Shown: in pieces, positions 1 through 64,000 of the stretch
How the letters are laid out: every line of letters starts with the position of its first letter
How positions within the stretch are numbered: the stretch's first letter is position 1
DNA from: Candidatus Woesearchaeota archaeon
GTDB taxonomy: Archaea; Nanobdellota; Nanobdellia; Woesearchaeales; GW2011-AR9
Assembly (NCBI GenBank): GCA_016179955.1
Contig: JACPCD010000007.1
Coordinates: 5,907 to 69,906 of the forward strand
DNA: 64,000 nucleotides
Direction of reading: 5' to 3'
Notes under the pieces: model-generated
What the model was told of the DNA's origin: nothing
Seen by the model: only the letters and a program-made list of their open reading frames with translations
Databases searched by the model: none
Translations under genes and position numbers: made by a program

Positions 1-248
1 AAGTCAAACCGCAACCCTAAATCCCGATTACCTTGATCCTTGAGTTTTAAAGTTTCCCGGAGCGCATCGGACTCTTCACCGGCAGCGAACTTTGCCGCTA
101 ACGTTTCATAGCGTTCCAGGATGGGTGTTTCCAGAGGCTGGAAGCCATAGAGTTCAAATACACTGGTCAGCGTATTAACTACTTGATTCTTGAGTGCTTT
201 CTCTTCCGGCGGGATGTCCCGGACGCCTTTTGCCGTTTGCAGTTCCAT
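1..248 (-). CDS. Histidyl-tRNA synthetase-like protein (HisRS or HisZ regulatory subunit), N-terminal part; the gene continues beyond the window start
   Basis: Minus-strand ATG at 246-248. Translation MELQTAKGVRDIPPEEKALKNQVVNTLTSVFELYGFQPLETPILERYETLAAKFAAGEESDALRETLKLKDQGNRDLGLRFD matches the HisRS class II N-terminus (GTRD-like GVRD, FE-YGF-ETPI, KDxGxRxLxLRP). Confidence 0.7.
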   Translation of the reverse strand, partial: MELQTAKGVRDIPPEEKALKNQVVNTLTSVFELYGFQPLETPILERYETLAAKFAAGEESDALRETLKLKDQGNRDLGLRFD

Positions 249-278
249 AGTGTCAGTACCCTCCTATTTTTTCTCGTT

Positions 279-875
279 TTATATATCTTTTGCCAGCAGG
301 ACGAATCCACTCTCGCTAAAAATAGTGTCGTAGATGGTCAATCTTTCGTCCCGGCAGGTCTGCCCCGAATAGACAATGTCAATTGCGAGGTCAGCATTCC
401 CCCGCCGAACTTGCCGTTCCACTTGACCATCTTCAACCAGAAGCGTGGCACTCCACTGCTGCTGCTCCAGATAATCCCGCGCTAGATTAACGTACTTGGT
501 GGAAACGGCTATCCTGGCGCCGCCGCCATAGGAAAAGAGCCGTTCTTCAAAGAAAAAGAGAGAATATTCTTCTGGGCCCAGCAAACATAATTGTGGCTTG
601 GTTGTTTCCGGCCAGGGCACAAAAGAAACTCTCCGTAAAGAACTATTTTTCTTGGAGCGGAGATAGTCTTGGTATAAATCATTCCCGGTCCAGCCATAGC
701 CTCCTGCTTTTTCGACCGCTGCAGGGATTTCTTCTCCCCGCACCTTGACCAACGTTGCCCTGCTGCCAAAAGCAGAGCAAACCAAATAGTTAAAACGTTC
801 CAGTCCGCTATTTTGAGGAATAAAGACAGTGAAGACCACCAGTGCATCGCTGCACAGCTGCCTCCAACGGTTCAC
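279..875 (-). CDS. hisG: ATP phosphoribosyltransferase, short form (HisG)
   Basis: 198 aa. Matches HisG: VRGEEIPAAVEKAGGYGWTGNDL, GARIAVSTKYVNLARDYLEQ, ADLAIDIVYSGQTCRDERL. The short ~200-aa form normally pairs with HisZ. Confidence 0.65.
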   Translation of the reverse strand: MNRWRQLCSDALVVFTVFIPQNSGLERFNYLVCSAFGSRATLVKVRGEEIPAAVEKAGGYGWTGNDLYQDYLRSKKNSSLRRVSFVPWPETTKPQLCLLGPEEYSLFFFEERLFSYGGGARIAVSTKYVNLARDYLEQQQWSATLLVEDGQVERQVRRGNADLAIDIVYSGQTCRDERLTIYDTIFSESGFVLLAKDI

Positions 876-951
876 TTTTGATTATCTGCTCCATAGTTTT
901 TCTCTCCCCGCTTTGAGCCCGGACGGCCTTGTTATTTATTTTTATTTGAAG

Positions 952-1035
952 GGCCGCAGGCGGGAATTGAACCCGCTCCTCTTGCTGTCAGCATAATTCC
1001 ACAGGCAAGAACGCTACCTATACGCTACTGCGGTC
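952..1035 (-). tRNA. tRNA-His (anticodon GUG) with a 12-nt intron in the anticodon loop, encoded G-1 and no encoded CCA
   Basis: The minus-strand cloverleaf was reconstructed by hand. G-1 pairs with discriminator C73. Acceptor is ACCGCAG/CUGCGGC with a single A1·C72 mismatch. D-stem is GCGU/GCGU with two G·U pairs and D-loop AUAGGUA. Anticodon stem is CUUGC/GCAAG and the loop is CUGUGG|A with anticodon GUG. There are 13 nt (AAUUAUGCUGACA) between G37 and stem position 39, so an intron at the canonical 37/38 site. Variable loop is AGGA and the T-arm is GCGGG-UUCAAUU-CCCGC. Confidence 0.8.
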
Positions 1036-1231
1036 ATAAAAAATGTGGGGGCTAAAGCCCTAGAGATGATGAAAGAGAAAACTATCACTATTCCTTTCGT
1101 TTAATGTATCATCAGCAAAGAGATTAAAAGTCTGGCAACTGGAAAAACTAACAGTGAATACCATCAACTCGTTTAGTTGTCATGATGATTCAAAATAGGC
1201 CGAACTATTTAAATTTTTCTACGAAAAATGG

Positions 1232-3016
1232 TTAATTCTTAGACAGTCCTGCGAGCAACCGTGTTACATCTTTATACTCCACACAGTGATGTTGATAACA
1301 GTCCTGGATTTTATCACCATAGATTTGCATTGAATTGGCAGGAAGATGTTTCCAGTCGATCTTATGGGGAATGTGGATTATATGCCAATGATCCATAAAT
1401 GCCATGAGATTATAAAAATCGTGCTGTAATGGCCGTTTATATTCTGCCGCGGTGTATTCTTTCCCTAATATTATAGCGGCTCTTCGTTGGGCCATTGCTG
1501 CCAAAGAAGCGCTTGCGGGTGTAGGATGATCGTACATTTGTGCAGGAATTTCCATGAAATCAATATTCTTACTCTCTATCCAATGTCCATTATAGAATTT
1601 TTGCACTTGGGCATACAAAGTCGCAATGAGGTCTTTATATTCACCGGTTTCTTCATACAGGTAAGTGGCAAAGAGCAGCATGGCGGCATAATCCTCCAGG
1701 AATTCGCCCGGCTGTAAATTTTCTTGATAGGAACTGTGGTGCAATATTTTTCCGTGGTAATGTCGGGTTAGAATATTGTTGAACAAAAGATTAGCTTTTA
1801 TTTTTGCCATAGTATTATTGCAATGTCTGGAGGCCATGAGAAGTCCAATCCCAACCAAGGCATTCCAGCTAGTAAGATATTTTCTATCGGTAAACGGCTG
1901 TTTTCTTTTTTTGCGCAGACGTAATAATTTTTTTTCAATTTCGGGAAGAAAAGTATTAGTATGTTTGACCAGATGGATTTTGCCATCAAAGTTTTGTTCA
2001 AGCGTGTATACTTGCTGAAATTGTTGGTATTCTTCCTCATGTAAATGTTGCTGTAATTCAGCAAGGCCCCATACATAGGTGCTGCCTTCATGATGATCAG
2101 TATCGGCATCGTGCGCCGCATAGTACAGATTGCCGGCATAAGTATCTTCTAAACAGGTTATTATCTTTTCAACAATAGTTTTGTACGCTGGCTTTTTGAG
2201 TATCTTATACGCGAGGCTATAGACCCACAAATGCATGGCTTGATCATAGAGCATTTTCTCAAAATGGGGGATGGTCCAGGATTCGTCGATACAGTAGCGG
2301 TAAAAACCACCCTGCAGATGGTCATGCAACCCCCCTTTTACCATTTCATCAAGGATCTTTTCAAGAATATCTTTAACTTCTATATCTTGGTGTTGTTCGT
2401 ACCAGCTCAGTAAAAATAATAACGTGTTGTGGGGGGGAAATTGGGGGCCGGGAGTAAACCCAGTTCCCGTAAAATGAGCTTTAATTTCGGTGATTGTGGC
2501 CTGTTCGGCAATATTCTCTTGTGGAGGGATATGGTAATTATAGATTGGAATATTATCTGAATGTTGGCTATAAGACTGCTTCAGATGCTGTAATAAATCC
2601 AAGAATCCTGGTAATCCGTAACGGGGAGTTATAGGGACATAGGTTACAGCTAGAAATGGTCTTTGATCTGGAGTCAAGAACACATTCAGTGGCCATCCTC
2701 CGTGTCCCTGCGTTTCATGCATAAAGTTCATCAGGTAACTGTCAATATCAGGTCGTTGCTCTCTATCGACTTTGATGCACACAAAATGCTGGTTCAAAAA
2801 ATAGGCAATTTCTTTGTTTGAGAAAGCTTCCTGCGCCATAACATGACACCAATGGCAGGTCGCATAGCCTACTGATACCAACATTAATTTATGATTATTT
2901 TTGGCATGTTCTAGTACTTCGGGAGACCATTCTTGCCAGTGGATTGGATTATCTTTATGCTGCTGTAAGTAGGGAGACGTAGCGTAGTCTAAGTTATTTT
3001 TATGGAAGTTAATCAT
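1232..3016 (-). CDS. Thioredoxin-domain protein of the DUF255/YyaL family (N-terminal thioredoxin-like domain plus alpha/alpha six-hairpin domain)
   Basis: 594 aa. The N-terminus (HWQEWSPEVLEHAKNNHKLMLVSVGYATCHWCHVMAQEAF) matches the conserved DUF255 thioredoxin-like CxxC region. Confidence 0.6.
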   Translation of the reverse strand: MINFHKNNLDYATSPYLQQHKDNPIHWQEWSPEVLEHAKNNHKLMLVSVGYATCHWCHVMAQEAFSNKEIAYFLNQHFVCIKVDREQRPDIDSYLMNFMHETQGHGGWPLNVFLTPDQRPFLAVTYVPITPRYGLPGFLDLLQHLKQSYSQHSDNIPIYNYHIPPQENIAEQATITEIKAHFTGTGFTPGPQFPPHNTLLFLLSWYEQHQDIEVKDILEKILDEMVKGGLHDHLQGGFYRYCIDESWTIPHFEKMLYDQAMHLWVYSLAYKILKKPAYKTIVEKIITCLEDTYAGNLYYAAHDADTDHHEGSTYVWGLAELQQHLHEEEYQQFQQVYTLEQNFDGKIHLVKHTNTFLPEIEKKLLRLRKKRKQPFTDRKYLTSWNALVGIGLLMASRHCNNTMAKIKANLLFNNILTRHYHGKILHHSSYQENLQPGEFLEDYAAMLLFATYLYEETGEYKDLIATLYAQVQKFYNGHWIESKNIDFMEIPAQMYDHPTPASASLAAMAQRRAAIILGKEYTAAEYKRPLQHDFYNLMAFMDHWHIIHIPHKIDWKHLPANSMQIYGDKIQDCYQHHCVEYKDVTRLLAGLSKN

Positions 3017-3894
3017 GGGAGGGCAATATTTTCAATGAATTTGATATCTTTATCTGTAAGATTAAAGTCAAGTGCCAGATCCTCTTTCATATGAGTGGAA
3101 TTAGTTGTTCCGGTTAACGGTAATATCCCGATTTGCAGGGCAAATTTAAAGATAATTTGTGTTGATGTTGTATGTAATTTTGCGGCAAGGGGTTGTACTT
3201 GCGGCAACACCAAAGCATTCGCAGTTAGCAATGAAAATCCTTGATATATAATGCCTTTTTGGGTACAGAATTGCCGTATTTCTTTATCCCAGCCTAACTG
3301 CGCATAGCAGCGATTTTGCACGAAGGTTGGTTTTACAGCGGCTCGTTGATACAATTGTTGTAATTGATCGAGATTAACATTACTTATTCCAAGATAAGTC
3401 ACTTTTTGTTCTTTATGGATTGCTTCCATCTCCTGCCATACGTGCCAGTCAGCAGGTGCCAATCCTACCCCAGTAGAGGGGCCATGCAAGAGATAAGAAT
3501 CGATATAATTAGTCTGTAAATGTTGCAGTGAACTTTGAAACGATTGCCGTACTTGGGTGGCATAGTCAGCATATGGATTGTAGGGCAATCTATGATCTTG
3601 TCCATCAACAGAGGTGAATTTGGTTTGCAGAAAAAGTTGGTTTCGGTGAATACCGCTTTTAATGATGGCATTGCCCACTGCAGTTTCATTATAATGTTGG
3701 CGTTGATTGGCAGTATCGATAGCTCGAAAACCGGTCTTGAGGGCGGTAAGGACCAGATTTTCCGTAGCTTCTTCTTTCCAGGCAGTACCATAGATGATGA
3801 GTGGGGGTTGCATACTTTGAATAGAATGTTCTAATTTATAAGCGTTAGTGGCTTTTCGGTTAATATGAAGCATTTGTAATTTTTTATCTGTCAA
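3013..3894 (-). CDS. Aldo/keto reductase family oxidoreductase
   Basis: 293 aa. Carries AKR signatures (GTAWKEEATENLVLTALKTGFRAIDTANQRQHYNETAVGNAI and the LFLQTKF region). Confidence 0.75.
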   Translation of the reverse strand: MTDKKLQMLHINRKATNAYKLEHSIQSMQPPLIIYGTAWKEEATENLVLTALKTGFRAIDTANQRQHYNETAVGNAIIKSGIHRNQLFLQTKFTSVDGQDHRLPYNPYADYATQVRQSFQSSLQHLQTNYIDSYLLHGPSTGVGLAPADWHVWQEMEAIHKEQKVTYLGISNVNLDQLQQLYQRAAVKPTFVQNRCYAQLGWDKEIRQFCTQKGIIYQGFSLLTANALVLPQVQPLAAKLHTTSTQIIFKFALQIGILPLTGTTNSTHMKEDLALDFNLTDKDIKFIENIALP

Positions 3895-3931
3895 AATTAT
3901 AAAATGTTCACATTAGCCTACGAAAAACTTC

Positions 3932-4633
3932 TCAATCTTCAAACGCCAGCGAATGCATGCGCAGCCGCAGCACCACAAAGGCAATGGCACTAAATGTATA
4001 TCCGATTAGGTATCCCAAATCTCCTATCATCGCCACCGCACCATAATCCACCTGTCCGGCAGTATACGCAAAGAATAAGTCGCCTAACAAAATGAAGCAA
4101 CTGGAAACAAAAAATAATTTCAGGGAAGCACCAAAATCAGCCAGTTCCTGCGAAAAGAGCAGCACGCTTACCGCAAAGGCGACGATAAGTGAACTCAACA
4201 AAGGATAGACATAACTGAAAGTGGTGGCTGGCTGGATGAGCACGAACAGGTACAAGGCCACCAGAACAATCAGAACCCCTCCCACCAGCAGCTGGGGAAG
4301 CAGTTTGCCGCTGTGCGGATGCTGGCGGTACAACATCAAAGCTAATGCTAAAAAAGAAACCACCGTGAGAAAAGCCCCTCCTGACCAATACACATCCTGT
4401 ATTCCCAACAAGGATTGGTCGTCAAACACAAATTTGGTTAAGTAGTAAGAAACTTCCCCCAGCGCATACAACAGGTATCCCCACACCAGAAAGAAGAAAA
4501 TAAAGTAGTCTTTGTCTTCAAATAACTCCTTGAGCTTGTTGCGGAAAAATCCTTCCAGGGCCACAAAACCGGCCAATGCAGCCAACGCGGCTGCCAAGGC
4601 AATCAGCCCCTGAATCACGTTCCCTATCACCAT
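3932..4633 (-). CDS. Polytopic (~7 TM) membrane protein, function unknown
   Basis: 233 aa, entirely hydrophobic helices. No Schiff-base lysine or other catalytic motif was recognised. Confidence 0.4.
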   Translation of the reverse strand: MVIGNVIQGLIALAAALAALAGFVALEGFFRNKLKELFEDKDYFIFFFLVWGYLLYALGEVSYYLTKFVFDDQSLLGIQDVYWSGGAFLTVVSFLALALMLYRQHPHSGKLLPQLLVGGVLIVLVALYLFVLIQPATTFSYVYPLLSSLIVAFAVSVLLFSQELADFGASLKLFFVSSCFILLGDLFFAYTAGQVDYGAVAMIGDLGYLIGYTFSAIAFVVLRLRMHSLAFED

Positions 4634-4699
4634 AGTGGGAAGAAAAACAAAAGAGGTATATAAAAGATTTGATTTAAATGGTGGTTTGAATGAAATTTG

Positions 4700-4870
4700 A
4701 GAAAAAAAGGGCGGCTGGGGGGATTTTCGAGACCAACCCTGCAGGGTATGGGGTTGATAAGGGGCGAAGCCACTTATTATCGAACCCCCTTCCGAAGCTG
4801 ACTGTAACTGAATGTTACCACAGGCTTCTATACTAGCCGTTGTACGACAGCCGCCATAATGGGAGGAAGA
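4700..4870. ncRNA. Candidate structured non-coding RNA (identity unknown) in a 263-bp intergenic gap
   Basis: GC-rich against AT-rich flanks. Terminal pairing GGCGGCUG...CAGCCGCC encloses about 150 nt. An internal extended hairpin GGGGUUGAUAAG-[GGCGAAGCC]-CUUAUUAUCGAACCCC and a second hairpin CUGUAAC-UGAAU-GUUAC are present. No ORF. Confidence 0.2.
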
Positions 4871-4896
4871 ATGTATTTATTTTAAAAACCTTTGGC

Positions 4897-6433
4897 TCAA
4901 ATCACCAACACCTGCTGTTTCCGAACCACGCGAACTTTCAACGAGGTCGCATGCCCTAAGAACTCTCCACCCGCCTGTAACGGGAAAGGCCTTTTGCTGG
5001 CAAGAATTATCTCTTTTCCCCGCAAAGATAACAACGGCGGCTTGTCGGTATTGGTTAACGCTAACAATAAGCCCCATAACCGTACCGCTTTATTCAGTAG
5101 ATGGGCATGAGTATTAATAACCGCCGTGGCATATACTTTACCATCATCCGGAACCACTCGACCCAGCAGCGAGCGCATCGCAAACCCATAATATGGAATC
5201 TTCCCGAGCGTAAAGTTGACACAGTTCGGGAAATGAAATTTCTTTCCATCGACATAACAATTAAGGTCATATCCATTCTTAGACCATAAGACCGTCCGCA
5301 GGCTGCTAGCAAGATAGCCCAAAAAACCGCGCTGCTGGCCTTTTTGGTAGCGAATCACGTCCGCATCAATGCCCAGAGCTATAAACGTAGTCTGGATTTT
5401 ACGGTGGTTCCATTCTAATTCCAAGACGTCCATCGATGCTTCCTGGAAATGAAAACGCGAACGCAGGTACTCAAACCGTTTGCCTTTATAGAAATAAGAA
5501 TAATATGCGTTCCCCGCCCCTAAGGGAAAAAACCCTAATTTTTTGTTCCAGAAAGGGCGATAATTCAAAGCACTTATATGCGTTCCCCGCCCCTAAGGGA
5601 AAAAACCCTAATTTTTTGTTCCAGAAAGGGCGATAATTCAAAGCACTTTCAAATGAGCCATCGCCACCGGCAATGATGAGATTATCAGTGGGCGCAATAT
5701 TTTTTTCTACACTTCGATACATGTTAGGAGCAGCCGGAAGATAGTGTACTTCTGCTCCCCGCCTCTTGGCAAACAGCCGCAGCAAATGTCTTCGATAGCG
5801 GTCATTATAGGCGCTGGATTGGGGATTAGCAAGAATAACCATCGTTCCCGCCTCTACTTTTTTGCGCTCCTGCCAATGTTTATGCGCACCCTTGCCATAG
5901 TGCAACGCATGATAGAGGATGGAAGCTGCGGCCAAGACTAACACTGCTGCCGTCAACACGAACAGCGCCACTGCCGACATTAAGGCTTGATCAAAAAGAG
6001 ATGAGTACCAAAAAAAGTCCTCCAGCAACAGGCTGAACAAAATAGCGTACTGAAGATAGACCATTGACTTGCGATAGCTCTCTTCAGGAATGAGGATATC
6101 ATCTTGCGACGCCAGCCAGCGGACGATGCCCACACTTACATCTCGAACGATAAAGAAAACAAAAGGAACTTTCCAGAATTTTCCCTGCAGTACGAACAGC
6201 AGCAACAGCCCCATCACTAAGATTTTATCGGCAAAGGGATCGAGGAAAGAGCCAATTCTGGTGGTTTCAGCACGCTTCCGGGCGACGTACCCATCAACGA
6301 TGTCCGTGATAATAGCAACACCTAGCAACACCATGGCCCAGGCAGACGCCGTCGCTGTTTCCTGCAGGATCAGAAGAATAAGCAAGGGCAAAAAAGCAAT
6401 GCGGGTTAAGGTAATGATGTTCGCCAGGTTCAT
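4897..6433 (-). pseudogene. CDP-alcohol phosphatidyltransferase fused to a DAG-kinase-like lipid kinase catalytic domain (GGDGS); the frame is broken by a 73-bp tandem duplication
   Basis: ORF 5486..6433 has the CDP-OH-P-transferase motif DGYVARKRAETTRIGSFLDPFADK followed by GGDGS. ORF 4897..5568 continues the DAGK_cat-like domain. Both ORFs contain the same peptide NYRPFWNKKLGFFPLGAGNAY, which is encoded by the duplicated 73 bp. Confidence 0.6.
5502..5647. repeat. Perfect 73-bp direct tandem duplication (2 copies) inside a coding sequence
   Basis: 5502-5574 is identical to 5575-5647 (atatgcgttccccgcccctaagggaaaaaaccctaattttttgttccagaaagggcgataattcaaagcactt). 73 is not a multiple of 3, so the duplication frameshifts the gene. 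Confidence 0.9.
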
Positions 6434-6468
6434 GGGAGAAGAAAAAGAAAGATTATTTTTAAAGTCTT

Positions 6469-8007
6469 CTACATCATTCCGGCCATTCCCGGGCCATTAG
6501 GTGACATTGGCTGTGAATTATTTTTTCCCCCCATGATCACATCGTCAATGCGCAGAATCATCTCCGCCACTTCCGTGGCGCTGGATAAGGCTTGCGTCTT
6601 GATCTTGAGTGGTTCAATGACTCCCGCACGCTGCGCATCCATGACCTCGCCAGTAAATACATTAATTCCGGCCCAGGTTTGGCCTTGATCGTGCGCTGAC
6701 CTCAGCTGCGTCAGCACCGTAATGGGATCTAACCCGGCATTTTCTGCAAGTGTTCGGGGCACTATTTCCATGGCATCGGCAAAAGCTTGCACTGCTAACT
6801 GTTCTCTTCCGGTTAAAGTTGCTGCAAACCGGCGTATGCCCTGCGCCAGCTCCATCTCAATGGCGCCCGCCCCGGCAACAACTTTGCCATCTTTGAGGGC
6901 AGCGGCCACATCACCCAGGGCATCGGTAACGGCCCGTTTTATTTCTTCTGCCACATGATCCGTTCCGCCGCGCACCAGCAGCGTCATCGCCCTAGGATTA
7001 GGACATTTTTCCACGAAGATCATTTCTTCCTCGCCAATTTTTTCCTCGCGAACTATGCCGGCACTTCCCAAATCAGCGGGAGACAATTCTTTCCAATTGC
7101 TGACGATCGTGGCTCCCGTAGCTCGAGCCAATGATTCCATGTCACTCTTCTTCACCCGGCGCGCCGCTAATACTCCCGCTTTCGCCAGAAAATGCTGCGC
7201 TAAATCATCAATCCCTTTCTGGCAGAAGACAACGGTAGCTCCACTCAGAGTGATTTTATCAACCATCAGCCGTAATGTTCGTTCTTCCTGATCGAGAAAA
7301 GAATTCAATTGGCTGGGATCAGTGATTTGTATTTTGGCATCGATTTCCGTATTCTTTATTTCCAGCGCCGCATCCAGCAAGGCTACTTTCGCCGGCGATA
7401 CTGCTCGTGGCATATGCGGATGAACCCGCTCTTTCTCAAGAACTATACCGGCAATGAGCTCACTGTGCTCGGTGCTTTGCCCTGCCCTTTTCTCAACTTT
7501 AATATTATGAATGTCAATTGTTCCATGTTCAGCTACTCCTTTCACCGCCTTAACCACCAAATCAGCCAAAGTTTCTTTATTCGCTTCCGCGCCCTTGCCG
7601 GTCATGGCAGTAACGGCAATCTGACGTAACATCAGATCATTGCTCAAGGCCATTGGCTGCGCTATTTTCTGCAGCAATCGTTGCGCTTCGACTTCCGCCA
7701 AGCGATAGCCTTTGGCTAAGACCGTTGGATGAATATTTTGATCCAGCAAATCTTCCGCTCTCTTCAATAATTCACCCGCTAAGACTACTGCCGTAGTCGT
7801 TCCATCACCCACTGCCTCCTCCTGCGTTTTAGCGACTTCTACCACCATCTTGGCTGCCGGATGCTCAATCTGCATTTCTTTAAGAATCGTCACGCCGTCA
7901 TTGGTGACGATGACGTCTCCCAGAGAATCCACAATCATCTTGTCCGGCAAGATGAATATTGGCTGAACGGTATCCCCCATGGTATTCTCCCTATCTCCCC
8001 CATTCAT
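6469..8007 (-). CDS. ths: Thermosome subunit (group II chaperonin)
   Basis: 512 aa. Carries GDGTTT, an [14 protein letters not shown]-like region, and the C-terminal GGM-type tail MAGMM. Confidence 0.9.
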
Positions 8008-8101
8008 TTCAAGAAAGGAGCGTTTTATAAACGTTATGGAAAGAACTCACTATTCTACCATCATAATCTTTATTAACCAACCAACCTCTACTAATAAAGC
8101 G

Positions 8102-8905
8102 ATGGCCAGCATCATCTTCTTAGGGACGGCCGGCAGCAGTGCCGTGGTCAGTAAACAATTACGCTCTTCCGGAGGCATAATCATCCAGATTGAAGACCTG
8201 CAGTTTCATATTGATCCCGGGCCGGGTGCATTAACTAAAGCCAAGGAATACGGGATTAACCTCCACCATAATACTGCCATCTTAGTGTCCCATAACCATC
8301 TGAACCACTGCAATGACCTGAACGCAGTGGTGGATGCCATGACTCATTCAGGGATAGAGCAGCACGGCATCATTCTGGGCAGCAAGTCGGTGCTGCAACA
8401 TACGGATAAAAGCCATCCTTTCCTGACCAGGTATCACCAAGGATTGGTCGAAAAGGTAATTCCCATGGAGAAGAAGCATAAGGTGGGGATTGAATTGGTC
8501 GAAATCAATGCCTTGCCCGCTGAACATTCTGATCCTACGGCCATCGGCTTCAAACTCTTCTGTCCCAAATTTACGTTAAGTTATACTGGGGATACTATCA
8601 TCACCCCGGCGTTGATGGAAGAACTGAAAGGGTCAGATATTCTTATCTTGAACGTTCCCTATCCCGGAAATAAAGCAATGGGGCAAAATTTAGACACGGA
8701 ATCGGCCACTAAAATCATTGCCCACGTAAGGCCGCGCTTGGCAGTGATGACCCATTTTGGCTTAGACATGCTGCGGGCAGATCATTTCCAGGAAGCCCGG
8801 GAAATGCAGCGGATGACGGGGGTAGAGACGATCGCCGCCCGGGATGGACTGATGTTAGCGGCAGAGAATTACCGGCAGCATATCAATCCGGTGAAAGGGT
8901 ATTGA
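8102..8905 (+). CDS. Metallo-beta-lactamase-fold hydrolase (degenerate HxHxDH)
   Basis: The N-terminus IIFLGTAGSS and the VSHNHLNHCND region are typical of the MBL fold. The start was moved to the internal Met because the long ORF overlaps the divergent thermosome gene. Confidence 0.5.
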   Translation: MASIIFLGTAGSSAVVSKQLRSSGGIIIQIEDLQFHIDPGPGALTKAKEYGINLHHNTAILVSHNHLNHCNDLNAVVDAMTHSGIEQHGIILGSKSVLQHTDKSHPFLTRYHQGLVEKVIPMEKKHKVGIELVEINALPAEHSDPTAIGFKLFCPKFTLSYTGDTIITPALMEELKGSDILILNVPYPGNKAMGQNLDTESATKIIAHVRPRLAVMTHFGLDMLRADHFQEAREMQRMTGVETIAARDGLMLAAENYRQHINPVKGY

Positions 8906-8932
8906 TGTCAATGAGAAGGCACTATCTTCAGT

Positions 8933-9811
8933 TTACAACATCCCCATTAACAACACCACTCCCAAGCCCACAAAACAGCCGGCCGAGATAAAAGGCATCG
9001 CGGGATAAAATTTCTTTTCGTCAGCGGTAAACAACAGCAGCGCCAATCCTGCCAACGCAAAGAATGGAATGAGCAAACTCTGCCATAAACCCAGATCTTT
9101 CAAGACTACCCCAGCAAAGATGAGCGGAAAACCGATATCTCCTCCACCCAGAATGGCCGTGCGCACTTTCATTTTTTTCAGGGTTCTTTTGGCGGGAGCA
9201 AATTTTCCAATGCCGCCGAGTTTGTAAGGGATAAGCAACCCGGCAAAGACTTTTGCATCGGTCTGTGATTGGGCTAACGTCACCATATGTTTTGATTTCC
9301 AGACCGCATAGGCATCATAGATGGCGATGAGCACCAGCAAAACGCTTACGGACGCCAGATTAAATAACGGCGCAAAAATCGCCGCTAACCCGCCGTAAAT
9401 GAACAGCTCGGTCAGATTATGAACCCAGACATTGGGCTTAAAGACTTTCCAAACCCCGAAAATCAGTGCCGGCAGAAAGGCCCACAGTGGAACGACGAAC
9501 GCGCTCCAGGCCACGGTAAGCGCAATGACGACCGCCAGCAAAAACCACACTTTCCAGATGATAATCCAGCGGTACTTGATTAAGAGCAGCAGCAAGCCGG
9601 TCCCGAGCAGGATGGCGATGATGACGGGAATGAAGGACGTTTGCTCATTAACGGGCGGTCTCTCACCGATAGGCAGGTCTTTAAACACAGTTTTACCTGC
9701 TTCCACGCTTTTGAGAGGGTCGATATATTTATAGAGAATTCCGAGACCAATGAACTGGGCCAGCAGGAATGTGCCGAGGACGATGAGGGTGATGGATAAG
9801 GAATGTTTCAT
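8933..9811 (-). CDS. Presenilin/signal-peptide-peptidase-like intramembrane aspartyl protease
   Basis: Polytopic. Has the YD motif (AIYDAYAVW), the GxGD motif (ILGGGDIGFPLIF) and a PAL-like FALAG motif in the same order as presenilin homologues. Confidence 0.55.
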   Translation of the reverse strand: MKHSLSITLIVLGTFLLAQFIGLGILYKYIDPLKSVEAGKTVFKDLPIGERPPVNEQTSFIPVIIAILLGTGLLLLLIKYRWIIIWKVWFLLAVVIALTVAWSAFVVPLWAFLPALIFGVWKVFKPNVWVHNLTELFIYGGLAAIFAPLFNLASVSVLLVLIAIYDAYAVWKSKHMVTLAQSQTDAKVFAGLLIPYKLGGIGKFAPAKRTLKKMKVRTAILGGGDIGFPLIFAGVVLKDLGLWQSLLIPFFALAGLALLLFTADEKKFYPAMPFISAGCFVGLGVVLLMGML

Positions 9812-10135
9812 GATAAGGAAAAAATGCCCTCGTTTAAATAGTTATGGGAAAAGACAGTTTTGCCCCAAGCATATGGTTAAAGAGGGCAAGAAAGTAAAAA
9901 ATAAAATGGCATCACTTCATCTTCTTCAGTATGGCTGCTAATAATTCATTGTTTCTTCTTAATAACGAACTGATTTCTCGCTGTTCTCCGTCATTAAGTC
10001 TATCAGAAATATACTTCAGATAGTCTCGAACATATTTCGTAAATTCTTTTTCTTCTGAACCTAGTGCCATAGTATTACCTCCAAATAAGTTGTTTATGAC
10101 GATTCAATACGAATTTATATACATATCTAACACCC

Positions 10136-10168
10136 ATAATGGATAATGGATAATGGATAATGGATAAT
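10136..10168. repeat. Microsatellite (GGATAAT)x4 with a partial flanking copy
   Basis: Sequence ataatggataatggataatggataatggataat, located in an AT-rich non-coding stretch. Confidence 0.8.
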
Positions 10169-10440
10169 ATAAATGTGTTGTGAATAATTTTCTTACCCGT
10201 ACTTCCACCTGGCAAATTCGGGGGAAGAACACCTATGAAAATATTCTCAAATATTCCCAGCTAATTTAAATTGTCTAACAAGTTGTTGGACTTTTTCATC
10301 CTTCATCGAATAGTGGATATCCCATTGACGAATATTGAAAATATTTTCTCTGGAGAAGTCCGCTATCATGCCAATGGAGTGTTTTTCTTTCCTGACCAGC
10401 ATACGGTGGCTGCACTCACGAGATGTAATGTTCAGGATCT

Positions 10441-12000
10441 TCACTGAAACCCAACATAACTCCGCTGCACTGTTTCATTCTTCTGCTGCTTCACAAACTC
10501 CTGGAACAACGGAATCTTAACTGGCACCGCAAACTTCGTAAACGTAGACGTTACCAACGCTTCTCCAATATCCAACGACGCAATAGTACGATTATCCTGG
10601 CTTAGATCCTGCGGCGAGCTTTCGATGACTGCCTGCCGTTCGGAATTCATCTCAATTCCTAAAATAATCTTGGTGTTTATGTTCGCCAGAATATTCTTCG
10701 GTATTTCCGAAGGAAGCTGGGTGATGGCAATCAATCCCACTTTAAATTTCCGCCCCTCTCGGGCAATACTCTCAAAAATGTTGCTGCCCTGCTCCAATAC
10801 TTTGGTGCCTAAAACCCGGGGCGCTTCTTCCAAAACGATAGAGATGACAGGCCTATCATCCAGCTGCCCCTGTTTCTTGTAGAACTTATATCTCTCAAAT
10901 ATTTCGGTGGTGATGATGCTCCCGATAAGTATTTCTATAGCCCCGGAAAAATAACTGGTGTCAATAATAACTATCTTCCCCTGCTCCAGTTCCCGGCAGA
11001 TGTCATTAATCGTACTTTCTCCGGCAATGGTGTCAAAGATGCCTTGAGCTGACAACTGTCCATCATGAAAATCCAATCCTAACAGCGAAATAAGTTTTCG
11101 CTTCACCACCGCAATGGTGTCTTCATGAAATTGTACATTTTGGATTTTTTCTTCATTGAGCAGGTGATAAATCCAGTTTTCACCAAATTTCTTATGATAG
11201 ACGTAAAGGCATTGCCGCTGCGGATCAGATAAAGAGATGGCTCCCTGAAAATGTTCCGGCTTGATTTTGGAAATATTGATCTTTAAAGAGGAAGCTCCCG
11301 GCGGCGGATTGACCGGGGTATAATATCGTATCTTGTCTTTGCGCGGATGGTCTTTAAGCCCTTTCCCATTTCGCCCATAATATTCATCATGAGGATCGAG
11401 AACCAGCATACCGGCATATTCTTTTCCCGCCACATCCCATAAGATGCAGGACATCAGGTTTGATTTTCCTTTGCCGGTACTCGCGGGAATCAACACGTGG
11501 TGGCTGAAGACTTCTTTGCCGGGCAGGAAGATGTCAAAATCTAATTCTTTACTGCCGCTGCGCAGCTGGCCCAGATAGAAAGGGGTGGAAGGAGTGGTAA
11601 TAAACGACAAATCTTCCCGAGAAATTTCTCGAACTTGGGAGAAAAAAGCCGGAAGTTTCTTGCAGGTCTTGCTGTTTTTGCCAACGGTGAGTACCGGCTT
11701 AAGAAAGGCCAGCTGATAATTCCGCAGGGACTCGTCCATGATGGCAAAACTTCCTTCTTCCAGATTCATCCCTGCCACCATCTCTAAATTTTGCTCTGAG
11801 ATTTGGCTGCCGTACAGTAAATCGTACACCTGCAGAATGAATTTCTCGTGGGGATGATCGATGACCATCAACTCTTTGCCCTTTGAGCATACTGGAGCAG
11901 AGTCCGGCTGGTTTTTAATGATTTGTATTCTCAAGAAACAGATTGACAAAAAATAAATTTCAAAATTATTCGAAAGGCCGTAGTACGGGGGATTGGGCAA
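10441..12000 (-). CDS. DUF87-type P-loop ATPase (HerA/FtsK/VirB4 superfamily)
   Basis: 519 aa. Walker A in DUF87 context ([21 protein letters not shown]) and a Walker B-like [10 protein letters not shown]. The true start is probably an internal Met. Confidence 0.6.
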
Positions 12001-12763
12001 CGTTGCCGAAAAAGTCTTCTGCTTCTAGCCCATACCGATGGTTAGGCTGTGCGGGATGATCAACTTTAAAATAAATAACGGTGGTCGGAGATTGTTGGCC
12101 GGCAGAAGGTCTCTCTGATTGTATTACAGTTGAAGCAGATCGATCATACAGGCGCACTTCTTTAATGCCGGTATTATCTTCGACTATGGCACCAAAACTT
12201 GAAATATATGGTAGGTAGCCGAAACCATTTATGGTCGGCCTTACCGTATCGTGTGCGAGATCCCCCCGAAAGCTAAAACCGTCCCGGAAAGATACTGGTA
12301 TAGGGTTGGATTCAGTTTTGTTTCCTGCCATATCGTACGCAATGGCATGGTAGGTGAAATCTCCTTCAGTATGGGTAAGAAATATTGACTCCGAAACGCG
12401 CTCGCGATAACTTCGCAAATGACGAAAAGTCCTAACTAGGGTGCCATTTTCATAGAGTTCAACTTTCTTTAAACCATCATTGTTGGAACCAGCTTCGATT
12501 TCATCGACTACCTCAAGCCCTTCTCTTATTTTTATTCTGTGAGAACATCCCGAGTAGAAAGAGTCAACTGCAGAAAGGTCAAGATTATATTCTCCTCTTC
12601 GTTGAAAATTAGACATGCGTAACTCAACACACGGAGGAGTGGTATCTTTCGCACTATCCGTTTTACCAGAACAAGAAGCTAGCCCGCTAGCAACTGCCGC
12701 GGCTGCCGCCATCCTGCCTATTGGCGTACGCCAAAGAGCTTGAACCAGTGTCGTAAGATTCAT
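11966..12763 (-). CDS. Secreted or lipoprotein-like protein, unknown function
   Basis: N-terminus has a signal peptide followed by Cys ([15 protein letters not shown]). No recognised domain. Confidence 0.4.
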
Positions 12764-12787
12764 GATACAGGCAAGAATCTCTCTCTC

Positions 12788-12797
12788 TCTCTTTATA
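12788..12797 (-). promoter_or_regulatory. TATA-box-like element (CTTTATAAAT) about 27 bp upstream of the minus-strand start at 12763
   Basis: Archaeal TATA consensus sitting next to a (CT)n tract in a divergent intergenic region. Confidence 0.35.
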
Positions 12798-12840
12798 AAT
12801 TTTTCCTTACTTTCGAGTAGAAATTATTAAAAGCAAAATA

Positions 12841-12850
12841 TTTATAAATC
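12841..12850 (+). promoter_or_regulatory. TATA-box-like element (ATTTATAAAT) about 24 bp upstream of the rpl35Ae ATG
   Basis: Spacing is consistent with an archaeal leaderless promoter. Confidence 0.4.
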
Positions 12851-12871
12851 ACCCCCCTTCTTGAATCCGTT

Positions 12872-13126
12872 ATGGAAGCTATCGTCGTGCATTTCCGGCA
12901 AGGGAGACATCATCAGAATACGAAACAGATGGTGCTTAAAGTAGCGGATACGGCTGTGGAAGCTCAAAAAGTTGTGGGCAAGACTGCTACTTGGACTTCT
13001 CCCGGCGGCAAAACCATTAGCGGGAAGATTTCCGCTTTACACGGCCGCAAGGGGAATGTAAGAGTCATTTTTGCCGAGAAAGGGCTACCCGGGCAAGCCT
13101 TAGGGCAGAAAGTAAAGATTCAATGA
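12872..13126 (+). CDS. rpl35ae: 50S ribosomal protein L35Ae
   Basis: 84 aa: HFRQGRHHQNTKQMVLKV...GKTATWTSPGGKTISGKISALHGRKGNVRVIFAEKGLPGQALGQKVKI. Confidence 0.8.
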   Translation: MEAIVVHFRQGRHHQNTKQMVLKVADTAVEAQKVVGKTATWTSPGGKTISGKISALHGRKGNVRVIFAEKGLPGQALGQKVKIQ

Positions 13127-13479
13127 ATTCTATCGCGTCCCATACAGCAGATACAATAGAACCAATAATACTACAATAAGAGCAAATCCTAATTTATCAT
13201 TTTTCTTATAAAAAGAATAGACAATAGATGCCGCTACCAGCCCTATTCCAATAAGTTCGACACCGACCATTTTTATTCACCTAAGGCAATGACGATGGTG
13301 CCTATCCCTATCAATATTGTGCCCAGCCGAGTTTGATCAAAAGCCATGATTAAAAAACCAGCAGCACCGACGACCGCACCAACTATTTTGATAATAAAGC
13401 GATAATTAACTTCTCCTTCTTGATTCATTTTTTGAAGCAATATTCTATTTTATTTAAATCTTGCCACCCCGTTAAGTGA

Positions 13480-14130
13480 TTATTCTCTAGCATTTGCTTG
13501 CTGCACCGCTGCCCTTTCCGTGGAATGCTCTACGAAATTATCCATTTCCTGAAGAATAAAACCACATACTCCCCGAATGCCCTGACTTCCTTTCACTGCG
13601 TCTTTGATTTCCCTGATTCTGGCATCCCAGTCCGTAGCAGTGGGCAGAGGCAGTTCAATATGCTCTGCTTGCGTTAAAGCAGCACCACATTCCGCATATA
13701 ACTGGTCAAAGAATTTATAGATTTCTCCTGATTCCTGCCGGCGATTGCTGCGCAGATACCGTAATCCTAAATCCAGATGGTGGCGTAGCCGTCGCAAGTC
13801 CTCTTTCGCATCACGAACGGCATCTTTCCGCACTTTTTGGCTGAGCGACTTGAGCAGTTCATCACACTCTTCGATGGCCTGAACAAAAGTAGCTTTTGGA
13901 TGACGCACCGATTCCCGGCGCTTGGAACGAGTATGTTTCTCACCGATAGTTTTCCATAATTCTCGCGCATTCTTCTGCCGCTCCTGCTCTGCTGCCTCCC
14001 GCTCTTCTTTGGTGGGTGGAGCAACCATAAAGAACCTAATAACGTAATAAACAATCATAATAGTAACGATAGCAATAGCATAATCGGCAAAATCGTTCAC
14101 GCTTTGGCTGACAATGGAATTGATGGCCAT
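13480..14130 (-). CDS. Membrane-anchored protein (N-terminal TM plus charged helical domain), unknown function
   Basis: 216 aa, no recognised motif. Confidence 0.35.
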   Translation of the reverse strand: MAINSIVSQSVNDFADYAIAIVTIMIVYYVIRFFMVAPPTKEEREAAEQERQKNARELWKTIGEKHTRSKRRESVRHPKATFVQAIEECDELLKSLSQKVRKDAVRDAKEDLRRLRHHLDLGLRYLRSNRRQESGEIYKFFDQLYAECGAALTQAEHIELPLPTATDWDARIREIKDAVKGSQGIRGVCGFILQEMDNFVEHSTERAAVQQANARE

Positions 14131-14750
14131 CAGGCAATCCTCCCCACGTGATATTTAACGGCAGTTAAGATCCACAGCAGCAATAAGCAGAGGATTATTT
14201 TCAATGTCACCGTGGCCTTCGTTTCTTTTCCCGGGCCGGGAAACTTCCACAGCAGGAACGCTAACCCTACCACCGGTCCTCCGATGAGGATCAGCGCAAT
14301 GGCCGTGGCCCAACTCGTGCCAGTAGCAAGTAATACATCAGCAGGCATAAAGATTGCCGCAATCGTGGCAATGACTGCCGCTACCACTCCTGCTTGGCCC
14401 CGGTTAAGGAATCCTAAGGCATTGTCCGCCTTTTTCCCGAAACTGGTGATAACTGCAAAGAAGACCGTAAAGATAAGTATCCATATCAGCAGCCGGGTAA
14501 AGGCGACGACCGCTGCCTCAGCCCCGATGTTCAAGAACCCTAGACCGCCAATATACAAAATTTTCTGCCACACATCACCCAGCAGAGTGCCGGCAGCTAA
14601 TACGGAAGGCAGAGCTAACAGTATCCCCAATAACACCCACGTCTTTTTCATTAAAGCAAAAGAATATCGGAATGGTTTATAAGATTTTTGGGTGGAGGTC
14701 TGAGAGTATAGCATAAACCATTGCCCCAGACTAGCTCCTCCAATCTTCAA
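14130..14750 (-). CDS. Polytopic membrane protein, paralogue of 15430..15945
   Basis: Shares the blocks IAAIFMPADVLLATGTSWA and IGGPVVGLAFLLW with the paralogue. Confidence 0.4.
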   Translation of the reverse strand: MKIGGASLGQWFMLYSQTSTQKSYKPFRYSFALMKKTWVLLGILLALPSVLAAGTLLGDVWQKILYIGGLGFLNIGAEAAVVAFTRLLIWILIFTVFFAVITSFGKKADNALGFLNRGQAGVVAAVIATIAAIFMPADVLLATGTSWATAIALILIGGPVVGLAFLLWKFPGPGKETKATVTLKIILCLLLLWILTAVKYHVGRIA

Positions 14751-14798
14751 TGGGGGGTTTTAAGTAAAGTATATCTCCACAAAAAGAACTAAAAAAAC

Positions 14799-15419
14799 TT
14801 ACAACTTCATCAGCTTCTGATGTTCTGCCACTAAGTCCTGCTCAGCTTCGATGGCCTCATCTAAGATTCTATTTAACTGCCTTTTCTTCTCGGGAAAGGA
14901 GATGCCCCCCTTTCGAGAAAGCACCGTGTCAAACTCTTTTATCTTTTTGACGATGGTGTTGTTGAATATTTCCATTTCTTTGAGTATTTCCTCGGCTTTA
15001 GCTTTTTTCTCATCGGTAACATTAGTATCATCTTTAACCGCTTTCTGCAGCTTGCTAAACCGGCGGAAGGCCCGGCTTTCCTGCCGCTTCGCTTTCCGCT
15101 CACTGGAGCCAACAGCTTTCTTTAAGGCCGCATCATCTTTTATGCCTGCATCATTTATTTCTTTTTTTAATTCTTCCAGATCGACAAACTCGCCCAACAC
15201 GATATTTTTAAACTTCTTGCTGGCTTTATACGCTTTGCTTCCTTTTTCCCATAAGGCTCTTCCAGTCTTAGAGCCGATGCCCCAGGCGTCTTTATGGGAG
15301 GTTCCTTCCGTGCCACCTTTAAAGATAAGCCATAGGAAATAGATAGCTGCTCCTACTAAAATCAAGTGAGACCACGAAACGATGATGTTGACCCAATATT
15401 GAAGTTCTACTAAACCCAT
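14799..15419 (-). CDS. Membrane-anchored coiled-coil, lysine-rich protein, unknown function
   Basis: 206 aa with a single N-terminal TM. Confidence 0.35.
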   Translation of the reverse strand: MGLVELQYWVNIIVSWSHLILVGAAIYFLWLIFKGGTEGTSHKDAWGIGSKTGRALWEKGSKAYKASKKFKNIVLGEFVDLEELKKEINDAGIKDDAALKKAVGSSERKAKRQESRAFRRFSKLQKAVKDDTNVTDEKKAKAEEILKEMEIFNNTIVKKIKEFDTVLSRKGGISFPEKKRQLNRILDEAIEAEQDLVAEHQKLMKL

Positions 15420-15429
15420 TGTTGACCTC

Positions 15430-15945
15430 TCAGGCGATAGCTGTTAACTTGGCAGCCCAATGCCCTATTTCATTCACTAACCACATCAATAATAAGACGG
15501 CGAAAAACTTTAATGCGGCGGCAAACCTATTAAGGGTAGGAGTACCAAATACTAACCAACCCACACCTGCAATTGGACCGCCAATGATAAGGAAGGAAAA
15601 GATAACGGCATACGTTTCGCCCATCGCTGCCAAGACCGACTTGGGAATAAACACTGCTGAGATAATGGCTAAGATTATCCCCACCACGATGGCCGTATTT
15701 CGGCTCATATTAGGAATCAATGATAAACCCATATAGAGGAGAGCAAAGATAAGCACCGCAATGGCAATGCGCACAAAGCCAAAGAACTGATTGTCAGCTT
15801 GGCCGCCTAACAAAAACTTCAGGCTGCCCACGTCTAAAATGCTACTAAAAGCACTCTTGAGAGACTGTCCTGGAGTAGCTGCCAAGGCAAAAGAAGAGGT
15901 CAACAGCAACAGAACCAGCAATAACACCCAGACTGATTTAGTCAT
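15430..15945 (-). CDS. Secreted or polytopic membrane protein, paralogue of 14130..14750
   Basis: Has a signal peptide and shares ISAVFIPKSVLAAMGETYA and IIGGPIAGVGWLVFG with the paralogue. Confidence 0.4.
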   Translation of the reverse strand: MTKSVWVLLLVLLLLTSSFALAATPGQSLKSAFSSILDVGSLKFLLGGQADNQFFGFVRIAIAVLIFALLYMGLSLIPNMSRNTAIVVGIILAIISAVFIPKSVLAAMGETYAVIFSFLIIGGPIAGVGWLVFGTPTLNRFAAALKFFAVLLLMWLVNEIGHWAAKLTAIA

Positions 15946-16030
15946 TACCTGTAAACACCTCTATCATCTCAGAAAAGAATAACCATATATAAATCTTTCT
16001 TTCCTCGAAAATAGAGAACCCAAAGAAAAC

Positions 16031-16040
16031 TTTATAAATA
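16031..16040 (+). promoter_or_regulatory. TATA-box-like element (TTTATAAATA) about 24 bp upstream of rps19e
   Basis: Same CTTTATAAAT-type motif as at 12788 and 12841. Confidence 0.4.
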
Positions 16041-16061
16041 AACCGCCTTCTCACAGCAAGT

Positions 16062-16499
16062 ATGACCTATATTCACACCGTAGACCCGCAAATGCTGGTG
16101 CAGAAGGCTGCCGAAGAGCTGAAGAAACAAAAGTTAGTACAGCCGACGGACTGGAGCCAGTTCGTCAAGACTGGTCATCATCAGGCACGACGGCCAGACC
16201 AGGACGACTGGTGGTTTCACCGTTCTGCGGCCGTATTGAGAAGCGTCGCCAAGCTCGGCCCCATCGGCACCCAAAAGCTAAGAACCAAGTTCGGCGGCCG
16301 GAAACGCCGCGGCCACAAGCCAGAACGATTCTACAAAGCCTCGGGATCCATTATCCGGGTCATTCTCCAGCAGCTGGAAACGTCGGGATTAATCAAGTCC
16401 GCACAGAAAGGCGTGCATAAAGGCCGTATCTTAACTCCAAAAGGAATGTCCTTCTTAGACAAGATTGCGATTGGGATTGCAAAACAGCAGAAAGAGTAA
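16062..16499 (+). CDS. rps19e: 30S ribosomal protein S19e
   Basis: 145 aa: RRPDQDDWWFHRSAAVLR...ASGSIIRVILQQLETSGLI. Confidence 0.85.
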   Translation: MTYIHTVDPQMLVQKAAEELKKQKLVQPTDWSQFVKTGHHQARRPDQDDWWFHRSAAVLRSVAKLGPIGTQKLRTKFGGRKRRGHKPERFYKASGSIIRVILQQLETSGLIKSAQKGVHKGRILTPKGMSFLDKIAIGIAKQQKE

Positions 16500-16503
16500 A
16501 AAT

Positions 16504-16677
16504 ATGGCAACGTTCAAACATCCGGCAAAAAAGAAACGGCTCATAAAATTTAGCCGACAGACTAAATGGGCCCCTTTCTGGACCGTGTTTAAGATTTATG
16601 GAAAAGGAAGAAGAGTTCATCCTTCCCGACACACCTATGTCAAGCGCTCCTGGCGCCGAGGTTCAACGAAAGCATAA
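16504..16677 (+). CDS. rpl39e: 50S ribosomal protein L39e
   Basis: MATFKHPAKKKRLIKFSRQTKWAPFWTVFKIYGKGRRVHPSRHTYVKRSWRRGSTKA. The start was reassigned to the internal ATG. Confidence 0.8.
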   Translation: MATFKHPAKKKRLIKFSRQTKWAPFWTVFKIYGKGRRVHPSRHTYVKRSWRRGSTKA

Positions 16678-17045
16678 TGGCAACGGCAAAAGAAACATTC
16701 ACTTTAGAACGAACGTATACTGTTCCCCTGCGCAAGGAATCGCAAAAGGCTCCGCGCTGGAAACGGACCCGAAAGACCGTTCGGGCATTACGGGAATTTC
16801 TGCAGAAACATATGAAAGCAGAGCATATCAAGTTGAGCAAGGAAATCAACGAAAAACTGTGGGAACATGGCCTGCGCAATCCCCCGCACCATCTCAAGGT
16901 AACGGTGAAGAAAGATGATAAAGGCGTGGTGCACGCGGAATTGTTTGGCGCCGTAAAGAAAGAAAAGCCGGCACAGAAAAAAGGAAAAGGAACGAAAGAG
17001 GCGAAAGCTCTTCCCCCGTCCGAGCCGCCGCAAGAGAAAGAATAG
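16677..17045 (+). CDS. rpl31e: 50S ribosomal protein L31e
   Basis: ERTYTVPLRKESQKAPRWKRTRKTVRALREFLQKHMK. The start overlaps the L39e stop (TAATG). Confidence 0.85.
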   Translation: MATAKETFTLERTYTVPLRKESQKAPRWKRTRKTVRALREFLQKHMKAEHIKLSKEINEKLWEHGLRNPPHHLKVTVKKDDKGVVHAELFGAVKKEKPAQKKGKGTKEAKALPPSEPPQEKE

Positions 17046-17284
17046 AAGACGTAATTCTCCGTATAACGAAAACCGCCGATTTTTCTCTAAAAGTTTTTAG
17101 ACCGGATTCTGCTCTCTTTTCAGAATGAGCAAAAAATGGCTTTTCGTTCTTAACTTCTCCAAATTTTTAAAACATTTTTTCAGGGATTATAATTCGGCTG
17201 CTAAATGATTATTTTCTGTCCTCAGAAAAAGGGGACAAGATATATAAAGAAAATCAGTTATGCAGTTTCATAATTAAAGGAATT

Positions 17285-18757
17285 ATGAAAACATTTCAAA
17301 ATTTGGAAACAGAAAAAAGCTTTTTTAGAGAAAAATGTTGTATTAGCTACGGTGACCAAAAAGTCTACTTTAATGAAATTATCCTGCCAAATCAGTTTAA
17401 GAAACTGTATTCCAAAGAGCGAATAATGCTCAGATTAAAGAAAGCGATTAACACCGCCAGCAGCCGGCCATCCTTTAACATCCCTTCTTCGTTGTGCCAA
17501 AAAAATGGGATAGAACCAGGTAAGATAGTAATTCTCCGGATAACTAACTCAAAGAAAACCTACGAAATAATAACCAAAGTTGGTGCTTGGAGGAGGATAA
17601 ATGTACCAAGAGAAGTAATCGATAGTCTTAATATTGTCCACGAGCAAAAAGTAATCATCGAGATTATTAAAGAAACAGACCACCGCAATTCAGAAAAGAA
17701 AGATTTAGTTTCATTGCTTGAACATAAAAAGAATATTAAAATGATTAATAGAGAAAACAATTATGTAACGATTTACTCCAGAAGAAAATTTCCCATAACT
17801 TTGCCAAAGAAAGTGTCATTAGAACCTGAACTCATAGAGTGTTTTTTCTTAATCCATGGAGACGGCCATTATAAAGAAAAATTATTCTTCACCAACAAAG
17901 ATATTGGGTTACATGAGTCAGTTATTGATCTATTGCAAAAGTACTTGGGCATCCCGACTTCTATATGGAAAATGAGAATAAATTTACATGAATCTTACAG
18001 AGAGAAAGAAGCTAAAAACTTCTGGTTAAATAATTTGAAATTTGATAAGCGACAATTTTATCCATCCATATCGAGAACAAAATTCAATACTTCTGCTCAA
18101 GGAAATTTGAGAATAGTAATAGATTATCCTATTGTTTCGGAGATTTTTAGAAACATCTTTATTTATATGCAACAAAATCTAAACCGAAAATCTAGCTTTT
18201 ATGCACTGAATGGCCTGTTCGCTGCGGAGGGCGGAGCACAAATAAGTGAAGTTGGACTGCATAGAATAACTTTAAGCTATAATTTTAAAGAGAAAGAAAT
18301 GTTCCAGAAAATATTAAAAAATTGTAATGTTCTTCACTTATTTAAAGATATTGAACAAGGAAATAATCACGGCATTTTTGTGTTGGAAGGCTGGGAAAAA
18401 TTATACCTTTTCTTTAAAGAGTTTGCCATTAAAAAAATTACACCATTTAACTTCCATAACGCTCGAAAACAAAGAGCCATTAATGGGATGATAGAACACT
18501 CTTTTACCAAAACGATGTGCAAATACTTAATGGCATTAAGTCAAAACAAAAAATACACTGTAAAAGAATTTTCAGAAAAACTCCAGATGAGAGAAGATTC
18601 ATGTTTATCTACATTAAGAAAAAAACAATATTCACCATTTATCAACATCAGTGGGCTAGGGATAAATAAGCAACCTTTTTCTATTTCAATAACCAAGCAA
18701 GGTCAAGAATTATTAACCATTATTTCAACTATGCGAGGTGAAAAGATGCATGAATAA
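17285..18757 (+). CDS. LAGLIDADG-type homing-endonuclease-like protein (two degenerate LAGLIDADG motifs) inside an AT-rich insertion
   Basis: 490 aa. Motifs FFLIHGDGHY and LNGLFAAEGGAQ lie about 100 aa apart. GC content is far below the flanking genes. The ORF overlaps the cbf5 start by 20 nt. Confidence 0.5.
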   Translation: MKTFQNLETEKSFFREKCCISYGDQKVYFNEIILPNQFKKLYSKERIMLRLKKAINTASSRPSFNIPSSLCQKNGIEPGKIVILRITNSKKTYEIITKVGAWRRINVPREVIDSLNIVHEQKVIIEIIKETDHRNSEKKDLVSLLEHKKNIKMINRENNYVTIYSRRKFPITLPKKVSLEPELIECFFLIHGDGHYKEKLFFTNKDIGLHESVIDLLQKYLGIPTSIWKMRINLHESYREKEAKNFWLNNLKFDKRQFYPSISRTKFNTSAQGNLRIVIDYPIVSEIFRNIFIYMQQNLNRKSSFYALNGLFAAEGGAQISEVGLHRITLSYNFKEKEMFQKILKNCNVLHLFKDIEQGNNHGIFVLEGWEKLYLFFKEFAIKKITPFNFHNARKQRAINGMIEHSFTKTMCKYLMALSQNKKYTVKEFSEKLQMREDSCLSTLRKKQYSPFINISGLGINKQPFSISITKQGQELLTIISTMRGEKMHE

Positions 18758-19597
18758 GCAAATATTTGTAAAGAGAAAAAGTATTGGAATCTTTGGAAAA
18801 AAGCCAGAAGAAAGGACTCCAGAAGAGCTTATCCATTATGGTATTATCAACATAGACAAGCTAAAAGGCCCAACCTCCCACCAGGTTTCTGACTATGTTC
18901 AAAGGATATTAGGCATTACCAAAGCTGGCCACTCCGGGACCTTAGAGCTATAATCAAGGAAATCCTCAAGTGACTGGTGTTCAGCCTATTGCCTTAGACA
19001 GAGCTACGCGTATCACCCAGTTTCTGTTAGCCGCGCCTAAAGAATATGTTGGTATTATGCATTTACATAAAGCGGTAGAGGAAGAAAAAATAAAAGAAGC
19101 AGTCCACTCTTTTTTAGGTAAAATAATGCAGCTTCCCCCGGTGAAAAGCGCCGTGAAGCGGGTGCAGCGGGAACGAGAGATCTACGAATTTAACCTGCTG
19201 GAAATAAAAGACAAAGACGTGTTGTTCCGGGTACGATGCCAGGCTGGCACGTATATCCGAAAATTAGTCCATGATTTGGGGCAGGCATTAGGAATCGGCG
19301 CGCACATGACCGAACTTCGGCGAACCCAAGCCGGGCCCGGTAGAAAAAGCATTGAAGTATATCCCCAAATGCTGGATTCTTGACTCCACCATTCCCAGCG
19401 TCTCGCATGGGCGAGACGTGGCGATTCCCGGCATCAGCAAATTAGAGAATTTCCGAAAAGGGGAAATTGTGGCGGTAATGACTCTGAAAGAGGAATTGGT
19501 GGCTATCGGTAAGAGTATGATGTCGGCAGTAGAAATTAACACTCAGCAGAAAGGGATTGCGATTGATGTGGAGAAAGTGTTTAACCATACTACTTAA
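18738..19597 (+). CDS. cbf5: tRNA/rRNA pseudouridine synthase Cbf5 (TruB catalytic domain plus PUA); the frame is interrupted twice
   Basis: Three consecutive ORFs (18738-18953, 18970-19383, 19352-19597) are collinear with archaeal Cbf5 (GPTSHQV, KAGHSGTL | DPQVTGVQPIAL, AGTYIRKL, ELRRTQAGP | KCWILDSTIPSVSHGRDVAIPGI, PUA domain). Confidence 0.8.
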
Positions 19598-19630
19598 AAG
19601 TGATAAAATAAACGAAAAGCTTATAAACTA

Positions 19631-20350
19631 GTGCCCTTTCAAAGCCGTACAGGAGGATTAAAAACTATGACCCAATTACAATTAGACGGACCAACTGTAC
19701 ATACAACGTATTACGGCAAAAACGTAGAACAAATGCCTAAACTTCTTGCCGAGGGCAAAGAACCAATGAGTGTGGCTCATTTAATGGAACAACGACTGGC
19801 AGTACGAGACCAAGGAGTAAGTCCAGTACAGCATGACGCATGGTGGGGTAATTATTTTGACAATGCTGATTTATGGCTGCGACATCCAGACAAAGGCGGA
19901 AAAGTAGTTCCCTACAGCGCCGCAGTGCTTACCTTTCTTCAAGAACATCTTAAACCCGAAACCAAGTTAGTGGATTATGGAGTTCCCTTACCCGATGGAT
20001 TATACGAAGCCATGGACGGATTAGAATTGAAAACAGCTGATATTGGACGATTGCATTCACGAGGATATACCCCTACAGAAGCCAAGAAATCAGTGGTATG
20101 GAGAGAGTTGGCGCGGACACAAAAACGCTTAGATAACTATGTTGATGCTGTTGTTGTGGAAACGGGCAGAGAGCGAGACTTAATGAATACCTACTTTGGT
20201 GAAGCTTCAAAAGTTCCAACCGGGCGGCTTTGGTTTGTCAGCGGCAGGAACAACGATTCCCTTGCGGGTGGCAACTACAATCTTACCCTTGACTATGGTC
20301 GCCTGGTCGGGGTAGCGCCGGAGGCGCACGTCGCGCGCGCAAAAAAATAA
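19631..20350 (+). CDS. DGR target protein; the C-terminus carries the variable repeat
   Basis: 239 aa. The last ~32 codons (20220-20316) match the downstream template repeat, with every mismatch at a template adenine. Confidence 0.75.
   Translation: MPFQSRTGGLKTMTQLQLDGPTVHTTYYGKNVEQMPKLLAEGKEPMSVAHLMEQRLAVRDQGVSPVQHDAWWGNYFDNADLWLRHPDKGGKVVPYSAAVLTFLQEHLKPETKLVDYGVPLPDGLYEAMDGLELKTADIGRLHSRGYTPTEAKKSVVWRELARTQKRLDNYVDAVVVETGRERDLMNTYFGEASKVPTGRLWFVSGRNNDSLAGGNYNLTLDYGRLVGVAPEAHVARAKK
20220..20316 (+). repeat. DGR variable repeat (VR)
   Basis: About 97 nt aligned to TR 20542-20638. The 14 differences all fall at TR adenines (TR AAC/AAT codons versus VR AGC, GGC, CTT, GGT, TAC, TAT). Confidence 0.85.
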
Positions 20351-20541
20351 GAAGTCTACACCACCAATATCTTTTTATATCTCCTTCTTTTTTCTTCGTT
20401 GTCCCAGCATCAGCCATGAAGGCTGTACCATGAGCTGGACTACACGTCTTTCCACCACGGCAGCACGGCTGCTATAAAATACAGCCCCAACTTGATGCAT
20501 AGCACTGAAGGGGCAGTGATATAGTCCGTGGAAGGGCTACT

Positions 20542-20638
20542 CCGGGCGGCTTTGGTATGTCAACAACAGGAACAACGATTCCAATGCGAATGGCAACAAC
20601 AATCTTACCAATGACAATGGTCGCCTGGTCGGAATAGA
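20542..20638 (+). repeat. DGR template repeat (TR)
   Basis: Adenine-rich (many AAC/AAT codons). Non-coding on its own but in frame with and immediately upstream of the RT ORF. Confidence 0.85.
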
Positions 20639-20669
20639 CCTGCTCATTTTTGCTGGGATATTTTCCCCT

Positions 20670-22328
20670 ATGGAAATTTCAACCATTTCTCTTTTTGACC
20701 AGCTATGCCATTATGATAATTTATATCTGGCATATTGGAAAGCACGAAAAGGAAAGACACAGAGAAAATACGTTCTTGACTTTGAAGAAAAATTACAGGA
20801 AAATCTTCTGCGGTTGCAGCAAGAACTTCAGTCTCAAACATATCATCCGAAGCCTTTAGAAACATTCATTCTCCGCGATCCCAAGACCAGGAAAATCAGT
20901 AAGTCTGATTTTCGTGACCGTGTTGTCCATCATGCACTCTGCAATATCATTGAACCGTTGTTTGAAAAAGGCTTTATTTATGATTCCTATGCCAACCGAA
21001 GAGGAAAAGGAACATTGAAAGCAGTACAACGATTTGATGAATTTAAGAAAAATGTTTCTAAAAATAATACCACTATTTGTTTCGTGTTAAAAGCAGACAT
21101 TAAGCATTATTTTGAAACTGTTGATCATGATATTTTATTAAGTATACTGAGTCAGAGAATTCATGATGAGAAGGTATTATGGCTAACCAAGATAATTCTG
21201 TCCAACCATTCCACCACCGCCCCAGGCACAGGAATGCCTCTGGGCAATTTAACATCACAATTTTTTGCCAACATCTATCTTAATGAGTTGGATCAATTTG
21301 TAAAACATACTCTCAAAGCAAGGTATTACATTCGATACGTTGATGACTTTGTGATTCTTCACTCATCCAGCAATCTATTGAAAATGTATGAACAGAAGAT
21401 AGGTTTATTCTTGCGGGAAAAGTTAGCCTTAGAACTTCATCCGCACAAATCAAAAATTGTTAACCTAGAATCAGGCGTTCATTTCTTAGGATTCAGGATA
21501 TTCTATCATTACCGGCTCATTCGAAAGAAAAATATGCATAAGTCTCAACAAAAGTTTCGGCAGCTACAGCAAGAATATCAGGAAGGATTGCTTAATCGGG
21601 AGAAAGTTATCGAATATCTTGAAGGCTGGCTGGCGTTTGCATCACAGGCAAATACCTATAAATATCGAAGATGGTTAATACGGTGGTTTAACCAAGCTTT
21701 TCCATTGGAACAAAAGACACCCCTGGTGGTTTTACAAAAACATCAGAACCTGATGATAAAATCGGAAGAAAGCCAGATACAATTTACCGTTCAGAAAACA
21801 CTTCAATTATTCAGAAAATGTTGGTCTATTTCCCAAATCGCGAGGGCCAGAGACATTACAGAATCTACGGTGTGGGCCCATTTGGCAAATCTGGTCGAAC
21901 ATTATCAAATACCACTGGCTAAGGTAATTCCAAAAGAAAAAATTATTAAAATTCTTCCAAAAATTAGGAATGAAAAAGAAACGTTGAAAGAAATTAAACA
22001 GAAGATTAATGATGCTTCCATAACTTATGAGGAGATAAATTGCGGCCTCGCAAGTATAAAAGCAAAGAAGAAGAAAAGAGGTATTGTCCCCATTGTTTCA
22101 AACTTTCAGCGAACAAATTGTTATCGCAAATGTTATTTTAATCCTCATCAGCGAAAAACATGTGCAAAGAAATTTGAATTATTCTGTTCCCATAATTCGA
22201 CACTGAAAATGAACCCCCAAGAATTTGTGGATTTATTTCAGAATCATATGACCATTTGCGTTCTTCCGGTGAAAGAGAGAAAAAATTACGTTTCGTGGAG
22301 AGAGTTTAGGAAGAATACATGGAAGTAA
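20670..22328 (+). CDS. DGR reverse transcriptase with a C-terminal HTH and cysteine-rich extension
   Basis: 552 aa. RT motifs include YIRYVDDFVI (YxDD) and the DGR-diagnostic PLGNLTSQFFANIY (LGxxxSQ). The C-terminus has ISQIARARDITESTVWAHLANL (sigma-70 region 4/LuxR-like HTH) and five Cys. Confidence 0.9.
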   Translation: MEISTISLFDQLCHYDNLYLAYWKARKGKTQRKYVLDFEEKLQENLLRLQQELQSQTYHPKPLETFILRDPKTRKISKSDFRDRVVHHALCNIIEPLFEKGFIYDSYANRRGKGTLKAVQRFDEFKKNVSKNNTTICFVLKADIKHYFETVDHDILLSILSQRIHDEKVLWLTKIILSNHSTTAPGTGMPLGNLTSQFFANIYLNELDQFVKHTLKARYYIRYVDDFVILHSSSNLLKMYEQKIGLFLREKLALELHPHKSKIVNLESGVHFLGFRIFYHYRLIRKKNMHKSQQKFRQLQQEYQEGLLNREKVIEYLEGWLAFASQANTYKYRRWLIRWFNQAFPLEQKTPLVVLQKHQNLMIKSEESQIQFTVQKTLQLFRKCWSISQIARARDITESTVWAHLANLVEHYQIPLAKVIPKEKIIKILPKIRNEKETLKEIKQKINDASITYEEINCGLASIKAKKKKRGIVPIVSNFQRTNCYRKCYFNPHQRKTCAKKFELFCSHNSTLKMNPQEFVDLFQNHMTICVLPVKERKNYVSWREFRKNTWK

Positions 22329-22423
22329 GAGATTACGATCCTACTATTTTCGGCTGATCTTGAATCTTTGCGTGGTACAAAAGATCATCTTAGATAGCGA
22401 AGCCATACTAAAAACCCACGGGT

Positions 22424-23029
22424 TTATTTCAACTCAATAACCATCCCGTCCCATCCCGGATTAACTAATTTAGTCTTACCAATAGTATCAGTCTGGCCTG
22501 CCGTTTCATGCAGATGGCCGGCGATAACTAATTTTGGCTTCATTCTTTCAATGAATTTCCGATAATCCTTATTGCCCACGTGGCGCTGGTTCAGCAAATC
22601 CAATGTAGTAGCAAACGGCGGGCCATGCGTCACTAATACTGTTTTCCGTTCTTTATAACTTCCATACCACTGTCGGGCAATCTTGCGGAAGGTGGCATCT
22701 TCCTGGGCAAATCCGCCGCCGCCATAGCCTAAAAACATAAAATCGCCGATAGGAAGCGCGTTGCCATGCAGATTGTGGCAGTGGGGATATTTCTTGACGA
22801 TATCCATCTGCCCTTCCCGCTCTTCATGATTTCCGGGAATGACGTAGAATGGCTTGCCCAAGGCATTGAACTGCTCTAACACTAATCCCATCCCCCGGCC
22901 AAAGGTAGAGAAATCACCGGCGCAGAGGACAAAATCAATATCCGCTTCTCCGGCACGGCTCAGTAACTGTTTCCAGGTCTGCTGGTCTTCATGCACGTCC
23001 ACAAACGTAAGAAATTTCATAAACGACAA
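22424..23029 (-). CDS. Metallophosphoesterase (calcineurin-like)
   Basis: Carries DVHEDQ, GDFSTFG and PGNHEE motifs. Confidence 0.75.
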   Translation of the reverse strand: MSFMKFLTFVDVHEDQQTWKQLLSRAGEADIDFVLCAGDFSTFGRGMGLVLEQFNALGKPFYVIPGNHEEREGQMDIVKKYPHCHNLHGNALPIGDFMFLGYGGGGFAQEDATFRKIARQWYGSYKERKTVLVTHGPPFATTLDLLNQRHVGNKDYRKFIERMKPKLVIAGHLHETAGQTDTIGKTKLVNPGWDGMVIELK

Positions 23030-23034
23030 AACAT

Positions 23035-23775
23035 CTAGGCCATCTCAGGAAGCAGTAGGTTTTCTTCCGGCTCTGCGACGAGAGGAGGTACAGGAGGTGA
23101 AGGGGATACTGTCTTAGAATCGTCAACGGGCTCAAGTGCCGTGGCCTTGCGGTCGCTTGGTGAGTTTGCCCCGGCGCCGTCAACCATTTCTTCCTGCAAC
23201 TTCAGCACCCGGATGGCCGCTTCTTTAAGAGGATAAATCTTATGCAGGTTCTTCTTCAGAGGCGCCAGAACTTTATTTCCCGCCAGGTTAACCATAAAGC
23301 TGGTGAAGTCATTGCTTTCAATCTCCGCGCGCAAAAATTCTCCCAGGTCCTTGCGCAGGTGTGCGCTGACGGAGCGCTGCACTTTGTGCAGGGTGATGAT
23401 TAATGTTTTAACCACCACTTTTTTCCCGTCTTTGCTGGTAAACATAAAATAATCATCCAGGCGGTCAGTATTGCCGCGGACCAACCGTTTTACGGACGTG
23501 GCTGTCAAGCTATATCCTATGACGTCGGTGGGAAGAATATGTCCTTTTCCTGCCCCCATCCTGAACGTAAGATAAACATTCTGATCGCGGGAATTTCCGG
23601 TAAGCTCCCGCAGGTTGATGCTGACGGTCCTGCCCTGGGCAGTTTCGGGTGACACTAAATAAGATTCTCCCAATTCCCGTTTTCCGAATTCCGCCGGCGC
23701 CTGAATGGTATACCAATTCTTCTTCGTGGTCTTGATGCGGCTTACTTTCGTTGTCGTAGCTTCATTTTTAGACAT
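23035..23775 (-). CDS. rps3ae: 30S ribosomal protein S3Ae (S1e)
   Basis: KKNWYTIQAPAEFGKRELGESYLV...LTFRMG. Confidence 0.85.
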   Translation of the reverse strand: MSKNEATTTKVSRIKTTKKNWYTIQAPAEFGKRELGESYLVSPETAQGRTVSINLRELTGNSRDQNVYLTFRMGAGKGHILPTDVIGYSLTATSVKRLVRGNTDRLDDYFMFTSKDGKKVVVKTLIITLHKVQRSVSAHLRKDLGEFLRAEIESNDFTSFMVNLAGNKVLAPLKKNLHKIYPLKEAAIRVLKLQEEMVDGAGANSPSDRKATALEPVDDSKTVSPSPPVPPLVAEPEENLLLPEMA

Positions 23776-23836
23776 GGTACGGGCTTAATTAGGGGGGTTA
23801 TTTAAAAAGATTGTGTTGATTTGCGAGCAAAAAGCT

Positions 23837-24628
23837 TTACTGCAGAACATAATTTTCCGGCAAGGTAACATCTTTATTCTTGATACTGCTGACGACAATG
23901 TTGGTGAAGGTATCACGCTTCTCTAAAATCTGCTCATCGCCTTGGGCGGTAAATATTTCCTGCTGCAAGGGAAGGCCATAATAAGTATCTATGGAGAGCT
24001 GCTCGCGCTTTCCCTGCCAGTTCGAATATTCAATGATCATCACGCTACGCTGATCAAACAGACCGACGCGCAGTTTACGGGCATCCGAGCCGATGGCATC
24101 CAGCAGATGGAGCAAAACCGTGGGCCGTTCCCGGTCATAATCCAGGGAATACGCTTTATCCTCGCTGGAGCCGCAAAGTACCGTAGCAGAATTACATACT
24201 CCGACAGCCTTTTTCTTGGCAAAATCGAGGTGTACCTCATTATAAAAAGTGGCGGTATCTCTTCGTTGAGGACTGGCATAAACCTTCTTGGCCAGCCCCT
24301 CTTTGTAATACAAATCGAATTTTGTCGCCTCATCGTAATTACCATATTGGTTGCGGGTGCGGGAAGCAAAAGAATATTTATAATTTGTTTGGGCTTTGCC
24401 TTTGTCCACTAAAGCGGCGATATCCGCGCTGAGAGTTACCGGGGCGGGCTCTGTGGTTTCGCTGGGGATCACCACCACGGGGGGCGTACGTGCCGGCTCG
24501 GAGGGGAGTCCGGCTTCTTTGCGGGTAACGACTTCCTCGTCGGACGTAGAACAGGCTACGAGCAGCAATAATACGATGAACATCATGGACAGCAGCGCTT
24601 TTCTCATAATGAGACCAGAAGAGAGCAA
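23837..24628 (-). CDS. Secreted or lipoprotein-like protein, unknown function
   Basis: Signal peptide followed by Cys (LLLVACSTSDEEV). Confidence 0.35.
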   Translation of the reverse strand: MLSSGLIMRKALLSMMFIVLLLLVACSTSDEEVVTRKEAGLPSEPARTPPVVVIPSETTEPAPVTLSADIAALVDKGKAQTNYKYSFASRTRNQYGNYDEATKFDLYYKEGLAKKVYASPQRRDTATFYNEVHLDFAKKKAVGVCNSATVLCGSSEDKAYSLDYDRERPTVLLHLLDAIGSDARKLRVGLFDQRSVMIIEYSNWQGKREQLSIDTYYGLPLQQEIFTAQGDEQILEKRDTFTNIVVSSIKNKDVTLPENYVLQ

Positions 24629-24727
24629 TGCTATTTAAAATTTGCGGCTGGTTTTTGAACAACAGAACCGATTTTGTCACTGGCAAGCACAAAATATATA
24701 TAACCGGGTCGTTATGGGGATACCATC

Positions 24728-24982
24728 ATGGAAATAAAATTGTACACCACCCCCACCTGCACTTGGTGCAAACAGCTGAAGGAATGGCTGAAAAAGAAAA
24801 AAGTAAGCTATCAGGAGATTGACGTGGTGGAAAACGACCGCGAGCGGGAAGAGATGGTTGAAAAGTCCGGCCAGATGGCGGTGCCGGTGGTTGATATTGA
24901 CGGAACTATCATCGTCGGCTTTGATGAAAAAAAGTTAGAAGAAAAACTGGGGAAAGACGAAAAACCAGGGAAAAAGAAGTAA
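24728..24982 (+). CDS. Glutaredoxin/NrdH-like small redoxin
   Basis: 84 aa. CTWC active site in a thioredoxin-fold context (KLYTTPTCTWCKQLKEWL...VPVVDIDG). Confidence 0.65.
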   Translation: MEIKLYTTPTCTWCKQLKEWLKKKKVSYQEIDVVENDREREEMVEKSGQMAVPVVDIDGTIIVGFDEKKLEEKLGKDEKPGKKK

Positions 24983-24985
24983 AAT

Positions 24986-25930
24986 TTATATCTCTTGGAG
25001 AACATCGTGCGGATTTTTCTGCTGAAATAAAATATTATATAAGCCCGTAATCACCGGCAATTCTAACTGAAATTTCTCTTTCAGATGAATGGCTTCCCTC
25101 ACCGCCGTTACTCCCTCTGCCACCATCTTCATCTCCGCTAAAACGTCGTCTAACCGCCGTCCTTGGCCCACTTGCTCCCCCACATGCCGATTGCGGGAAT
25201 GCCGGCTGGAACAGGTTACGATCACATCTCCCAGTCCAGCCAATCCATAAAATGTTTCCCGGCGGGCGCCCCACTGCAGCCCGATCTCCTTGATTTCTTC
25301 CAATCCTTTGGTCATCACGTACGCTTTCGCATTATCTCCCGCCTGCATGCCATCCAGAACGCCGATAAAAACCGCCAGAATGTTCTTCAGTGCGGAGCAC
25401 ACTTGAACGCCAATGATATCGTTGCTCAGCTCGACGTGAAACGAGGGGCTCTCTAAGACTCCCCGCAGCCGTGCTTTTCCCGAACCCCCGGCTAAGACTG
25501 CGCCGCTAAACAGGCCTTTGCACACTTCCTCGGCGTGGGTCGGCCCATAAAAACAGTACACTTTTCCAGATACTTTTTCTTGAGCCACGTCACTCAACAG
25601 CCGCAGGTTGGAGGCAAATCCCTTGGAGCAAATAATGACTGGTTGAGTGCCCAGGAACTTTTTTGCCTGCTCTATCGTCGATTCAACCGTATGGGAAGGA
25701 ACCGCTATCAACACCAGTTCGGCGTTCGCGAACGCTTTTTCCATCACAGGAGAGATAAAAATGGTATCTTGCAGCTTTGCGTCCGGGAGCAAAGGACAGA
25801 TTCTTTCGTCCTGCATCTTTCGGGCTTGTTCTTCCACAAATTCCCAGATGTTGAGGTGGTGATTGTTTCTGGCCAGATGGACTGCTAAGGCGGTGCCCCA
25901 GCTGCCTCCGCCGAGAATGGTGATGTGCAT
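24986..25930 (-). CDS. gpsA: NAD(P)H-dependent glycerol-3-phosphate dehydrogenase
   Basis: ITILGGGSWGTALA (Rossmann fold), GPTHAEEV and GLGDVIVTCSSRHSRN. Confidence 0.8.
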   Translation of the reverse strand: MHITILGGGSWGTALAVHLARNNHHLNIWEFVEEQARKMQDERICPLLPDAKLQDTIFISPVMEKAFANAELVLIAVPSHTVESTIEQAKKFLGTQPVIICSKGFASNLRLLSDVAQEKVSGKVYCFYGPTHAEEVCKGLFSGAVLAGGSGKARLRGVLESPSFHVELSNDIIGVQVCSALKNILAVFIGVLDGMQAGDNAKAYVMTKGLEEIKEIGLQWGARRETFYGLAGLGDVIVTCSSRHSRNRHVGEQVGQGRRLDDVLAEMKMVAEGVTAVREAIHLKEKFQLELPVITGLYNILFQQKNPHDVLQEI

Positions 25931-26160
25931 GGGAAGAAGAGGAAGGCACTCCTATAAATTAGTTGCGATTGTGTTTGACTGCTGGAGAATGGAAAAGTAT
26001 TTATGGTTCGAACATCTAATTTATGGTATGGGCATGGCAGCGTATCTCGAACATCTTGAAACAATAGCTAAGAAAGAGGTCCCTCTTCGTTTAGAGAATA
26101 TTGTGGGAGCAGAACATTCAGAATATAAAGCCGTTATTAACCTATTGAGTTATTAACCTA

Positions 26161-26487
26161 TTGAGTTCTTCGCAAGGGTATACCATCAGTTTAGATGTTT
26201 ATGACGGCCATCATTTTGCTCAGGGGTATGGGGTTCCAGTCCCTCGACAAGGGTATGATTTAGGCTATTACTCTCGTGTCCTGGAACCAAGCGATAAAAG
26301 TATATTTAGAAAAAAGAGGGTGCTGGGGGCATTTGATAAAGGCAAAGACCGAAGAGCATTAAGGGCAGCCAGGAGAGAATACCAGCGAGTTTTGAAGAGC
26401 ATTGAGAGAGGAGAATATAAGATTACTTTATCTGGAAAACCGGGCACTGCAGAATTTTATTACGGCAACTATTTCCCCATTCTGTGA
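26161..26487 (+). CDS. Hypothetical protein
   Basis: 108-aa ORF with no recognised motif. A 17-bp tandem direct repeat overlaps its start. Confidence 0.3.
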   Translation: MSSSQGYTISLDVYDGHHFAQGYGVPVPRQGYDLGYYSRVLEPSDKSIFRKKRVLGAFDKGKDRRALRAARREYQRVLKSIERGEYKITLSGKPGTAEFYYGNYFPIL

Positions 26488-26589
26488 AAAATAGCGCAGG
26501 AGAGTCCTATTTCAGATTACTATGCCAGTTTTAATAGTAGCTTTTATAGTACACAAATGCTTTTAAGCTAAACTATCTTCTTTAAAATT

Positions 26590-26952
26590 ATGTCAGCTGT
26601 AGCGACGAAGCAACTACGGAAAGAAGAAATTGCGTTAGACGATACTAAAGTTATAAGGCATAGAAGCGAATTAAGCGATAAGTTGGGGCTGGCTATAATC
26701 AAAGGCGGCACGTATTTTTCTATAGAATTAGGCTTAAGTAATACCAACGGAGAACAGTTATATCACCATATAAAAAAATACCATTTTTGGCCCAACTTTT
26801 TCCCCCGCCAAAATTTAAAACGTGAGACTGAAGAACAAGCCCGGGAAAAAGCAGAGACCGACTACCAGAAGTACCAGCAGAAACTTACGGAAGGAAAATA
26901 TCAACTGCATTTCTATGACACCGGAAAATTAGAAATAGAATTTACGGAATAA
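26590..26952 (+). CDS. Hypothetical protein
   Basis: 120-aa ORF. Confidence 0.3.
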   Translation: MSAVATKQLRKEEIALDDTKVIRHRSELSDKLGLAIIKGGTYFSIELGLSNTNGEQLYHHIKKYHFWPNFFPRQNLKRETEEQAREKAETDYQKYQQKLTEGKYQLHFYDTGKLEIEFTE

Positions 26953-27227
26953 GAAACACCCATTCAGAAAGAAAAACCAACAGCTCGACTTGGAATTAGG
27001 AGAGCCAAAGAGTCGGTTTACTTATTCTGACTAAAAGGCCCAGTTAATTTTATATACCACCCCACCATTTTAACCCTATGGCCAAACCAATCAGGGCAAC
27101 ACCCACCTTAAGGGGAAAAGAGGCAAAACAGTTTTTGAAACTTATGGCTAAGAGAGAAAAGTCTCCGCTTTCGGTTATAGATAAAAAATTATATGCCAAT
27201 GTAGATAAGCATAGAAAATATTTTGAA

Positions 27228-27776
27228 TCATTCCTTAATTAAGTCTTTATACAATGGGATGGTGCCTTTTTCTCTTTGCTTTAAAACTTCAAAGCCAAAC
27301 TTCTTGTAGAAATGAATGGAATCTCGCGTAGGATTGGCATTCCTTTTTGCATCAGTAGTTATAAATCTCAATCCTATTTCTTTACTAATTTTTTGAGCCA
27401 ATACCAAAACAAACTCAATCATTAAAGTTCCAATACCTCTTCCAAGATAGCGGTCGGAAACACATAATCTACCAATTTTTAAAGCTGGAAGTGATTTATA
27501 GGGAATGCCTTTCTGTTTAAAATATTCTTTTATTTCACCCTGAAGGCTAATGGCATCAGCCAATACCGTTACATACGCAATTAATTCTTTGTTTGACTTC
27601 AAAAACCAGAGGTAAGTTATTGATATTTGTTTTTTCTGGTTGTCAAAAGCATCTTCAATTAAGAAATCAACAAGTTCCTGTTCGTATGACTTAAAATAGG
27701 CCACACTATGGAAGGGATTAATAATTTCAATGTGCAGTTCTTCAAGTTTTATCAGTGGTGGTCGTTGCTCTTCCAT
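27228..27776 (-). CDS. GNAT-family N-acetyltransferase
   Basis: RYLGRGIGTLMIEFVLVLAQK (acetyl-CoA binding motif A). Confidence 0.7.
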   Translation of the reverse strand: MEEQRPPLIKLEELHIEIINPFHSVAYFKSYEQELVDFLIEDAFDNQKKQISITYLWFLKSNKELIAYVTVLADAISLQGEIKEYFKQKGIPYKSLPALKIGRLCVSDRYLGRGIGTLMIEFVLVLAQKISKEIGLRFITTDAKRNANPTRDSIHFYKKFGFEVLKQREKGTIPLYKDLIKE

Positions 27777-27786
27777 GGCCTCCTCT

Positions 27787-28644
27787 TCATTTCACCAACC
27801 GTAAACTCTGCTGCTGCTGATAATCATAATCATACACTAGGCTCAGCGAAAGGGTGGTGCTATAGGAGTTGAGCGAACCAATATATTTAGTGCAAATGAC
27901 CGTAGCTTCCTGCTGCTCATCAAAGCGGATGAATTGCTGCTCGTCCGCTTCTCCCTGGAAATGGCAGCGCAGCTCCTCTGAACCGAGCTTTGCCGGCCCC
28001 AGATTGACTTGATTTACCGTGCCTTCACCGCGATTCTGCAGGTGCAGTCGAAACTCAGCCTGCGCTCCGTCACCGGGAGCAATGATCTCATCTAACTCCG
28101 TTACCGCTAATGGAGCACCTTGCCCATCATACGATTTATGCGTTTCTACCTTACAGCCGGCATCATACGTTTCATACATCCGGGAATTGATGCAGAGCGT
28201 ATCCGCAAAGTCCACCGTCGAGCGATAATGGGCTTTCAGGAAAAAGTTGGCGGTATATTCATCAGCATTCTCAAACAAGTTTCCGGCACTGCCCCAAAAC
28301 TCTAAAAATGTTTTCTCCCCCTCAGGAGCAGTAAGGCTGCGCCCCGCTAGTGTATTAAACGACTGTTCCAGCGGCGCAACGCTGAAATATTTTTCATCTA
28401 AGCCGATGATTTGAACGATGCCTTCCGTTACATCATACGCCGCTTGATTATCGACGTTCACTATAATCTTGAATGTTGAACCGGGATAGATCTGCTCTGG
28501 GGGCGCATTCTCCAGGAACGTAAATTGAGTTTCCGCCATCCCTTGCTTGAAATTATACTGCCCGGCCTTCTCTCCGGGACCAGTGCTGCAGCCCAGCAAC
28601 AGAACGGAACAGAGTACTACGAACAGCAAAAAAGTACATCTCAT
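27787..28644 (-). CDS. Secreted or lipoprotein-like protein, unknown function
   Basis: Signal peptide and Cys (LLLGCSTGPGE). Confidence 0.35.
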   Translation of the reverse strand: MRCTFLLFVVLCSVLLLGCSTGPGEKAGQYNFKQGMAETQFTFLENAPPEQIYPGSTFKIIVNVDNQAAYDVTEGIVQIIGLDEKYFSVAPLEQSFNTLAGRSLTAPEGEKTFLEFWGSAGNLFENADEYTANFFLKAHYRSTVDFADTLCINSRMYETYDAGCKVETHKSYDGQGAPLAVTELDEIIAPGDGAQAEFRLHLQNRGEGTVNQVNLGPAKLGSEELRCHFQGEADEQQFIRFDEQQEATVICTKYIGSLNSYSTTLSLSLVYDYDYQQQQSLRLVK

Positions 28645-30563
28645 GAAGTAACTGCCTCCACCTCAATGGGAACAGAAGTGCTGATTTCATAATCATAGCT
28701 GAGAGTTGCCTCAAACTCTTTGAAGACATACTCGGAAGGAGCCTGCAGTTCTGGCGGCAAGGCCGTAATGAAGCAGCTGGGCAAATAGATATTATCGCCA
28801 GACCGGGGTGAAGTACTAACGGCCAGAGAACCGCTTAGGCAGCGGGTATCATCCACGGAAAACCCCGGCAACTGCAATTCATAATTTTTCACCGCAATAA
28901 TCTTCCCCCGACCTACGTTTTCAACTGTCGAAGAAAGGACGACGTTTTCAGTGCTTTCAATGATGGGATTTTCCAGAGGATTGCCAAAGGCAAAATTTAT
29001 CCGGGCAAATTCTTCAGGTGCCTGGGAAAGATACGAACTGCCGGGAAAATGAGCGTCCATTATCTTAGGAATCCAAGTCTCTTTCCAGGCGTTTTCCTTA
29101 GCGCCAATAAATGCCCGCTGCAGCCGAGACTTCGCCTGCAAATCCCGGAGAGTTGCATTATAAATTATATCATACGTGCCATCTAAAGCTCCGTCAGGCT
29201 CACAGATAATGATATGGGATGAATGCTCGCGGGGCAATATCTGATAGTTTCCCTGGTCCGTGCCCACCACCTTGCCGGGAATATTTATATCGCCACGGGT
29301 AAAATGACAGGTAACTTCAACCTGCGGCGTAAGCTTCCGTGGATTTTCCAATTTCAATTCGATTGGATACCGCAACGGCTCTCCTTGGCGATAGAACGTT
29401 TTCCGGGGGAAATAATCCCCCACGACAAACTCTGCTTTCGTCGGCTGGGTAATAGTGGCATCAGAGATTCCAACAACTGCAATCTTGGTTTCCTGCTGCT
29501 CGGCAATACATTTATCAACATCCGCATCGCGCTGCACCTGCGTACGGCAGTAGCGGGTAATCTTTTTTTCTTCCAGGCAGGCTGCCCGGTCAATAGTAGG
29601 TTGAGCAATTTGATCAAAGGTGCAACTGATAAAATCAGACCACACATTTTTCGTTTCCGCCAGGGAAGCAGTAATCTTGGACGTTTCCTGTTGGGCAATC
29701 TGGAAATACTGGTCATGGGACTGCTGCTGATACGCTAACGGATTCTGCAGGAAGAGGGGAAATACCAGAAAGAGAACAAAGCCGATGACCAATGTCAGCA
29801 GCAGCCAGCTGACGGCTCCTAGATGCTTGCCGGTGCTCAGCCGGTCAAAGACGCCCATGATAAATAGTGCAACGGCCAGAATCACCCAGATAAACACGTG
29901 GATAGTTATCAAAATGTTCTTAATTTCCGATTCCGGAATAAAATAGAGCAAGCCTTGAGAAATTACAAAATCTAAGGCAAAGGCGAATAATACTAAGCTT
30001 ATCTTCAGGCCGGGCTCGGGCGTGTAGTGCACGGCAATAAAGAAGAAGACCCCTAAGACTAAGCTGATGAGCAAAGAAATCAGGGGATCGTACGCTATAT
30101 AATTCTTGATGAGGAGAACGATGACACTAAGTATGATCAAGGTAATGTAAACGCCCATACCGGAAGATTCATGATGGGTGGTTGAATTTCCGGAACTGCC
30201 CAACGATGGCCAAGAAAATGATTTTCCGGTGGGTTTATTATCTTTAGTCGTTCCAGTTCTGGCCGCTTTTTCCCTTTCCTTGGCGGCTTTTTCTTCATCT
30301 CGGGCAGCTCGTCCTTTCTCTTCAGCAGCTCTTTCCTCTTCCCGGATTACTTCCAGCGCCCGCGCGGAGGTCATAGCCGGGTCTGCTGCTTTTAGTTCTT
30401 TAATCCGCTGGAAGCGTTTATATCTCTGCGTTAGTTCTTTCTGCTCATCATCAGCCATCGCGTACCTCTTTTTAAGATACAGAACATAATTATCCCTGCC
30501 TATAAAAAGCTTACTGGCATTTGGGTTGTAAAGTAAACACCACCAAAATATTAATAAACACAC
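28641..30563 (-). CDS. Polytopic membrane protein with a charged N-terminal region and a large extracellular C-terminal domain, unknown function
   Basis: 640-aa ORF. The true start is probably the internal MADDEQ at about 30458. Confidence 0.35.
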   Translation of the reverse strand: MCLLIFWWCLLYNPNASKLFIGRDNYVLYLKKRYAMADDEQKELTQRYKRFQRIKELKAADPAMTSARALEVIREEERAAEEKGRAARDEEKAAKEREKAARTGTTKDNKPTGKSFSWPSLGSSGNSTTHHESSGMGVYITLIILSVIVLLIKNYIAYDPLISLLISLVLGVFFFIAVHYTPEPGLKISLVLFAFALDFVISQGLLYFIPESEIKNILITIHVFIWVILAVALFIMGVFDRLSTGKHLGAVSWLLLTLVIGFVLFLVFPLFLQNPLAYQQQSHDQYFQIAQQETSKITASLAETKNVWSDFISCTFDQIAQPTIDRAACLEEKKITRYCRTQVQRDADVDKCIAEQQETKIAVVGISDATITQPTKAEFVVGDYFPRKTFYRQGEPLRYPIELKLENPRKLTPQVEVTCHFTRGDINIPGKVVGTDQGNYQILPREHSSHIIICEPDGALDGTYDIIYNATLRDLQAKSRLQRAFIGAKENAWKETWIPKIMDAHFPGSSYLSQAPEEFARINFAFGNPLENPIIESTENVVLSSTVENVGRGKIIAVKNYELQLPGFSVDDTRCLSGSLAVSTSPRSGDNIYLPSCFITALPPELQAPSEYVFKEFEATLSYDYEISTSVPIEVEAVTS

Positions 30564-30579
30564 TGCAAATTATAGGATT

Positions 30580-31470
30580 ATGAAAATACATGTGGTTGAG
30601 ACTTTAAAGCTAACCCCTGAACAAAAAATTAAATTAGATAAGCTTGGGAAAGTAAAATATTTTGAAGAACTACCGGATGTTAATGAGCTTCTGAAACGTT
30701 CTAATGGTGCTGATGTCCTTGCAGTAGATTTTGCGCCTATTGATCTAGCCATTCATAAGATGAAACCGGGCGTGAAATTAATATCTCTGCCATTCACTGG
30801 CGTTGGGTTTCTTCCATTAAAAGAAGCTGCTACAAAAAACATTAAAATTGCAAATTCTCCGGGATTTTCTACGGAGAGTGTAGGGGAGTTTGGAATAGGT
30901 TTGATGCTTGCTCTGGTTAGAAAAATCTATGCTTTCGCCAGAGACGAACCAAAACCACAAGTGGAAATGTGTTTATATGGAAAAACCATAGGAATACTTG
31001 GGGCTGGTCGAATAGGAACATACGTTGGTAAAGTAGCAGAAGCTTTTGGAATGACAGTTATTTTCTGGAAGCGCGGAGACAATTTATTAGAAATTCTTAC
31101 AAAATCTGATGTTGTTTATTGCGCTTTGCCATTGTCAGAAGAGACAAAAGGATTATTGGGAAAAAGAGAGTTCACAGCAATGAAGAAAGGGGCTTTCTTC
31201 GTAACGACATCACACAATCAGATATATGACCATGATGCGCTCCTAAGAGCAGTGAATAGCAATCTAGCTGGAGCAGCAATGGACGCTGAAGGCACTCCTG
31301 AGGGGGATTATAATTCCGTAGTCTACAAAAAATTTAAAGGCCACCCCAAGATTCTCCTAACTCCCCATATAGCTTACAAGACTGAATATGCCATCAAGCG
31401 TGGCTATGACGTGATGATTGACAACATCGAAGCTTTTGTAAAAGGAAAGCCACAGAATATAGTGAATTAA
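30580..31470 (+). CDS. D-isomer-specific 2-hydroxyacid dehydrogenase family protein
   Basis: ILGAGRIGTYVGKVA (NAD binding) and a catalytic-domain-like TPHIAYKTEYA. Confidence 0.8.
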   Translation: MKIHVVETLKLTPEQKIKLDKLGKVKYFEELPDVNELLKRSNGADVLAVDFAPIDLAIHKMKPGVKLISLPFTGVGFLPLKEAATKNIKIANSPGFSTESVGEFGIGLMLALVRKIYAFARDEPKPQVEMCLYGKTIGILGAGRIGTYVGKVAEAFGMTVIFWKRGDNLLEILTKSDVVYCALPLSEETKGLLGKREFTAMKKGAFFVTTSHNQIYDHDALLRAVNSNLAGAAMDAEGTPEGDYNSVVYKKFKGHPKILLTPHIAYKTEYAIKRGYDVMIDNIEAFVKGKPQNIVN

Positions 31471-31557
31471 CAACTAATTGATATGTTTACTACTTAACAT
31501 AATCGAATCATGTACAAAGATTGAGTCCGTTACTATAGAAAAAAAGGAAAAATAGCC

Positions 31558-32787
31558 TTACTTCACCAAACTCACTTTCAACTCCCGTATTTCAATCGTC
31601 TTCCGGGGCTTGATCTTGAGCGCATTATTGCCATCAACAACGTCCCGGCTCAAATCCACCACCAACGAGCTTTCCCGAGTGTCAAAATCGCGCACGTGAC
31701 CATTGAAGACAAACTCGCCGTACTTGCTCGATGCCACATCCACAAAATTAAACTCTAACCGCACCCGCTTCCGGCCATTCTGCACCTCGCGGTACTGCTC
31801 ATGAGACAACTCAAAATAATACGTAGGGAAATCTAACTCTTTAAGCTGAGACTTCACCAGGATATGTGAGATGTAATACGAACCTCTTTCGGTGCGGAAG
31901 GTTAGATCATTCTCACCGGCATGCACTAATGCCGGAGAAAACTCAATAGGAATTAACGCCAGATCACAATCCGGAACTGCTCCATAGATTTCATTGCCGT
32001 TCACGCCGATATGTAATGGACCTACTTGCTCAAAATTGCAGTCCGCCTGAAATTTCAGCGTAACCTTCTCTACGTTGTTCTGCTCCGTTTCAGAAATGAG
32101 GAAGATGCTGCGGGACGATTGGGCATCTAAACTCGTAATGTCCGCCACCACTTTAATGTCTTCCAGAGAAATGTCATTGGCCGCCCAGAACGCTAATCCA
32201 GGAGAAGAGGCCCGGAAAATGAGTTCATTATCCTTTTCTAAACTATTCCTGGGAAGCGTGATGGGACCATCCACCTTATCGCCATTAAATATTTCTTCGC
32301 CATTTAACGTTATAATTAAACGCCCTTCAAACGTATCGGTGGAAAATGCCAACAGCACATTATCAGTATTGGGGAGATCATTTAATACAAAACTGAGGCT
32401 GCTCTTCTCTTCCGAGAATACTCCCCGATGGAGATAGGCAATATTTTTCTCAGCAATTATTTTGCTCTCGGTGCGGGTATAGAGATTGATAACTGGGATG
32501 GGATGCTCAATATCCTGCTGGCCGAGGTAATCTATCCGTCCCGGCGAAGCCGTTAACAGGGTTTCTTCCGCCGTGGCGCTCTGAATCGAGGAGGCATTGG
32601 AAGTGGACGTCGTTTTCTCTCCGAGCAATTCGGCCCGCTCTTGGGGGGGTATAAGCACGATAAACATGATAAGCACTCCCAGAATGATGGCTAACAGGAT
32701 GGCTGCCCCTGCCGCTTGGCCTCGTTGCTGCATAAAAGGAAGAGAACATTTGTCATATATAAAGTATTCTGTTGTGGGGAAGACCAT
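31558..32787 (-). CDS. Membrane-anchored extracellular protein, unknown function
   Basis: 409 aa with a single N-terminal TM. Confidence 0.35.
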   Translation of the reverse strand: MVFPTTEYFIYDKCSLPFMQQRGQAAGAAILLAIILGVLIMFIVLIPPQERAELLGEKTTSTSNASSIQSATAEETLLTASPGRIDYLGQQDIEHPIPVINLYTRTESKIIAEKNIAYLHRGVFSEEKSSLSFVLNDLPNTDNVLLAFSTDTFEGRLIITLNGEEIFNGDKVDGPITLPRNSLEKDNELIFRASSPGLAFWAANDISLEDIKVVADITSLDAQSSRSIFLISETEQNNVEKVTLKFQADCNFEQVGPLHIGVNGNEIYGAVPDCDLALIPIEFSPALVHAGENDLTFRTERGSYYISHILVKSQLKELDFPTYYFELSHEQYREVQNGRKRVRLEFNFVDVASSKYGEFVFNGHVRDFDTRESSLVVDLSRDVVDGNNALKIKPRKTIEIRELKVSLVK

Positions 32788-32860
32788 GGTGCAAAAAAAG
32801 CAGAAAGTACAGAGAACCCTTGCCTAAACCTTTTTATAACCACCATACTTTAAAGCACCG

Positions 32861-33910
32861 ATGCATCTCATCCATTCCGATTTCAAAAAAGGCCTGGTCA
32901 AGCTGCGCCTCACCGAACCCGAGGACTTATGGTATCTGAGCCAGCTCATTGATCCCGGAGATTTGCTGACGGGAAAAGCTACCCGGAAGATTAAGATAGG
33001 GACGGGAGAAAATGCCAGCACCACCAAAAGAACCTTTACTGCCACTATTGAAGCGGAAACGATAGAGTGCAGTGACACGGCAGTGCGGGTTAATGGCAAG
33101 TTACGGGAAGAACCGGAAGACATCCCCAAAGGAAGCTATCAGGCAATTGCCTTGGAAGAAACCAGTGAATTTGTTCTGCAAAAGAGTTCCTGGGCCGCGT
33201 ACCAAAAGCAGAAACTGCAGGAAGCCACCGAAAAAAAGTACACCTTCCTGCTCTGCCTGCTGGACCGGGAAGAAGCATTAATGGCCCTGACCAAAAAGTC
33301 AGGGTACGAAGTCTTGCTCCAACTGCACGGCGATGTTCCCAAAAAAATGAAAGGTTCCCAGGCAGGAGGAAAATTCCAGGAAGAGATTATTGCAGCGTTA
33401 GATACCTACGCCGGCCGATATACTCCGGACAAAATTATTCTGGCCTCACCAGTGTTTTATAAGGAGGATCTGCTCCAAAAGATTTCTGCCCCGACACTGC
33501 GGGAAAAGATCGTCTTGGCCTCCTGCTCCGACGTCAGCATCAAATCGTTAGATGAAGTGATGACCTCACCGGCATTAGCACAAACGCTGCACTCCTCCCG
33601 GCTGCGCCAGGACAAAGTGCTGGTGGACGAACTCCTGCATGAGATCAGCAAGGATAACTTGGCAATCTATGGGTGGAAGGAAGTGCAGACTGCAGTGCAC
33701 GCTGGAGCAGTTCGTATCTTGCTCTGCACCGATGGCTTCATCCGCATCAAGCGGCAGGAGAATGCCTATGAACCGCTGGATCAGCTGCTCAAAAAGGTCG
33801 ATGCTTTAAAAGGAACTATCTGTATTCTCTCCTCCGCAGATGAGAGCGGGAAAACGGTAGATGGCGTAGGAGGCATTGCGGCGCTGCTACGGTATAAAAT
33901 GGAGTGGTAA
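32861..33910 (+). CDS. pelA: Pelota/Dom34 ribosome-rescue factor
   Basis: 349 aa. N-terminal KLRLTEPEDLWYLSQLIDPGDLL and a C-terminal eRF1-like domain. Confidence 0.85.
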   Translation: MHLIHSDFKKGLVKLRLTEPEDLWYLSQLIDPGDLLTGKATRKIKIGTGENASTTKRTFTATIEAETIECSDTAVRVNGKLREEPEDIPKGSYQAIALEETSEFVLQKSSWAAYQKQKLQEATEKKYTFLLCLLDREEALMALTKKSGYEVLLQLHGDVPKKMKGSQAGGKFQEEIIAALDTYAGRYTPDKIILASPVFYKEDLLQKISAPTLREKIVLASCSDVSIKSLDEVMTSPALAQTLHSSRLRQDKVLVDELLHEISKDNLAIYGWKEVQTAVHAGAVRILLCTDGFIRIKRQENAYEPLDQLLKKVDALKGTICILSSADESGKTVDGVGGIAALLRYKMEW

Positions 33911-34097
33911 GGCTTTTGTTTCATCGAAAACCCTCTGGAAAATGTCGCCATCGCCTTATTTTTCGGCCTCCATCATCCATCATTCTTCAAAAACCTATAT
34001 GATGTAAAACCACAACCTTTTAATAGTAGTTTATTTTATTTATAGGTTAGTAACAAAAAGGATTTATTACATAAACAAAAAAAGGGGGGTTTGAAAA

Positions 34098-34892
34098 ATG
34101 ATTGTAAAAGACGAGTTGTTAGTAAAATTGCGCCGGTTCTTTGATTTGAACCTATACGAAGTCAAGCTCTGGAGTGCTTTGCTGAGCCGAGGAGTTTCCA
34201 CCGCCGGGGAATTGTCTGATATTGCGGACGTGCCAAGATCCCGAAGCTATGACGTTCTGGAATCGTTGGAGAAGAAAGGGTTTGTAATCATGAAATTGGG
34301 CAAGCCCATCAAGTACATTGCCATTCCCCCTAATGAAGTGGTGGACCGCGTGCGGAAAAACATGCAGCTTAACTCTCAAGAAAAGATCCGCCGGCTGGAA
34401 AGCGTGAAGGGCTCTCCCCTGTTAACGGAACTGGAAACATTGCACACGCAGGGAATAGCGTTGGTGGATCCCGCCGAGATGAGCGGCTGCCTGCGCGGGC
34501 GAAGCAACGTGTACAACCACCTTGATTATCTGATTAAAGAATCCAAGAAAAGCGTCAACATCATGACCACGGAAAAAGGATTCATGCGCAAGATGGAAGG
34601 GCTGCGGTCTAGTTTGGAAAAAGCCCGCAAGCGGGGCGTCCGAATCCGCATCTCAGCTCCGATATCCAAAGACAACAAGAACGTTGCAGACGGCCTCAAA
34701 AACGTGGCAGAAATAAAACATAATAGCACCGTTAATTCGCGGTTTGTCACGGTTGACGGGCAAGATGTGGTGTTCATGACCATGAACGATAAAGACGTTC
34801 ATCCCAGCTATGACATTGGGGTCTGGGTCAAAACGCCCTACTTTACATCGGCGATGGACAGTCTCTTCAACTCAGTGTGGAATACCAAATAG
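34098..34892 (+). CDS. TrmB-family transcriptional regulator
   Basis: N-terminal winged HTH (LYEVKLWSALLSRGVSTAGELSDIADVPRSRSYDVLESLEKKGFV) plus the TrmB C-terminal domain. Confidence 0.7.
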   Translation: MIVKDELLVKLRRFFDLNLYEVKLWSALLSRGVSTAGELSDIADVPRSRSYDVLESLEKKGFVIMKLGKPIKYIAIPPNEVVDRVRKNMQLNSQEKIRRLESVKGSPLLTELETLHTQGIALVDPAEMSGCLRGRSNVYNHLDYLIKESKKSVNIMTTEKGFMRKMEGLRSSLEKARKRGVRIRISAPISKDNKNVADGLKNVAEIKHNSTVNSRFVTVDGQDVVFMTMNDKDVHPSYDIGVWVKTPYFTSAMDSLFNSVWNTK

Positions 34893-35006
34893 ATTTTTTT
34901 ATTTTTAACTCTTATTTTTTTCTCTTTATTGTATTCACTTTTTCTGCATTTTTTGTATGATAAACCAAGAGTTACGTTTATAAATTAACGGGCATTCTTT
35001 GCCTTC

Positions 35007-36542
35007 ATGGAACTCCAGAGCATCGTAGCGAAACTGCACCCGCTCGAACGGGCAGTCCTGCCGGCGCTAACCTCTGCCAAAGAAGTGGCAGCTATTGCCA
35101 AAGCGGTTCATCTGCAAGACGTCGAAGTGATGCGGGCCTTGCAGTGGCTGGAGAATAAAGGAATTCTTACCCTAACGACTCAGGGCCAGAAAATAATGGA
35201 TTTAGGCCGCAATGGCATAAAATACCAACGGGAAGGATTGCCGGAGAAACATTTTCTGGCCGCATTATCAGAAGAGTTTAAAGGCCTCAACATCATCATC
35301 AAGAAATCAAAACTAAGTAGGGAAGAAGTTAATGCCTGTATTGGCGTGCTGAAGAAGAAAGCCGCCATTGAGGTGCAGCAAGGGGAGATGCTGCAGATTA
35401 AAATTACTCCCCTGGGAATGAAGCATCGAGAAGAACGAAGCATGGAAGAAGAGTTCCTGCAGCAGACCTTTCCCCTGCCGCTGAAAGAAGCCGAAGCGCG
35501 GTACCATGCTGTCGTTGAAGAATTGCTACGGCGCAAAGATTTCTTAACGGTCGAAGAGCATAAGACCATAACGGCCGCGTTAACGGAGTTGGGAAAGAAA
35601 GTGGTAACTATGGATACCAGTTCGGAAGTCATCAACCGGCTCACCGGAGCGCAGCTGCGCAGCGGCTCCTGGAAAGAAAAAACGTTTCGGGCCTACGATG
35701 TCGAAAGCAATGTTCCGCGAACATACGGAGGCAGAAAACATTTTGTGACCCAGGCAACAGAGTATGCCAAGCAGGTCTGGCTGGAGATGGGATTTAAAGA
35801 AATGGCTGGCCCAATGGTTGGTACTTCCTTCTGGTGTTTTGATGCCTTGTTTGTGCCGCAGGATCATCCTGCCCGAGAGATGCAGGATACCTTTTTTCTG
35901 GGTGGAGAGTTGGAAAAAGGAGAACTTCCTGAAAAAAAGCTGGTGCAAAAAATAAAAGAGGTCCATGAGCACGGCAAAGGCGCCGAGAGTAGCGGCTGGC
36001 AGTATTCCTGGAATGAAGAGGAAGCCCGGCGGAATGTGCTGCGAACCCATACTACGCTGCTGTCGGCCCAAACCTTGGCGACGTTGAAAGAAGACAATTT
36101 ACCGGCAAAATTTTTTGCCTTGGGCAAGAATTTCCGCAATGAAGCGCTGGACTGGAAGCACCTGTCAGAATTCAATCAGACCGAAGGGATTGTGGTAGAT
36201 AAGGACATCAGTTTCCGGCACTTGCTGGGATATCTGAAGCAGTTCTTTCGCAAGATGGGCTTTCCGAAAGCACGATTCCGTCCAGCTTATTTTCCATATA
36301 CGGAACCAAGCATTGAGATTGACGTGTTTCATCCGCTGAAGAAAGAATGGGTAGAATTGGGGGGAGCCGGGATTTTCCGGCCGGAAGTGGTGGTGCCGCT
36401 GTTGGGAAAAGACATCCCCGTCTTGGCCTGGGGGCCGGGATTTGACCGGATTATATTGGACTATTACTCTATTACAGATATCCGTCAGCTGTACCAAAAC
36501 GACCTGCAGCAGCTGCGGGAAATGAAACTGTGGTTAAAGTAA
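35007..36542 (+). CDS. pheS: Phenylalanine--tRNA ligase alpha subunit (archaeal type)
   Basis: 511 aa with class II motifs (FRNEALDWKHLSEFNQTEGIVVD, GGAGIFRPEVV). Confidence 0.9.
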   Translation: MELQSIVAKLHPLERAVLPALTSAKEVAAIAKAVHLQDVEVMRALQWLENKGILTLTTQGQKIMDLGRNGIKYQREGLPEKHFLAALSEEFKGLNIIIKKSKLSREEVNACIGVLKKKAAIEVQQGEMLQIKITPLGMKHREERSMEEEFLQQTFPLPLKEAEARYHAVVEELLRRKDFLTVEEHKTITAALTELGKKVVTMDTSSEVINRLTGAQLRSGSWKEKTFRAYDVESNVPRTYGGRKHFVTQATEYAKQVWLEMGFKEMAGPMVGTSFWCFDALFVPQDHPAREMQDTFFLGGELEKGELPEKKLVQKIKEVHEHGKGAESSGWQYSWNEEEARRNVLRTHTTLLSAQTLATLKEDNLPAKFFALGKNFRNEALDWKHLSEFNQTEGIVVDKDISFRHLLGYLKQFFRKMGFPKARFRPAYFPYTEPSIEIDVFHPLKKEWVELGGAGIFRPEVVVPLLGKDIPVLAWGPGFDRIILDYYSITDIRQLYQNDLQQLREMKLWLK

Positions 36543-36602
36543 AAAAATAATAATAACATAAATAATAAAAAAAAGAATAATAAAAACAGCGATTACAGCA
36601 AC

Positions 36603-38240
36603 ATGCCCACCATAACCCTAAACAAAAGAGTATTTGAAGAACTGGTCGGAAAAAAATTGCCACTGGAGCAGCTGAAAGACCGCATCAGCATGCTGGGAAC
36701 GGATCTCGAGAAAATTGAAGGAAACGAGATTGTGGTAGAGATATTCCCCAACCGCCCGGATATGCTGTCAGAATCGGGATTTGCGCGGGCCTTCTCCAGT
36801 TTCATTGGCGTCAAAACTGGATTACGGCAGTACGAAGTAAAAGACAGTGGGCAGAAAGTGATCATAGAACCGTCCGTTAAAGACGTTCGTCCCTATACTG
36901 CCTGTGCCATCGTCAAGAACATGAACTTAGATGACGAAAAGATTCAGGAAATCATCCAGATCCAGGAAAAGCTGCACCTCACCTATGGCCGCAACCGCAA
37001 AAAGGCCGCCATTGGCATCTATCCTTTGGACAAAATTTCTTTTCCGATCAGTTACCGGGCAGAAGTTTCGGAACAGATACGATTCTGGCCGCTGGATAGC
37101 ACGGAGGTTATGACTGCGTCGAAAATTCTAACGGAGCACAAAGCGGGAAAAGAATACGGGCACTTGCTCACCGGACAGAAAAAATATCCTCTCTTCCGCG
37201 ATGCGCTGGGAGAAATATTAAGCATGCCACCCGTCATTAATTCCCATTTTATTGGCCGAGTCACGCCAGAAACTCAAGCGGTCTTTATTGAATGTTCCGG
37301 CTTTGACTTCCGCGTCCTGAGCATCTGCCTAAACATTATTGTAACGGCCTTGGCCGATCAGGGCGGAAAAATACTTTCGGTGGCCCTAGAGTATGGAAAG
37401 AATACTGAAGTTACGCCTCAACTCCATCCGATGAAGATGAAATTAGATTTAGCCTACATCAACGCCCGTCTGGGATTAAAACTGTCGGAAAAAGAAGCCG
37501 CAGCCCTTTTGGCCCGCATGGGCTATGGGTATGAGCACGGCACCGTGTTGGTGCCTGCATATCGGGCTGACATATTACATCAGGTAGATTTGATGGAAGA
37601 CCTTGCCATCGCCTATGGGTATGAGAATTTTGAGGAAGAGATCCCCCAGGTCTCAACCATCGGCGAAGAAGATAATCTTGAAAAATTTTGCCGGAAGGTG
37701 CGGGAAGCGTTGATGGGCCTGGGCTTGCTGGAAGTCAAGAATTACCATCTGTTGATGGAAGAGCAGCTGAACCAGAATATGAATTGTTCCCGGCCTTTAA
37801 TCAGCTTGAAGAACGCGGTGGGAGAACATAACCATCTCCGCAATGCTCTCCTGCCGGGATTACTGAAGAACCTAGCCGAGAACCAGCACCACCAATACCC
37901 GCAGAATCTGTTTGAAGTAGGTAAGATTTTTCAGCGGGGAAAAACTGACACCGGAGTAAAAGAAATTACTTCTCTCGCTATGGTGCTATGCCATGAAAAA
38001 ACTGATTTTACGGAAATGCGGCAGCTCCTCGATGCGCTGATGGTTAGTCTCGGGTTGAAAGCGGTGATAAAAGAAAGCCAGCATCCCAGCTTTATCGAAG
38101 GGCGTCTGGGCACGATTTTGGTTAATGGAACGGAAATTGGTGTGATGGGTGAGATCCATCCGGCAGTGCTGGTTAATTGGGAATTAACGGTGCCGGTGGT
38201 AGCATTAGAGATTGATCTGGAGAAGATAAGTGCATCATAG
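36603..38240 (+). CDS. pheT: Phenylalanine--tRNA ligase beta subunit (archaeal type)
   Basis: 545 aa, with B3/B4- and B5-like regions collinear with archaeal PheT. Confidence 0.85.
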   Translation: MPTITLNKRVFEELVGKKLPLEQLKDRISMLGTDLEKIEGNEIVVEIFPNRPDMLSESGFARAFSSFIGVKTGLRQYEVKDSGQKVIIEPSVKDVRPYTACAIVKNMNLDDEKIQEIIQIQEKLHLTYGRNRKKAAIGIYPLDKISFPISYRAEVSEQIRFWPLDSTEVMTASKILTEHKAGKEYGHLLTGQKKYPLFRDALGEILSMPPVINSHFIGRVTPETQAVFIECSGFDFRVLSICLNIIVTALADQGGKILSVALEYGKNTEVTPQLHPMKMKLDLAYINARLGLKLSEKEAAALLARMGYGYEHGTVLVPAYRADILHQVDLMEDLAIAYGYENFEEEIPQVSTIGEEDNLEKFCRKVREALMGLGLLEVKNYHLLMEEQLNQNMNCSRPLISLKNAVGEHNHLRNALLPGLLKNLAENQHHQYPQNLFEVGKIFQRGKTDTGVKEITSLAMVLCHEKTDFTEMRQLLDALMVSLGLKAVIKESQHPSFIEGRLGTILVNGTEIGVMGEIHPAVLVNWELTVPVVALEIDLEKISAS

Positions 38241-38252
38241 AAAAGATTAAAA

Positions 38253-38630
38253 TTATTTCTTCCCTTTCGCTGCTGCCGGAACCTTTTCTTCTTTTTTCTG
38301 TGGTTTTGGTGATTCTTTAACCTGGGCAGGCGACTTCTCTTTAACCGTCCGCTGCCGACGGGGGCGTGGAACTGCCGCTTTGGCATGTGTCTCCCAGACC
38401 GGAAGACCGTGTTTCTCAAATGCTTTCGTTACGTCCGCATGGCTGGCGCCTTTCTTCAGCGTAAGAACCTCTGCTAAGGGTTCCAGATGCTTAATATTCA
38501 CTTTCTTTCGGCGAGTAGAACCGTCAACTAAAACATAAACATTATCGAGCTGCTCCACCACCACGCACTTCAATCCACTATCCCGGCCGGCAATTTTAAC
38601 ACAGAGCCTGCCCACCGTAAAGAGACTCAT
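38253..38630 (-). CDS. rpl14e: 50S ribosomal protein L14e
   Basis: MSLFTVGRLCVKIAGRDSGLKCVVVEQLDNVYVLVDG (KOW) plus a lysine-rich tail. Its ATG overlaps the L34e stop (ATGA). Confidence 0.75.
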   Translation of the reverse strand: MSLFTVGRLCVKIAGRDSGLKCVVVEQLDNVYVLVDGSTRRKKVNIKHLEPLAEVLTLKKGASHADVTKAFEKHGLPVWETHAKAAVPRPRRQRTVKEKSPAQVKESPKPQKKEEKVPAAAKGKK

Positions 38631-38899
38631 GCTGCACCTCTGGCTTTTCGTTGAACCAACGCCCGAGTGCAGGCAGAACAAAACATCCCGCCATAGGGCC
38701 GCTGCGGCCGTTTGGCTGTTTTAGGGATATTTCTCATAATGGAATTAATCTCCCGCGGAATTCCCGCGAGGGGCTTATGGCAGCTGGCGCAGTGCGCCCG
38801 GGACGGCTTGCGCCGGCGGTACTGCAGGACGGTTCTACTGCCTGGAGTTTTAACAAAGACTCTCCGCAGTCGTCGGGATCGAAACATTCCTCGTGGCAT
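38627..38899 (-). CDS. rpl34e: 50S ribosomal protein L34e
   Basis: RSRRLRRVFVKTPGSRTVLQYRRRKPSRAHCASCHKPLAG. Confidence 0.8.
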   Translation of the reverse strand: MPRGMFRSRRLRRVFVKTPGSRTVLQYRRRKPSRAHCASCHKPLAGIPREINSIMRNIPKTAKRPQRPYGGMFCSACTRALVQRKARGAA

Positions 38900-39027
38900 G
38901 ATGATTTCCTCCTAATATCTTATGACATAAAGCACTCAGAAAAGCAAAGATCTGAGTTACCTCAAGATCATTCCCTGTGGGGATGATGATATAATTCCCG
39001 GAACGATGGTGATTTATAAACTTTTCT

Positions 39028-39774
39028 CTAATACACCTTAAACACTTTCCTCAGCCCCAAGCTAAAGACAATCGAGAGAATAATATACAGGCTTAACCAT
39101 CCCGGATGCCAGCCAAAGAATTCTACCTCGCCTAATGGGCGCATCTTGTTGTAATTTATCTTTATCTGTTCAATATCCGAATGCTGGTAGAGCGTAAACG
39201 GCTCTTCATACTTCAGCTCATTGGTAATAAACACCTTCTTGCTCTGGGAGATGCTGCCCAATTGCACCGTCAGGAAATGATCTCCGGCAGTGCTCTTCAG
39301 GTTCCAGGTAACAGTGCTGGCGACGGGCTGCTTTGCGGGTGAACTCAATTCCGTGCCTTCGTCAGCAATCAATTCTGCCTCTCCGGTAACCCCTTCCTTA
39401 AACAATGCGGTGATACTATAGGTCTCGCCGGGAAAGATAGGCTCATACGCCAGATGGGCATTCATCCAGCCGAACAGAAGAATGATCGGTAAAATAGTGA
39501 TAAAAGTAGCTTTAAGTGAATGTTTCATGTACTCAAAATTCTTCTTCATGGCTTCTTTTTGAATCTTCATCATCTCCTCTGGTTTATCCCGCAGTTCTTT
39601 CATTCGTTTCTGGGACTCTTTCTGCTCTTCTTTCAGTCGTTTCATCTCTGCTTGATTGGTGAAGAACTTATAGACCACGATGATGATCAATGAAATTATT
39701 AAGGAAAGGATGAAGATGGCCCAGAAGGGGCCTAAGGCAAGTACTGGATTTAATACCGGGTCTAAAAAAGCCAT
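39028..39774 (-). CDS. DUF106-family (YidC/Oxa1/EMC3-like) membrane protein
   Basis: TM1, a Met/Gln/Lys-rich coiled coil (MKRLKEEQKESQKRMKELRDKPEEMMKIQKEAM), then TM2-3. It sits at the conserved archaeal position between secY and rpl34e. Confidence 0.55.
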   Translation of the reverse strand: MAFLDPVLNPVLALGPFWAIFILSLIISLIIIVVYKFFTNQAEMKRLKEEQKESQKRMKELRDKPEEMMKIQKEAMKKNFEYMKHSLKATFITILPIILLFGWMNAHLAYEPIFPGETYSITALFKEGVTGEAELIADEGTELSSPAKQPVASTVTWNLKSTAGDHFLTVQLGSISQSKKVFITNELKYEEPFTLYQHSDIEQIKINYNKMRPLGEVEFFGWHPGWLSLYIILSIVFSLGLRKVFKVY

Positions 39775-39909
39775 AGCCGTATGTTTTAGGCGGGGGATTT
39801 AAAAACGTTGTGGAGGAAGAGGTGAAAATGCCCGAAAGACCTTCTTGATTATACCCTGCCCAAGATTTGGTCGCATAAGTTTTATAAATGATCCTGAAGA
39901 ACAAAAACC

Positions 39910-40245
39910 ATGGCCGCGATAACCTGGGATGATTTTGAAAAAGTAGAGTTAAGAGCCGGGACTATAATCCAAGTAGATGATTTTCCAAAAGCAAAGAAGC
40001 CAGCCTACAAATTGGTGATAAATTTTGGTGATTATGGCCTTAAAAAATCAAGTGCGCAAATTACCGCACTGTACAAAAAAGAGGAGTTATTGGGGAAGCA
40101 GGTTCTATGCGTCACCAATTTTTCGCCAAAACAGATTGGTAATTTTATTTCAGAAGTGCTTACCACCGGATTTATTTTAGATGATGGAAAGGTCGTTTTA
40201 GCGATCCCGGAAAGAAAAGTTAAGAATGGAACAAAGTTAGCTTAG
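39910..40245 (+). CDS. tRNA-binding protein of the CsaA/Trbp111 (EMAP/Myf) family
   Basis: WDDFEKVELRAGTIIQVDDFPKAKKPAYKLVINFGDYGLKKSSAQI. Confidence 0.8.
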   Translation: MAAITWDDFEKVELRAGTIIQVDDFPKAKKPAYKLVINFGDYGLKKSSAQITALYKKEELLGKQVLCVTNFSPKQIGNFISEVLTTGFILDDGKVVLAIPERKVKNGTKLA

Positions 40246-40259
40246 GGCAGAGTTTACTT

Positions 40260-41648
40260 TTACTCCATAAACTTCCGCATCATCGGATGCATGTCCATCA
40301 TGTGCTGCTTGGCAATCTCTTCATACAGCTTGTACACGATCATCACCATCAATAAGATGCCCGTTCCCTGCGACAACGCACCGGTTAAGTCCGCCAGCGC
40401 TGCCAACAACCCCACGGCCGCCCCGCCAACGATGGTCAAGGGCCAGATGTACCGGCTTAATATCTTCTCCAAAACCCGCTCATCCCGGCGGAAACCGGAA
40501 ATCTGCAAACCTGATGACAAAATCTGCCGGGCCTGAGACGCGGCATCCATATTAGCAGTTTGCACCCAGAATACGCCGAACATGATCGAGCCGCCGACCA
40601 TCAACAAGGTATAAATAAGCGCCTGCCCCAGCTGGGAAAACGTAAAGCTGCCTTGGATGATATTCTGAACAATATCTGGGGAAGTGACCCAGTACACCAG
40701 GCCGCTGATAGGCGTATTGCCGGAAAACGTTCCCAAGAGGGGATAGCCCCAGCGCTCCAGCAACGTCGCAAAGAGCTGGATATTAGCCAGTAAGGCCGCC
40801 ACCAAAATTACCGGGATATTAGAGGTATAAAAAAAGTTAAGCGGCCAGCGGATGCCATAGCCCCGGACCCGGCCAAACGTTAACGGAATTTCCACTTTCA
40901 TTGCTTGACCATAGACCGAGACGGCAAAGACCACGATGGTCGAAATAACTGCCGCAATCTGCAAAGTCGCAGTGGTAATGTCCCCTGCCGTCAGCGACTG
41001 AAACAATGCCGGAATGGCCCCAGCGGCAATATCCGGATTAGTGGGAGACGGCAGGAAATTAAAGGCGCGGATGAATATCTGCTGTGCAACTCCCGCAGCG
41101 ATGAACAGGCTGATTCCCGAGCCGAATCCCCATTTGCTGATGACTTCGTCCATGAACATGATCAAGATGCCGCCCAATATCAGTTGGACAATCAGCACTA
41201 ATTCCAGCTGGCCAAAGAGCGGCGTTCCCGCTAAGGCCGGGGAAGGCGCTAATCCACCCATCAGCACGTACACGGCCGCTTCAAACAGGATGAAAAAGAG
41301 CGATGCAACTTTCTGCAGCCCCTGGAAACGTTTGCGCCCTTCAGCGGAAGTTAGATCCAGCTTTAAGATGCCCGTGCCCGCCAATAATTGCAGCACGATG
41401 GACGCGGTCACGATGGGCCCGATCCCCAACGAGACGATGCTTCCAAACGACGCTCCTAAGATGATAGACAAAAATTCAAACTGTTGCAGGGCGTTCTCTC
41501 CCAACCCAAACAGGGGAATCAACCCCAGCACAAAAAAAAGGATCAGAATGATAAGAGACCATTTCAGCTTTTCCTTGAAGGAAAGCCGTTTCTGCTTGGG
41601 CCCCTGTACTTCCGGAAGATGGGACGTTACGGTATCCAGGAATGACAT
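40260..41648 (-). CDS. secY: Preprotein translocase subunit SecY
   Basis: 462 aa with 10 TM segments and conserved SecY blocks. Confidence 0.9.
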   Translation of the reverse strand: MSFLDTVTSHLPEVQGPKQKRLSFKEKLKWSLIILILFFVLGLIPLFGLGENALQQFEFLSIILGASFGSIVSLGIGPIVTASIVLQLLAGTGILKLDLTSAEGRKRFQGLQKVASLFFILFEAAVYVLMGGLAPSPALAGTPLFGQLELVLIVQLILGGILIMFMDEVISKWGFGSGISLFIAAGVAQQIFIRAFNFLPSPTNPDIAAGAIPALFQSLTAGDITTATLQIAAVISTIVVFAVSVYGQAMKVEIPLTFGRVRGYGIRWPLNFFYTSNIPVILVAALLANIQLFATLLERWGYPLLGTFSGNTPISGLVYWVTSPDIVQNIIQGSFTFSQLGQALIYTLLMVGGSIMFGVFWVQTANMDAASQARQILSSGLQISGFRRDERVLEKILSRYIWPLTIVGGAAVGLLAALADLTGALSQGTGILLMVMIVYKLYEEIAKQHMMDMHPMMRKFME

Positions 41649-41700
41649 GGTCGTCTCTTTTTTATTCTTGAACTTTTTGTAGTATTCTCCTCATGAGGTC

Positions 41701-42135
41701 TTATTGTTCCACGGAGGACACAATCGATCCACCAGCAGCTTTTATTTTTTCTTCGGCCTGCGCGCTGTGCCGGGGAACGATGACTTTCAACTTCAAATGG
41801 GTATTTCCAGTTCCCAGCAGTTTCCCGCAATGAATTTTGGTAAGGTCCACCACATAGGTATCGCCTTCTTTAGTTCCCCACTTTTGGACTTTTGGTAAGG
41901 TAAGATCACCCACATTAATGATCTTGTACTGCTCCGCCAGCGGATGGCGCACAAAGCCATGCCGGCCTAAATGAAAGTTCTTCAATCCGGCTTTCTTTTG
42001 TCCAGCGCGCTTTCCGGTTCCAGCATTTCCCCGGCCGCCCCGGGAACCGGCGCCCCGCCGTTTCTTCCGGCTGCCGCCGCCGTGGGTGACGCTGCCCCGG
42101 TACTTAGTCACTTTTTTCCGTCGGTGAACAACCAT
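41701..42135 (-). CDS. rpl15: 50S ribosomal protein L15 (uL15)
   Basis: Glycine/arginine-rich N-terminus (KYRGSVTHGGGSRKKRRGAGSRGGRGNAG). Confidence 0.85.
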   Translation of the reverse strand: MVVHRRKKVTKYRGSVTHGGGSRKKRRGAGSRGGRGNAGTGKRAGQKKAGLKNFHLGRHGFVRHPLAEQYKIINVGDLTLPKVQKWGTKEGDTYVVDLTKIHCGKLLGTGNTHLKLKVIVPRHSAQAEEKIKAAGGSIVSSVEQ

Positions 42136-42137
42136 AA

Positions 42138-42605
42138 TTAAATCATCCTCAGCAATAAATCATTAATTTTCTCCCCGCGATACCCTAAGGCCCCGCCGGC
42201 CGCAAAGGCAATCTTAATCCCTTTCCGCCCAAACCCTTTTCGCGGGGGATTCAACCGAAAATAGGATTTGAAATGCTTTTTCCCATAGGTCAGGTAAGGA
42301 TAGGAATATAATTTGGTGCGGTCCTGCAGCCGCCCGCCATAGGGCAATCCGCGCTTCTCCAGTAATTCCTTAAACACTTCCGCAGTAATCTCCCCCCAGG
42401 TCACAAAGTCTTTCACTTTGGCGATCATGCCCCGCAAGGCAGGAGTATCATTAACGATCACGCAATGGTTTTTGCGATGCAAGGTAAGTAGTGCCAATGT
42501 ATCTTTTATCTGCTGCGGCACTTTGGCTTCACCTCGGACTAAGATCACGGCGAACTTCCTATTTTCCATTGTCTTCATGTCCGCTCCCGAAGTTGCCTTT
42601 GCCAT
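42138..42605 (-). CDS. rpl30: 50S ribosomal protein L30 (uL30)
   Basis: FAVILVRGEAKVPQQIKDTLALLTLHRKN. Confidence 0.85.
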   Translation of the reverse strand: MAKATSGADMKTMENRKFAVILVRGEAKVPQQIKDTLALLTLHRKNHCVIVNDTPALRGMIAKVKDFVTWGEITAEVFKELLEKRGLPYGGRLQDRTKLYSYPYLTYGKKHFKSYFRLNPPRKGFGRKGIKIAFAAGGALGYRGEKINDLLLRMI

Positions 42606-43412
42606 CTATGCCTCCACCCCTGACACCGCAACGACGGGTTCTATTTTTTCCATGGTGCTTTTTTTCTCCAGTCGGCCATCAACGATCCCCAGCCGCGGAA
42701 TGTCTGCCGAAGCGATCTTCATCGTGGATAATTTTCGGAGCGCATCTAACAGCGCATGAATCAGGTTCACTTTGGTCTTGGTCTGGCCGCTGGTCTTGCT
42801 CCAAACGTCTTTAATGCCGGCCATGGCCAATATTTTAGCGCACTCTTTCTCGACGCATAACCCTTTTCCTTTCGGCGCCGGCATCAGCTGGATACGGGAC
42901 GAACCGCATCGTCCTTCCACCGCAAAGGGAATGGAATGGGCCATCTTGCAGTTGCACTGCCAGCTGCCGCAGCCCCGCCGAACGCGGATGACTTCCGTGC
43001 GGGCTTTGATCTTGGCTTTATCACGAGCCGGCACCGTTTCCTTGCTCTTGCCTAAGCCAATGCCTACATAACCATCTTTATTTCCCACTAAGGCGCAGGT
43101 GGTGAATTGAATTTTATTTCCTTCCTTGGTCTTTTTCTGGGTCTGGCGAAAGATCCGCCGCTGTCCGCCGCCAAACTTTCCTTTGGCCTGGCCAATCAAA
43201 AGTAAGTCCTCTTCCAGATTGGGGAGAAGCGTATCGGTTATTTGTGCTTCCATGATGTGCAACCCCTGGGCGAAGATCTGATCGATATCCGTAATGAGTC
43301 CTTGCTGTACCTTTTTTCCCAGCTCGGTTTTTGGTTTCCAGACTCGCTCGACTCTGGGGATCTCTTCAATGGGAACGCTTACAACTTCTGCCGGTATTGG
43401 ATCGTCTGCCAT
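42606..43412 (-). CDS. rps5: 30S ribosomal protein S5 (uS5)
   Basis: GGGQRRIFRQTQKK...ALVGNKDGYVGIGLGKSKE. Confidence 0.9.
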   Translation of the reverse strand: MADDPIPAEVVSVPIEEIPRVERVWKPKTELGKKVQQGLITDIDQIFAQGLHIMEAQITDTLLPNLEEDLLLIGQAKGKFGGGQRRIFRQTQKKTKEGNKIQFTTCALVGNKDGYVGIGLGKSKETVPARDKAKIKARTEVIRVRRGCGSWQCNCKMAHSIPFAVEGRCGSSRIQLMPAPKGKGLCVEKECAKILAMAGIKDVWSKTSGQTKTKVNLIHALLDALRKLSTMKIASADIPRLGIVDGRLEKKSTMEKIEPVVAVSGVEA

Positions 43413-43434
43413 GGTTTATTTCACAATATCATTA

Positions 43435-44022
43435 TTATTTTAATTTCCCCGTCTGATTGATTTTCTCTTTCACCTTATCAAATGTAACCCCTATCGCTGC
43501 CGGATCGACTTTTGCCGCCAGATACGCGCGGAACTGTGAACCGGATGATTTACCCGCCTGCTGCGCATACGTTGTGATGTGCTCTCCCCGGATTCTCTCT
43601 GGTGCCGGAAAAATATCCACTTCACCGTGAGGCACATCTAAGTTGCCATCGAGCAGCCCCTTCAGGAAGGCATACGCTTTCCCCTTTTTTAAACTTACTT
43701 TAAAACCGGTATCTAAGATTGCTTTGGGACAGCCCACGCCGAGAGCTTTCCGCGCCAACAGTAACCCCGTTAGATAGGCCGCCGGAACATTCTTGCCGGA
43801 GTAGGGCCAGCCAAGCGCTTTCAAGCTGCCGGAATCAACCGCCGCAATGACCTTATCCCCGACACTGTTGAATTCAATGATTTGGGCAATGATCTTTTGG
43901 TTGGTAAACCGAACCACCACTCGGGGAACGCCAGAGGTAAGCATCTTGATCCGTTTAGGATAGTGCGTCTTCTGCATTCTTTTCCGCCGGAACGGTACAG
44001 GTTTCAATCGCAGGCGTGCCAT
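43435..44022 (-). CDS. rpl18: 50S ribosomal protein L18 (uL18)
   Basis: RLKPVPFRRKRMQKTHYPKRIKMLTSGVPRVVVRFTNQKIIAQI. Confidence 0.85.
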   Translation of the reverse strand: MARLRLKPVPFRRKRMQKTHYPKRIKMLTSGVPRVVVRFTNQKIIAQIIEFNSVGDKVIAAVDSGSLKALGWPYSGKNVPAAYLTGLLLARKALGVGCPKAILDTGFKVSLKKGKAYAFLKGLLDGNLDVPHGEVDIFPAPERIRGEHITTYAQQAGKSSGSQFRAYLAAKVDPAAIGVTFDKVKEKINQTGKLK

Positions 44023-44024
44023 GA

Positions 44025-44486
44025 TTATTTCTTTTCCCCTCCGCGTTGTTGAACGAGATGGTGCTCCGTCAAGTATAACTTAATGTGCCGGATATTCCGG
44101 AAATAGCCCCCTTTGCTTTTGGCATAGAGCTGATGGTAATCCGCCATGGACAATAATTGCCGCTCCCGTAGCCGTTGGAGAAACTCTCGTTGCGCGCGGA
44201 TGCGTAATATCCACTGCCGTTTCCGGCCCAATAAGGAATATTTCGGCCCTTTGGCGCTGCCCCGGCCAACCCGGCGGCCTTTCCGCTTCTGCGCACTCCG
44301 TTCCCGTGCTCTTCCCCGGGATTGCTGGTTCGTCCCATCTTTCCATATCTTATGCACGGCAATCAGGCCACGGATATCAGAGCGGGTGATGGCTTTACGA
44401 ATATCCTCCAACGCCTCATCGGCGAACCGAATCTTAGACGGCGCCGTGTTCAGTATCTCCGCTGCTAATCGTTTTTTGGATTTCAT
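44025..44486 (-). CDS. rpl19e: 50S ribosomal protein L19e
   Basis: MKSKKRLAAEILNTAPSKIRF...IWKDGT. The start was trimmed to the internal Met. Confidence 0.85.
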   Translation of the reverse strand: MKSKKRLAAEILNTAPSKIRFADEALEDIRKAITRSDIRGLIAVHKIWKDGTNQQSRGRARERSAQKRKGRRVGRGSAKGPKYSLLGRKRQWILRIRAQREFLQRLRERQLLSMADYHQLYAKSKGGYFRNIRHIKLYLTEHHLVQQRGGEKK

Positions 44487-44505
44487 GGTCGTGGGGTAAT
44501 CATCT

Positions 44506-45123
44506 TTATTGTCGTTTAGTGATGGTCTTGTCAATCATTTCTTTTTGCTCTTCGCGTTTCTGCTCTTCCTCGCTCTTGCCTTCTGCAGCTTTTTCCTCCG
44601 TTTTCTTTTCCTGCTGCTCCTTTTTCTTTTTTTCCTCGGCTTTCTTTTTCTTCTCTTCGTCCTTCTGCTGCTTCTGAGCAAGGGATTCCCGGCGCTCTTT
44701 CCGCCGCTGCTCATACACTTCGGTCAAGCGAGCCCGTTCTTTACCGGCATCTTTGACGTTCAGCACCCGGATCTTCTTTTCCAAAGCAAAGGCCAACAGC
44801 GTCAAACGCTTTTTAGCACCCACCGCGGAAGCGATAACTGCTCCCTGGGTACGGGAATCTATTTTCTGTAATTCAGCGAGTGTATGCACCACAACCTTAG
44901 CCAGTCCAGAGGAATGCAATCCCCGCACTGCCCGGGGGGAACCATACCCTGGCGTGGGAAGAACTCCTTTTCCCTGATGATACTGCCGCACCGGGGAATG
45001 CCGCCCGCCGGGAAACCGCCATTTCTTTTTAATCCGCGGATAATATCCGGCTTCCTTGATGACAAATCGGGGCTGACGTTTCTTGGTGCGGTTCCGCAGC
45101 TCGAGTAAGGATGCCATGGTCAA
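44506..45123 (-). CDS. rpl32e: 50S ribosomal protein L32e with a lysine/glutamate-rich C-terminal extension
   Basis: PRFVIKEAGYYPRIKKKWRFPGGRHSPVRQ, then a ~60-aa K/E low-complexity tail. Confidence 0.8.
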   Translation of the reverse strand: MTMASLLELRNRTKKRQPRFVIKEAGYYPRIKKKWRFPGGRHSPVRQYHQGKGVLPTPGYGSPRAVRGLHSSGLAKVVVHTLAELQKIDSRTQGAVIASAVGAKKRLTLLAFALEKKIRVLNVKDAGKERARLTEVYEQRRKERRESLAQKQQKDEEKKKKAEEKKKKEQQEKKTEEKAAEGKSEEEQKREEQKEMIDKTITKRQ

Positions 45124-45662
45124 ATGTCTTTTCCTGCTTTATGGATAATGTAACAGCCGTCCTGGAATATCCGCCGGTCGCGCTGGGTGATGCGGCACAA
45201 ACTTTCAATTCTCGCCGCCATCTGTCCCGCAATATCCTTATCGGGACTGGTAACGGTGATTTCCTTTTCCTTCACTTCCACTGTTGATCCCGGTAAGATG
45301 CCCACTTTCCGGGGAACGCTTTCTCCCAGGAAATTCTTGATTACGAACTCCGCGCCAGCGACGGCCACGCTCATGGGGAAGTGGCCGGAACAAATTTTCA
45401 GCTTGTAAAGATGCGGTTCCTGCACCCCTTTGACGCTGTTCAGGATATGGGACTCAAACGAGCCCACGATCGTTTTTTCTTTCTTCGTTCCCCGGGACGC
45501 CGTAAGCACCACCTTAGTTCCTTCCACCGCCACCGTTACCTTGGGATGCGTAAAGTCTTGCATCACTTCTCCCCGTGGGCCTTTGATGGTAAGCACGCTG
45601 CCGTGCAACGTAGCCGTAACGCCTTGGTCCAATGCAATTTCCCGGCGAATGGTATTTTTCAT
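45120..45662 (-). CDS. rpl6: 50S ribosomal protein L6 (uL6)
   Basis: GVTATLHGSVLTIKGPRGEV. Confidence 0.9.
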   Translation of the reverse strand: MKNTIRREIALDQGVTATLHGSVLTIKGPRGEVMQDFTHPKVTVAVEGTKVVLTASRGTKKEKTIVGSFESHILNSVKGVQEPHLYKLKICSGHFPMSVAVAGAEFVIKNFLGESVPRKVGILPGSTVEVKEKEITVTSPDKDIAGQMAARIESLCRITQRDRRIFQDGCYIIHKAGKDI

Positions 45663-45728
45663 TTTTATTTTTTAATGTTGAGTATTTTATGTTGAGTGGT
45701 GTTGTTTTGTGATTATAATGCACGCACG

Positions 45729-46118
45729 TCAATAACAGTACGCCAACAGCCGCCCCCCAATGGCGTGTTGTTTCGCTTGTGTATGCGTCATGATGCCTCG
45801 TGAGGTGGAAACGATCAGGATGCCAAAGTCTTTGGCCGGCAGATGCCGTTTTTCCCACTTCTCAAATTCGTTCCACTTGGTTGAAAATCGGGGCTTGATG
45901 ACCCCGCAGTTGTTGATGTTTCCCAAGAGGTTAATTTTAAGCGAGCCGCCGCGCTCGTCCACACTCTCTTCAAATGAGCCCAGGTAATTATGCTCATTCA
46001 TAATCCGCAGGACGGTTTTAATCATAGTCGATGCTGGTTTTACAAGTACCTCACGCTTGCCGACACGTTCTGCATTCAGCACATTCGACAACGTTGCTGC
46101 CAAGGGGTCATGTAACAT
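45729..46118 (-). CDS. rps8: 30S ribosomal protein S8 (uS8)
   Basis: DPLAATLSNVLNAERVGKREVLVKPAS. Confidence 0.9.
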   Translation of the reverse strand: MLHDPLAATLSNVLNAERVGKREVLVKPASTMIKTVLRIMNEHNYLGSFEESVDERGGSLKINLLGNINNCGVIKPRFSTKWNEFEKWEKRHLPAKDFGILIVSTSRGIMTHTQAKQHAIGGRLLAYCY

Positions 46119-46131
46119 GTTGATATCCTCA

Positions 46132-46362
46132 TTAACTAAATTTTTTGAATCCTAAGCCCACTGCCATCTCGCGGAAACATTGCCGGCACAGGTGCAGGCC
46201 ATACTTGTTGATGTGGCCTCTAATCCTTCCGCAGTTGCGGCACCGCCGCAGGGATGTGCCGCAGGATCGTTCCTTGGGACTATTGAACTTGACGAACTTT
46301 GCTCTCTTGATAGGCTTATGGTCCAGCTGTTTGAACACTTTCTTATAATCGCTATAGGACAT
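46132..46362 (-). CDS. rps14: 30S ribosomal protein S14 (uS14, zinc-binding type)
   Basis: [25 protein letters not shown]. Confidence 0.8.
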
Positions 46363-46364
46363 AG

Positions 46365-46871
46365 TTAATGGACCTCCACGCCCAGGCTTCGCGCAAAGGC
46401 CATGGACTCTTCTTTGGTGATGCGGTGCGCCTTGCCAATGGGAGACGGCCGAACCTTGCGCCGCGATACCCGAAATCCTGGCCGGCCCAGTGTCACCGCT
46501 ACTTCTAACCCTAATATTTTCAACTCTGGATCATAACTTAACCCGGCAATGTCAATGTATTCCGGAATGCCAAAGGAAAAATTTCCCGACTGGTCAAAAT
46601 TCTTTTCCTCCAATACATTTCCTTTTGCTGCTAGCAGGCGCTTCAGCAGCGCATCGCAATCATCCCGGATCGTCACTTTACAGCCGATAGCTAATCCCGG
46701 CCGCAATCCCCAACCCGGAATCCTCTTTCGAGTAGTAGTCTTTACCGGCGCCGTGGGAGATAATTTCTGCAGCAGCTGCAGCCCTTTCTTTAACATATCC
46801 TCATTCTTCCCGGCACCGATATTTAAGGTAATCTTATCGATCCGGATGATTTTCATAATAGTGGTAGTCAT
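46365..46871 (-). CDS. rpl5: 50S ribosomal protein L5 (uL5)
   Basis: [22 protein letters not shown]...[15 protein letters not shown]. Confidence 0.9.
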
Positions 46872-46876
46872 GGTAG

Positions 46877-47569
46877 TTATGGTGTTGTTCGCAAAGCAAT
46901 CACTGGTTTTCCGTGCCCCAGGACAAACAAGTACTTTTTCAACGTATCGACATCTCCGCCGTCCGCAGCATAGGTCACTTCTCCCCCTTTTATGCTTTTG
47001 AGCACGCCGACGTCACCGGCCCGTCGTCCTCGGGTTACAAAGACCGTCGCTCCCGGCTTTAATGGTAGGATTTCTTTGGCCTGTAGCGAAGGTAAATCTA
47101 GCAGCACCGTATCCCCAACTCGGGCAGCGCCATCAAGGAACACGTTCTTGCCGTCATGGAGATTATATTGTATCTTTCCGCCCCGCATGACTGATTTGCC
47201 GACAACTTGGCAGGGTTTAAGAGAACTTTCCGTAGCAGTAATCTCCTGCAGCAGCAAACGTCCCTTCTGATCCAGCAGGAAACGATAATTTTTCTTCAGC
47301 GGCGTTATGCTGAGCACGTCAAACAGCCCGACAATGTGCCGGTGGTCAGTCCGGCGCACGCCGTCAACTAAAATTTCGCTGCCGTGGATAAGCTTCTTGG
47401 CTTCCGCAAGAGTTTTGGTAAGGTGCAGCACATCGCGGATGACGACACCGAGCGGCATACCCATGTCTAATGAATGGGCACCCGGATTAGGACGGAGCAC
47501 AAAGGTTGTTCCTTTCCGGCTGAAGTTCCATTGTTTAGGCGCCGTGAGCCGTTTTAAGTGATTTTTCAT
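46877..47569 (-). CDS. rps4e: 30S ribosomal protein S4e
   Basis: HLKRLTAPKQWNFSRKGTTFVLRPNPGAHSL. Confidence 0.9.
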   Translation of the reverse strand: MKNHLKRLTAPKQWNFSRKGTTFVLRPNPGAHSLDMGMPLGVVIRDVLHLTKTLAEAKKLIHGSEILVDGVRRTDHRHIVGLFDVLSITPLKKNYRFLLDQKGRLLLQEITATESSLKPCQVVGKSVMRGGKIQYNLHDGKNVFLDGAARVGDTVLLDLPSLQAKEILPLKPGATVFVTRGRRAGDVGVLKSIKGGEVTYAADGGDVDTLKKYLFVLGHGKPVIALRTTP

Positions 47570-48102
47570 TTTTTACCCTCGCGAGGAGGCATAGGTGGTG
47601 ATTTGGAGTATGATTTTGATGGAGCAGAGGAAACGTCGCTCTTCGCTGCAGTATTCTCCACACTTACTGGTTTTGCATTCTGGGTTTGAGGCGTGCCTGA
47701 ACGTTGAGTTGGATTTTTTGATTTCGATTCAACCTTTTGTTTCCGTCGGCGATCGTTGAGATCAAGCTCCACCAACAATAAAGTGGATGGATGCAGCGGA
47801 ACCGGCACTTTGGAACCATCTTTCTTGACGATTTCCGCGCCAGCAACCCTGACCGTTTCCCGTTTCAGATTGACCGATTCCACGCGTCCCTCTTTCCTTG
47901 CAAACCGGCCTCGGCAAATTTTCACTTTATCACCGACGCGCAGTTGCAGGTTACGGAACCCATATTTCTTCCGCAAGACGGCCGAGAGATGGACATGCAT
48001 CTGCTTCTGGCGCTGATGCAGCGGCGCAGTATACCTAAATTTGCGCTGCTTTCGCGGTTGAATGCTCCGTTTCCAGCTCAGGGTATAGGTTGAATCTTTC
48101 AT
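47566..48102 (-). CDS. rpl24: 50S ribosomal protein L24 (uL24, KOW) with a C-terminal extension
   Basis: SIQPRKQRKFRYTAPLHQRQKQMHVHLSAVLRKKYGFRNLQLRVGDKVKICRGRF. The start was trimmed to the internal Met. Confidence 0.85.
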   Translation of the reverse strand: MKDSTYTLSWKRSIQPRKQRKFRYTAPLHQRQKQMHVHLSAVLRKKYGFRNLQLRVGDKVKICRGRFARKEGRVESVNLKRETVRVAGAEIVKKDGSKVPVPLHPSTLLLVELDLNDRRRKQKVESKSKNPTQRSGTPQTQNAKPVSVENTAAKSDVSSAPSKSYSKSPPMPPREGKK

Positions 48103-48127
48103 AGGTAACATCACATAGTTAGTAACA

Positions 48128-48529
48128 TCATAACACCATGCTAGCCACTTTTGCCACCGCGGGCCAGCGCTCACTTATTTCCTTGGCAATGGGACCCTTG
48201 AAGATAGTTCCCTTTGGGTTCCCTTTGTCATCTTTCAATACTACTGCTGCATTATCCTCAAACTGCACTCTGGTTCCGTCGGGACGACGGAATTCCTTGG
48301 CCTGTCGCACGATGACTGCCGGTACCACTGTTTTCCTCATCTCCAATTTCCCTACTTTGACCGAGGCCATGACTAAATCACCCAGGCCGGCGGAAGGTAC
48401 TCGCCCACGAACCGTCTTATGACCCTTGACGGCCACGATCTTCAGGATCTTGGCGCCGGAATTATCACAGGCGACGACACGTGCCTGGATCGGCAGACTG
48501 CGGGTAATTTTGCTTTTGAGCGCTTTCAT
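48128..48529 (-). CDS. rpl14: 50S ribosomal protein L14 (uL14)
   Basis: IQARVVACDNSGAKILKIVAVKG. Confidence 0.9.
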   Translation of the reverse strand: MKALKSKITRSLPIQARVVACDNSGAKILKIVAVKGHKTVRGRVPSAGLGDLVMASVKVGKLEMRKTVVPAVIVRQAKEFRRPDGTRVQFEDNAAVVLKDDKGNPKGTIFKGPIAKEISERWPAVAKVASMVL

Positions 48530-48846
48530 GGGAGCACCTGGATGATTACGTGGTTCTTGGTTTTACTCAAGGGCCTGGTTCGCGCCACCATTACCTGAGC
48601 ACCGACGGCAGCATTCAGGCACGCCGGATTATGGACGCGCATGCGCACCCGCCGGACTTCATGCCGCTCGTATTTTGGAAGGTAATGCAGCCGATGCAGT
48701 TCGATCGTAGCGGAGTGATTGATGTCTTTCTTGATGACCTTCCCCTGGACCGTTTCTTTCTTTACCGTAAGGTCTCCGTGAAAAGGACATTTGACGTCCG
48801 TACATTCTTTTGCGGGTGCTGAAACACCCAATATGGTTTGTGGCAT
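48526..48846 (-). CDS. rps17: 30S ribosomal protein S17 (uS17)
   Basis: KCPFHGDLTVKKETVQGKVIK. Confidence 0.85.
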   Translation of the reverse strand: MPQTILGVSAPAKECTDVKCPFHGDLTVKKETVQGKVIKKDINHSATIELHRLHYLPKYERHEVRRVRMRVHNPACLNAAVGAQVMVARTRPLSKTKNHVIIQVLP

Positions 48847-48980
48847 GGTAATCTTTTGTTTTGGTATCGTTTTTTATCGTTTATTTTTATGTTCTTTGGT
48901 TTTTATGTTTGATTTTTTGTTTTCTTTGCCGTTTTTTGTTGTGAGTGATTATTGATTCCTTCTTTGCTTCTTGCTTACGT

Positions 48981-49250
48981 TCAGTTTCCTTTAAGCCGCT
49001 CGTGCGGCGCCCGGATCAGCTCTTTGCCGTTCAGGATCCGCCCGGATGTTGACAGCCGGAAGGTAATGGCATTCTTCAGCAGCACCGTGGACTTTCCGTC
49101 GTGCTCGATGACCAGCGTACTTTTGGTCTCATCGACGATTGTGCCCCGCAACCCCTGCAGTTGTTTGTTGGTGGACTGGATAACCTTGATGGACTCTCCA
49201 ATCAGCTCCCGGGGATACATGCGTGCCATGTTTTCACCGCCATGTGCCAT
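48981..49250 (-). CDS. rnp1: RNase P protein component 1 (Rpp29/Pop4)
   Basis: RELIGESIKVIQSTNKQLQGLRGTIVDETKSTLVI. Sits at the canonical archaeal position between rpl29/SUI1 and rps17. Confidence 0.75.
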   Translation of the reverse strand: MAHGGENMARMYPRELIGESIKVIQSTNKQLQGLRGTIVDETKSTLVIEHDGKSTVLLKNAITFRLSTSGRILNGKELIRAPHERLKGN

Positions 49251-49258
49251 GGCGATAA

Positions 49259-49564
49259 TTATTGGACCTCAATGGTCTCATCCGGGAAACCCAGCTCCAG
49301 CAAGATGCTTTTCGCCCGGGCTTTATGGTCCCCCTGCAATTCCAGCTGGTCGTTCTTGGCCGTTCCGCCGCAGGCCAGCTTGGTTTTGAGCATCCGTAAT
49401 ATGTCGTCGATGTTAGCTTCTTTGTTGATGCCGATGATGATGGTATATTTTTTTCCGAATTTTCGCTTCTCCACCAGCACCGTTATCTTTTGCTGCTCGC
49501 GGGCGATGGTTTCGCAGACGCACAGGTCTTGGGGTAATCCGCACTGATTGCATACTCCGACCAT
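49259..49564 (-). CDS. sui1: Translation initiation factor SUI1 (aIF1)
   Basis: QQKITVLVEKRKFGKKYTIIIGI...GGTAKNDQLELQGDH. Confidence 0.8.
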   Translation of the reverse strand: MVGVCNQCGLPQDLCVCETIAREQQKITVLVEKRKFGKKYTIIIGINKEANIDDILRMLKTKLACGGTAKNDQLELQGDHKARAKSILLELGFPDETIEVQ

Positions 49565-49568
49565 GGCG

Positions 49569-49772
49569 TTATTGAACCACCTCGTGCTGATGCAGCAGGG
49601 CCCGCATCCGGGCCAGGCTCTTTTTGATCTGCTTCAACTTGCCGGGATTTGCCGGCGCAGTGCCGGTGGATACTTGCGAATTAAGTTTCATGAGTTCTTT
49701 TTTCATTTCCCGGCTGCGTGATTTTAATTCGTCGGATGACAGCCCTTTCAGCTCTTTCATTATTTTACTCAT
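49569..49772 (-). CDS. rpl29: 50S ribosomal protein L29 (uL29)
   Basis: KELKGLSSDELKSRSREMKKELMKLNSQ. Confidence 0.8.
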   Translation of the reverse strand: MSKIMKELKGLSSDELKSRSREMKKELMKLNSQVSTGTAPANPGKLKQIKKSLARMRALLHQHEVVQ

Positions 49773-50551
49773 GGGGATGGCTCTGCCGCAGCAGCCTCTG
49801 TGGATGGTTCTGATACGGTACTTTCCGGCACGGGATTTTCAGCAACGGCCGCCGGTTCTTTCTTGGCTGGTTTTTTGCGTGATGATTTCCGTTTCACACT
49901 TCCTTTTTTCTTGGCCACGTCGGGGGAAGCAACAACCTCAGCAACCTGCACCGGCTCGTCCAGGATGTCAATGTGATCCGGCAGTTGAATATCCGGCGGC
50001 ATGATCGCTACCTTTATACCGATTATGCCGCTCTTCAGCAACGCCGCAGTTTGCGCTTTACGAACCCCGGCGACCGCGATGTCCCCGCATTTTTTCAGAT
50101 ACCCTTGATAAAAGCGCCAGCTCTTAGCTCGGGCACCGGGAAGCTTTCCGGAAATGATGACTTCGATTCCCAGCGCACCGGAATTAATGACATTTTCCAT
50201 GATCTTATGCCCGACGCCTTTGAAACGTGCTGAGCCAAAACGCTCCAACGATGTCGCTATTTTCTCCGCCACAATATGGGCATCGAGGAAGATGTCCCGC
50301 ACTTCGGCAATCTCAATCTGCGGATTTTCCAGGTTAAATTCTTTCTTGAGTATCCGCGTAAGGTCCTTGATGTTAGACCCTTTCGAACCGACCACTAAAC
50401 TCGGCCGGGAGGTATGGATAATAATTTTTTCCCCCAACGGAATTTTTTTAAGCTTGATTTCGGAAATGCCCACATTATTGAGTTTCTGCTGGATGAATTT
50501 CTTAATGTAAAACTCCTTCGTCTTCTGGGCAATGAATTCACGCTCAATCAT
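49769..50551 (-). CDS. rps3: 30S ribosomal protein S3 (uS3) with a proline/alanine/glutamate-rich C-terminal tail
   Basis: KH domain region and FIQQKLNNVGISEIKLKKIPLGEKIIIHTSRPSLVVGSKGSNI. Confidence 0.9.
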   Translation of the reverse strand: MIEREFIAQKTKEFYIKKFIQQKLNNVGISEIKLKKIPLGEKIIIHTSRPSLVVGSKGSNIKDLTRILKKEFNLENPQIEIAEVRDIFLDAHIVAEKIATSLERFGSARFKGVGHKIMENVINSGALGIEVIISGKLPGARAKSWRFYQGYLKKCGDIAVAGVRKAQTAALLKSGIIGIKVAIMPPDIQLPDHIDILDEPVQVAEVVASPDVAKKKGSVKRKSSRKKPAKKEPAAVAENPVPESTVSEPSTEAAAAEPSP

Positions 50552-51057
50552 GGTGTACCGTCCGATTTTTTTCCTTCCGCAGCCTTTTTCTCAGACGTTG
50601 GTTTATTGCTTTTGGATTTATCAGCTTTAATTTTGGCACTCCCTTCCTGCACTTCAATCTCAATGTGGCTGCGCTTGTGGCGATGGCGTAGCCGTCCTCC
50701 CGAAAACGGCGTAGAGGCTTTGTTCACCACCAATTTGGTAATCTTGAGGCTGGAACTGTTGAGCCCTTTCACCTGGGCATTTGCTTCAACGGCTTTGACA
50801 AGCCGCAGCATGAACCCGGCTGCTTTCTGGGGAAAACGGCCCGCACCAATGCCCGGCTTATGCCCTAAATCTTTAGTGAATCGGCGATAGGGAACTGCCC
50901 GCCGCAGGGCGATGACTTCCTCCAACATTATTTTAGCCCGCGCCGTGCTGTGGTAGCGCAGGTAATTGCTTAATTCAATACCTTGCTTTGAAGAAACCGG
51001 AACGTTGAGCGCACGAGCTACCGCAACGGCAGTTGTCGTGTTGTTTTTAGGGTTCAT
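50548..51057 (-). CDS. rpl22: 50S ribosomal protein L22 (uL22)
   Basis: AVARALNVPVSSKQGIELSNYLR. Confidence 0.85.
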   Translation of the reverse strand: MNPKNNTTTAVAVARALNVPVSSKQGIELSNYLRYHSTARAKIMLEEVIALRRAVPYRRFTKDLGHKPGIGAGRFPQKAAGFMLRLVKAVEANAQVKGLNSSSLKITKLVVNKASTPFSGGRLRHRHKRSHIEIEVQEGSAKIKADKSKSNKPTSEKKAAEGKKSDGTP

Positions 51058-51059
51058 GG

Positions 51060-51440
51060 TTATCGTGCGGAAATCGCCTTGCTTGATCTGGTAGCGCCGA
51101 TACCAGCGGAGCTATGCGTTACTGGCTTTCTGGTCATGGCAAACTCGCCCAGGTAATGCCCCAGCATATCGGGACTTATGCTGACCGGTTCCCAGTCTTT
51201 GCCGTTATGGATGCGGAACATTTTACCGACCATGCTGGGCAGTATTACCATGTCCCGGCAATGGGTTTTGATGTTATTGTCGCCGGCAGCAATGCGCCGG
51301 AGCAGGCTTTTCTGCGCCTCTGTAAATCCGCGCTTTAAGGAGCGTCGCGATCTTGCGGGAACGAGCTTCATGAAGACGTTGACATCCAGCCCTGTAAGTT
51401 CTGATTCCGTTTTTCCATGCCAGGTATATTGTTTTGCCAT
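51060..51440 (-). CDS. rps19: 30S ribosomal protein S19 (uS19)
   Basis: GKDWEPVSISPDMLGHYLGEFAMTRKPVTHSSAG. Confidence 0.9.
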   Translation of the reverse strand: MAKQYTWHGKTESELTGLDVNVFMKLVPARSRRSLKRGFTEAQKSLLRRIAAGDNNIKTHCRDMVILPSMVGKMFRIHNGKDWEPVSISPDMLGHYLGEFAMTRKPVTHSSAGIGATRSSKAISAR

Positions 51441-51446
51441 GTTATT

Positions 51447-51767
51447 TTAATAAGTACCGTCTATTTGCGTGAAGACCATACGGGAACCATCCCTATACCG
51501 AAGTTCTTCCCGTTCAACAACAGGAGAACCAGATTCGCAACGATAGATAGTTCTTTTTGCCGGCCATAATGCTTCTTGATGTAGCAGGATACCAGCAATA
51601 TGGTATTGTTTGAAGTTCATTTCTACAGTATTATATGTCTGGGCACCAGATTCACAACTTTTGCCGAGATGCCACGTAGCCATCTCTGTTTTAGTAGTAC
51701 AACTACCTAATAGGCCTGTGATTCCCAATCCTGTTACAAAACCAATCCTTTGAAGTAAGTCTTTCAT
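51447..51767 (-). CDS. Small lipoprotein-like hypothetical protein inserted between rpl2 and rps19
   Basis: 106 aa. Signal peptide with a lipobox-like LLGSC. No homologue was recognised, and this position is normally gene-free in archaeal S10/spc clusters. Confidence 0.4.
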   Translation of the reverse strand: MKDLLQRIGFVTGLGITGLLGSCTTKTEMATWHLGKSCESGAQTYNTVEMNFKQYHIAGILLHQEALWPAKRTIYRCESGSPVVEREELRYRDGSRMVFTQIDGTY

Positions 51768-51769
51768 AG

Positions 51770-52468
51770 TTATCGTTTCCTTCCCGTCCGCCGTGGCGCA
51801 ATTTTCCCCACTTTCCGTCCTGGGGGTGCGCTACGAGGTGATTGCGTCGGCCGGCCTTTGATGTGCGAGCTGCTGCCGCCAAATGGATGATCGACTGCGT
51901 TCATAGATACCCCACAGACACGAGGATAGAGCTTATTGCGCGCCCGCATCTTCAGGGCTCGAGTACCCGCTTTCAAAAACGGCTTGTCTAATCTCCCGGA
52001 ACCAGCGATGATGCCAATGGCAGCACGGCAATCCCCGCCCAAAGTTTTTTCCTTGCGTGACGGAAGTTTTACGCAAACTGTTGCATCGGTCTTGGAGACA
52101 ATGCGGGCAAAGCAACCAGAGGTCCTGACTAATTTCCCACCGTCACCCGGGCGCAGCTCAATATTATGAATGAACGTTCCTTCCGGGATGCTCTTCAGGG
52201 GCAAGACGTTCCCTTCCCGAATCTCCACTGCCCCCACTATCTGTAATGAATCGCCAATCTTGATGCCTTCGGGGGCTGCCGTCAGTGCGGTCTCACCCGA
52301 TGTACAGGCTATTTCCATCAATGGTGCACTGTGCGCCGGGCAATGGACAATATCGGTGACGATGCCGTTGCTTGCAGCATGATGTATTGGCCCAACATAG
52401 CGGTGGCCGGGGGTGCGATAGGTGTTCGTTCCCCGTCCCCGTCGTTGTTGGATAAGTCGTTTTCCCAT
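51770..52468 (-). CDS. rpl2: 50S ribosomal protein L2 (uL2)
   Basis: VDHPFGGSSSHIKGRPTQ. Confidence 0.9.
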   Translation of the reverse strand: MGKRLIQQRRGRGTNTYRTPGHRYVGPIHHAASNGIVTDIVHCPAHSAPLMEIACTSGETALTAAPEGIKIGDSLQIVGAVEIREGNVLPLKSIPEGTFIHNIELRPGDGGKLVRTSGCFARIVSKTDATVCVKLPSRKEKTLGGDCRAAIGIIAGSGRLDKPFLKAGTRALKMRARNKLYPRVCGVSMNAVDHPFGGSSSHIKGRPTQSPRSAPPGRKVGKIAPRRTGRKR

Positions 52469-52475
52469 AGTGTAC

Positions 52476-52805
52476 CTAGATTAACCCCAATTCCGCGCTG
52501 ACGTCCGAGGCCAGGCTGCCTGGAGCCAGCTTAACATAGGCCCGTTTCTGCCCCGTGAACGCGTTTTGAATATTAACTTTTCGCACCTTGACTTTAAATA
52601 ACTCTTCCACGGCCTTCTTGACGTCCTGTTTGGTGGAGTGGGCATTGACTACAAAGGTCAAGGTATTTTCAAACTCAATCTGGCGGATGCTCTTCTCCGT
52701 CGAGAGCGGAAAGAGAATGACCTGATAAGGATCAAATAAGGGCTGGGGTAACGACTGATGCTTCCGGGAAACCGGTGCTTTGTCCGCAGCTTTTGTTGAT
52801 TTCAT
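52476..52805 (-). CDS. rpl23: 50S ribosomal protein L23 (uL23)
   Basis: ILFPLSTEKSIRQIEFENTLTFVV. Confidence 0.85.
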   Translation of the reverse strand: MKSTKAADKAPVSRKHQSLPQPLFDPYQVILFPLSTEKSIRQIEFENTLTFVVNAHSTKQDVKKAVEELFKVKVRKVNIQNAFTGQKRAYVKLAPGSLASDVSAELGLI

Positions 52806-53614
52806 GGTGTATTAAAAAATTTATGTTTCTGCAGCGCCTCAATGGCCTTTTCAGTCCACAAGGTGGCCCGTCCCGGACTTCCTCCAGGAGCTAAGAGTTC
52901 CGCATTCAGGCTCTTGGCAATGGCAATATCAACCCCAGGAATATTCTGGGCTGCGGTCATTAAAGGACAGGACTCGCTGACGACGATGAGCAGGCTTTTC
53001 TTGCGCTGATATGGACGCCCCCGGAGTTTTCCGATGCCGGCGCGGATGTTCTTATATTCTCCCCGCACTAATTCCTCGTGAAAGCCCAGTTTCTGCAGGA
53101 ACGCTTCGACATCTTTCGTTTTAGCCATGGCCTCGAAAGAAGAATCAATCAGGAAAGGATAAGGTAGAGGTATCTTATGCCCGCGCTGCCGAACGACGTC
53201 AGCGTTAACGGTGGCGGCAATGGCCGAGCGGATGGCTTTTTGATTTTCTTTGAAATTTATTTTCTGTACCCGTATTTTCCACGGTTTGGGAGGATGCGCC
53301 CGCCGTCCTCCTCTGGTCTGCGGTGAAAATGCACCCGCCCAGTTAAAGCGCGTTCCCCGACGGGAAAGTATCTTACGATTGACCCGGCTGATACCTAAGC
53401 CATAACTGCCCCGGTATTTTCGCCGGCGCTTACTCAGCTTGGAGGAATGACGCAAACCTGCTTCCTGAGATGACCCATACGGCTGCCGGGAACTGCTCTG
53501 CAGCGCATGCACTGCCCGCCGGATTAAATCCGGCCGATACGCTTCCTGGAATTGAGAAGGCAATTCTTTCTCGCCTCTCTTGACATTCTCTGCCGTAAGG
53601 ATGGGAAGTTTCAT
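52802..53614 (-). CDS. rpl4: 50S ribosomal protein L4 (uL4)
   Basis: 270 aa, collinear with the archaeal L4/L1e family. Confidence 0.85.
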   Translation of the reverse strand: MKLPILTAENVKRGEKELPSQFQEAYRPDLIRRAVHALQSSSRQPYGSSQEAGLRHSSKLSKRRRKYRGSYGLGISRVNRKILSRRGTRFNWAGAFSPQTRGGRRAHPPKPWKIRVQKINFKENQKAIRSAIAATVNADVVRQRGHKIPLPYPFLIDSSFEAMAKTKDVEAFLQKLGFHEELVRGEYKNIRAGIGKLRGRPYQRKKSLLIVVSESCPLMTAAQNIPGVDIAIAKSLNAELLAPGGSPGRATLWTEKAIEALQKHKFFNTP

Positions 53615-53616
53615 GG

Positions 53617-54585
53617 TTAATGCCGCCGCGAGAGGTACGTTATCTCTGGTGCCTCCGTGGGTATATTAGTATCAGGACGAAGCGCGTGCGTTAAGAAGAC
53701 GGCCCGTTTCTTGGGTCCCATGACCGAGCCTTTCACTAAAAGATATGGGTTCTTTACCAGGCCATAGCGGATGAATCCTCCCATAGGATTGACTTCATTT
53801 CCCTGTGCGCCAACTTTAAGCACGTGTTTGTTATATTCTGTTCGACTATGAAAGCCCATCTTGCCAGCCTGGGCGACGGTAAACTCAACCCGTTTGGGTG
53901 TCCAGGAACCTAGGGTGGCAATGCCCCGCTTGGTCTTCTCGGCTTTATGTTGCCGGATGGGAACACCATACCGCTTAACCGTCCCCTGAAATCCTTTGCC
54001 GATGGTGATGCCATGGACATCAATTAAATTTCCGGCGCTGACGACATCATTAATAGTAATCTCTTTCCCCAGCATCTCTTGGGCATAGCGTGCTTTCTCT
54101 TCCACGGTGCCGCCAATGGCAATTTCCTGCACTTGGGGCCGTTTACTGCCGCTGGCAATTAATGAGGGATGCGTCTGCACGATGAAGCGGAGATCGTCAT
54201 ACCCTTGGATACTCTCAAATGTCTTCCCCGCTTTTTTAGGTAGGGGAAATTTCTGGGCGAGGTGTGCCTCCAGTTTGGGAGCGGTGATAGATGCAAATTT
54301 CTGGATGCCGTACCCTGCTCGGCGGTAGAACGCAATGCCGATGACCGTTAATGGCGGACATTCCAGTATAGTTGCGGGGATCATGATTTTTTCGCCTTTC
54401 GTTAAGGATTTTGGGCGGTTATCAATAATCATCAGATGGGTCATCCCGGCTTTATAAGCGATAAAGCCTAATGGTTTAGATTTACCGTGGGCAGTCCAAG
54501 ACCTAATTCTAGCAACGGAATGGCGGGAGCGTTTCCGCGGCCAAAACTGCAAACTTCCCCGTCGTGGATGGCGTACATTACCCAT
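53617..54585 (-). CDS. rpl3: 50S ribosomal protein L3 (uL3)
   Basis: HPRRGSLQFWPRKR...GFIAYKAGMTH. Confidence 0.9.
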   Translation of the reverse strand: MGNVRHPRRGSLQFWPRKRSRHSVARIRSWTAHGKSKPLGFIAYKAGMTHLMIIDNRPKSLTKGEKIMIPATILECPPLTVIGIAFYRRAGYGIQKFASITAPKLEAHLAQKFPLPKKAGKTFESIQGYDDLRFIVQTHPSLIASGSKRPQVQEIAIGGTVEEKARYAQEMLGKEITINDVVSAGNLIDVHGITIGKGFQGTVKRYGVPIRQHKAEKTKRGIATLGSWTPKRVEFTVAQAGKMGFHSRTEYNKHVLKVGAQGNEVNPMGGFIRYGLVKNPYLLVKGSVMGPKKRAVFLTHALRPDTNIPTEAPEITYLSRRH

Positions 54586-55110
54586 GGTGTTATTGACAAC
54601 TGCATATAGCTATTATAGAGAGCTATTGACGTTCCGTGTAAGAGCCTCTACCGGTCCGCATCAGAGAAGATTTCCATGATGCTCGCCTTTTCAGGCTGAT
54701 TCACCCCAGCATTATTGGAAAGCTCGACAGTATATATCGGCTGCCAGTGTAATTCCGGGTACGTGAACCTCTAAACCCGGGGGTTATTTATAAAGATTTG
54801 GGTGGAGTTGCAGGGGGATTGAGGATAACGGGAGTTATACGTAATTTTTTATTTGCTGAAAATCTGATCATAGGTGCTTTCGTTTATCGAGGACGAAACG
54901 AGTGACTAATTGAAACTAGACATAACGGATGATAAACGGTTCGCTCCGCTCTCGCAAATTTTTACTTACTTTAAAACTGATGGGGGGAATTCCGTAACGA
55001 TGACTAAACTGAAAACTAACTAAAACGAGAGGGGGCGAGAAAACTAATTATTCTAATAGGAATATATTAATCAATAAAATATTTATATAGGAATACTATT
55101 TACACAGATT

Positions 55111-55590
55111 ATGGAGATAAATGATGCTATTCAAAAAGTAAAGCCAAAAATAGAAGAAAGTAAGCTTACAGCAAAGAAGAAAAAAGAAGATGAGGCTAAA
55201 AAGGAGAGAGAAGAGGAAAAAGAGTTACATCAACAAAATACACGGCAATTAAGAGGGGTAAAAAATAAATGGTTCTCAAAAAGAGAAGAGTTGGTAAAAG
55301 ATACTGAGTTGATGACCGGAATAAAGTTCTTAGAAAGTAATGGTGAGTATTTCCACTTATGCTCTGGAAATCACTGGGCAGTATATTTCTGTAGTGATGG
55401 AAAATTCAAAATGCAAAGATGGGGGATGTATATGGGTAACGAGTTCATCAGACCAATCACTTTAGAAAATATTTATTTTATTGAACAAAAAGACATAGAA
55501 AAAGTAGCTAATCTTGACTTTAAAGAAGAATTAAAAAAACAAATACTTCAACTTGGTACTAAGAAATATGATGATGATGATGAAGATTAA
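55111..55590 (+). CDS. Lysine/glutamate-rich hypothetical protein (first gene of the AT-rich island)
   Basis: 159 aa with a low-complexity N-terminal half and a GC content much lower than the core genome. Confidence 0.3.
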   Translation: MEINDAIQKVKPKIEESKLTAKKKKEDEAKKEREEEKELHQQNTRQLRGVKNKWFSKREELVKDTELMTGIKFLESNGEYFHLCSGNHWAVYFCSDGKFKMQRWGMYMGNEFIRPITLENIYFIEQKDIEKVANLDFKEELKKQILQLGTKKYDDDDED

Positions 55591-55596
55591 CGCACT

Positions 55597-56259
55597 TTAG
55601 AAATGGTTTACTGATACCCACTTACAAAATCCACATTCTTCAGAGGGGGCGGGAATTTCTGTTTCTAAAACTTGAATAGCTTTCTTAAAAATACTTTCAG
55701 CGTTTTTGATATTGACTTTAATTTTGACCAAATCAGTATTAAAACAAACATGACCACTCTCTTCAACTTGATGGGGATGATAAAAAACTAAATAAGTATA
55801 ATCTTCTGTTTCATAACCGTTTTTTCTTAAGAGAAAGTTGTAAATATCCATTTGATCTTGATAATGCTCGTGAGTGTCTTCTTTCAGAGGATAACCTCTT
55901 GTCTTATAATCTAAAACAACTAATTTCTTACCTTTTACAAGAATATTATCAATCGCTCCCCTGAAGAGATTGCCTTTTTTATCCGTCCATTGAATTCCTT
56001 TAAAATTGCTTCTCCAAACCTTGAGCAATTCTTCGTCATCAAAAAGTTTAACCTTTCCGTTTAACTCTTGAAGTTCTGGCGGAAGTTCTCCTTTTCTCAT
56101 AAAAGAATCAAAGTGTTCTTTCAGAATCCTATCCATTCCGCTTGGTAAAGAGGGAAAGATTGAATCTGGTCTTTTAATCCCTTTATTGAAATTAAGCCAG
56201 AAGCATCTAGGACAATCTTTCAATAAACTTAATGATGATGGGCTGAATTTGTAGGTCAT
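55597..56259 (-). CDS. Cas4/RecB-family PD-(D/E)xK nuclease (DUF83-like) with a cysteine cluster
   Basis: N-terminal DCPRCFWLN. GAIDNILV (motif II Asp), VVLDYKT (D-x-K motif III), HYQDQMDIY (QxxxY). C-terminal ECGFCKW plus an additional Cys give 4-5 Cys, consistent with an Fe-S cluster. Confidence 0.55.
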   Translation of the reverse strand: MTYKFSPSSLSLLKDCPRCFWLNFNKGIKRPDSIFPSLPSGMDRILKEHFDSFMRKGELPPELQELNGKVKLFDDEELLKVWRSNFKGIQWTDKKGNLFRGAIDNILVKGKKLVVLDYKTRGYPLKEDTHEHYQDQMDIYNFLLRKNGYETEDYTYLVFYHPHQVEESGHVCFNTDLVKIKVNIKNAESIFKKAIQVLETEIPAPSEECGFCKWVSVNHF

Positions 56260-56261
56260 TT

Positions 56262-58544
56262 TTAACTAAATATAATCTCATTTAATTTTTTTATTTCATC
56301 TTCAGTTAGCTTATTCCTTGCATTTGGATTTAGAATAATGTCTCCTTTCAGGATTATTCTTGGATTTGAATCTACAAATACCAATTCTTGTTTAAAATAT
56401 ATTGCTCCTGAAACTATGTCTGTATTTTTATTTTTGTGGGAAAGACTATCTTCTTTCCTGGTCATATACTCGTTGACAACTTTCCCTGTCTTCTTCTCAA
56501 TTTGCCATGTATAAGCAAGACTCCCTAAGAAAGTGTCTATTAATTGATGTTCATCAATCGTTGAATTACTCCTATCAATTACCACAAAAAACAGGTCTTT
56601 TCTTTTACCACTCTCAATCTCTTGTAACGTTTTATTTGCGAATAATTGCCTATATTTTTTATCAATAGTAGAAAATGCCTTATTTTTTAGAGCAACAGCC
56701 CCATTCGCCAATCTTAATTCTCTATCCATTTTTGGTCTGGTTATTTCAAAGTAAATATCTCTCTCAAATAGATTAACCTTCAAATCCAAATTTTTATCAG
56801 TCCTATTTGGGGGCAATGGTTCTATTGCTTTGATACTTTTATCTTTAAATCTGTTTATAAAAATTAACTCGCTGAAATAATCCCAGAAATAGTTATCGTT
56901 GGCAAAATTTTGTTTAATGCTTTTTGTAAGATGTTCTTTCTGTTTATACTTCTCATTCTTTTTCTGCTCAATGGTTGCTATGTCCTGATTTAGTTCATTC
57001 AGATATGCTTGAGGCCAGAATTTGCTTCTTGCAAAATCAAGTTTTAATGCTCTATCTAACTCGGAATTTTTTTCAGAAATATTAATGTCATCTAAATTAG
57101 GTTGTTCATTTTCTCCTAACCACAAAAGAGGGGTATATTGCTTCTTTTTCTTTGCTTCGCTGATTACATCTTTTGCATATCTATACAGGTCTGGATATTT
57201 CTTGAGATTATCCTCAATTTTGGTAAAATCATAATCTTCTTTTCTATTCCTAAACTGGTTGAGAAGTTCTCCTGCGAAATCTATTAAAAAATCATAATCG
57301 TCCCTAGTGAATGTTGATTTTTGTTTCCGCTCTCGATATTTATCTTTGTTAAAATCAATGAAACCTCTTTCTTTAGTCCTCTTAATTAAATTATCAATAA
57401 GCTTAGTTACAATATCTTTCTTAGTTATGTCTTGGTATACATTACCAATGATTACTTTGTTTAACTCAAAGAAGAGGTATTTCTCCTCTTTATCTGATAA
57501 ATCTAATTTTAATACTTGATCTAGAGCATAAGCTGTATGGTGTTTGGATAGGGTTTTAAATAAATGAGGGAAAATGATGATATATGATTTTGATTTTTTA
57601 GTTTGAATATTTTTATAATTCTCCAAGAAATATTTAGTAAATAGCTTGTTCTTCTTAACAAGTCCTTCTAATACCCAGTCAAAATGCTTTAATTTAAACT
57701 CTAAATCTCTATTTAACCAGTAGATAAATAAGTCTGATATTTGTGTGTATGGTTTTGGAAATTTTCTTAACACTTCTACGATTTTATCTATTACCACCTC
57801 ATCTAAATCTTTTGAATATTCAATAAGCTCTATAATTTGCTTTTGGTTTAGTATGTCCTGAAAAGTTAATCTATCAAAAACTAAGTATGTAATATTCTTT
57901 TCTTTTAGTTTCACTAACTCGAGAATTTTACTGTAAAAATAAGTCTTGTTTTTCTTATAGAATATCAAGCAGATATTAGTAAACTCTTGAAGCACTTTCC
58001 TATCTTGAGAATTAGATACTTTGTCAAGATAGGAGTAAATTCCCTTTGGTAACTTTGAAAAGTCGTATTTTACTTGTATTGCTTTCAATAGGGAATTTGT
58101 TAGGGGGTATTCAATCTTCTTTTTCAAGTGATTTAACAGGGCTTCGTTATTGTTTATTGAGAAGCCGCCCAGCATTAACCCGGAGATTACTTTAAAATCA
58201 TTATCTTTTGATTTAGTAATTATTCTTTCATAAAGAGAAATAGCAAAATCCGGTTTATTTTTTCCAATATCTTCCAATATTCTTAAAAATGGTCCCTGAG
58301 CCATGTCTCTCTTAATCTTTTCATAAATCTTCTCTAATAGTACAATATACTTGTCAGAGCTTTCTGCTAGGTCATAAGCGATTGCAGAAACAAGTTCAGA
58401 ATAACCCCAGAAATCTGATCCTGTGAGAAAATGCTCAATCAGTTTGTATTTTTCTTCATTAGGTAATTTAGACTTATGACTATTGTAAATCTTTATTTGT
58501 TCTTCAAATTTATAGTACTTATCTTTAAGTTCTTCTTTAATCAT
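56262..58544 (-). CDS. Large hypothetical protein (760 aa), no recognisable domain
   Basis: AT-rich codon usage. It overlaps both neighbours by a few nt, consistent with an operon with the MTase/helicase genes. Confidence 0.4.
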   Translation of the reverse strand: MIKEELKDKYYKFEEQIKIYNSHKSKLPNEEKYKLIEHFLTGSDFWGYSELVSAIAYDLAESSDKYIVLLEKIYEKIKRDMAQGPFLRILEDIGKNKPDFAISLYERIITKSKDNDFKVISGLMLGGFSINNNEALLNHLKKKIEYPLTNSLLKAIQVKYDFSKLPKGIYSYLDKVSNSQDRKVLQEFTNICLIFYKKNKTYFYSKILELVKLKEKNITYLVFDRLTFQDILNQKQIIELIEYSKDLDEVVIDKIVEVLRKFPKPYTQISDLFIYWLNRDLEFKLKHFDWVLEGLVKKNKLFTKYFLENYKNIQTKKSKSYIIIFPHLFKTLSKHHTAYALDQVLKLDLSDKEEKYLFFELNKVIIGNVYQDITKKDIVTKLIDNLIKRTKERGFIDFNKDKYRERKQKSTFTRDDYDFLIDFAGELLNQFRNRKEDYDFTKIEDNLKKYPDLYRYAKDVISEAKKKKQYTPLLWLGENEQPNLDDINISEKNSELDRALKLDFARSKFWPQAYLNELNQDIATIEQKKNEKYKQKEHLTKSIKQNFANDNYFWDYFSELIFINRFKDKSIKAIEPLPPNRTDKNLDLKVNLFERDIYFEITRPKMDRELRLANGAVALKNKAFSTIDKKYRQLFANKTLQEIESGKRKDLFFVVIDRSNSTIDEHQLIDTFLGSLAYTWQIEKKTGKVVNEYMTRKEDSLSHKNKNTDIVSGAIYFKQELVFVDSNPRIILKGDIILNPNARNKLTEDEIKKLNEIIFS

Positions 58545-59196
58545 TTTCCCACCTAAAGTAATTTACTATTTTGTATTTATTGAGTTTACGATTTTTTATT
58601 CTGAACAAATTACATCCAGAGCAGAATGGTGATGCTATGGTCTTATAATAATTATTTTTTGATAATTCATGAAGAACAAAGACCATTTGATCAAAAATAA
58701 GCTCAGGAGATGAATATCTCTCAATACATTGATTTAAGACATCTTGCTTTTGTTGGATTTCACCAACATCACCAAAAATTAATACAGCATCATTATAAAC
58801 AGAATAAGAACCTTTGTTAAAATAATTAATTTTGAGACTATTTATATCAATTAAGATGAACTGAATTTCAGAGATATGGATGATCTTTTGTATTTCTTGA
58901 ATTAATTTCCTATTTTTAAAATTGATCTTACAAAACTTTTTAACTTCCTCAAGATATTCAGAATTACCTGCGCCGGTAAAAACATATTTGTTCTCTATTT
59001 GAAATATTTTCTCTGTTTGATTTACCCCTATTGGTCTTTCAGCGATAGATATTGGATAATACTTTTCTCCACCAATATCTATCATATCTTTTATTGAAAT
59101 GTTGTTGTAATCTATAAGAGACCCAGATTCTTGCCTATCTGCACAAACTAACACTGATTTATCTTTCTTAAGATTTATAACAATAATTGCAGTCAT
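58537..59196 (-). CDS. Hypothetical protein (219 aa)
   Basis: No motif recognised. Its start overlaps the MTase gene stop (59193-59196). Confidence 0.35.
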   Translation of the reverse strand: MTAIIVINLKKDKSVLVCADRQESGSLIDYNNISIKDMIDIGGEKYYPISIAERPIGVNQTEKIFQIENKYVFTGAGNSEYLEEVKKFCKINFKNRKLIQEIQKIIHISEIQFILIDINSLKINYFNKGSYSVYNDAVLIFGDVGEIQQKQDVLNQCIERYSSPELIFDQMVFVLHELSKNNYYKTIASPFCSGCNLFRIKNRKLNKYKIVNYFRWEND

Positions 59197-62100
59197 TTTC
59201 CAAACTCCTCAACAATCTTGATCTCTTCCGGCGTCAGCTCGTATAATTTGTACACTAACTGGTCAATCTCTTTCTCCAAACGCTTTACTTTGGCTTGTTT
59301 GTCAGGATTGTCTAAATAATCATCGTCTTTGGTGATGGAGAGGATTTGGTCGACGAGGTGGATGAATGGTTTTTGCTGGTCAGGAGAAATTTCTTTAATT
59401 GGGATTTCTGATAATGGTGCGGAATATAATTCTAATAAATCGCCTTTTCTTTTTCCTTTATAATATAACCAACAAAAATATAATTTTGAATTCAATAGTC
59501 CAGTTATATACTTTAAGTTAACATCTTGAATTTTCTTTGTAATAAAGTAAACATCTCTTGAGGCGTACCAAGGGATATCGCAATATGCAAATTTATTCGT
59601 TTTTGATCTATAAGGGGTTAATATTTTTTCTGCCTCAAAGTTCATATCTAATCTAGGTGTATTTAATACCCACCAATTACCTCTTCTAAAAGCTCCTCTT
59701 AAATTAGCCCCTTTTCTAGACGAAATTTCTGTTTTAAACATAGATAAATACTCATAGATGCCTTTTAAATCAAAGATATTTTCTTTAATTTTCTCATGTA
59801 GATACAGTATGTACTGATTTGTACTTTTCTTAAAATAATATTTATCAATATCTGAATTTTTATAAAATGGTTTTAAATAATCTAATTCCTTTTTTGATTT
59901 AATTATTTCTTTTACTTTGTCACTAGAAATGACGTAAACCTTATCCATGCTACTTTCTAATCCGATTAATGTGTTGCATATACTTCCTAAGGGAACAGCA
60001 TTCTTATCTAATACCATTTTAGAAAATATTTGTTGAACTGGATTGTCAAAATTAACGTTGCCACTAACTCTAATGTATTTTTCATCACCTTCAAATAATT
60101 CTAATTGAGGAATATTATGATACTCTGTTTCCTCATCTTGCTTGAACAAAATAACATTTAGTATATTGGATGTTGCAAGTCCAGTTCTGTTTACTACAGA
60201 TGTAATTCCTAAAACAGATTTATTTTTTGATTTTGTAAGAAGAGTTATCATATTATGTTGACCTGCCGCAGATTCAAATACTTTTAATTCATTAAAATTA
60301 ATTAATTCTCTAATAACTGATCTTTGATATAAGTCAAATCTGAGTTTTTTAGCCCCTAATGCAGTTATAAAATAATTAGTAGTTATCATTGCAATTTGGG
60401 CATTATTTCTTGTCAAATTTAGTGCTAAATGAAAAAAGAAATAAAAATAATCCATTCTTCCAAGATAATACTCTTTTAAATTACCTTTCTGAACCTCAAA
60501 AAATACATCTTTATGTTTTCTTTCCCCAACATACGGCGGATTCCCTATCACCACATCAAACCCCGGATTCTCCCTTTGGAACACTTCTGCAAAATAAAGC
60601 TTCCATAAAAAGAATGGTTTAGATTTATTCTTCTTATATTCCTGCAATTTCTCAATAGCAGCACTATTTCCCTCTTCTTTAAGCGTCTCTTCAACCAATC
60701 CCCATTCTAACTTATCAATCTCTTCTCTTAATTGTTTTTTCAGCTTCCTATTTTGCTCATTGAAGAATTTTCTTTGTAATTCTTTTAACTCTTTTAATTT
60801 ACGCTGAGATTCTTTTATTCTTTTAGAAAGAGAATCATCTAAAGTAGCTTGAGAAGAAATTTTGTCTTTCCTTGCCTCTAATTCAATTTTCCGCCGTTCT
60901 TTTTCTAATTTCTCCAAATCCTTCTCAAAATTTTCTCCCTCGTAATCATCATACAATCTCTTAATTTTCCCACCTATTTCCGACAATTCTTTAGAATAAT
61001 CTCTCTTTACTTCTCCTAATAACTTCTCATCAAACAGCTTCTTGCCCTCAAATTCCTCCAGAAGTGAATTACCGCACATAATCTTATGGTCTAAGTTTGG
61101 CAGCGGTTCAATATTTCTGATACTTTCCTCATCTACTATTAAAGACAGCCAAAACCGCAATTTAGCGATATCAACTGCAGAACTATCAATATCCACACCA
61201 TATAGGCTGTTTTCGATAGCCTCACGCTTTAATTTGTAAGCGCTCCTATTTTTCTGCTCTTCCGGCTTAAAGAATATAGATAAAATCGACCTGGCTTTAA
61301 CAATTTCCGTCATCATTCCTACTGGAAAAGCTCCAGAGCCTACCGCAGGATCAACAACTTTAATCTCTTTTAGCAATTTATCAATCAATTCTTTATTTGC
61401 TATAATTGATTTAGGGAGATTTAACTTTTCTAATTCTCTATTTATTTCTTCTTCGAATACTTTAATAGAAATTATTCCTTTCTTTAATTTTTCTTGTTTC
61501 TTATCTATCTCTTGTAAAACACGAATAGAATTAGCTAGTGTCAAATCCCCTAATTGAATAAATTTTTCAATATCTTCTCTAACTATTTGGGTATTTGTCT
61601 CTAAATAATTAATCAGAGATTGCTGACACATATAATGGACAATCTCACGAGGAGTGTAAAAAGCTCCTTTAGACTTCCTGTCAATAACATCTAGTAGATT
61701 TTCAAATACTTTACCCAACATTTCAGGATCTACTGCTACCTCTTTTTCTAATGGCTCATCTTCTTTAACGGTAAAATTATAGGTATCAAATGTTTTGAAA
61801 ATATCCCTAAAGACATCATCGTCCAAATTTATTTTAGTGTCAATCCAATTATAATCATTTATTGGTTCGAATAAACCACCATTAAGAAATGGGATTTTAC
61901 ATTTAAACAAAGTGTGATAACCATCATCTCCTTCTCGGGGATTATTCAAAGCATCATAAAACAATGGTTCCAGAATATCATTAAAGAAATTCTTGTAAGT
62001 TATTATGTCTTTATCAAATAATTTCTTCATGAAATCTTTTGGACCAGTTCCCCATTCTTTGTTTATCTTCACACCAAGCCAACCTTTTTTCTGTAAGAAA

Positions 62101-62819
62101 TATAAGAATACTATCTGTCCTAATAATTTCTTAGAAAACTCGGTTGCAGAAATACTTTTCTCTTCAAATTCTTTCTGAACGTACTTATCATCACTAATCA
62201 CTTTCAGCAAAGAATCATTTAATTTTAAGAATAATTCTTTATACCGTTCAAAGAATTCTTTGGTAACTTTTTCAATACTAAACACACTTTCTAATTCTTG
62301 TAAAGTAGGGTTTCTATTTTCTTCTTCTACTAAGGCCAAAAACTGTTTTCTACAGGTATGATTCGGCTCATTTACCCCAACTAAGAACGAATATCTTTTT
62401 GCTGGGGTTAATTCTGGAATAACCTTGCCATTATCCGCTAAATTATACTCCATTTTAACGAAAGATAAACGCCAATCTTCCGGCTCATCACCGTAAAACG
62501 CCACTAAAGCCGCATCTTTGTGGTAATTACCGAGATACTTGGCAATAAAATTTCTTTGCATGGTTCTAGCTCTGTCCACAGAATCAGTTCTTTTCAGCTT
62601 AACGGTAAGAATATCCATCACTTTCTTATTAGAGTCAATATAACTGCCATAATTATGATAGGATTCAATATAATCTTTATATTCCCCCCACACTTCAGAA
62701 GTCTTTTCTTTAACTTCAAAACCGTTTAATAATTCTCGAACAAAGCGGAGAAAACGCCCTACTTCAAACTCTTGTCCAAAAGTTTCATTAAGTAAGTTAA
62801 CGGTTTGCTGTCTTTCCAT
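59193..62819 (-). CDS. Gamma-class N6-adenine DNA methyltransferase with a ~480-aa N-terminal region and a C-terminal TRD-like region (Type ISP/IIG- or PglX-like)
   Basis: 1208 aa. Motif I VVDPAVGSGAFPVGMM (Eco57I-like DPAxGSGxF) lies upstream of motif IV VIGNPPYVGERKHKD (NPPY), the gamma arrangement. A ~350-aa tail follows the catalytic domain. Confidence 0.75.
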   Translation of the reverse strand: MERQQTVNLLNETFGQEFEVGRFLRFVRELLNGFEVKEKTSEVWGEYKDYIESYHNYGSYIDSNKKVMDILTVKLKRTDSVDRARTMQRNFIAKYLGNYHKDAALVAFYGDEPEDWRLSFVKMEYNLADNGKVIPELTPAKRYSFLVGVNEPNHTCRKQFLALVEEENRNPTLQELESVFSIEKVTKEFFERYKELFLKLNDSLLKVISDDKYVQKEFEEKSISATEFSKKLLGQIVFLYFLQKKGWLGVKINKEWGTGPKDFMKKLFDKDIITYKNFFNDILEPLFYDALNNPREGDDGYHTLFKCKIPFLNGGLFEPINDYNWIDTKINLDDDVFRDIFKTFDTYNFTVKEDEPLEKEVAVDPEMLGKVFENLLDVIDRKSKGAFYTPREIVHYMCQQSLINYLETNTQIVREDIEKFIQLGDLTLANSIRVLQEIDKKQEKLKKGIISIKVFEEEINRELEKLNLPKSIIANKELIDKLLKEIKVVDPAVGSGAFPVGMMTEIVKARSILSIFFKPEEQKNRSAYKLKREAIENSLYGVDIDSSAVDIAKLRFWLSLIVDEESIRNIEPLPNLDHKIMCGNSLLEEFEGKKLFDEKLLGEVKRDYSKELSEIGGKIKRLYDDYEGENFEKDLEKLEKERRKIELEARKDKISSQATLDDSLSKRIKESQRKLKELKELQRKFFNEQNRKLKKQLREEIDKLEWGLVEETLKEEGNSAAIEKLQEYKKNKSKPFFLWKLYFAEVFQRENPGFDVVIGNPPYVGERKHKDVFFEVQKGNLKEYYLGRMDYFYFFFHLALNLTRNNAQIAMITTNYFITALGAKKLRFDLYQRSVIRELINFNELKVFESAAGQHNMITLLTKSKNKSVLGITSVVNRTGLATSNILNVILFKQDEETEYHNIPQLELFEGDEKYIRVSGNVNFDNPVQQIFSKMVLDKNAVPLGSICNTLIGLESSMDKVYVISSDKVKEIIKSKKELDYLKPFYKNSDIDKYYFKKSTNQYILYLHEKIKENIFDLKGIYEYLSMFKTEISSRKGANLRGAFRRGNWWVLNTPRLDMNFEAEKILTPYRSKTNKFAYCDIPWYASRDVYFITKKIQDVNLKYITGLLNSKLYFCWLYYKGKRKGDLLELYSAPLSEIPIKEISPDQQKPFIHLVDQILSITKDDDYLDNPDKQAKVKRLEKEIDQLVYKLYELTPEEIKIVEEFGK

Positions 62820-64000
62820 CTTTCATCATAAAATATTCTGAGAGAATAACCTCTTTTGGCCCGGAAGTGTTCGCACTGCTGACAAAAGTATCTTCAAAAA
62901 ATTCTGCATGAACTCCTGTTTTTATTACTGCCAATATTCTCAGAGGGCTGCTTTCTTTAGAGGTATTATTAAGAATATTTTTGATGGTTGGTTTAGGCAA
63001 AGAGCCTTCTTGCAATAATCTTAATACTTTTTGTAAGTAATCTTTGTCTTCCTCACTAAGCTCTTTGGCATTATTTAAAAGTGCTTTAACCAATTTAACT
63101 AGTCTTGCTTCTTGACCTCTATTTCCAGCGACATTAGTTTCCTCTTTTATAAACAACTCTTCAAAAGTTTTTTTATTAGCTTCTAGTAATGTATAAAATT
63201 CCGGCTCTAACTTTCCTGGTTTATCATCTTTTTCTGCGTGTAGCTTTTCAGCAGCAGTAAAAAAATCTACTTCTTTCACCTCTCCAACACTATTCCAGTA
63301 AATTTTACGTAATTTCCCTTTTCTAAAGAAAGTGAATAGCCCGGTACTCGTTCCCAATCGGGCAGTGCGTGATTTCTTAGGTAAGCGTTTAATTCGTTCA
63401 AATAAAGCATGATCATTATCTCTAATATCTCGCAGAAACGTTAAATAGCGCAATTCAACATCATCTTCTTCATTTTCTCCAGTTATAACCTCTTTGGAGT
63501 TGATTTTTCTAAATAAATCATGGGATTTGATTTCTTCATCCGTTAAAAGCCGAGCATCGTTACCAAGCATTTCAATAAATGCTTTAACTTTGGCTTCCGC
63601 TGCATCTTTAAGCTTAATTTCATTATCTACAGGTCCGGCAGGGAAGAAATTGTAAGTATAAATTTTATCAAATGGTAAATTCTTAGCCACACGATTAATT
63701 CTTCCTACTCTTTGCATCATTCGTACGGGATTCCATGGGATATCATAATTAATGACCACATTAGAACGATTTAAGTTAACTCCTTCAGATAGGATTTCAG
63801 TAGATACTAAAATCCTAATATCCTCTGCTTTATGTTTCACATTAGGATCAAAATTGTTGATAATTTTATCTCTGGTTGCTTCTGAGGAAATACTGGAAAA
63901 AGCTAAAACTTTATTTTCAAACTTCGGATTAAGTTTATCTTCCAGGTAAGAAGCAGTTTCTTTTGATTCTGTAAAGATAATTACTTTATTCTTCAGGTTT
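62797..64000 (-). CDS. SF2 (SNF2/Res-like) helicase, C-terminal RecA domain onward; the N-terminus lies beyond the window end
   Basis: The frame is open to the window edge (KVIIFTESKETASYLEDKL...). The helicase-C signature ILVSTEILSEGVNLNRSNVVINYDIPWNPVRMMQRVGRINRV is present. The 3' end overlaps the MTase ORF by 23 nt in another frame. Confidence 0.7.
   Translation of the reverse strand, partial: NLKNKVIIFTESKETASYLEDKLNPKFENKVLAFSSISSEATRDKIINNFDPNVKHKAEDIRILVSTEILSEGVNLNRSNVVINYDIPWNPVRMMQRVGRINRVAKNLPFDKIYTYNFFPAGPVDNEIKLKDAAEAKVKAFIEMLGNDARLLTDEEIKSHDLFRKINSKEVITGENEEDDVELRYLTFLRDIRDNDHALFERIKRLPKKSRTARLGTSTGLFTFFRKGKLRKIYWNSVGEVKEVDFFTAAEKLHAEKDDKPGKLEPEFYTLLEANKKTFEELFIKEETNVAGNRGQEARLVKLVKALLNNAKELSEEDKDYLQKVLRLLQEGSLPKPTIKNILNNTSKESSPLRILAVIKTGVHAEFFEDTFVSSANTSGPKEVILSEYFMMKDGKTANR

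What the first reader, a model, noticed from the sequence alone, without database searches (positions are those of the whole stretch)
17046..18757. AT-rich insertion carrying a free-standing LAGLIDADG-like ORF between rpl31e and cbf5, overlapping the cbf5 start
The rps19e-rpl39e-rpl31e block is about 50% GC. From about 17050 to 18760 the GC content drops sharply. A 490-aa ORF there has two LAGLIDADG-like motifs (FFLIHGDGHY and LNGLFAAEGGAQ) about 100 residues apart, the spacing of single-chain homing endonucleases, plus an N-terminal extension. Its 3' end overlaps the first 20 nt of cbf5, which is itself broken twice. Free-standing LAGLIDADG genes are rare in archaea, where they are usually intron- or intein-borne. 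This looks like a horizontally acquired selfish element that may be linked to the cbf5 lesions.
Basis: partly seen in the sequence, partly recalled or inferred. Interest (0 to 1): 0.55.

Follow-up and report, generated by a model that had tools for sequence, protein, structure and literature searches.

The report
Homing-endonuclease gene paired with cbf5 mini-intron
A Woesearchaeota genome carries an AT-rich gene for a LAGLIDADG-type DNA-cutting enzyme just upstream of the essential cbf5 gene. That gene travels with a 16-base spliceable mini-intron that splits cbf5's catalytic codon, so the pair looks like a two-part selfish element and may explain how such archaeal mRNA introns spread.

Summary
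The region 17046-18757 is AT-rich (GC about 0.31 against about 0.47 in the flanks) and contains a 490-aa ORF with two invariant LAGLIDADG-like motifs.

**The ORF.** The window protein has no significant Pfam hit. A confident AlphaFold model (pLDDT 91) matches LAGLIDADG homing endonucleases. It also has an N-terminal AbrB-like domain and a C-terminal winged helix. Distant family members pass the Pfam LAGLIDADG_3 cut-off.

**The cbf5 breaks.** cbf5 is not decaying.
- Break 1 is a 16-nt bulge-helix-bulge (BHB) mini-intron (18946-18961) in the catalytic Asp codon, the same site as the known crenarchaeal cbf5 intron. It is present in 40 related loci, with compensatory changes in the central helix.
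- Break 2 is a 104-nt deletion that is absent from an independent assembly of the same population.

**Link between ORF and intron.** Counts of loci were 76 with neither, 37 with both, 7 with the ORF only and 3 with the intron only. Both are scattered over the Cbf5 tree and change state together. The ORF, exon 1 and the intron share a history that the flanking genes do not.

**Best reading.** The ORF is a free-standing homing endonuclease that targets intronless cbf5, and the intron provides immunity ("collaborative homing"). Nuclease activity and its target are inferred, not shown.

The parts
16677..17045 (+). rpl31e, the upstream host flank of the element
   Evidence: Pfam Ribosomal_L31e E 3.5e-13. 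In ORF-less relatives its stop codon lies 36-73 nt from the cbf5 start.
17046..17284 (+). AT-rich leader of the cassette. It contains a conserved promoter-like block (about 17196-17270, ...attattttctgtcct..gggacaagatatataaagaaaatca...).
   Evidence: GC is 0.32. The block is nearly identical upstream of the 69%-identical orthologue in L133, although the surrounding sequence has diverged. Promoter function is inferred.
17285..18757 (+). ORF490, a free-standing LAGLIDADG-fold protein and putative homing endonuclease
   Evidence: ORF. 67 homologues, all from DPANN/Woesearchaeota. AF2 model pLDDT 91, pTM 0.87. Foldseek hits to LAGLIDADG endonucleases. dN/dS 0.12-0.22.
17462..17674 (+). N-terminal AbrB/SpoVT-like swapped-hairpin domain (about aa 60-130)
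   Evidence: Foldseek hit to 2glw PhS018 (TM 0.77, normalised to the target). hmmsearch hit to 2glw. Pfam MazE_antitoxin in 3 of 33 members and at 29.4 bits in distant relative P0097.
17816..18439 (+). LAGLIDADG double core (about aa 178-385), two alpha-beta-beta-alpha-beta-beta-alpha halves
   Evidence: Order of secondary-structure elements in the model. Foldseek hits to I-DmoI (TMt 0.5-0.6), E-DreI, I-OnuI, PI-SceI, PI-PfuI, bI3 maturase and WhiA.
17843..17872 (+). LAGLIDADG motif 1, FFLIHGDGHY (D193)
   Evidence: Invariant LIHGDG in 33 aligned homologues and in all full-length copies in about 50 loci.
18206..18241 (+). LAGLIDADG motif 2, LNGLFAAEGGAQ (E315)
   Evidence: Invariant LNGL..AEG. 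hhalign places it on I-DmoI FIKGLYVAEGD (E117), but that alignment is not significant.
18458..18754 (+). C-terminal MarR-like winged helix-turn-helix domain
   Evidence: hmmsearch against PDB: 3nrv MarR/EmrR E 2.4e-4. Foldseek MarR/MexR hits.
18750..18945 (+). cbf5 exon 1 (Met1 to the first base of the catalytic Asp codon). It overlaps the ORF490 stop by 8 nt (ATGAATAA).
   Evidence: Pfam DKCLD E 1.8e-10. Relatives align from this ATG. In-silico splicing gives ...KAGHSGTLDPQVTGVQPIAL....
18936..18966 (+). BHB/BHL motif: GGGA CCUU [AG|A] gcuauaauc AAGG [AA|A] UCCU
   Evidence: The MFE fold equals this structure. 28 distinct homologous junctions show 97.8% pairing; the central helix is 100% paired, with compensatory double changes at 2 of its 4 pairs.
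18946..18961 (+). 16-nt mini-intron in cbf5, between the 1st and 2nd base of the catalytic Asp codon, with an in-frame UAA
   Evidence: Cutting after the 2nd nucleotide of each 3-nt bulge restores GAU-CCU = Asp-Pro. Homologous introns of 13-35 nt occur at the same site in 40 loci. It is the same site as the crenarchaeal cbf5 intron (PMC2738675).
18962..19597 (+). cbf5 exon 2 (TruB_N, TruB_C_2, PUA), carrying a frameshifting deletion in this assembly
   Evidence: Pfam TruB_N E 1.2e-18 and PUA E 4.5e-17.
19336..19337 (+). Junction of a 104-nt deletion between short GCCGG repeats (the second 'break'). It removes about 35 codons (PFTE...CIQP) and shifts the frame.
   Evidence: Alignment with five relatives. 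Independent Logan assembly L131, 5053/5055 nt identical, reads through with PFTEADNLVTLNDLQDAVYFYQHENN.

Best explanation
The region is a two-part selfish cassette in a Woesearchaeota (DPANN) genome.

Part 1 is an AT-rich gene with its own promoter, lying between rpl31e and cbf5. It encodes a single-chain LAGLIDADG enzyme with two extra DNA-binding domains (AbrB-like and winged helix).

Part 2 lies 190 nt downstream. It is a 16-nt bulge-helix-bulge mini-intron that splits the catalytic Asp codon of cbf5. The cell's tRNA-splicing endonuclease and ligase remove it from the mRNA, so Cbf5 is still made.

Proposed mechanism (inferred). The enzyme cuts cbf5 alleles that lack the intron, at or near the Asp-codon site. 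Repair from a cassette-bearing copy then copies the ORF, exon 1 and the intron into the cut allele. The intron interrupts the recognition sequence and so protects the carrier. This is 'collaborative homing', known from phages.

Shown: the fold and the conserved catalytic-position residues; the intron structure, its covariation and the restored reading frame; the co-distribution and joint gain or loss of ORF and intron; and the distinct history of the ORF-exon 1 segment.

Inferred: DNA cleavage, the identity of the target, immunity through the intron, and actual splicing.
For: **LAGLIDADG fold.**
- The AF2 model has pLDDT 91.
- Foldseek hits are dominated by LAGLIDADG endonucleases, including I-DmoI, which comes from an archaeal BHB intron.
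- D193 and E315 are invariant and no copy has a stop codon.
- Distant relatives pass the Pfam LAGLIDADG_3 cut-off.

**Intron.**
- 40 loci carry a 13-35 nt insert at exactly G|AU of the Asp codon.
- Pairing is 97.8% against 56% or less in slid controls, and the central helix has compensatory double changes.
- Splicing restores GTLDPxVTG.
- It is the same site and cleavage rule as the RT-PCR-verified crenarchaeal cbf5 intron.
- A tRNA with a short intron lies in the same window.

**Linkage.**
- Locus counts: 76 with neither, 37 with both, 7 ORF only, 3 intron only.
- Fitch parsimony on the Cbf5 tree: ORF 11 changes, intron 14, combined 16, against 25 or more when shuffled.

**Mobility.**
- The distribution is patchy, and the window's sister L018 and L086's sister L007 lack both parts.
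- Only 1 of 80 species representatives carries the ORF.
- The ORF has lower GC than cbf5 in 38 of 39 loci.
- The ORF keeps its position but is inverted in three lineages.
- L127 retains only a truncated ORF remnant.
- The ORF and exon 1 of window, L001 and L133 are mutual best matches (76-79% nt). Beyond the intron site (68%), and in rps19e and rpl31e (63-66%), they are not. The excess similarity ends at the intron site.

**Possible resistance alleles.** ORF-positive, intronless alleles have unusual residues right after Asp (DNK, DPL, DPM, DPT[VI]VS). The 76 ORF-less alleles have DP[AQGNKHR]V.
Against: - No cleavage assay exists, and the target is unknown.
- The window protein misses every LAGLIDADG HMM, and hhalign against I-DmoI is not significant.
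- Seven ORF-positive loci have an intronless cbf5, yet their ORF is still under purifying selection (L109-L110 dN/dS 0.20). The protein is therefore maintained without the intron.
- ORF divergence roughly tracks host divergence (66% to L001, 40-43% to L002 and L003), which also fits long vertical residence.
- The extra AbrB-like and winged-helix domains resemble a transcription-factor architecture such as WhiA.
- About 14 of 67 homologues are fused in frame to the Cbf5 N-terminus, which could hint at a Cbf5-related function.
- The co-conversion signal rests on three genomes and short segments, and part of it reflects BHB pairing constraints.
- The metagenome loci were fetched using the ORF as query, so ORF-positive loci are over-sampled.
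Confidence: 0.55

Rival explanations
1. Domesticated LAGLIDADG-derived DNA-binding regulator, similar to bacterial WhiA. Under this reading the protein no longer cuts DNA. It uses its LAGLIDADG scaffold, AbrB-like domain and winged helix to regulate cbf5 or the ribosomal-protein cluster, and its association with the intron is only a historical leftover.
For: - WhiA (3hyi) is among the Foldseek hits.
- A MarR-like wHTH and an AbrB-like domain are present.
- Purifying selection (dN/dS 0.12-0.22) holds even where cbf5 has no intron.
- The upstream block is conserved, which is compatible with autoregulation.
- Some copies are fused in frame with Cbf5.
Against: - WhiA-type proteins have lost the catalytic acidic residues. 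Here D193 and E315 are invariant in every copy.
- A host regulator would not be expected to be missing from most close relatives (76 ORF-less loci).
- It would not be expected to be consistently AT-shifted.
- It would not be expected to be gained or lost together with an intron about 9 times.
- It would not be expected to work equally well in either orientation.
Confidence: 0.15
2. Splicing helper (maturase-like). The protein binds the cbf5 pre-mRNA and helps the splicing endonuclease recognise the minimal, relaxed BHB, in the way LAGLIDADG maturases assist group I introns.
For: - The ORF and the intron co-occur tightly.
- The bI3 LAGLIDADG maturase is among the structural hits.
- The window's motif is relaxed, with an inner helix of only 1-2 bp.
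Against: - The three intron-bearing loci without a detectable neighbouring ORF (L039, L053, L080), together with the crenarchaeal cbf5 introns, which are cut by the splicing endonuclease alone (PMC2738675), suggest the intron does not need the ORF.
- Seven loci keep the ORF without the intron, under selection.
- Several ORF-linked introns are canonical BHBs that need no help (L001, L002).
- The extra domains are DNA-binding types.
Confidence: 0.1
3. Ancient, purely vertical feature. The ORF and intron were present in an early Woesearchaeota ancestor and have been lost many times, with no ongoing mobility. The ORF would then be a fossil endonuclease kept for some unknown reason.
For: - ORF identity falls with host distance.
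- One large Cbf5 clade is entirely ORF-positive.
- There are no homologues in viral contigs.
Against: - Repeated precise joint loss of a 1.6-kb gene and a 13-35 nt intron 190 nt away is unlikely without recombination against an empty allele.
- The ORF-exon 1 segment has a different history from both flanks in window, L001 and L133.
- The GC offset persists in hosts whose GC ranges from 0.26 to 0.50.
Confidence: 0.15
4. cbf5 is a decaying pseudogene damaged by the inserted element, which is how the first reader read the 'lesions'.
For: In the window sequence, cbf5 reads as three ORF fragments.
Against: - Break 1 is a conserved structured intron that restores the catalytic motif in 40 loci.
- Break 2 is absent from an independent assembly of the same population.
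- The rest of the cbf5 sequence is intact and well conserved.
Confidence: 0.03

Closest known systems
Crenarchaeal cbf5 pre-mRNA BHB intron (Watanabe 2002; Yokobori 2009, PMC2738675)
   Same: The host gene and insertion point are the same (between the 1st and 2nd base of the catalytic Asp codon). Sizes are similar (16-44 bp there, 13-35 nt here). The BHB is often relaxed, and cleavage falls after the 2nd bulge nucleotide in both.
   Different: The phylum differs (DPANN Woesearchaeota, not Desulfurococcales/Sulfolobales), and the distribution here is patchy. Here the intron is physically and evolutionarily linked to a neighbouring LAGLIDADG ORF. The crenarchaeal intron was noted to be too short to encode a nuclease, and no partner was known.
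Collaborative homing: cyanophage F-CphI with the psbA group I intron (Zeng, Bonocora & Shub 2009, as described in PMC6083498), and T4 mobE with the I-TevIII intron (PMC2790892)
   Same: A free-standing endonuclease gene sits next to a conserved gene whose ORF-less intron lies at the presumed target. The intron would protect the carrier, and the nuclease would mobilise both parts.
   Different: Those systems are in phages, use group I introns and use Endo VII-like or HNH nucleases, and cleavage was shown experimentally. Here the host is a cellular archaeon, the intron is a protein-spliced BHB intron, the enzyme is LAGLIDADG-type, and cleavage is only inferred.
I-DmoI and other LAGLIDADG endonucleases encoded in archaeal rRNA BHB introns
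   Same: Single-chain double-motif LAGLIDADG fold. The catalytic pair is D...E (I-DmoI GLIIGDGG / GLYVAEGD; here FLIHGDGH / GLFAAEGG). Both are associated with BHB introns.
   Different: The ORF is not inside the intron. The protein is about 300 aa larger, with AbrB-like and wHTH domains. Sequence similarity is below HMM and HHalign significance.
WhiA (LAGLIDADG scaffold plus HTH transcription factor)
   Same: LAGLIDADG double domain followed by a C-terminal helix-turn-helix domain.
   Different: WhiA lacks the catalytic acidic residues (from my own knowledge) and is a conserved bacterial core gene. ORF490 keeps both residues and is sporadic and AT-shifted.

Membership tests
LAGLIDADG homing endonucleases (single-chain) | Two LAGLIDADG helices, each ending in an acidic residue (D/E) that forms the active site | tested here: met
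   LIHGDG (D193) and GL.AAEG (E315) sit at the C-terminal ends of helices 181-193 and 301-315. They are invariant in 33 aligned homologues and in all full-length copies.
LAGLIDADG homing endonucleases (single-chain) | Tandem alpha-beta-beta-alpha-beta-beta-alpha fold | tested here: met
LAGLIDADG homing endonucleases (single-chain) | Significant match to the Pfam LAGLIDADG_1/2/3 profiles | tested here: inconclusive
   The window protein has no hit. Four of 33 homologues hit weakly (E 0.011). Distant family members found with the profile (E 1e-33 to 1e-16) pass the LAGLIDADG_3 cut-off (35.9, 32.5, 25.8 and 28 bits against 22.5). hhalign against I-DmoI is not significant.
LAGLIDADG homing endonucleases (single-chain) | Site-specific double-strand DNA cleavage with 4-nt 3' overhangs | not testable with these tools
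   Needs purified protein and target DNA.
LAGLIDADG homing endonucleases (single-chain) | Selfish, sporadic distribution at a fixed genomic site | tested here: met
   The ORF is always next to cbf5 and is absent from 76 related loci. It needs 11 state changes on the Cbf5 tree. It is AT-shifted, and a degenerate remnant exists in L127.
Archaeal bulge-helix-bulge (BHB) introns | Two 3-nt bulges on opposite strands separated by a 4-bp helix | tested here: met
   GGGA-CNNU-[AGN]...NNNG-[NNA]-UCCN occurs in all 40 introns. The central helix is 100% paired, with compensatory changes. The inner helix is canonical in L001, L002 and L080, and minimal (relaxed BHL) in the window.
Archaeal bulge-helix-bulge (BHB) introns | Cleavage after the 2nd nucleotide of each bulge yields a functional product | tested here: met
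   In-silico splicing restores GAU (Asp) and the motif GTLDPxVTG in the window and in every homologue.
Archaeal bulge-helix-bulge (BHB) introns | Removal by the splicing endonuclease and ligation in vivo | not testable with these tools
   No transcript data were available. A tRNA with a short anticodon-loop intron in the same window shows the genome uses this pathway.
Collaborative homing (free-standing nuclease plus ORF-less intron) | Nuclease gene adjacent to the intron-bearing target gene, with the two inherited together | tested here: met
   The ORF end lies 190 nt from the intron. The 2x2 counts are 76/37/7/3. The combined parsimony score is 16, against 25 or more when shuffled. ORF and exon 1 share a history.
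Collaborative homing (free-standing nuclease plus ORF-less intron) | The nuclease cuts the intronless allele at the intron insertion site, and the intron blocks cutting | not testable with these tools
   This is inference only. Unusual residues next to Asp in ORF-positive intronless alleles are suggestive.
WhiA-like LAGLIDADG-derived regulators | Loss of the catalytic acidic residues of the LAGLIDADG motifs | tested here: not met
   D193 and E315 are invariant.
Inteins with a LAGLIDADG domain | In-frame insertion in a host protein, flanked by Hint splicing blocks | tested here: not met
   The ORF lies upstream of the cbf5 start and in another frame. No Hint domain was found in Pfam. A true cbf5 intein exists elsewhere (L089) and looks quite different.

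The most novel reading that the evidence does not exclude
This would be the first case of collaborative homing in Archaea. [quoted passage not shown] The same mechanism, or an ancestor of this cassette, could explain why cbf5 mRNA introns sit at exactly the same nucleotide of the catalytic Asp codon in Crenarchaeota and in DPANN. It would supply the mobility agent that Yokobori et al. (2009) said was still to be found.
Probability: 0.45. Interest if true: 0.85.

Novelty: new variant of a known kind. Interest (0 to 1): 0.72.

Why it matters
Introns in archaeal protein-coding genes are very rare. The classic case is the cbf5 intron of Crenarchaeota, whose origin and means of spread are unexplained because the intron is too short to encode a nuclease.

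This window shows the same intron, at the same nucleotide, in a distant phylum. There it is gained and lost together with a neighbouring LAGLIDADG gene. That makes the old question directly testable with one protein and two DNA substrates.

It would also extend 'collaborative homing' from phages with group I introns to cellular archaea with protein-spliced BHB introns, and it adds a new domain architecture (AbrB-like, LAGLIDADG, wHTH) to the meganuclease repertoire.

There is a practical point for annotation as well. cbf5 is annotated as split or fused fragments in these MAGs, and the ORF is labelled 'hypothetical'. Recognising the mini-intron corrects the annotation of an essential gene.

Tried and rejected
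**Searches that gave nothing decisive**
- Direct family searches of ORF490 (Pfam, NCBIfam, PHROGs) gave no meaningful hit. The MoaA and GH79 hits are far below their cut-offs.
- An hmmsearch of the family profile against PDB found only the wHTH and the AbrB-like domain, not LAGLIDADG.
- hhalign against I-DmoI (sequence verified as 1b24_A) was not significant.
- The viral contig scan found no homologue.
- Rfam has no family covering the intron region.

**Readings of break 1 considered and dropped**
- Programmed frameshifting or gene-60-like translational bypass. The inserts are 13-35 nt, some are multiples of 3, and all carry an in-frame stop. The codon at the Asp position would be AAU, UAU or CAU in different genomes. 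No matching take-off and landing codons exist. Only splicing at G|AU restores the invariant Asp.
- A truly split two-polypeptide Cbf5. This would leave no catalytic Asp.
- My first attempt placed the bulges with the wrong BHB topology and seemed to contradict the reading frame. With the correct topology (central helix 5' of each bulge) the cleavage sites fit exactly.

**Reading of break 2 as a second intron: rejected.** Sequence is missing rather than added, and an independent assembly has the missing sequence.

**Literature.** Searches for cbf5 with DPANN, and for Woesearchaeota with intron or LAGLIDADG, found no prior description.
Full report
**Observation.** The window has a 490-aa ORF at 17285..18757 (+) between rpl31e (16677-17045) and cbf5 (Pfam assignments).
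- GC falls to 0.30-0.34 across 17100-18900, against 0.44-0.57 in the ribosomal-protein genes and 0.45-0.51 in cbf5.
- cbf5 reads as three pieces: DKCLD, TruB_N plus TruB_C_2, and PUA.
The only correction is that cbf5 most likely starts at ATG 18750, as in relatives, which gives an 8-nt ATGAATAA overlap rather than 20 nt.

**What the ORF is.** The window protein matches no LAGLIDADG profile in Pfam, NCBIfam or PHROGs.
- It has 67 homologues at 38-69% identity, all from Woesearchaeota/Nanoarchaeota MAGs.
- In an alignment of 33 of them, LIHGDG.Y (D193) and ALNGL..AEG (E315) are invariant.
- An AlphaFold model built on that alignment is confident (pLDDT 91, pTM 0.87). It shows two alpha-beta-beta-alpha-beta-beta-alpha halves, each beginning with a helix that ends in one of those motifs.
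- Foldseek against the PDB returns LAGLIDADG enzymes almost exclusively: TliVMA/PI-SceI, PI-PfuI, E-DreI, I-OnuI, I-DmoI (TM 0.5-0.6 normalised to I-DmoI), the bI3 maturase and WhiA. It also returns PhS018 (AbrB-like, TM 0.77) for residues about 60-130 and MarR-type winged helices for the C-terminus (wHTH also by hmmsearch).
- A profile search of 1.84 billion representatives finds only 169 relatives. Distant ones pass the Pfam LAGLIDADG_3 gathering score, and one passes MazE/AbrB.
- hhalign against I-DmoI is not significant, although it places E315 on E117.
- My conclusion is that ORF490 is a divergent single-chain LAGLIDADG protein with an AbrB-like N-terminal domain and a C-terminal wHTH. 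It keeps the D...E catalytic pair seen in I-DmoI.
- Every one of about 50 copies is free of stop codons, with the motifs intact. dN/dS is 0.12-0.22.

**The first cbf5 break is a mini-intron.** About 14 homologues are annotated as fusions to the Cbf5 DKCLD domain and end about 65 residues into Cbf5. This pointed to a conserved interruption.
- Fetching loci showed a short insert exactly between the first and second base of the catalytic Asp codon in 40 loci. It is 13-35 nt long, and 16 nt in the window at 18946-18961.
- All inserts fit one structure: GGGA-CNNU-[AG|N]-variable-NNNG-[NN|A]-UCCN. That is an outer 4-bp helix, a central 4-bp helix and two 3-nt bulges. In longer introns there is also an inner hairpin, giving canonical BHBs in L001, L002 and L080.
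- Cutting after the second nucleotide of each bulge restores ...GTL-D-PxVTG... in every case (for the window).
- On 28 distinct junctions, 97.8% of cells pair, against 56% or less when partners are slid.
- The central helix is 100% paired. Two of its four pairs show compensatory double changes, in which synonymous Thr and Leu codon changes are matched by intron changes.
- The window's MFE fold reproduces the structure. Its z-score alone is unremarkable, but the L001 and L080 versions have z of about -3.6 to -3.9.
- This site and cleavage rule are exactly those of the crenarchaeal cbf5 pre-mRNA intron, which is 16-44 bp long. Its splicing was first shown in Aeropyrum and Sulfolobus species, and partial cDNA sequences from five further species are cited as consistent (PMC2738675).
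- A tRNA in the same window carries a short anticodon-loop intron, so the genome uses this splicing pathway.

**The second break is not biological decay.** Compared with five relatives, the window lacks 104 nt between short GCCGG repeats at 19336/19337. This removes about 35 codons and shifts the frame. An independent Logan assembly from SRR12113431, identical at 5053 of 5055 overlapping bases, reads straight through this point and encodes PFTEADNLVTLNDLQDAVYFYQHENN. The deletion is therefore an assembly artefact or a minor variant, and it is unrelated to the ORF.

**The ORF and the intron belong together.**
- Among all loci with a readable junction, 76 have neither, 37 have both, 7 have the ORF only and 3 have the intron only.
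- The metagenome loci were retrieved using the ORF as query, so ORF-positive loci are over-sampled. In the unbiased set of 80 species representatives retrieved with Cbf5, 1 has the ORF and 4 have the intron.
- On a Cbf5 NJ tree the ORF-plus-intron state is scattered. The window's nearest neighbour L018 and L086's nearest neighbour L007 lack both parts.
- Fitch parsimony needs 11 changes for the ORF, 14 for the intron, and only 16 for the combined character. Shuffling gives 25 or more. About nine gains or losses therefore coincide.
- ORF-less relatives have rpl31e followed by cbf5 after 36-73 nt.
- The ORF always sits between these genes, but it is inverted in three lineages.
- Its GC is below that of cbf5 in 38 of 39 loci. 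It stays at 0.21-0.37 while host GC ranges from 0.26 to 0.50.
- L127 keeps only a 281-aa remnant of the ORF, with the intron retained.

**Signal of cassette transfer.**
- In the window's own clade, the ORF and the 195-nt exon 1 of window, L001 and L133 are mutual best matches (76-79% nt).
- The first 360 nt after the intron (68%), rps19e (63%) and rpl31e (66%) are no closer to each other than to ORF-less genomes.
- In 64-66-nt bins the excess similarity ends at the intron site. The bin just 5' of it is 0.78-0.89, the bin just 3' is 0.68-0.71, and background is about 0.70.
- This is what gene conversion starting at a break near the intron site would leave. It rests on only three genomes, and part of it reflects BHB pairing constraints.

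**Mechanism.** I think the most likely explanation is collaborative homing, as defined for the cyanophage F-CphI/psbA intron pair (PMC6083498) and related to T4 mobE/I-TevIII (PMC2790892).
- ORF490 would cut intronless cbf5 at or near the Asp codon.
- Repair from a cassette-bearing copy would then copy the ORF, exon 1 and the intron.
- The intron would split the recognition site and protect the carrier.
- The cell would splice the intron out of the mRNA, so the insertion costs little.
- The seven ORF-positive intronless alleles have residues immediately after Asp (DNK, DPL, DPM, DPTVVS, DPTIVS) that are never seen in the 76 ORF-less alleles, which have DP[AQGNKHR]V. These would fit resistance mutations, but the sample is small and phylogenetically clustered.
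- Cleavage, target identity, immunity and splicing are all inferred.

**Rivals.**
- *WhiA-like domesticated regulator.* This is favoured by the extra DNA-binding domains, by purifying selection even without the intron, and by the in-frame fusions. It is disfavoured by the retained catalytic residues, the sporadic distribution, the GC offset, and the joint gain and loss with the intron.
- *Maturase-like splicing helper.* The intron-only loci, the ORF-only loci, the canonical BHBs and the ORF-independent crenarchaeal introns argue against it.
- *Pure vertical inheritance with repeated joint loss.* Precise loss of both parts nine times is hard to achieve without recombination, and the discordant history of the cassette argues against it.
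- *cbf5 is a pseudogene.* This is contradicted by the evidence above.

**Novelty.** The individual parts are known kinds: the LAGLIDADG fold, the BHB intron, the cbf5 Asp-codon site, and collaborative homing. I found no description of four things:
- this protein family, which NCBI annotates as hypothetical;
- a cbf5 intron in DPANN;
- a free-standing LAGLIDADG gene paired with a BHB mini-intron;
- collaborative homing in Archaea.

Yokobori et al. wrote that testing the idea that cbf5 introns derive from ORF-bearing mobile introns would require further sampling of cbf5 genes to find an intron that includes a protein-coding sequence. This cassette is a concrete candidate. I rate it a new variant of a known kind, with interest 0.72.

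Noticed in passing
window 20410-22328 (+): Rfam RT-16 RNA (56.3 bits, gathering score 50) lies at 20410-20545, directly upstream of a 552-aa reverse transcriptase ORF at 20670-22328. The ORF has RVT_1 plus HTH_40 and is group-II-like, but scores below the NCBIfam cut-off. The region is AT-rich (0.34-0.39). It appears to be a second, separate foreign element about 1 kb downstream of cbf5.
   Followed up: partly
window 952-1034 (-): A tRNA gene (Rfam 47.7 bits) has a 15-nt stretch in the anticodon loop where the tRNA model has 3 positions, and ARAGORN misread it as a 4-nt anticodon. It is probably a short BHB tRNA intron in the same genome.
   Followed up: partly
L089 5185-7425 (Ga0209541_10004432): In this relative, cbf5 carries the mini-intron and also a LAGLIDADG-type intein of about 525 aa inserted after GTYIRKLC. 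Together with the upstream ORF490 homologue, that makes three selfish elements in or next to one gene.
   Followed up: partly
L001 about 6597-6616: cbf5 has a second, fully canonical 20-nt BHB mini-intron after the GPT codons: GGG-UCCG-[AC|A]-GAAGU-GCU-ACUUC-CGGA-[AU|U]-UCC. Splicing restores GPT|SHQV. The window lacks it. The truncated fusion proteins P0005 and P0006 suggest the same intron is present in their genomes.
   Followed up: partly
L135 4001-5380; L136 736-2079: Distant paralogues of ORF490 (P0097 and P0095, LAGLIDADG_3; P0097 also has a MazE/AbrB hit) are free-standing at other loci, one next to a YchF-like GTPase and one next to a LigT-like gene. I did not check whether their neighbours carry mini-introns.
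   Followed up: no
window 19631-20350 (+): A 239-aa ORF directly after cbf5 has no hit in Pfam, NCBIfam or PHROGs. Relatives such as L001 have a different gene at this position.
   Followed up: no
window 18946-18953 and homologous introns: Every window and homologous cbf5 mini-intron at this site examined carries an in-frame stop (UAA in most, UGA in four, UAG in two) within the first few intron codons, most often as ...AG|AGUAA. Unspliced mRNA would therefore yield only a peptide of about 67 aa.
   Followed up: no
L039, L053, L080: These three species representatives carry the Asp-codon intron (15, 26 and 25 nt; L080 has a perfect 7-bp inner hairpin) but have no ORF490 upstream. They may be cassettes that lost the nuclease gene.
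   Followed up: partly

Follow-up and report, generated by a model that had tools for sequence, protein, structure and literature searches.

In a 64,000-nt stretch of DNA from a Candidatus Woesearchaeota archaeon (hereafter the window), we found a 16-nt element in cbf5, at 18946-18961, which, judged from its sequence and that of its relatives, is very probably a bulge-helix-bulge (BHB) type pre-mRNA intron of the known cbf5 kind, here in a member of the DPANN archaea. The gene at 18738-19597 on the forward strand encodes Cbf5, the catalytic subunit of the H/ACA pseudouridine synthase, as shown by its matches to NCBIfam NF003280 (E=1e-101) and to Pyrococcus Cbf5 structures (E=7e-90); the nearest proteins are Cbf5 sequences of Woesearchaeota/Nanoarchaeota (DPANN) of ~310 aa with 64-71% identity. 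The open reading frame at 18738-18953 terminates with ...KAGHSGTLEL and a stop, and the next frame picks up with ...NPQVTGVQPIALDRATRI (...NPQVTGVQP). Removal of 18947-18962, the interval given in the initial annotation, yields ...KAGHSGTLDPQVTGVQPIAL, so that without the 16 nt the protein reads continuously as ...GHSGTLDPQVTGVQP and the block HSGTLDPQVTG is regained. Because an A flanks both ends of the insert, removal of 18946-18961 (AGCTATAATCAAGGAA) gives an identical product, and in this register the insert splits the Asp66 codon as G/AT within GTLDP. The original observation of a 16-nt insertion interrupting cbf5, whose deletion restores GTL-DPQVTG, is borne out by the reading frames, the NF003280 match and the spliced product.

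Table 1. Features of the window at and around the interrupted cbf5 gene (slashes mark predicted cuts)
Feature	Position	Strand	Description and basis
tRNA-His(GUG)	951..1034	-	12-nt intron (AAUUAUGCUGAC) at 37/38; ARAGORN with intron option, Rfam tRNA match
ORF490	17285..18757	+	490 aa; AbrB-like, double LAGLIDADG and MarR-type wHTH; ends inside cbf5 start region
cbf5 exon 1	18750..18945	+	Met1-Leu65 and first base (G) of catalytic Asp66 codon; MNKQIFVK N-terminus aligns with homologue starts; NCBIfam and PDB matches
Predicted BHB-type intron, 16 nt	18946..18961	+	AGCUAUAAUCAAGGAA; removal restores GTLDPQVTG; register satisfies BHB rule; 40 homologous alleles at site
cbf5 exon 2, first part	18962..19337	+	AT of Asp66, PQVTG ... 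ELRRTQAGP; 100% identical to Logan contig L051 up to 19337
Gap junction, ~104 nt	19337..19338	+	+1 frameshift; 34 conserved codons FTE...CIQ absent; alignments to homologues and Pyrococcus Cbf5
cbf5 exon 2, remainder	19338..19597	+	PUA domain, (P)VEKALKYIPKCWILDS...NHTT and stop; +1 frame relative to preceding part
Predicted BHB motif	18936..18966	+	ViennaRNA MFE fold, covariation, cleavage rule of PMC2738675
Outer helix h	18936-18939 : 18963-18966	+	GGGA : UCCU; 4 bp, one G-U
Central helix H	18940-18943 : 18956-18959	+	CCUU : AAGG; 4 bp; exon 1 end pairs with 3' part of intron
5' bulge	A18944 G18945 / A18946	+	AG/A
3' bulge	A18960 A18961 / A18962	+	AA/A
Inner helix h'	G18947:C18955	+	single pair

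According to the archaeal BHB rule, exon 1 ends with the outer strand, the 4-nt central strand and two bulge bases, while the 3' end of the intron supplies the matching 4 nt followed by two further bulge bases (PMC2738675, PMC5829648). In the window, the register 18946-18961 follows this rule, reading 5'-GGGA CCUU AG/A GCUAUAAUC AAGG AA/A UCCU-3', whereas 18947-18962 fails BHB pairing; the initial coordinates therefore predict the right spliced product, but only the register given here agrees with the rule. The fold comprises two 3-nt bulges on opposite strands, a 4-bp helix between them and a flanking outer helix, and with an inner helix of only one G:C pair it represents the relaxed hBH or bulge-helix-loop (BHL) form. 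The first reading of the sequence, in which no canonical 3-4-3 BHB could be folded by eye, was thus correct in that the motif is not canonical (1 bp in h'), but a relaxed BHB-type fold does exist in the very register that the frame requires, and the structure search on the pre-mRNA that was then suggested recovers the GGGA:UCCU and CCUU:AAGG helices with bulges AGA and AAA. Full pairing of the central (4/4) and outer (4/4) helices in the required register occurs at ~4e-4 of window positions (24 and 27 of 63,940 per strand). In the ViennaRNA minimum free energy fold of 18925-18985, h, H and the AAA 3' bulge are present and the 5' bulge is drawn slightly differently. The folding energy of this 61-nt stretch is no better than that of shuffled sequences (z = -0.13); as this score is uninformative, we relied on covariation instead. 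A window-wide scan for other BHB mini-introns joining open reading frames was set aside as too unspecific, with 424 candidates including the one in cbf5.

If cut between the second and third base of each bulge, as predicted at 18945/18946 and 18961/18962, the joined exons would regain the GAT codon of Asp66 and the frame exactly. The splicing endonuclease EndA would make these cuts, and an RtcB-type ligase would then join the exons, regaining the catalytic Asp codon and the reading frame. Left unspliced, the mRNA would yield only a 67-aa fragment that lacks the active site, which would make splicing obligatory for Cbf5 production, and splicing could limit Cbf5 expression. That the same archaeon also has an intron-containing tRNA, as noted at the outset, holds for the tRNA-His(GUG) of the window (Table 1), and since this tRNA carries an intron, the host should possess splicing endonuclease and ligase machinery. 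Neither EndA nor RtcB was found by a Pfam scan among the 40 larger open reading frames of the 64-kb window. DPANN EndA enzymes with an L3 loop have been associated with relaxed BHB substrates (PMC5829648).

Related archaea carry inserts at the same place. In a genome scan, a 'Nanoarchaeota' MAG (L033) was found to have a 20-nt insert at the same cbf5 codon position, and a protein search with the C-terminal half of Cbf5 returned many 214-aa fragments starting 'MHLHK...', whose contigs hold a 67-aa DKCLD open reading frame followed by the 214-aa one, with inserts of 17-18 nt at the same site. These fragments exist because gene callers split cbf5 at the intron site. We also scanned metagenome contigs with a pattern fixed to the conserved codons on either side and leaving 10-40 free bases between them, which is blind to structure, and obtained 41 loci. 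Combined with the loci found earlier, they yield 40 distinct alleles, 11-31 nt long, which share the site and the codon phase; one more locus found later (L108) adds an allele of 27 nt. An apparent interruption in another contig (L040) was rejected as an intron, the run of N being a scaffold gap.

All 40 alleles pair completely in the central helix, and none of them does so when the register is slid by 1-4 nt on either strand. When introns were permuted among the alleles, not one of 10,000 runs reached 40 paired (mean 15.2, maximum 25). Through synonymous Thr/Leu codon changes, the exon strand of H reads CCUU, CUCU, CAUU, CGUU, CACU, CCCU or CUUU, and the intron strand tracks it as AAGG, AGAG, AAUG, AACG, AGUG, AGGG or GAAG. 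We counted pairs in a 24-column alignment of the paired flanks from which the variable inner part had been taken out: H is 100% paired, the pair 7-15 being CG17/UA6/AU4/GC4 and the pair 8-14 being UA23/CG7/UG1, so that double changes occur in two of the four H pairs and all four Watson-Crick types in one. The covariation of H amounts to 0.352 compared with 0.172 for shuffled alignments, and none of 500 shuffles scored as high. The outer helix has 3-5 bp in most alleles, and those in which a Gly codon breaks it mostly have an inner hairpin of 3-9 bp, as expected for hBH versus HBh' substrates; the relatives as a whole span the full range of motifs, including canonical forms with an h' of 3-9 bp.

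As in the window, the predicted cuts between the second and third bulge bases rebuild the Asp codon in all 40 alleles. Of the 38 loci whose sequence is complete downstream, 37 stay open for 238-259 codons past the junction once the insert is removed in silico (760 in L092), and the only truncated frame is that of the window. As their frames are open after virtual splicing, the intron-bearing genes appear to be under selection to encode Cbf5, which needs the insert to be removed. The comparison with cbf5 of sister genomes that had been proposed as a check thus turned up inserts at the same site, compensatory covariation and intact frames. In some relatives cbf5 contains a further, second intron. 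A rough neighbour-joining tree of Cbf5, which is subject to biased sampling, places intron-bearing sequences on numerous deep branches, and within the clade of the window they are mixed with intron-less ones; this patchy distribution points to repeated loss or gain.

A neighbouring gene bears on how the intron might move. ORF490, which is 100% identical to NCBI HYU22_01310, has ~30% G+C compared with ~45% in the neighbouring sequence. It matched no Pfam family, and a search with a PDB sequence profile matched the C-terminal MarR-like part only. Its AlphaFold2 model, built with 29 database homologues, is confident (pLDDT 89.4, pTM 0.86), and Foldseek divides it into three domains: one like PHS018 at the N-terminus, a double LAGLIDADG domain in the centre, which matches PI-PfuI, PI-SceI, the I-OnuI family, E-DreI and WhiA, and a winged helix of the MarR type at the C-terminus. 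D193 of the GDG motif and E315 of the AEG motif are invariant in a 30-sequence alignment, so that the model combines the double-LAGLIDADG fold with a conserved acidic residue ending each motif helix. On the strength of this model, ORF490 is a candidate free-standing homing endonuclease linked to an intron-bearing cbf5. Among the loci compared, homologues of ORF490 directly adjoin cbf5 only when the latter carries the intron (8 distinct lineages, one of them with the divergent orientation, against 0 of 35 intron-less loci), and two homologues picked regardless of the intron, P0205 (the divergent one) and P0234, both adjoin an intron-bearing cbf5. Among the ORF490-Cbf5 fusion proteins in the database, eight stop in intron 1 (...GTLE) and three in a second intron. 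Loci L055-57 and L058-60 share the same intron and differ in the presence of ORF490; in L060, an IS200-type transposase lies within ORF490 and a vestigial extra 5' fragment of cbf5 is found.

These observations suggest a tentative addition to the BHB intron reading, which we consider possible although on balance rather doubtful: the element may have been selected mainly as DNA. By such 'collaborative homing', ORF490 would cut intron-less cbf5 in the DNA that codes for the active site, the BHB intron would shield carriers by blocking the ORF490 target, both would spread jointly by gene conversion, and splicing would render the insert harmless. The confident fold with its two invariant acidic residues, the AT-richness of ORF490 relative to its surroundings, its restriction to intron-bearing neighbours, the eight fusions ending in intron 1, the shared intron with differing ORF490, the IS-disrupted copy next to a vestigial cbf5 5' duplicate and the patchy intron on the Cbf5 tree all argue in this direction, and F-CphI with psbA offers a precedent (PMC6083498). 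On the other hand, ORF490 is absent at many intron-bearing loci, the sampling is biased and phylogenetically non-independent, both the ORF490 target and its nuclease activity are putative (WhiA, with the same fold, can be a purely DNA-binding regulator), and no such neighbour has been reported for crenarchaeal cbf5 introns. Yokobori 2009 left the origin and mobility of the cbf5 intron open, asking how an intron too short for a nuclease could move (PMC2738675). If true, collaborative homing would answer this question of mobility for short introns without a nuclease; it would also account for the presence of an EndA-spliced intron of that size at one and the same codon in DPANN and in Crenarchaeota, for its patchy distribution, and for the gathering of ORF490, an intein and two mini-introns as selfish elements in woesearchaeal cbf5.

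The BHB intron reading has a much less probable competitor in gene decay, by which a reduced genome would be losing its cbf5 and the 16 nt would be one random lesion among several. We regard this as quite improbable, even though the window copy does carry a second frameshifting lesion that the initial annotation had missed. At 19337/19338 (Table 1), 34 residues (FTEKDNLVTLNDLQDAYHFYKEENNPKFLLHCIQ) are absent from between two flanking prolines, and they are conserved in all close homologues and in Pyrococcus Cbf5. The Logan contig L051, however, agrees with the window at 100% identity for 7,463 nt as far as 19337 and then continues into GTTCACGGAAGCGGAC..., encoding (P)FTEADNLVTLNDLQDAVYFYQHENNP as expected, before the contig ends; the population thus contains an intact version. 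A contig from another run (L052) stops exactly at 19337, so that the junction in the window coincides with a contig break. The 104-nt gap probably reflects either a wrong scaffolding join where coverage was lacking or a deletion in a minor allele; if it is real, the window allele could not make full-length Cbf5 even when spliced. Since it is absent from L051 and from 37 other complete intron-bearing loci, it concerns this assembly or allele and not the 16-nt element. Further lesions in cbf5, which were to count against an intron, are hence present once in the window copy and in none of these other loci. The remaining 276 codons contain no stop or frameshift and are 72-78% identical to homologues in a multiple alignment, and random decay is also at odds with an insert site common to 40 alleles with compensatory covariation and with intron-bearing relatives whose frames are intact.

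We looked for the missing segment elsewhere. A tblastn search of the window with four homologous peptides, as for a permuted or trans-spliced exon, gave nothing better than E=0.1, nor does the tail of L051 match any part of the window. Exact-product look-ups of the 227-aa and 239-aa downstream forms, the reverse transcriptase (RT) and the 137-aa product of a deletion allele identified no same-strain contig over the right side of the gap. We also considered that the gap might stem from another BHB excision, returned to the DNA by the neighbouring RT, but dropped this idea because a check by eye showed the left flank (CGGG/CC) to lack a plausible partner in the sequences of relatives.

A sequencing or assembly indel in a gene that is really uninterrupted at this site is hardly credible: the source is a metagenome-assembled genome, and the gap at 19337/19338 shows imperfect assembly nearby, but two independent Logan assemblies of other runs, L051 (SRR12113431) and L052 (SRR12113424), carry the identical 16 nt, so that the insert is not an assembly indel, and homologous inserts recur across JGI, ENA and NCBI in dozens of assemblies that are unrelated. 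Between the possibilities that the initial annotation had named, the fold, the covariation across 40 alleles and the identity of the site with that in crenarchaea favour the BHB-type mRNA intron, and the covariation, the intact relatives and the two Logan assemblies speak against both a decaying gene and an assembly indel.

Protein-coding introns are extremely rare in Archaea, cbf5 being the textbook example, and a pre-mRNA intron in crenarchaeal cbf5 was reportedly described by Watanabe in 2002 and Yoshinari in 2006 (Aeropyrum, Sulfolobus and Desulfurococcales). The DPANN alleles, of which there are dozens with textbook covariation, suggest that EndA-dependent mRNA splicing is far more widespread than reported. 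The intron had been thought limited to two crenarchaeal orders (PMC2738675), to which DPANN would add a second, distant group; our full-text searches of an incomplete library returned no report of a cbf5 intron or a protein-coding BHB intron in DPANN. With lengths of 11-31 nt, the alleles form a natural library of minimal substrates for studying the specificity of the DPANN endonuclease. The intron also explains why, in many MAGs of Woesearchaeota, gene callers break cbf5 into two 'genes' of 67 and 214 aa, a split that can distort annotation and estimates of completeness, and the association with ORF490 offers a directly testable hypothesis for the movement of short introns.

Among known systems, the arrangement of ORF490 and cbf5 resembles that of F-CphI and the psbA group I intron of cyanophage S-PM2 (PMC6083498), where an endonuclease-like gene likewise lies beside, not inside, an intron-containing conserved gene and the intron interrupts the most conserved, active-site-coding DNA. 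They differ in that the psbA intron is a ribozyme whereas the window intron would be a protein-spliced BHB mini-intron, and in that ORF490 is a LAGLIDADG protein with additional AbrB-like and wHTH domains, as far as its sequence and model tell. With the archaeal tRNA and rRNA BHB introns processed by EndA and RtcB, the cbf5 element shares two 3-nt bulges 4 bp apart, and relaxed hBH, HBh' and BHL forms are seen there as well; archaeal tRNA introns measure 11-175 nt, a range that overlaps the cbf5 inserts, with the tRNA-His intron of the window at 12 nt. In contrast to these, the window intron lies in an mRNA, where coding demands restrict the exon strand of the helix and the intron strand follows the synonymous Thr/Leu changes.

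The closest counterpart is the crenarchaeal cbf5 intron, which Yokobori 2009 located between the first and second base of the catalytic Asp codon (PMC2738675), the same position as the G/AT of Asp66 in the window. The crenarchaeal introns mostly form unconventional BHB motifs cut between the second and third bulge residues, and their splicing was confirmed by cDNA in several species (PMC2738675). They are confined to Desulfurococcales and Sulfolobales, with secondary losses, and the gene of Nanoarchaeum equitans is intron-less (PMC2738675). The host of the window belongs to neither order but to DPANN (Woesearchaeota/Nanoarchaeota-type), and its endonuclease is probably of the DPANN alpha4 type with an L3 loop, as opposed to the crenarchaeal (alpha-beta)2 enzyme (PMC5829648). 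Further differences are the second intron in some DPANN relatives and the LAGLIDADG gene alongside cbf5 in the window. In size, the crenarchaeal introns of 16-44 bp (PMC2738675) compare with 16 nt in the window and 11-31 nt in its relatives. The two groups of introns have in common the gene, the insertion point, the predicted cuts between the second and third bulge bases and a mostly relaxed BHB, a likeness of site and motif rule, together with a patchy presence and absence among related lineages.

The cbf5 gene of the window is interrupted by a gap, at a position where L051, a Logan contig of the same strain, carries intact sequence; L052, a Logan contig from another run, terminates at exactly the gap junction. 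The gap probably arose through a mis-join, or else represents a minor deletion allele. In a C-terminal Cbf5 fragment from another metagenome (P0121), the segment KFLRHCIQP...ENFKK of the same region is duplicated in tandem, which suggests that this stretch is prone to assembly errors in mixed populations.

Features of the window and of related cbf5 loci (L-numbered entries are from other assemblies)
Feature	Location	Strand	Description
tRNA-His(GUG)	window 951-1034	(-)	12-nt intron AAUUAUGCUGAC at 37/38
ORF490	window 17285-18757	(+)	AT-rich; AbrB-like domain, double LAGLIDADG domain and MarR wHTH
cbf5 gap junction	window 19337-19338	(+)	~104 nt (34 conserved codons) absent; +1 frameshift
Insert between cbf5 and metallophosphatase gene	window 19631-22328	(+)	239-aa ORF, RT-16 RNA and reverse transcriptase
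Gene cluster	window 55597-63840	(-)	PD-(D/E)XK nuclease, two ORFs without family, Eco57I/MmeI-type restriction-methylase, helicase C-terminal fragment
Cbf5 intein	L038 ~2450-3942; L037 ~3040-4530; possibly L092		contains LAGLIDADG
Second cbf5 BHB mini-intron	L061 ~2297-2316; L062 ~2297-2316; also L063, L082/L086, L084, L094, L095		absent from window
Vestigial cbf5 copy and IS200-type Y1 transposase	L060 310-438 and 676-1104		first 43 codons of cbf5, repeated

Relatives lack the insert found downstream of cbf5, and no complete products of its genes are on record from other assemblies. The first ORF of this insert has no assigned family, and is followed by the RT-16 RNA match (20410-20545, Rfam RF03019, 56 bits) and by the reverse transcriptase (20670-22328), which contains RVT_1 and HTH_40. 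Elsewhere in the window, identity to positions 1-364 of L051 drops from 100% to 89% over 364 nt (11512-11875) inside a HerA/DUF87-like gene, which could reflect strain-level recombination or a variable segment. The minus-strand gene cluster, whose restriction-methylase is 1,208 aa long, probably represents an island of defence or restriction genes. For the tRNA-His(GUG) intron, only three of the four central-helix positions are paired, as judged by eye with the model applied to the cbf5 intron.

ORF490 is a candidate free-standing homing endonuclease: the acidic residues of its motifs, D193 and E315, are invariant, it was found beside cbf5 only where that gene carries the intron, and some genomes encode it as an in-frame fusion with cbf5 exon 1. 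The cbf5 genes of L038 and L037 contain an intein inserted before the Cys of YIRKL|CHDLG, starting with CLHP... and ending with ...VSSN|C, and the 760-codon cbf5 frame of L092 after splicing may represent another.

Some relatives also carry a second BHB mini-intron of 18-24 nt in cbf5, located between the second and third bases of the Thr/Ser codon of KPKGP-T-SHQ, with a UCCG:CGGA central helix and covariation in the inner hairpin. The vestigial cbf5 copy in L060 ends at this same site, in a locus where an IS200-type Y1 transposase precedes a truncated ORF490, an arrangement that looks like a scar from insertion or decay of an ORF490 cassette. With the second mini-intron, some of these relatives present a single archaeal protein-coding gene, cbf5, with two introns.

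Follow-up and report, generated by a model that had tools for sequence, protein, structure and literature searches.

Is the cluster of a short target gene, a repeated segment and a reverse transcriptase (RT) gene in the 64-kb stretch analysed here (the window; all coordinates count from its first letter) a complete and intact diversity-generating retroelement (DGR), and with which components would it operate? DGRs are frequent among the DPANN archaea of groundwater, and a role in tuning the interactions of these tiny symbionts with their hosts has been proposed for them. The original prediction for this locus was a complete element composed of a target gene with a VR, a TR and a DGR-type RT. 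All of these parts were located in the window and the interpretation was supported; judged from its sequence, this Woesearchaeota (DPANN) chromosome carries a real and intact DGR with a probability of about 0.9. It would diversify a small protein of lectin fold at its putative binding surface. The cassette belongs to a group of archaeal DGRs known since 2015-2016, of which it is a good example and no new kind of system; the RNA scaffold and the Avd-less design of such archaeal DGRs are poorly described to date. It adds another well-preserved case to the DGRs of DPANN, and offers a clean, compact reference, with a target of only 227 aa and otherwise just one protein and a non-coding RNA unit of 271 nt.

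Variable and template repeats

The following features were assigned to the two repeats:

20220..20315, forward strand: VR; its diversified codons are residues 190-210 of the target
20296-20315, forward strand: IMH-like end of VR (last 20 nt), TGGTCGCCTGGTCGGGGTAG
20316..20328, forward strand: GC hairpin or cruciform GCGCC-GGA-GGCGC with a GRA triloop, read from the sequence
20542..20637, forward strand: TR, a 96-nt repeat of VR
20618-20637, forward strand: IMH* end of TR, terminating in TGGTCGCCTGGTCGGAATAG

VR and TR were aligned without gaps over 96 nt with 85% identity at an offset of 322, which bears out the predicted repeat (20220-20316 against 20542-20638). The 97th position of that prediction (20316/20638, C versus A) again has an adenine in TR; the homology ends at 20317. 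The suggested tabulation of mismatches by TR base placed all 14 on adenines of TR (30 A in 96 nt; hypergeometric p = 6e-9). Two of these represent a fixed difference between IMH (GGGGTA) and IMH* (GGAATA), with GG in VR and AA in TR at 20311-20312; when they were left aside, 12/12 mismatches fell on 27 adenines in 91 nt (p = 5.5e-8). The 12 A-to-N substitutions in VR span 20235-20294, and 11 of them affect codon position 1 or 2. Within the 30 codons upstream of GGAATA, TR contains 27 adenines, chiefly in AAC and AAT codons (n=11). Adenine substitution can reach a stop codon at no site in TR, whose coding capacity amounts to 1.8e16 DNA variants and 6.6e15 protein variants. Near-identical repeats that differ only at TR adenines, and a stop-free VR inside a protein-coding target gene with adenines at codon positions 1 and 2, are hallmarks of DGRs.

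The VR lies in the 3' part of the gene, as had been proposed, but not at its very end, since 34-35 nt containing the IMH end and the hairpin precede the stop codon (20348-20350). TR is in frame with the RT gene, as had also been noted, but this has no evident meaning; the gap between them is 32 nt (20638-20669), or 31 nt by the TR end of the original prediction. No further copies of the repeat and no remote targets were found in the 64-kb window.

The adenine-confined pattern was seen again in 31 loci. In three related loci (L002, L003 and L006) TR is identical to that of the window at 92-94 of 96 positions; the VRs of L003 and L006 show 19-25 differing positions with their TRs nearly unchanged. 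Near-identical TRs together with VRs that differ at adenine sites point to recent, repeated homing in this lineage.

The hairpin sits within the target ORF (coding for APEA), directly 3' of IMH, and fits the hairpins of nanoarchaeal DGRs described by Paul 2015 (PMC4372165). Both the IMH/IMH* pair and the hairpin were kept across approximately 25 related loci, the hairpin being almost invariant there. When the GC-rich 46-mer at the 3' end of VR was folded generically as DNA, it did no better than shuffles (z = +1.3), so that support for the hairpin is comparative and not thermodynamic. An IMH/IMH* pair plus a hairpin 3' of VR is a further hallmark, and here the pair and the GRA-loop hairpin are read as marking VR as the recipient.

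The target protein

Both predicted ORFs, 19631-20350 and 20670-22328, are present. The first of them contains the target gene:

19667..20350, forward strand: target gene, 227 aa, with a predicted AvpA-like C-type-lectin fold (ORF 19631-20350 with ATG at 19667)

Translation likely starts at the ATG, and the GTG at 19631 is an unlikely start. The ATG is favoured because AGGAGG (19651-19656) lies 10 nt ahead of it, and because it gives 227 aa, as in the GenBank protein and all close homologs.

No domain match was found for the target in Pfam, NCBIfam, PADLOC or PHROGs, and neither the single protein nor a 67-sequence profile found anything in the PDB by sequence. The fold prediction that had been proposed gave an AvpA-type match by fold comparison, the only approach by which AvpA was recognised. 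Based on this model, the target has a predicted C-type-lectin fold of the AvpA type, with VR forming a putative binding site. AvpA of Nanoarchaeota (DUSEL4; PMC4372165; PMC5006420; PDB 5IOO) shares this fold at only 14% identity, and is beyond the reach (E > 10) of phmmer and of the 67-sequence profile of the target family. Of its motifs, RFxGV was matched by eye to RLVGV (212-216) and GxxVVVYAH partially to GGKVVPYSA (77-85), while HPxxxPFxG was not recognised by eye in the target. Seventeen residues follow VR in the window target as against 46 in AvpA.

The variable residues of the target are those encoded by adenine-containing TR codons. Among homologs, entropy was 2.37 bits at these codons; the remaining VR codons had 0.31 bits and the protein outside VR 0.91 bits. 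No secretion signal was found in the target.

The reverse transcriptase

The RT gene and its parts are:

20670..22328, forward strand: DGR reverse transcriptase, 552 aa, RVT_1 + HTH_40 (Pfam)
approximately aa 1-345 of this protein: RT core
21786-22043, forward strand: HTH_40, aa 373-458 (Pfam)
22119-22259, forward strand: conserved Cys 484, 488, 498 and 530, invariant among homologs

The LGxxxSQ and YxDD motifs of the prediction are LGNLTSQ and YVDD, and align with IGSLTSQ and YMDD of the Bordetella enzyme. The best PDB match by sequence was the DGR RT 8ub7 (E 8e-50; group II RTs, 7e-26), phrog_1423 was matched with an E of 1e-116, and the top five Foldseek hits, 8ubd and 8ub7 among them, were all RT entries of DGR ribonucleoproteins (RNPs). 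Motifs, sequence comparison and structure comparison place the enzyme in the DGR clade. Assignment to the group II intron or DRT type, the nearest models in NCBIfam and PADLOC, was rejected as a library artefact, since no model specific to DGRs is shown by either library and comparison with the PDB points to a DGR RT.

An architecture of approximately 550 aa with RVT_1 and HTH_40 is shared by 119 of the 120 homologs listed; identity to full-length homologs was 54-81%. The AF2 model has a pLDDT of 84.9 (approximately 84-94 in the C-terminal domain). A profile of the C-terminal 208 aa gave only insignificant HTH-like matches in the PDB; with no significant relative of solved structure, any function given to this module is a guess. 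In an exhaustive search of representatives, the HTH_40 part was widespread in many unrelated proteins, and the full HTH_40 and Cys module was found chiefly as part of RT fusions or in fragments. Two of the representatives, each of approximately 205 aa, might be stand-alone proteins.

The RNA unit

Between the target gene and the RT gene, four further features were identified:

20372..20379, forward strand: TATA-like box TTTTTATA, putative archaeal promoter of the TR-RT transcript
20400..20409, forward strand: 5' arm of a long-range closing helix, TGTCCCAGCA
20410..20545, forward strand: structured RNA domain, Rfam RF03019 (RT-16), by cmscan
20651..20660, forward strand: 3' arm of the closing helix, TGCTGGGATA, from comparative analysis and MFE fold

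RT-16 fills the spacer between VR and TR and abuts TR. It was recognised by cmscan with 56.3 bits (gathering score 50; E 6e-6 for the whole window) as a full-length match to model positions 1-158. At gathering thresholds nothing beyond RT-16 and one tRNA was found in the whole window, and an E-value scan of 20100-21000 added only sub-threshold matches to RT-11 and PrrB/RsmZ. Counting the window, 35 loci have RT-16 beside an AvpA-like gene, with 53-88 bits in the 34 related ones; in 18 of 20 loci the start of TR is at most 5 nt from the end of RT-16, and a gene never separates the two. Weinberg 2017 (PMC5737381) described the motifs RT-1 to RT-19 and assigned only RT-10 to DGRs, leaving RT-16 unassigned. 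No discussion of RT-16 function was found in the searchable literature. This orphan Rfam family is now placed, in 35 loci, as an RNA domain directly 5' of the DGR template.

A TT[TA]ATA box was found near the start of RT-16 in 29 of 32 loci. With the alignment anchored on this box, the first core pair of the 5' arm follows 25-29 nt downstream in all 26 aligned loci. The closing helix (10 bp) had 90% of cells paired, compared with at most 48.5% when slid; 7 of the 10 pairs were changed on both sides, and the observed covariation was reached in 0 of 500 shuffles. The helix was also recovered in the MFE fold. It encloses exactly RT-16 and TR and lies outside the Rfam model. No consistent covariation indicative of a template:primer duplex was seen by eye in 26 loci between the 13-nt linker that follows TR and the TR 3' end, where several 4-bp pairings are possible.

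Absence of Avd from the cassette

A Pfam scan of 32 small ORFs revealed no avd gene in the 64-kb window, based on 25 of the 29 matched families. No accessory gene of the Avd, HRDC, MSL or CH1 type was found in the cassette; the stretches from VR to TR and from TR to RT are free of ORFs, and RT is followed by a convergent gene for a metallophosphoesterase. The 3' arm begins 13 nt past IMH* and ends 9 nt ahead of the RT start codon, so a 9-bp Avd-binding stem-loop cannot fit between IMH* and the arm. The lack of an avd gene and of room for the stem-loop after TR suggests that the element probably works without Avd. Avd does not strictly define DGRs, and avd-less ones were reported by Wu 2018. 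Other nanoarchaeal DGRs, including the DUSEL4 cassettes, carry small basic ORFs that are Avd-like in size and pI (Paul 2015, PMC4372165); these are absent from the window cassette.

The conserved HTH_40 and four-Cys module of the RT is the obvious candidate for the role of Avd, which is a guess. A broader proposal is that the large DPANN DGR clade of this element uses a rearranged, Avd-independent RT machine, in which the protein-binding RNA scaffold has shifted from the 3' side of the template (Sp/RT-10 in Bordetella) to its 5' side (RT-16), the closing helix joins the 5' end of the transcript to the 3' flank of TR, and an HTH_40/four-Cys module replaces Avd; this is tentative, at somewhat short of even odds. 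If true, RT-16 would acquire a function, and among self-contained DGR designs this one, with one RNA and one protein, would be the most compact. An avd-less cassette with an extra RT domain makes Avd-independent mutagenic retrohoming testable with two components, and such a two-component system would be attractive for compact targeted-mutagenesis tools.

Comparison with the Bordetella system

The DGR of Bordetella phage BPP-1 is arranged mtd-avd-TR-Sp-brt and forms a bRT-Avd-RNA ribonucleoprotein (PMC6182149; 10.1101/2023.10.23.563531; PDB 8UB7-8UBF). The window element appears to share with it adenine-specific mutagenic retrohoming, the IMH/IMH* logic and a hairpin after VR. The two RTs are homologous (30% identity, TM 0.83-0.84), but that of the window has 552 aa with HTH_40 and the Cys module, whereas bRT has 328 aa and no extra domain. 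The Bordetella DGR carries avd and the window cassette does not; the Avd-binding stem-loop after TR and the TR:spacer priming duplex of the Bordetella type were likewise not found in the window. The window target is small and has no signal sequence; that of the Bordetella phage is a tail fibre.

In both systems TR is bracketed by pairing RNA, the 'cPRT Stop' duplex in Bordetella and the 20400-20409/20651-20660 helix in the window, where the upstream strand is separated from TR by RT-16. The structured RNA lies 5' of TR in the window (RT-16, approximately 136 nt) and 3' of it in Bordetella (Sp, approximately 140 nt). The closing helix resembles the 'cPRT Stop' duplex even though the scaffold is placed on the other side of the template. 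Like RT-10, the TR-brt spacer of Bordetella, RT-16 is found beside an RT gene.

Proposed mechanism

Transcription would start approximately 25 nt past the TATA-like box, at or near the 5' arm, giving an RNA with the order 5' arm, RT-16 domain, TR, 13-nt linker, 3' arm and RT ORF. Pairing of the arms would close RT-16 and TR as one folded unit and bring the 3' end of TR, where cDNA would start upstream of GGAATA, beside the structured RNA. By analogy, the closing helix may be the topological counterpart of the Bordetella upstream:downstream duplex, and RT-16 may serve as a protein-binding RNA scaffold, as Sp does on the 3' side of TR in Bordetella. The RT would then copy TR into cDNA with misincorporation opposite adenines, and this cDNA would replace VR, guided by IMH and the hairpin. 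Approximately 21 codons would be changeable, giving up to about 7e15 proteins with stop codons out of reach. We infer the position of priming, the ends of the cDNA and the part played by RT-16; the explanation as a whole, from the parts seen in the sequence to this mechanism, is considered very likely.

Alternative explanations

A chance-diverged segmental duplication of the 3' end of a gene, beside an unrelated RT of a group II intron, retron or defence system, could be suspected from the best NCBIfam match (group II intron RT/maturase, 173 bits, under the cut-off of 300) and from the many DRT models among the PADLOC matches. Neither library has a DGR-specific model, however, and the best solved relatives by sequence and structure are DGR RTs. 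Chance divergence would hardly place 14 of 14 differences on the adenines of one copy (p of about 6e-9) and repeat this in 31 loci. As noted by Weinberg 2017 (PMC5737381), RT-motif RNAs do not reach the size of self-splicing RNAs and never flank an RT gene on its two sides at once; at gathering thresholds, cmscan of the window gave only RT-16 and one tRNA. We regard this explanation as extremely improbable. A relic, in which diversification has ceased and the VR/TR pattern records only earlier homing events, is somewhat less far-fetched and still quite unlikely. The element is known from one consensus sequence, and a frame break in the neighbouring cbf5 indicates some local decay or an assembly error. 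As a side finding, a putative 16-nt BHB intron was noted in cbf5 (18930-18980). Against decay of the DGR itself, the 552-aa RT ORF is intact with all catalytic motifs and 54-81% identity to full-length homologs; no damage is seen in TR, IMH, the hairpin, RT-16 or the closing helix, all of which are conserved; and the relatives combine nearly identical TRs with VRs differing at adenine sites.

Given that the element is a DGR, RT-16 and the closing helix might instead act as a 5' UTR, as a regulator of RT translation, or as an independent sRNA. The 3' arm is just 9 nt from the RT start codon, so that helix formation could occlude translation initiation, and the part assigned to RT-16 in cDNA synthesis is one that we infer. 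This alternative is nonetheless rather unlikely, in view of the close abutment of RT-16 on TR with never a gene between them and of a helix that encloses exactly these two; in Bordetella, moreover, RNA flanking TR on both sides is essential and forms the upstream:downstream duplex (PMC6182149; 10.1101/2023.10.23.563531). Regulatory and reverse-transcription roles of RT-16 and the helix are not mutually exclusive.

Organization of the retroelement

The system in the window is a diversity-generating retroelement (DGR), as the original prediction of a complete cassette had held; of the features tested, only the accessory gene, which is optional, is absent. Its place is in the AvpA-type group of nanoarchaeal/Woesearchaeotal DGRs, published in 2015-2016, and it is thus a further member of a known group. 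GenBank annotates its proteins only as 'hypothetical protein' and 'helix-turn-helix domain-containing protein'. The following parts were identified:

19667-20350: target gene, AvpA-like variable protein (227 aa)
20220-20315: variable region (VR), in the target gene
20316-20328: hairpin GCGCC-GGA-GGCGC
20372-20379: TATA-like box
20400-20409 and 20651-20660: 5' and 3' arms of a closing helix
20410-20545: RT-16 RNA domain (Rfam RF03019)
20542-20637: template region (TR)
20670-22328: reverse transcriptase (RT)

The repeat of the 3' end of the target which had been claimed downstream of it is real: VR and TR align without gaps over 96 nt (85% identity, offset 322), and no additional copies were found within the 64-kb window. 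Tabulated against the TR base, all 14 mismatches coincide with an adenine of the TR, in which 30 of the 96 nt are A (hypergeometric p = 6e-9). The next position after the repeat (20316/20638) is again a TR adenine, and the homology ends at 20317. The mismatches at 20311 and 20312, distal to the others (GG in VR, AA in TR), are identical in about 25 related loci and therefore represent a fixed difference between the sites IMH and IMH* at the 3' ends of VR and TR, not products of mutagenesis; without them, 12 of 12 mismatches lie on 27 adenines in 91 nt (p 5.5e-8). The 30 TR codons preceding GGAATA contain 27 adenines and include 11 AAC/AAT codons, and no substitution of a TR adenine can create a stop codon. 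The computed VR repertoire is 1.8e16 DNA or 6.6e15 protein sequences.

IMH and IMH* of the window read CGGGGT and CGGAAT. The hairpin lies inside the target ORF and contributes to the coding sequence of the invariant VAPEAH. The IMH/IMH* pair and the hairpin are each almost invariant in related loci, so that the strong conservation of the peptide GRLVGVAPEAH is at least partly a constraint at the DNA level. Nanoarchaeal DGRs were reported to have TGGGGT (IMH) versus TGGAAT (IMH*), and hairpins with GRA trinucleotide loops located within the target gene (Paul et al. 2015, PMC4372165).

Related loci

The target has 74 homologs, few with a source name, all of these being labelled Woesearchaeota or Nanoarchaeota. 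Eighty loci were fetched and scanned with a simple repeat finder; 31 yielded adenine-biased VR/TR pairs, and in each of these the target with its VR comes first and the TR follows after 320-580 nt. In an alignment of 22 close target homologs, TR codons with A at position 1 or 2 correspond to 16 residues, and mean column entropy there was 2.37 bits; the other 14 residues of the VR averaged 0.31 bits and the remaining protein 0.91 bits. The TRs of three relatives (L002, L003 and L006) are identical to that of the window at 92-94 of 96 positions. Compared with the window VR, 19 positions differ in the VR of L003 and 25 in that of L006; at 15 and 20 of these, respectively, both TRs carry A. Of the mismatches between VR and TR within L003 and L006, 18 of 18 and 19 of 20 lie at adenines. 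Near-identical TRs with VRs differing at adenine sites are, at the level of sequence, the expected outcome of repeated, independent mutagenic homing.

Some relatives have two targets flanking one RT, as judged from L002, a 2.5-kb Nanoarchaeota contig. Its positions 1-60 hold the end of one VR and the hairpin. RT-16, the TR and an RT come next, the RT having an annotated length of 426 aa and thus being incomplete against the 552 aa of the window RT. At 1934-2538 lies another AvpA-like target, with a different set of adenine substitutions in its VR. No RT-16 match was found near the AvpA-like genes of the long loci L001, L009, L022, L027, L038, L051, L053 and L055, with several kb of flank, which indicates that part of the AvpA-like family is not adjacent to a DGR. 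Such genes could be remote targets or non-diversified paralogs; AvpA-like genes away from the DGR were noted for Woesearchaeota genomes (Handa 2016, PMC5006420). In L001, an RNase P RNA is situated downstream of the AvpA-like gene in place of RT-16.

Reverse transcriptase

The reverse TRANSCRIPTASE ORF encodes 552 aa with Pfam domains RVT_1 (aa 72-277) and HTH_40 (aa 373-458). By sequence and structure comparison the enzyme is of the DGR type, in agreement with the original prediction of LGxxxSQ and YxDD motifs, which are present as LGNLTSQ and YVDD. Its best match among all PDB sequences was 8ub7 chain A (E 8e-50); the E-value of the best group II intron RT was 24 orders of magnitude higher. 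Foldseek ranked five DGR entries first (TM 0.83-0.84 normalised to target, 30% identity), labelling 8ub7 and 8ubd as Bordetella 'DGR ribonucleoprotein reverse transcriptase', and the PHROGs match was phrog_1423 (1e-116). NCBIfam and PADLOC matched group II intron and DRT models, all below the NCBIfam curated cut-offs; these labels are read as reflecting the lack of a DGR model in both collections.

The C-terminal extension of about 200 aa comprises HTH_40 and a region with invariant Cys 484, 488, 498 and 530, and was modelled confidently as all-alpha (pLDDT around 84-94). RVT_1 plus HTH_40 at about 550 aa was found in 119 of 120 RT homologs among those listed, the exception being a 426-aa fragment; those with a source name are from DPANN archaea. 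Unexplained C-terminal extensions, up to about 150 aa, were described for about 20% of DGR RTs (Wu et al. 2018).

RNA elements flanking TR

The 225-nt VR-TR spacer contains a full-length match to RT-16 (56.3 bits versus a gathering score of 50). RT-16 was also located beside AvpA-like genes in 34 further loci (53-88 bits). In 20 loci both RT-16 and the TR were mapped; in 18 of these the RT-16 3' end and the start of the TR lie no more than 5 nt apart. The motifs RT-1 to RT-19 were defined by their proximity to RT genes, only RT-10, the Bordetella TR-brt spacer, being tied to a DGR (Weinberg et al. 2017, PMC5737381); our literature search found no paper assigning a function to RT-16. A weak match to Rfam RT-11 at 20411-20518 (23 bits, far below the gathering score of 143.5) shares the boxes CUACACG, AUAAAAU-ACAGCC-CAAC and GAAG-GGCAGUG, suggesting that RT-11 and RT-16 are related families. 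Sarcin-ricin-like internal loops were reported in RT-16, RT-10 and several other RT motifs (2026 JAR3D survey).

The 5' arm TGTCCCAGCA, directly 5' of RT-16, is complementary to the 3' arm TGCTGGGATA, which lies 13 nt past IMH* and 9 nt ahead of the RT start codon. This closing helix was examined in an alignment of 26 loci whose segments were anchored on the TATA box and IMH*, not on the helix itself. Pairing was found in 90% of cells versus at most 48.5% with the partner slid, and changes on both sides in 7 of 10 pairs (e.g. C-G to U-A in 8 loci, A-U to G-C in 3). Double-change cells numbered 22, compared with 7.1 +/- 2.1 after shuffling, and the observed score was not attained in any of 500 shuffles. 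The helix was also recovered in the MFE fold of 20398-20670. All 26 loci have a TTTATA box, 25-29 nt ahead of the first core helix pair. This is the expected spacing of an archaeal TATA box and start site, which makes it probable that the TR-RT transcript starts at the 5' arm or shortly ahead of it.

In the searchable literature, which did not include the 2017 CPR/DPANN DGR survey, no description was found of RT-16 at the TR 5' flank, the closing helix or the regular RT-HTH_40 fusion, and all three are apparently undescribed.

Comparison with the Bordetella BPP-1 DGR

In BPP-1, cDNA synthesis requires RNA on both sides of TR. The spacer (Sp) forms the template:primer duplex with the TR 3' end, the primer being the 2'-OH of Sp A56, and after a further two nucleotides it forms the 'cPRT Stop' duplex with an upstream avd segment; the remaining Sp wraps bRT, with an Avd-binding stem-loop just downstream of TR (Handa 2018, PMC6182149; Handa 2024, bioRxiv 10.1101/2023.10.23.563531). 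Comparable duplexes and stem-loops have been predicted for 207 of 278 DGRs that contain Avd. The window element likewise has an upstream:downstream duplex; unlike BPP-1, it has only 13 nt between TR and duplex, where no stem-loop fits, and a large structured RNA on the 5' side of TR. No priming site was located in it.

No avd gene was found in the window cassette, which has no spare ORF, the gene after the RT being a convergent metallophosphoesterase. Nor was Avd seen in a Pfam scan of 32 small window ORFs, in which the 25 of 29 matched families displayed were ribosomal and housekeeping. Some DGRs are without avd (Wu et al. 2018). We infer that the clade of the window RT would run an Avd-independent version of the DGR reaction, with RT-16 and the RT C-terminal module supplying the scaffold.

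Genomic context

The Pfam scan placed archaeal ribosomal-protein genes in and around three regions:

42000-54600, - strand: ribosomal-protein genes
16062-17045: ribosomal-protein genes
23035-23775: ribosomal-protein genes (S3Ae by eye only)

The proteins are S19e, L31e, L14, S19, L32e, L26/L24P, L19e, L6, S8, L5e/L18, L30, S17, L23, L5, L22 and L27A/L15. With these genes around it, the DGR is located in the core chromosome rather than on a virus or plasmid.

The pseudouridine synthase gene cbf5 (18738-19597, +), just upstream of the target, is split over three frames. A 16-nt insertion at 18946-18961 divides the catalytic Asp codon between G and AT; its removal joins GGG ACC TTA G to AT CCT CAA, giving GTLDPQVTGV with the catalytic Asp motif restored and bringing GHSGTLDPQVTGV back in frame. 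The flanks form a canonical bulge-helix-bulge (BHB) fold, with outer helix GGGA/UCCU, a 4-bp central helix CCUU/AAGG and 3-nt bulges AGA and AAA, both cuts being after the second bulge base. L004, a locus of a second genome, has a 20-nt version (minus strand, ~3727-3746 in locus coordinates), the removal of which alone yields a full-length Cbf5 ORF. Crenarchaeal cbf5 pre-mRNA introns occupy the same position; they were found only in Desulfurococcales and Sulfolobales, Nanoarchaeum cbf5 being treated as intron-less (Yokobori et al. 2009). From its sequence, the insertion looks like a candidate BHB mRNA intron in Woesearchaeota. The window cbf5 has a second frame break at ~19333-19345 (GCCGGGCCCGGTAG): relative to L004 it is shifted by one base, and about 37 codons (FTEKDN...QPIEN) that should follow ELRRTQAGP and precede (E)KALKYIPKCWILD are missing. 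Possible causes are a genuine deletion, pseudogenisation and misassembly of a G/C run.

Directly upstream of cbf5, a 490-aa ORF (17285-18757, +) had no Pfam match. FLIHGDGHY and LNGLFAAEGG within it resemble, by eye, LAGLIDADG motifs, and the ORF may thus be a free-standing gene of the homing-endonuclease type. The tRNA gene at 951-1034 (-), 83-84 nt long and with an Rfam tRNA score of 47.7 bits, was given a four-base anticodon (gtgg) and no amino acid by ARAGORN, and probably contains an intron.
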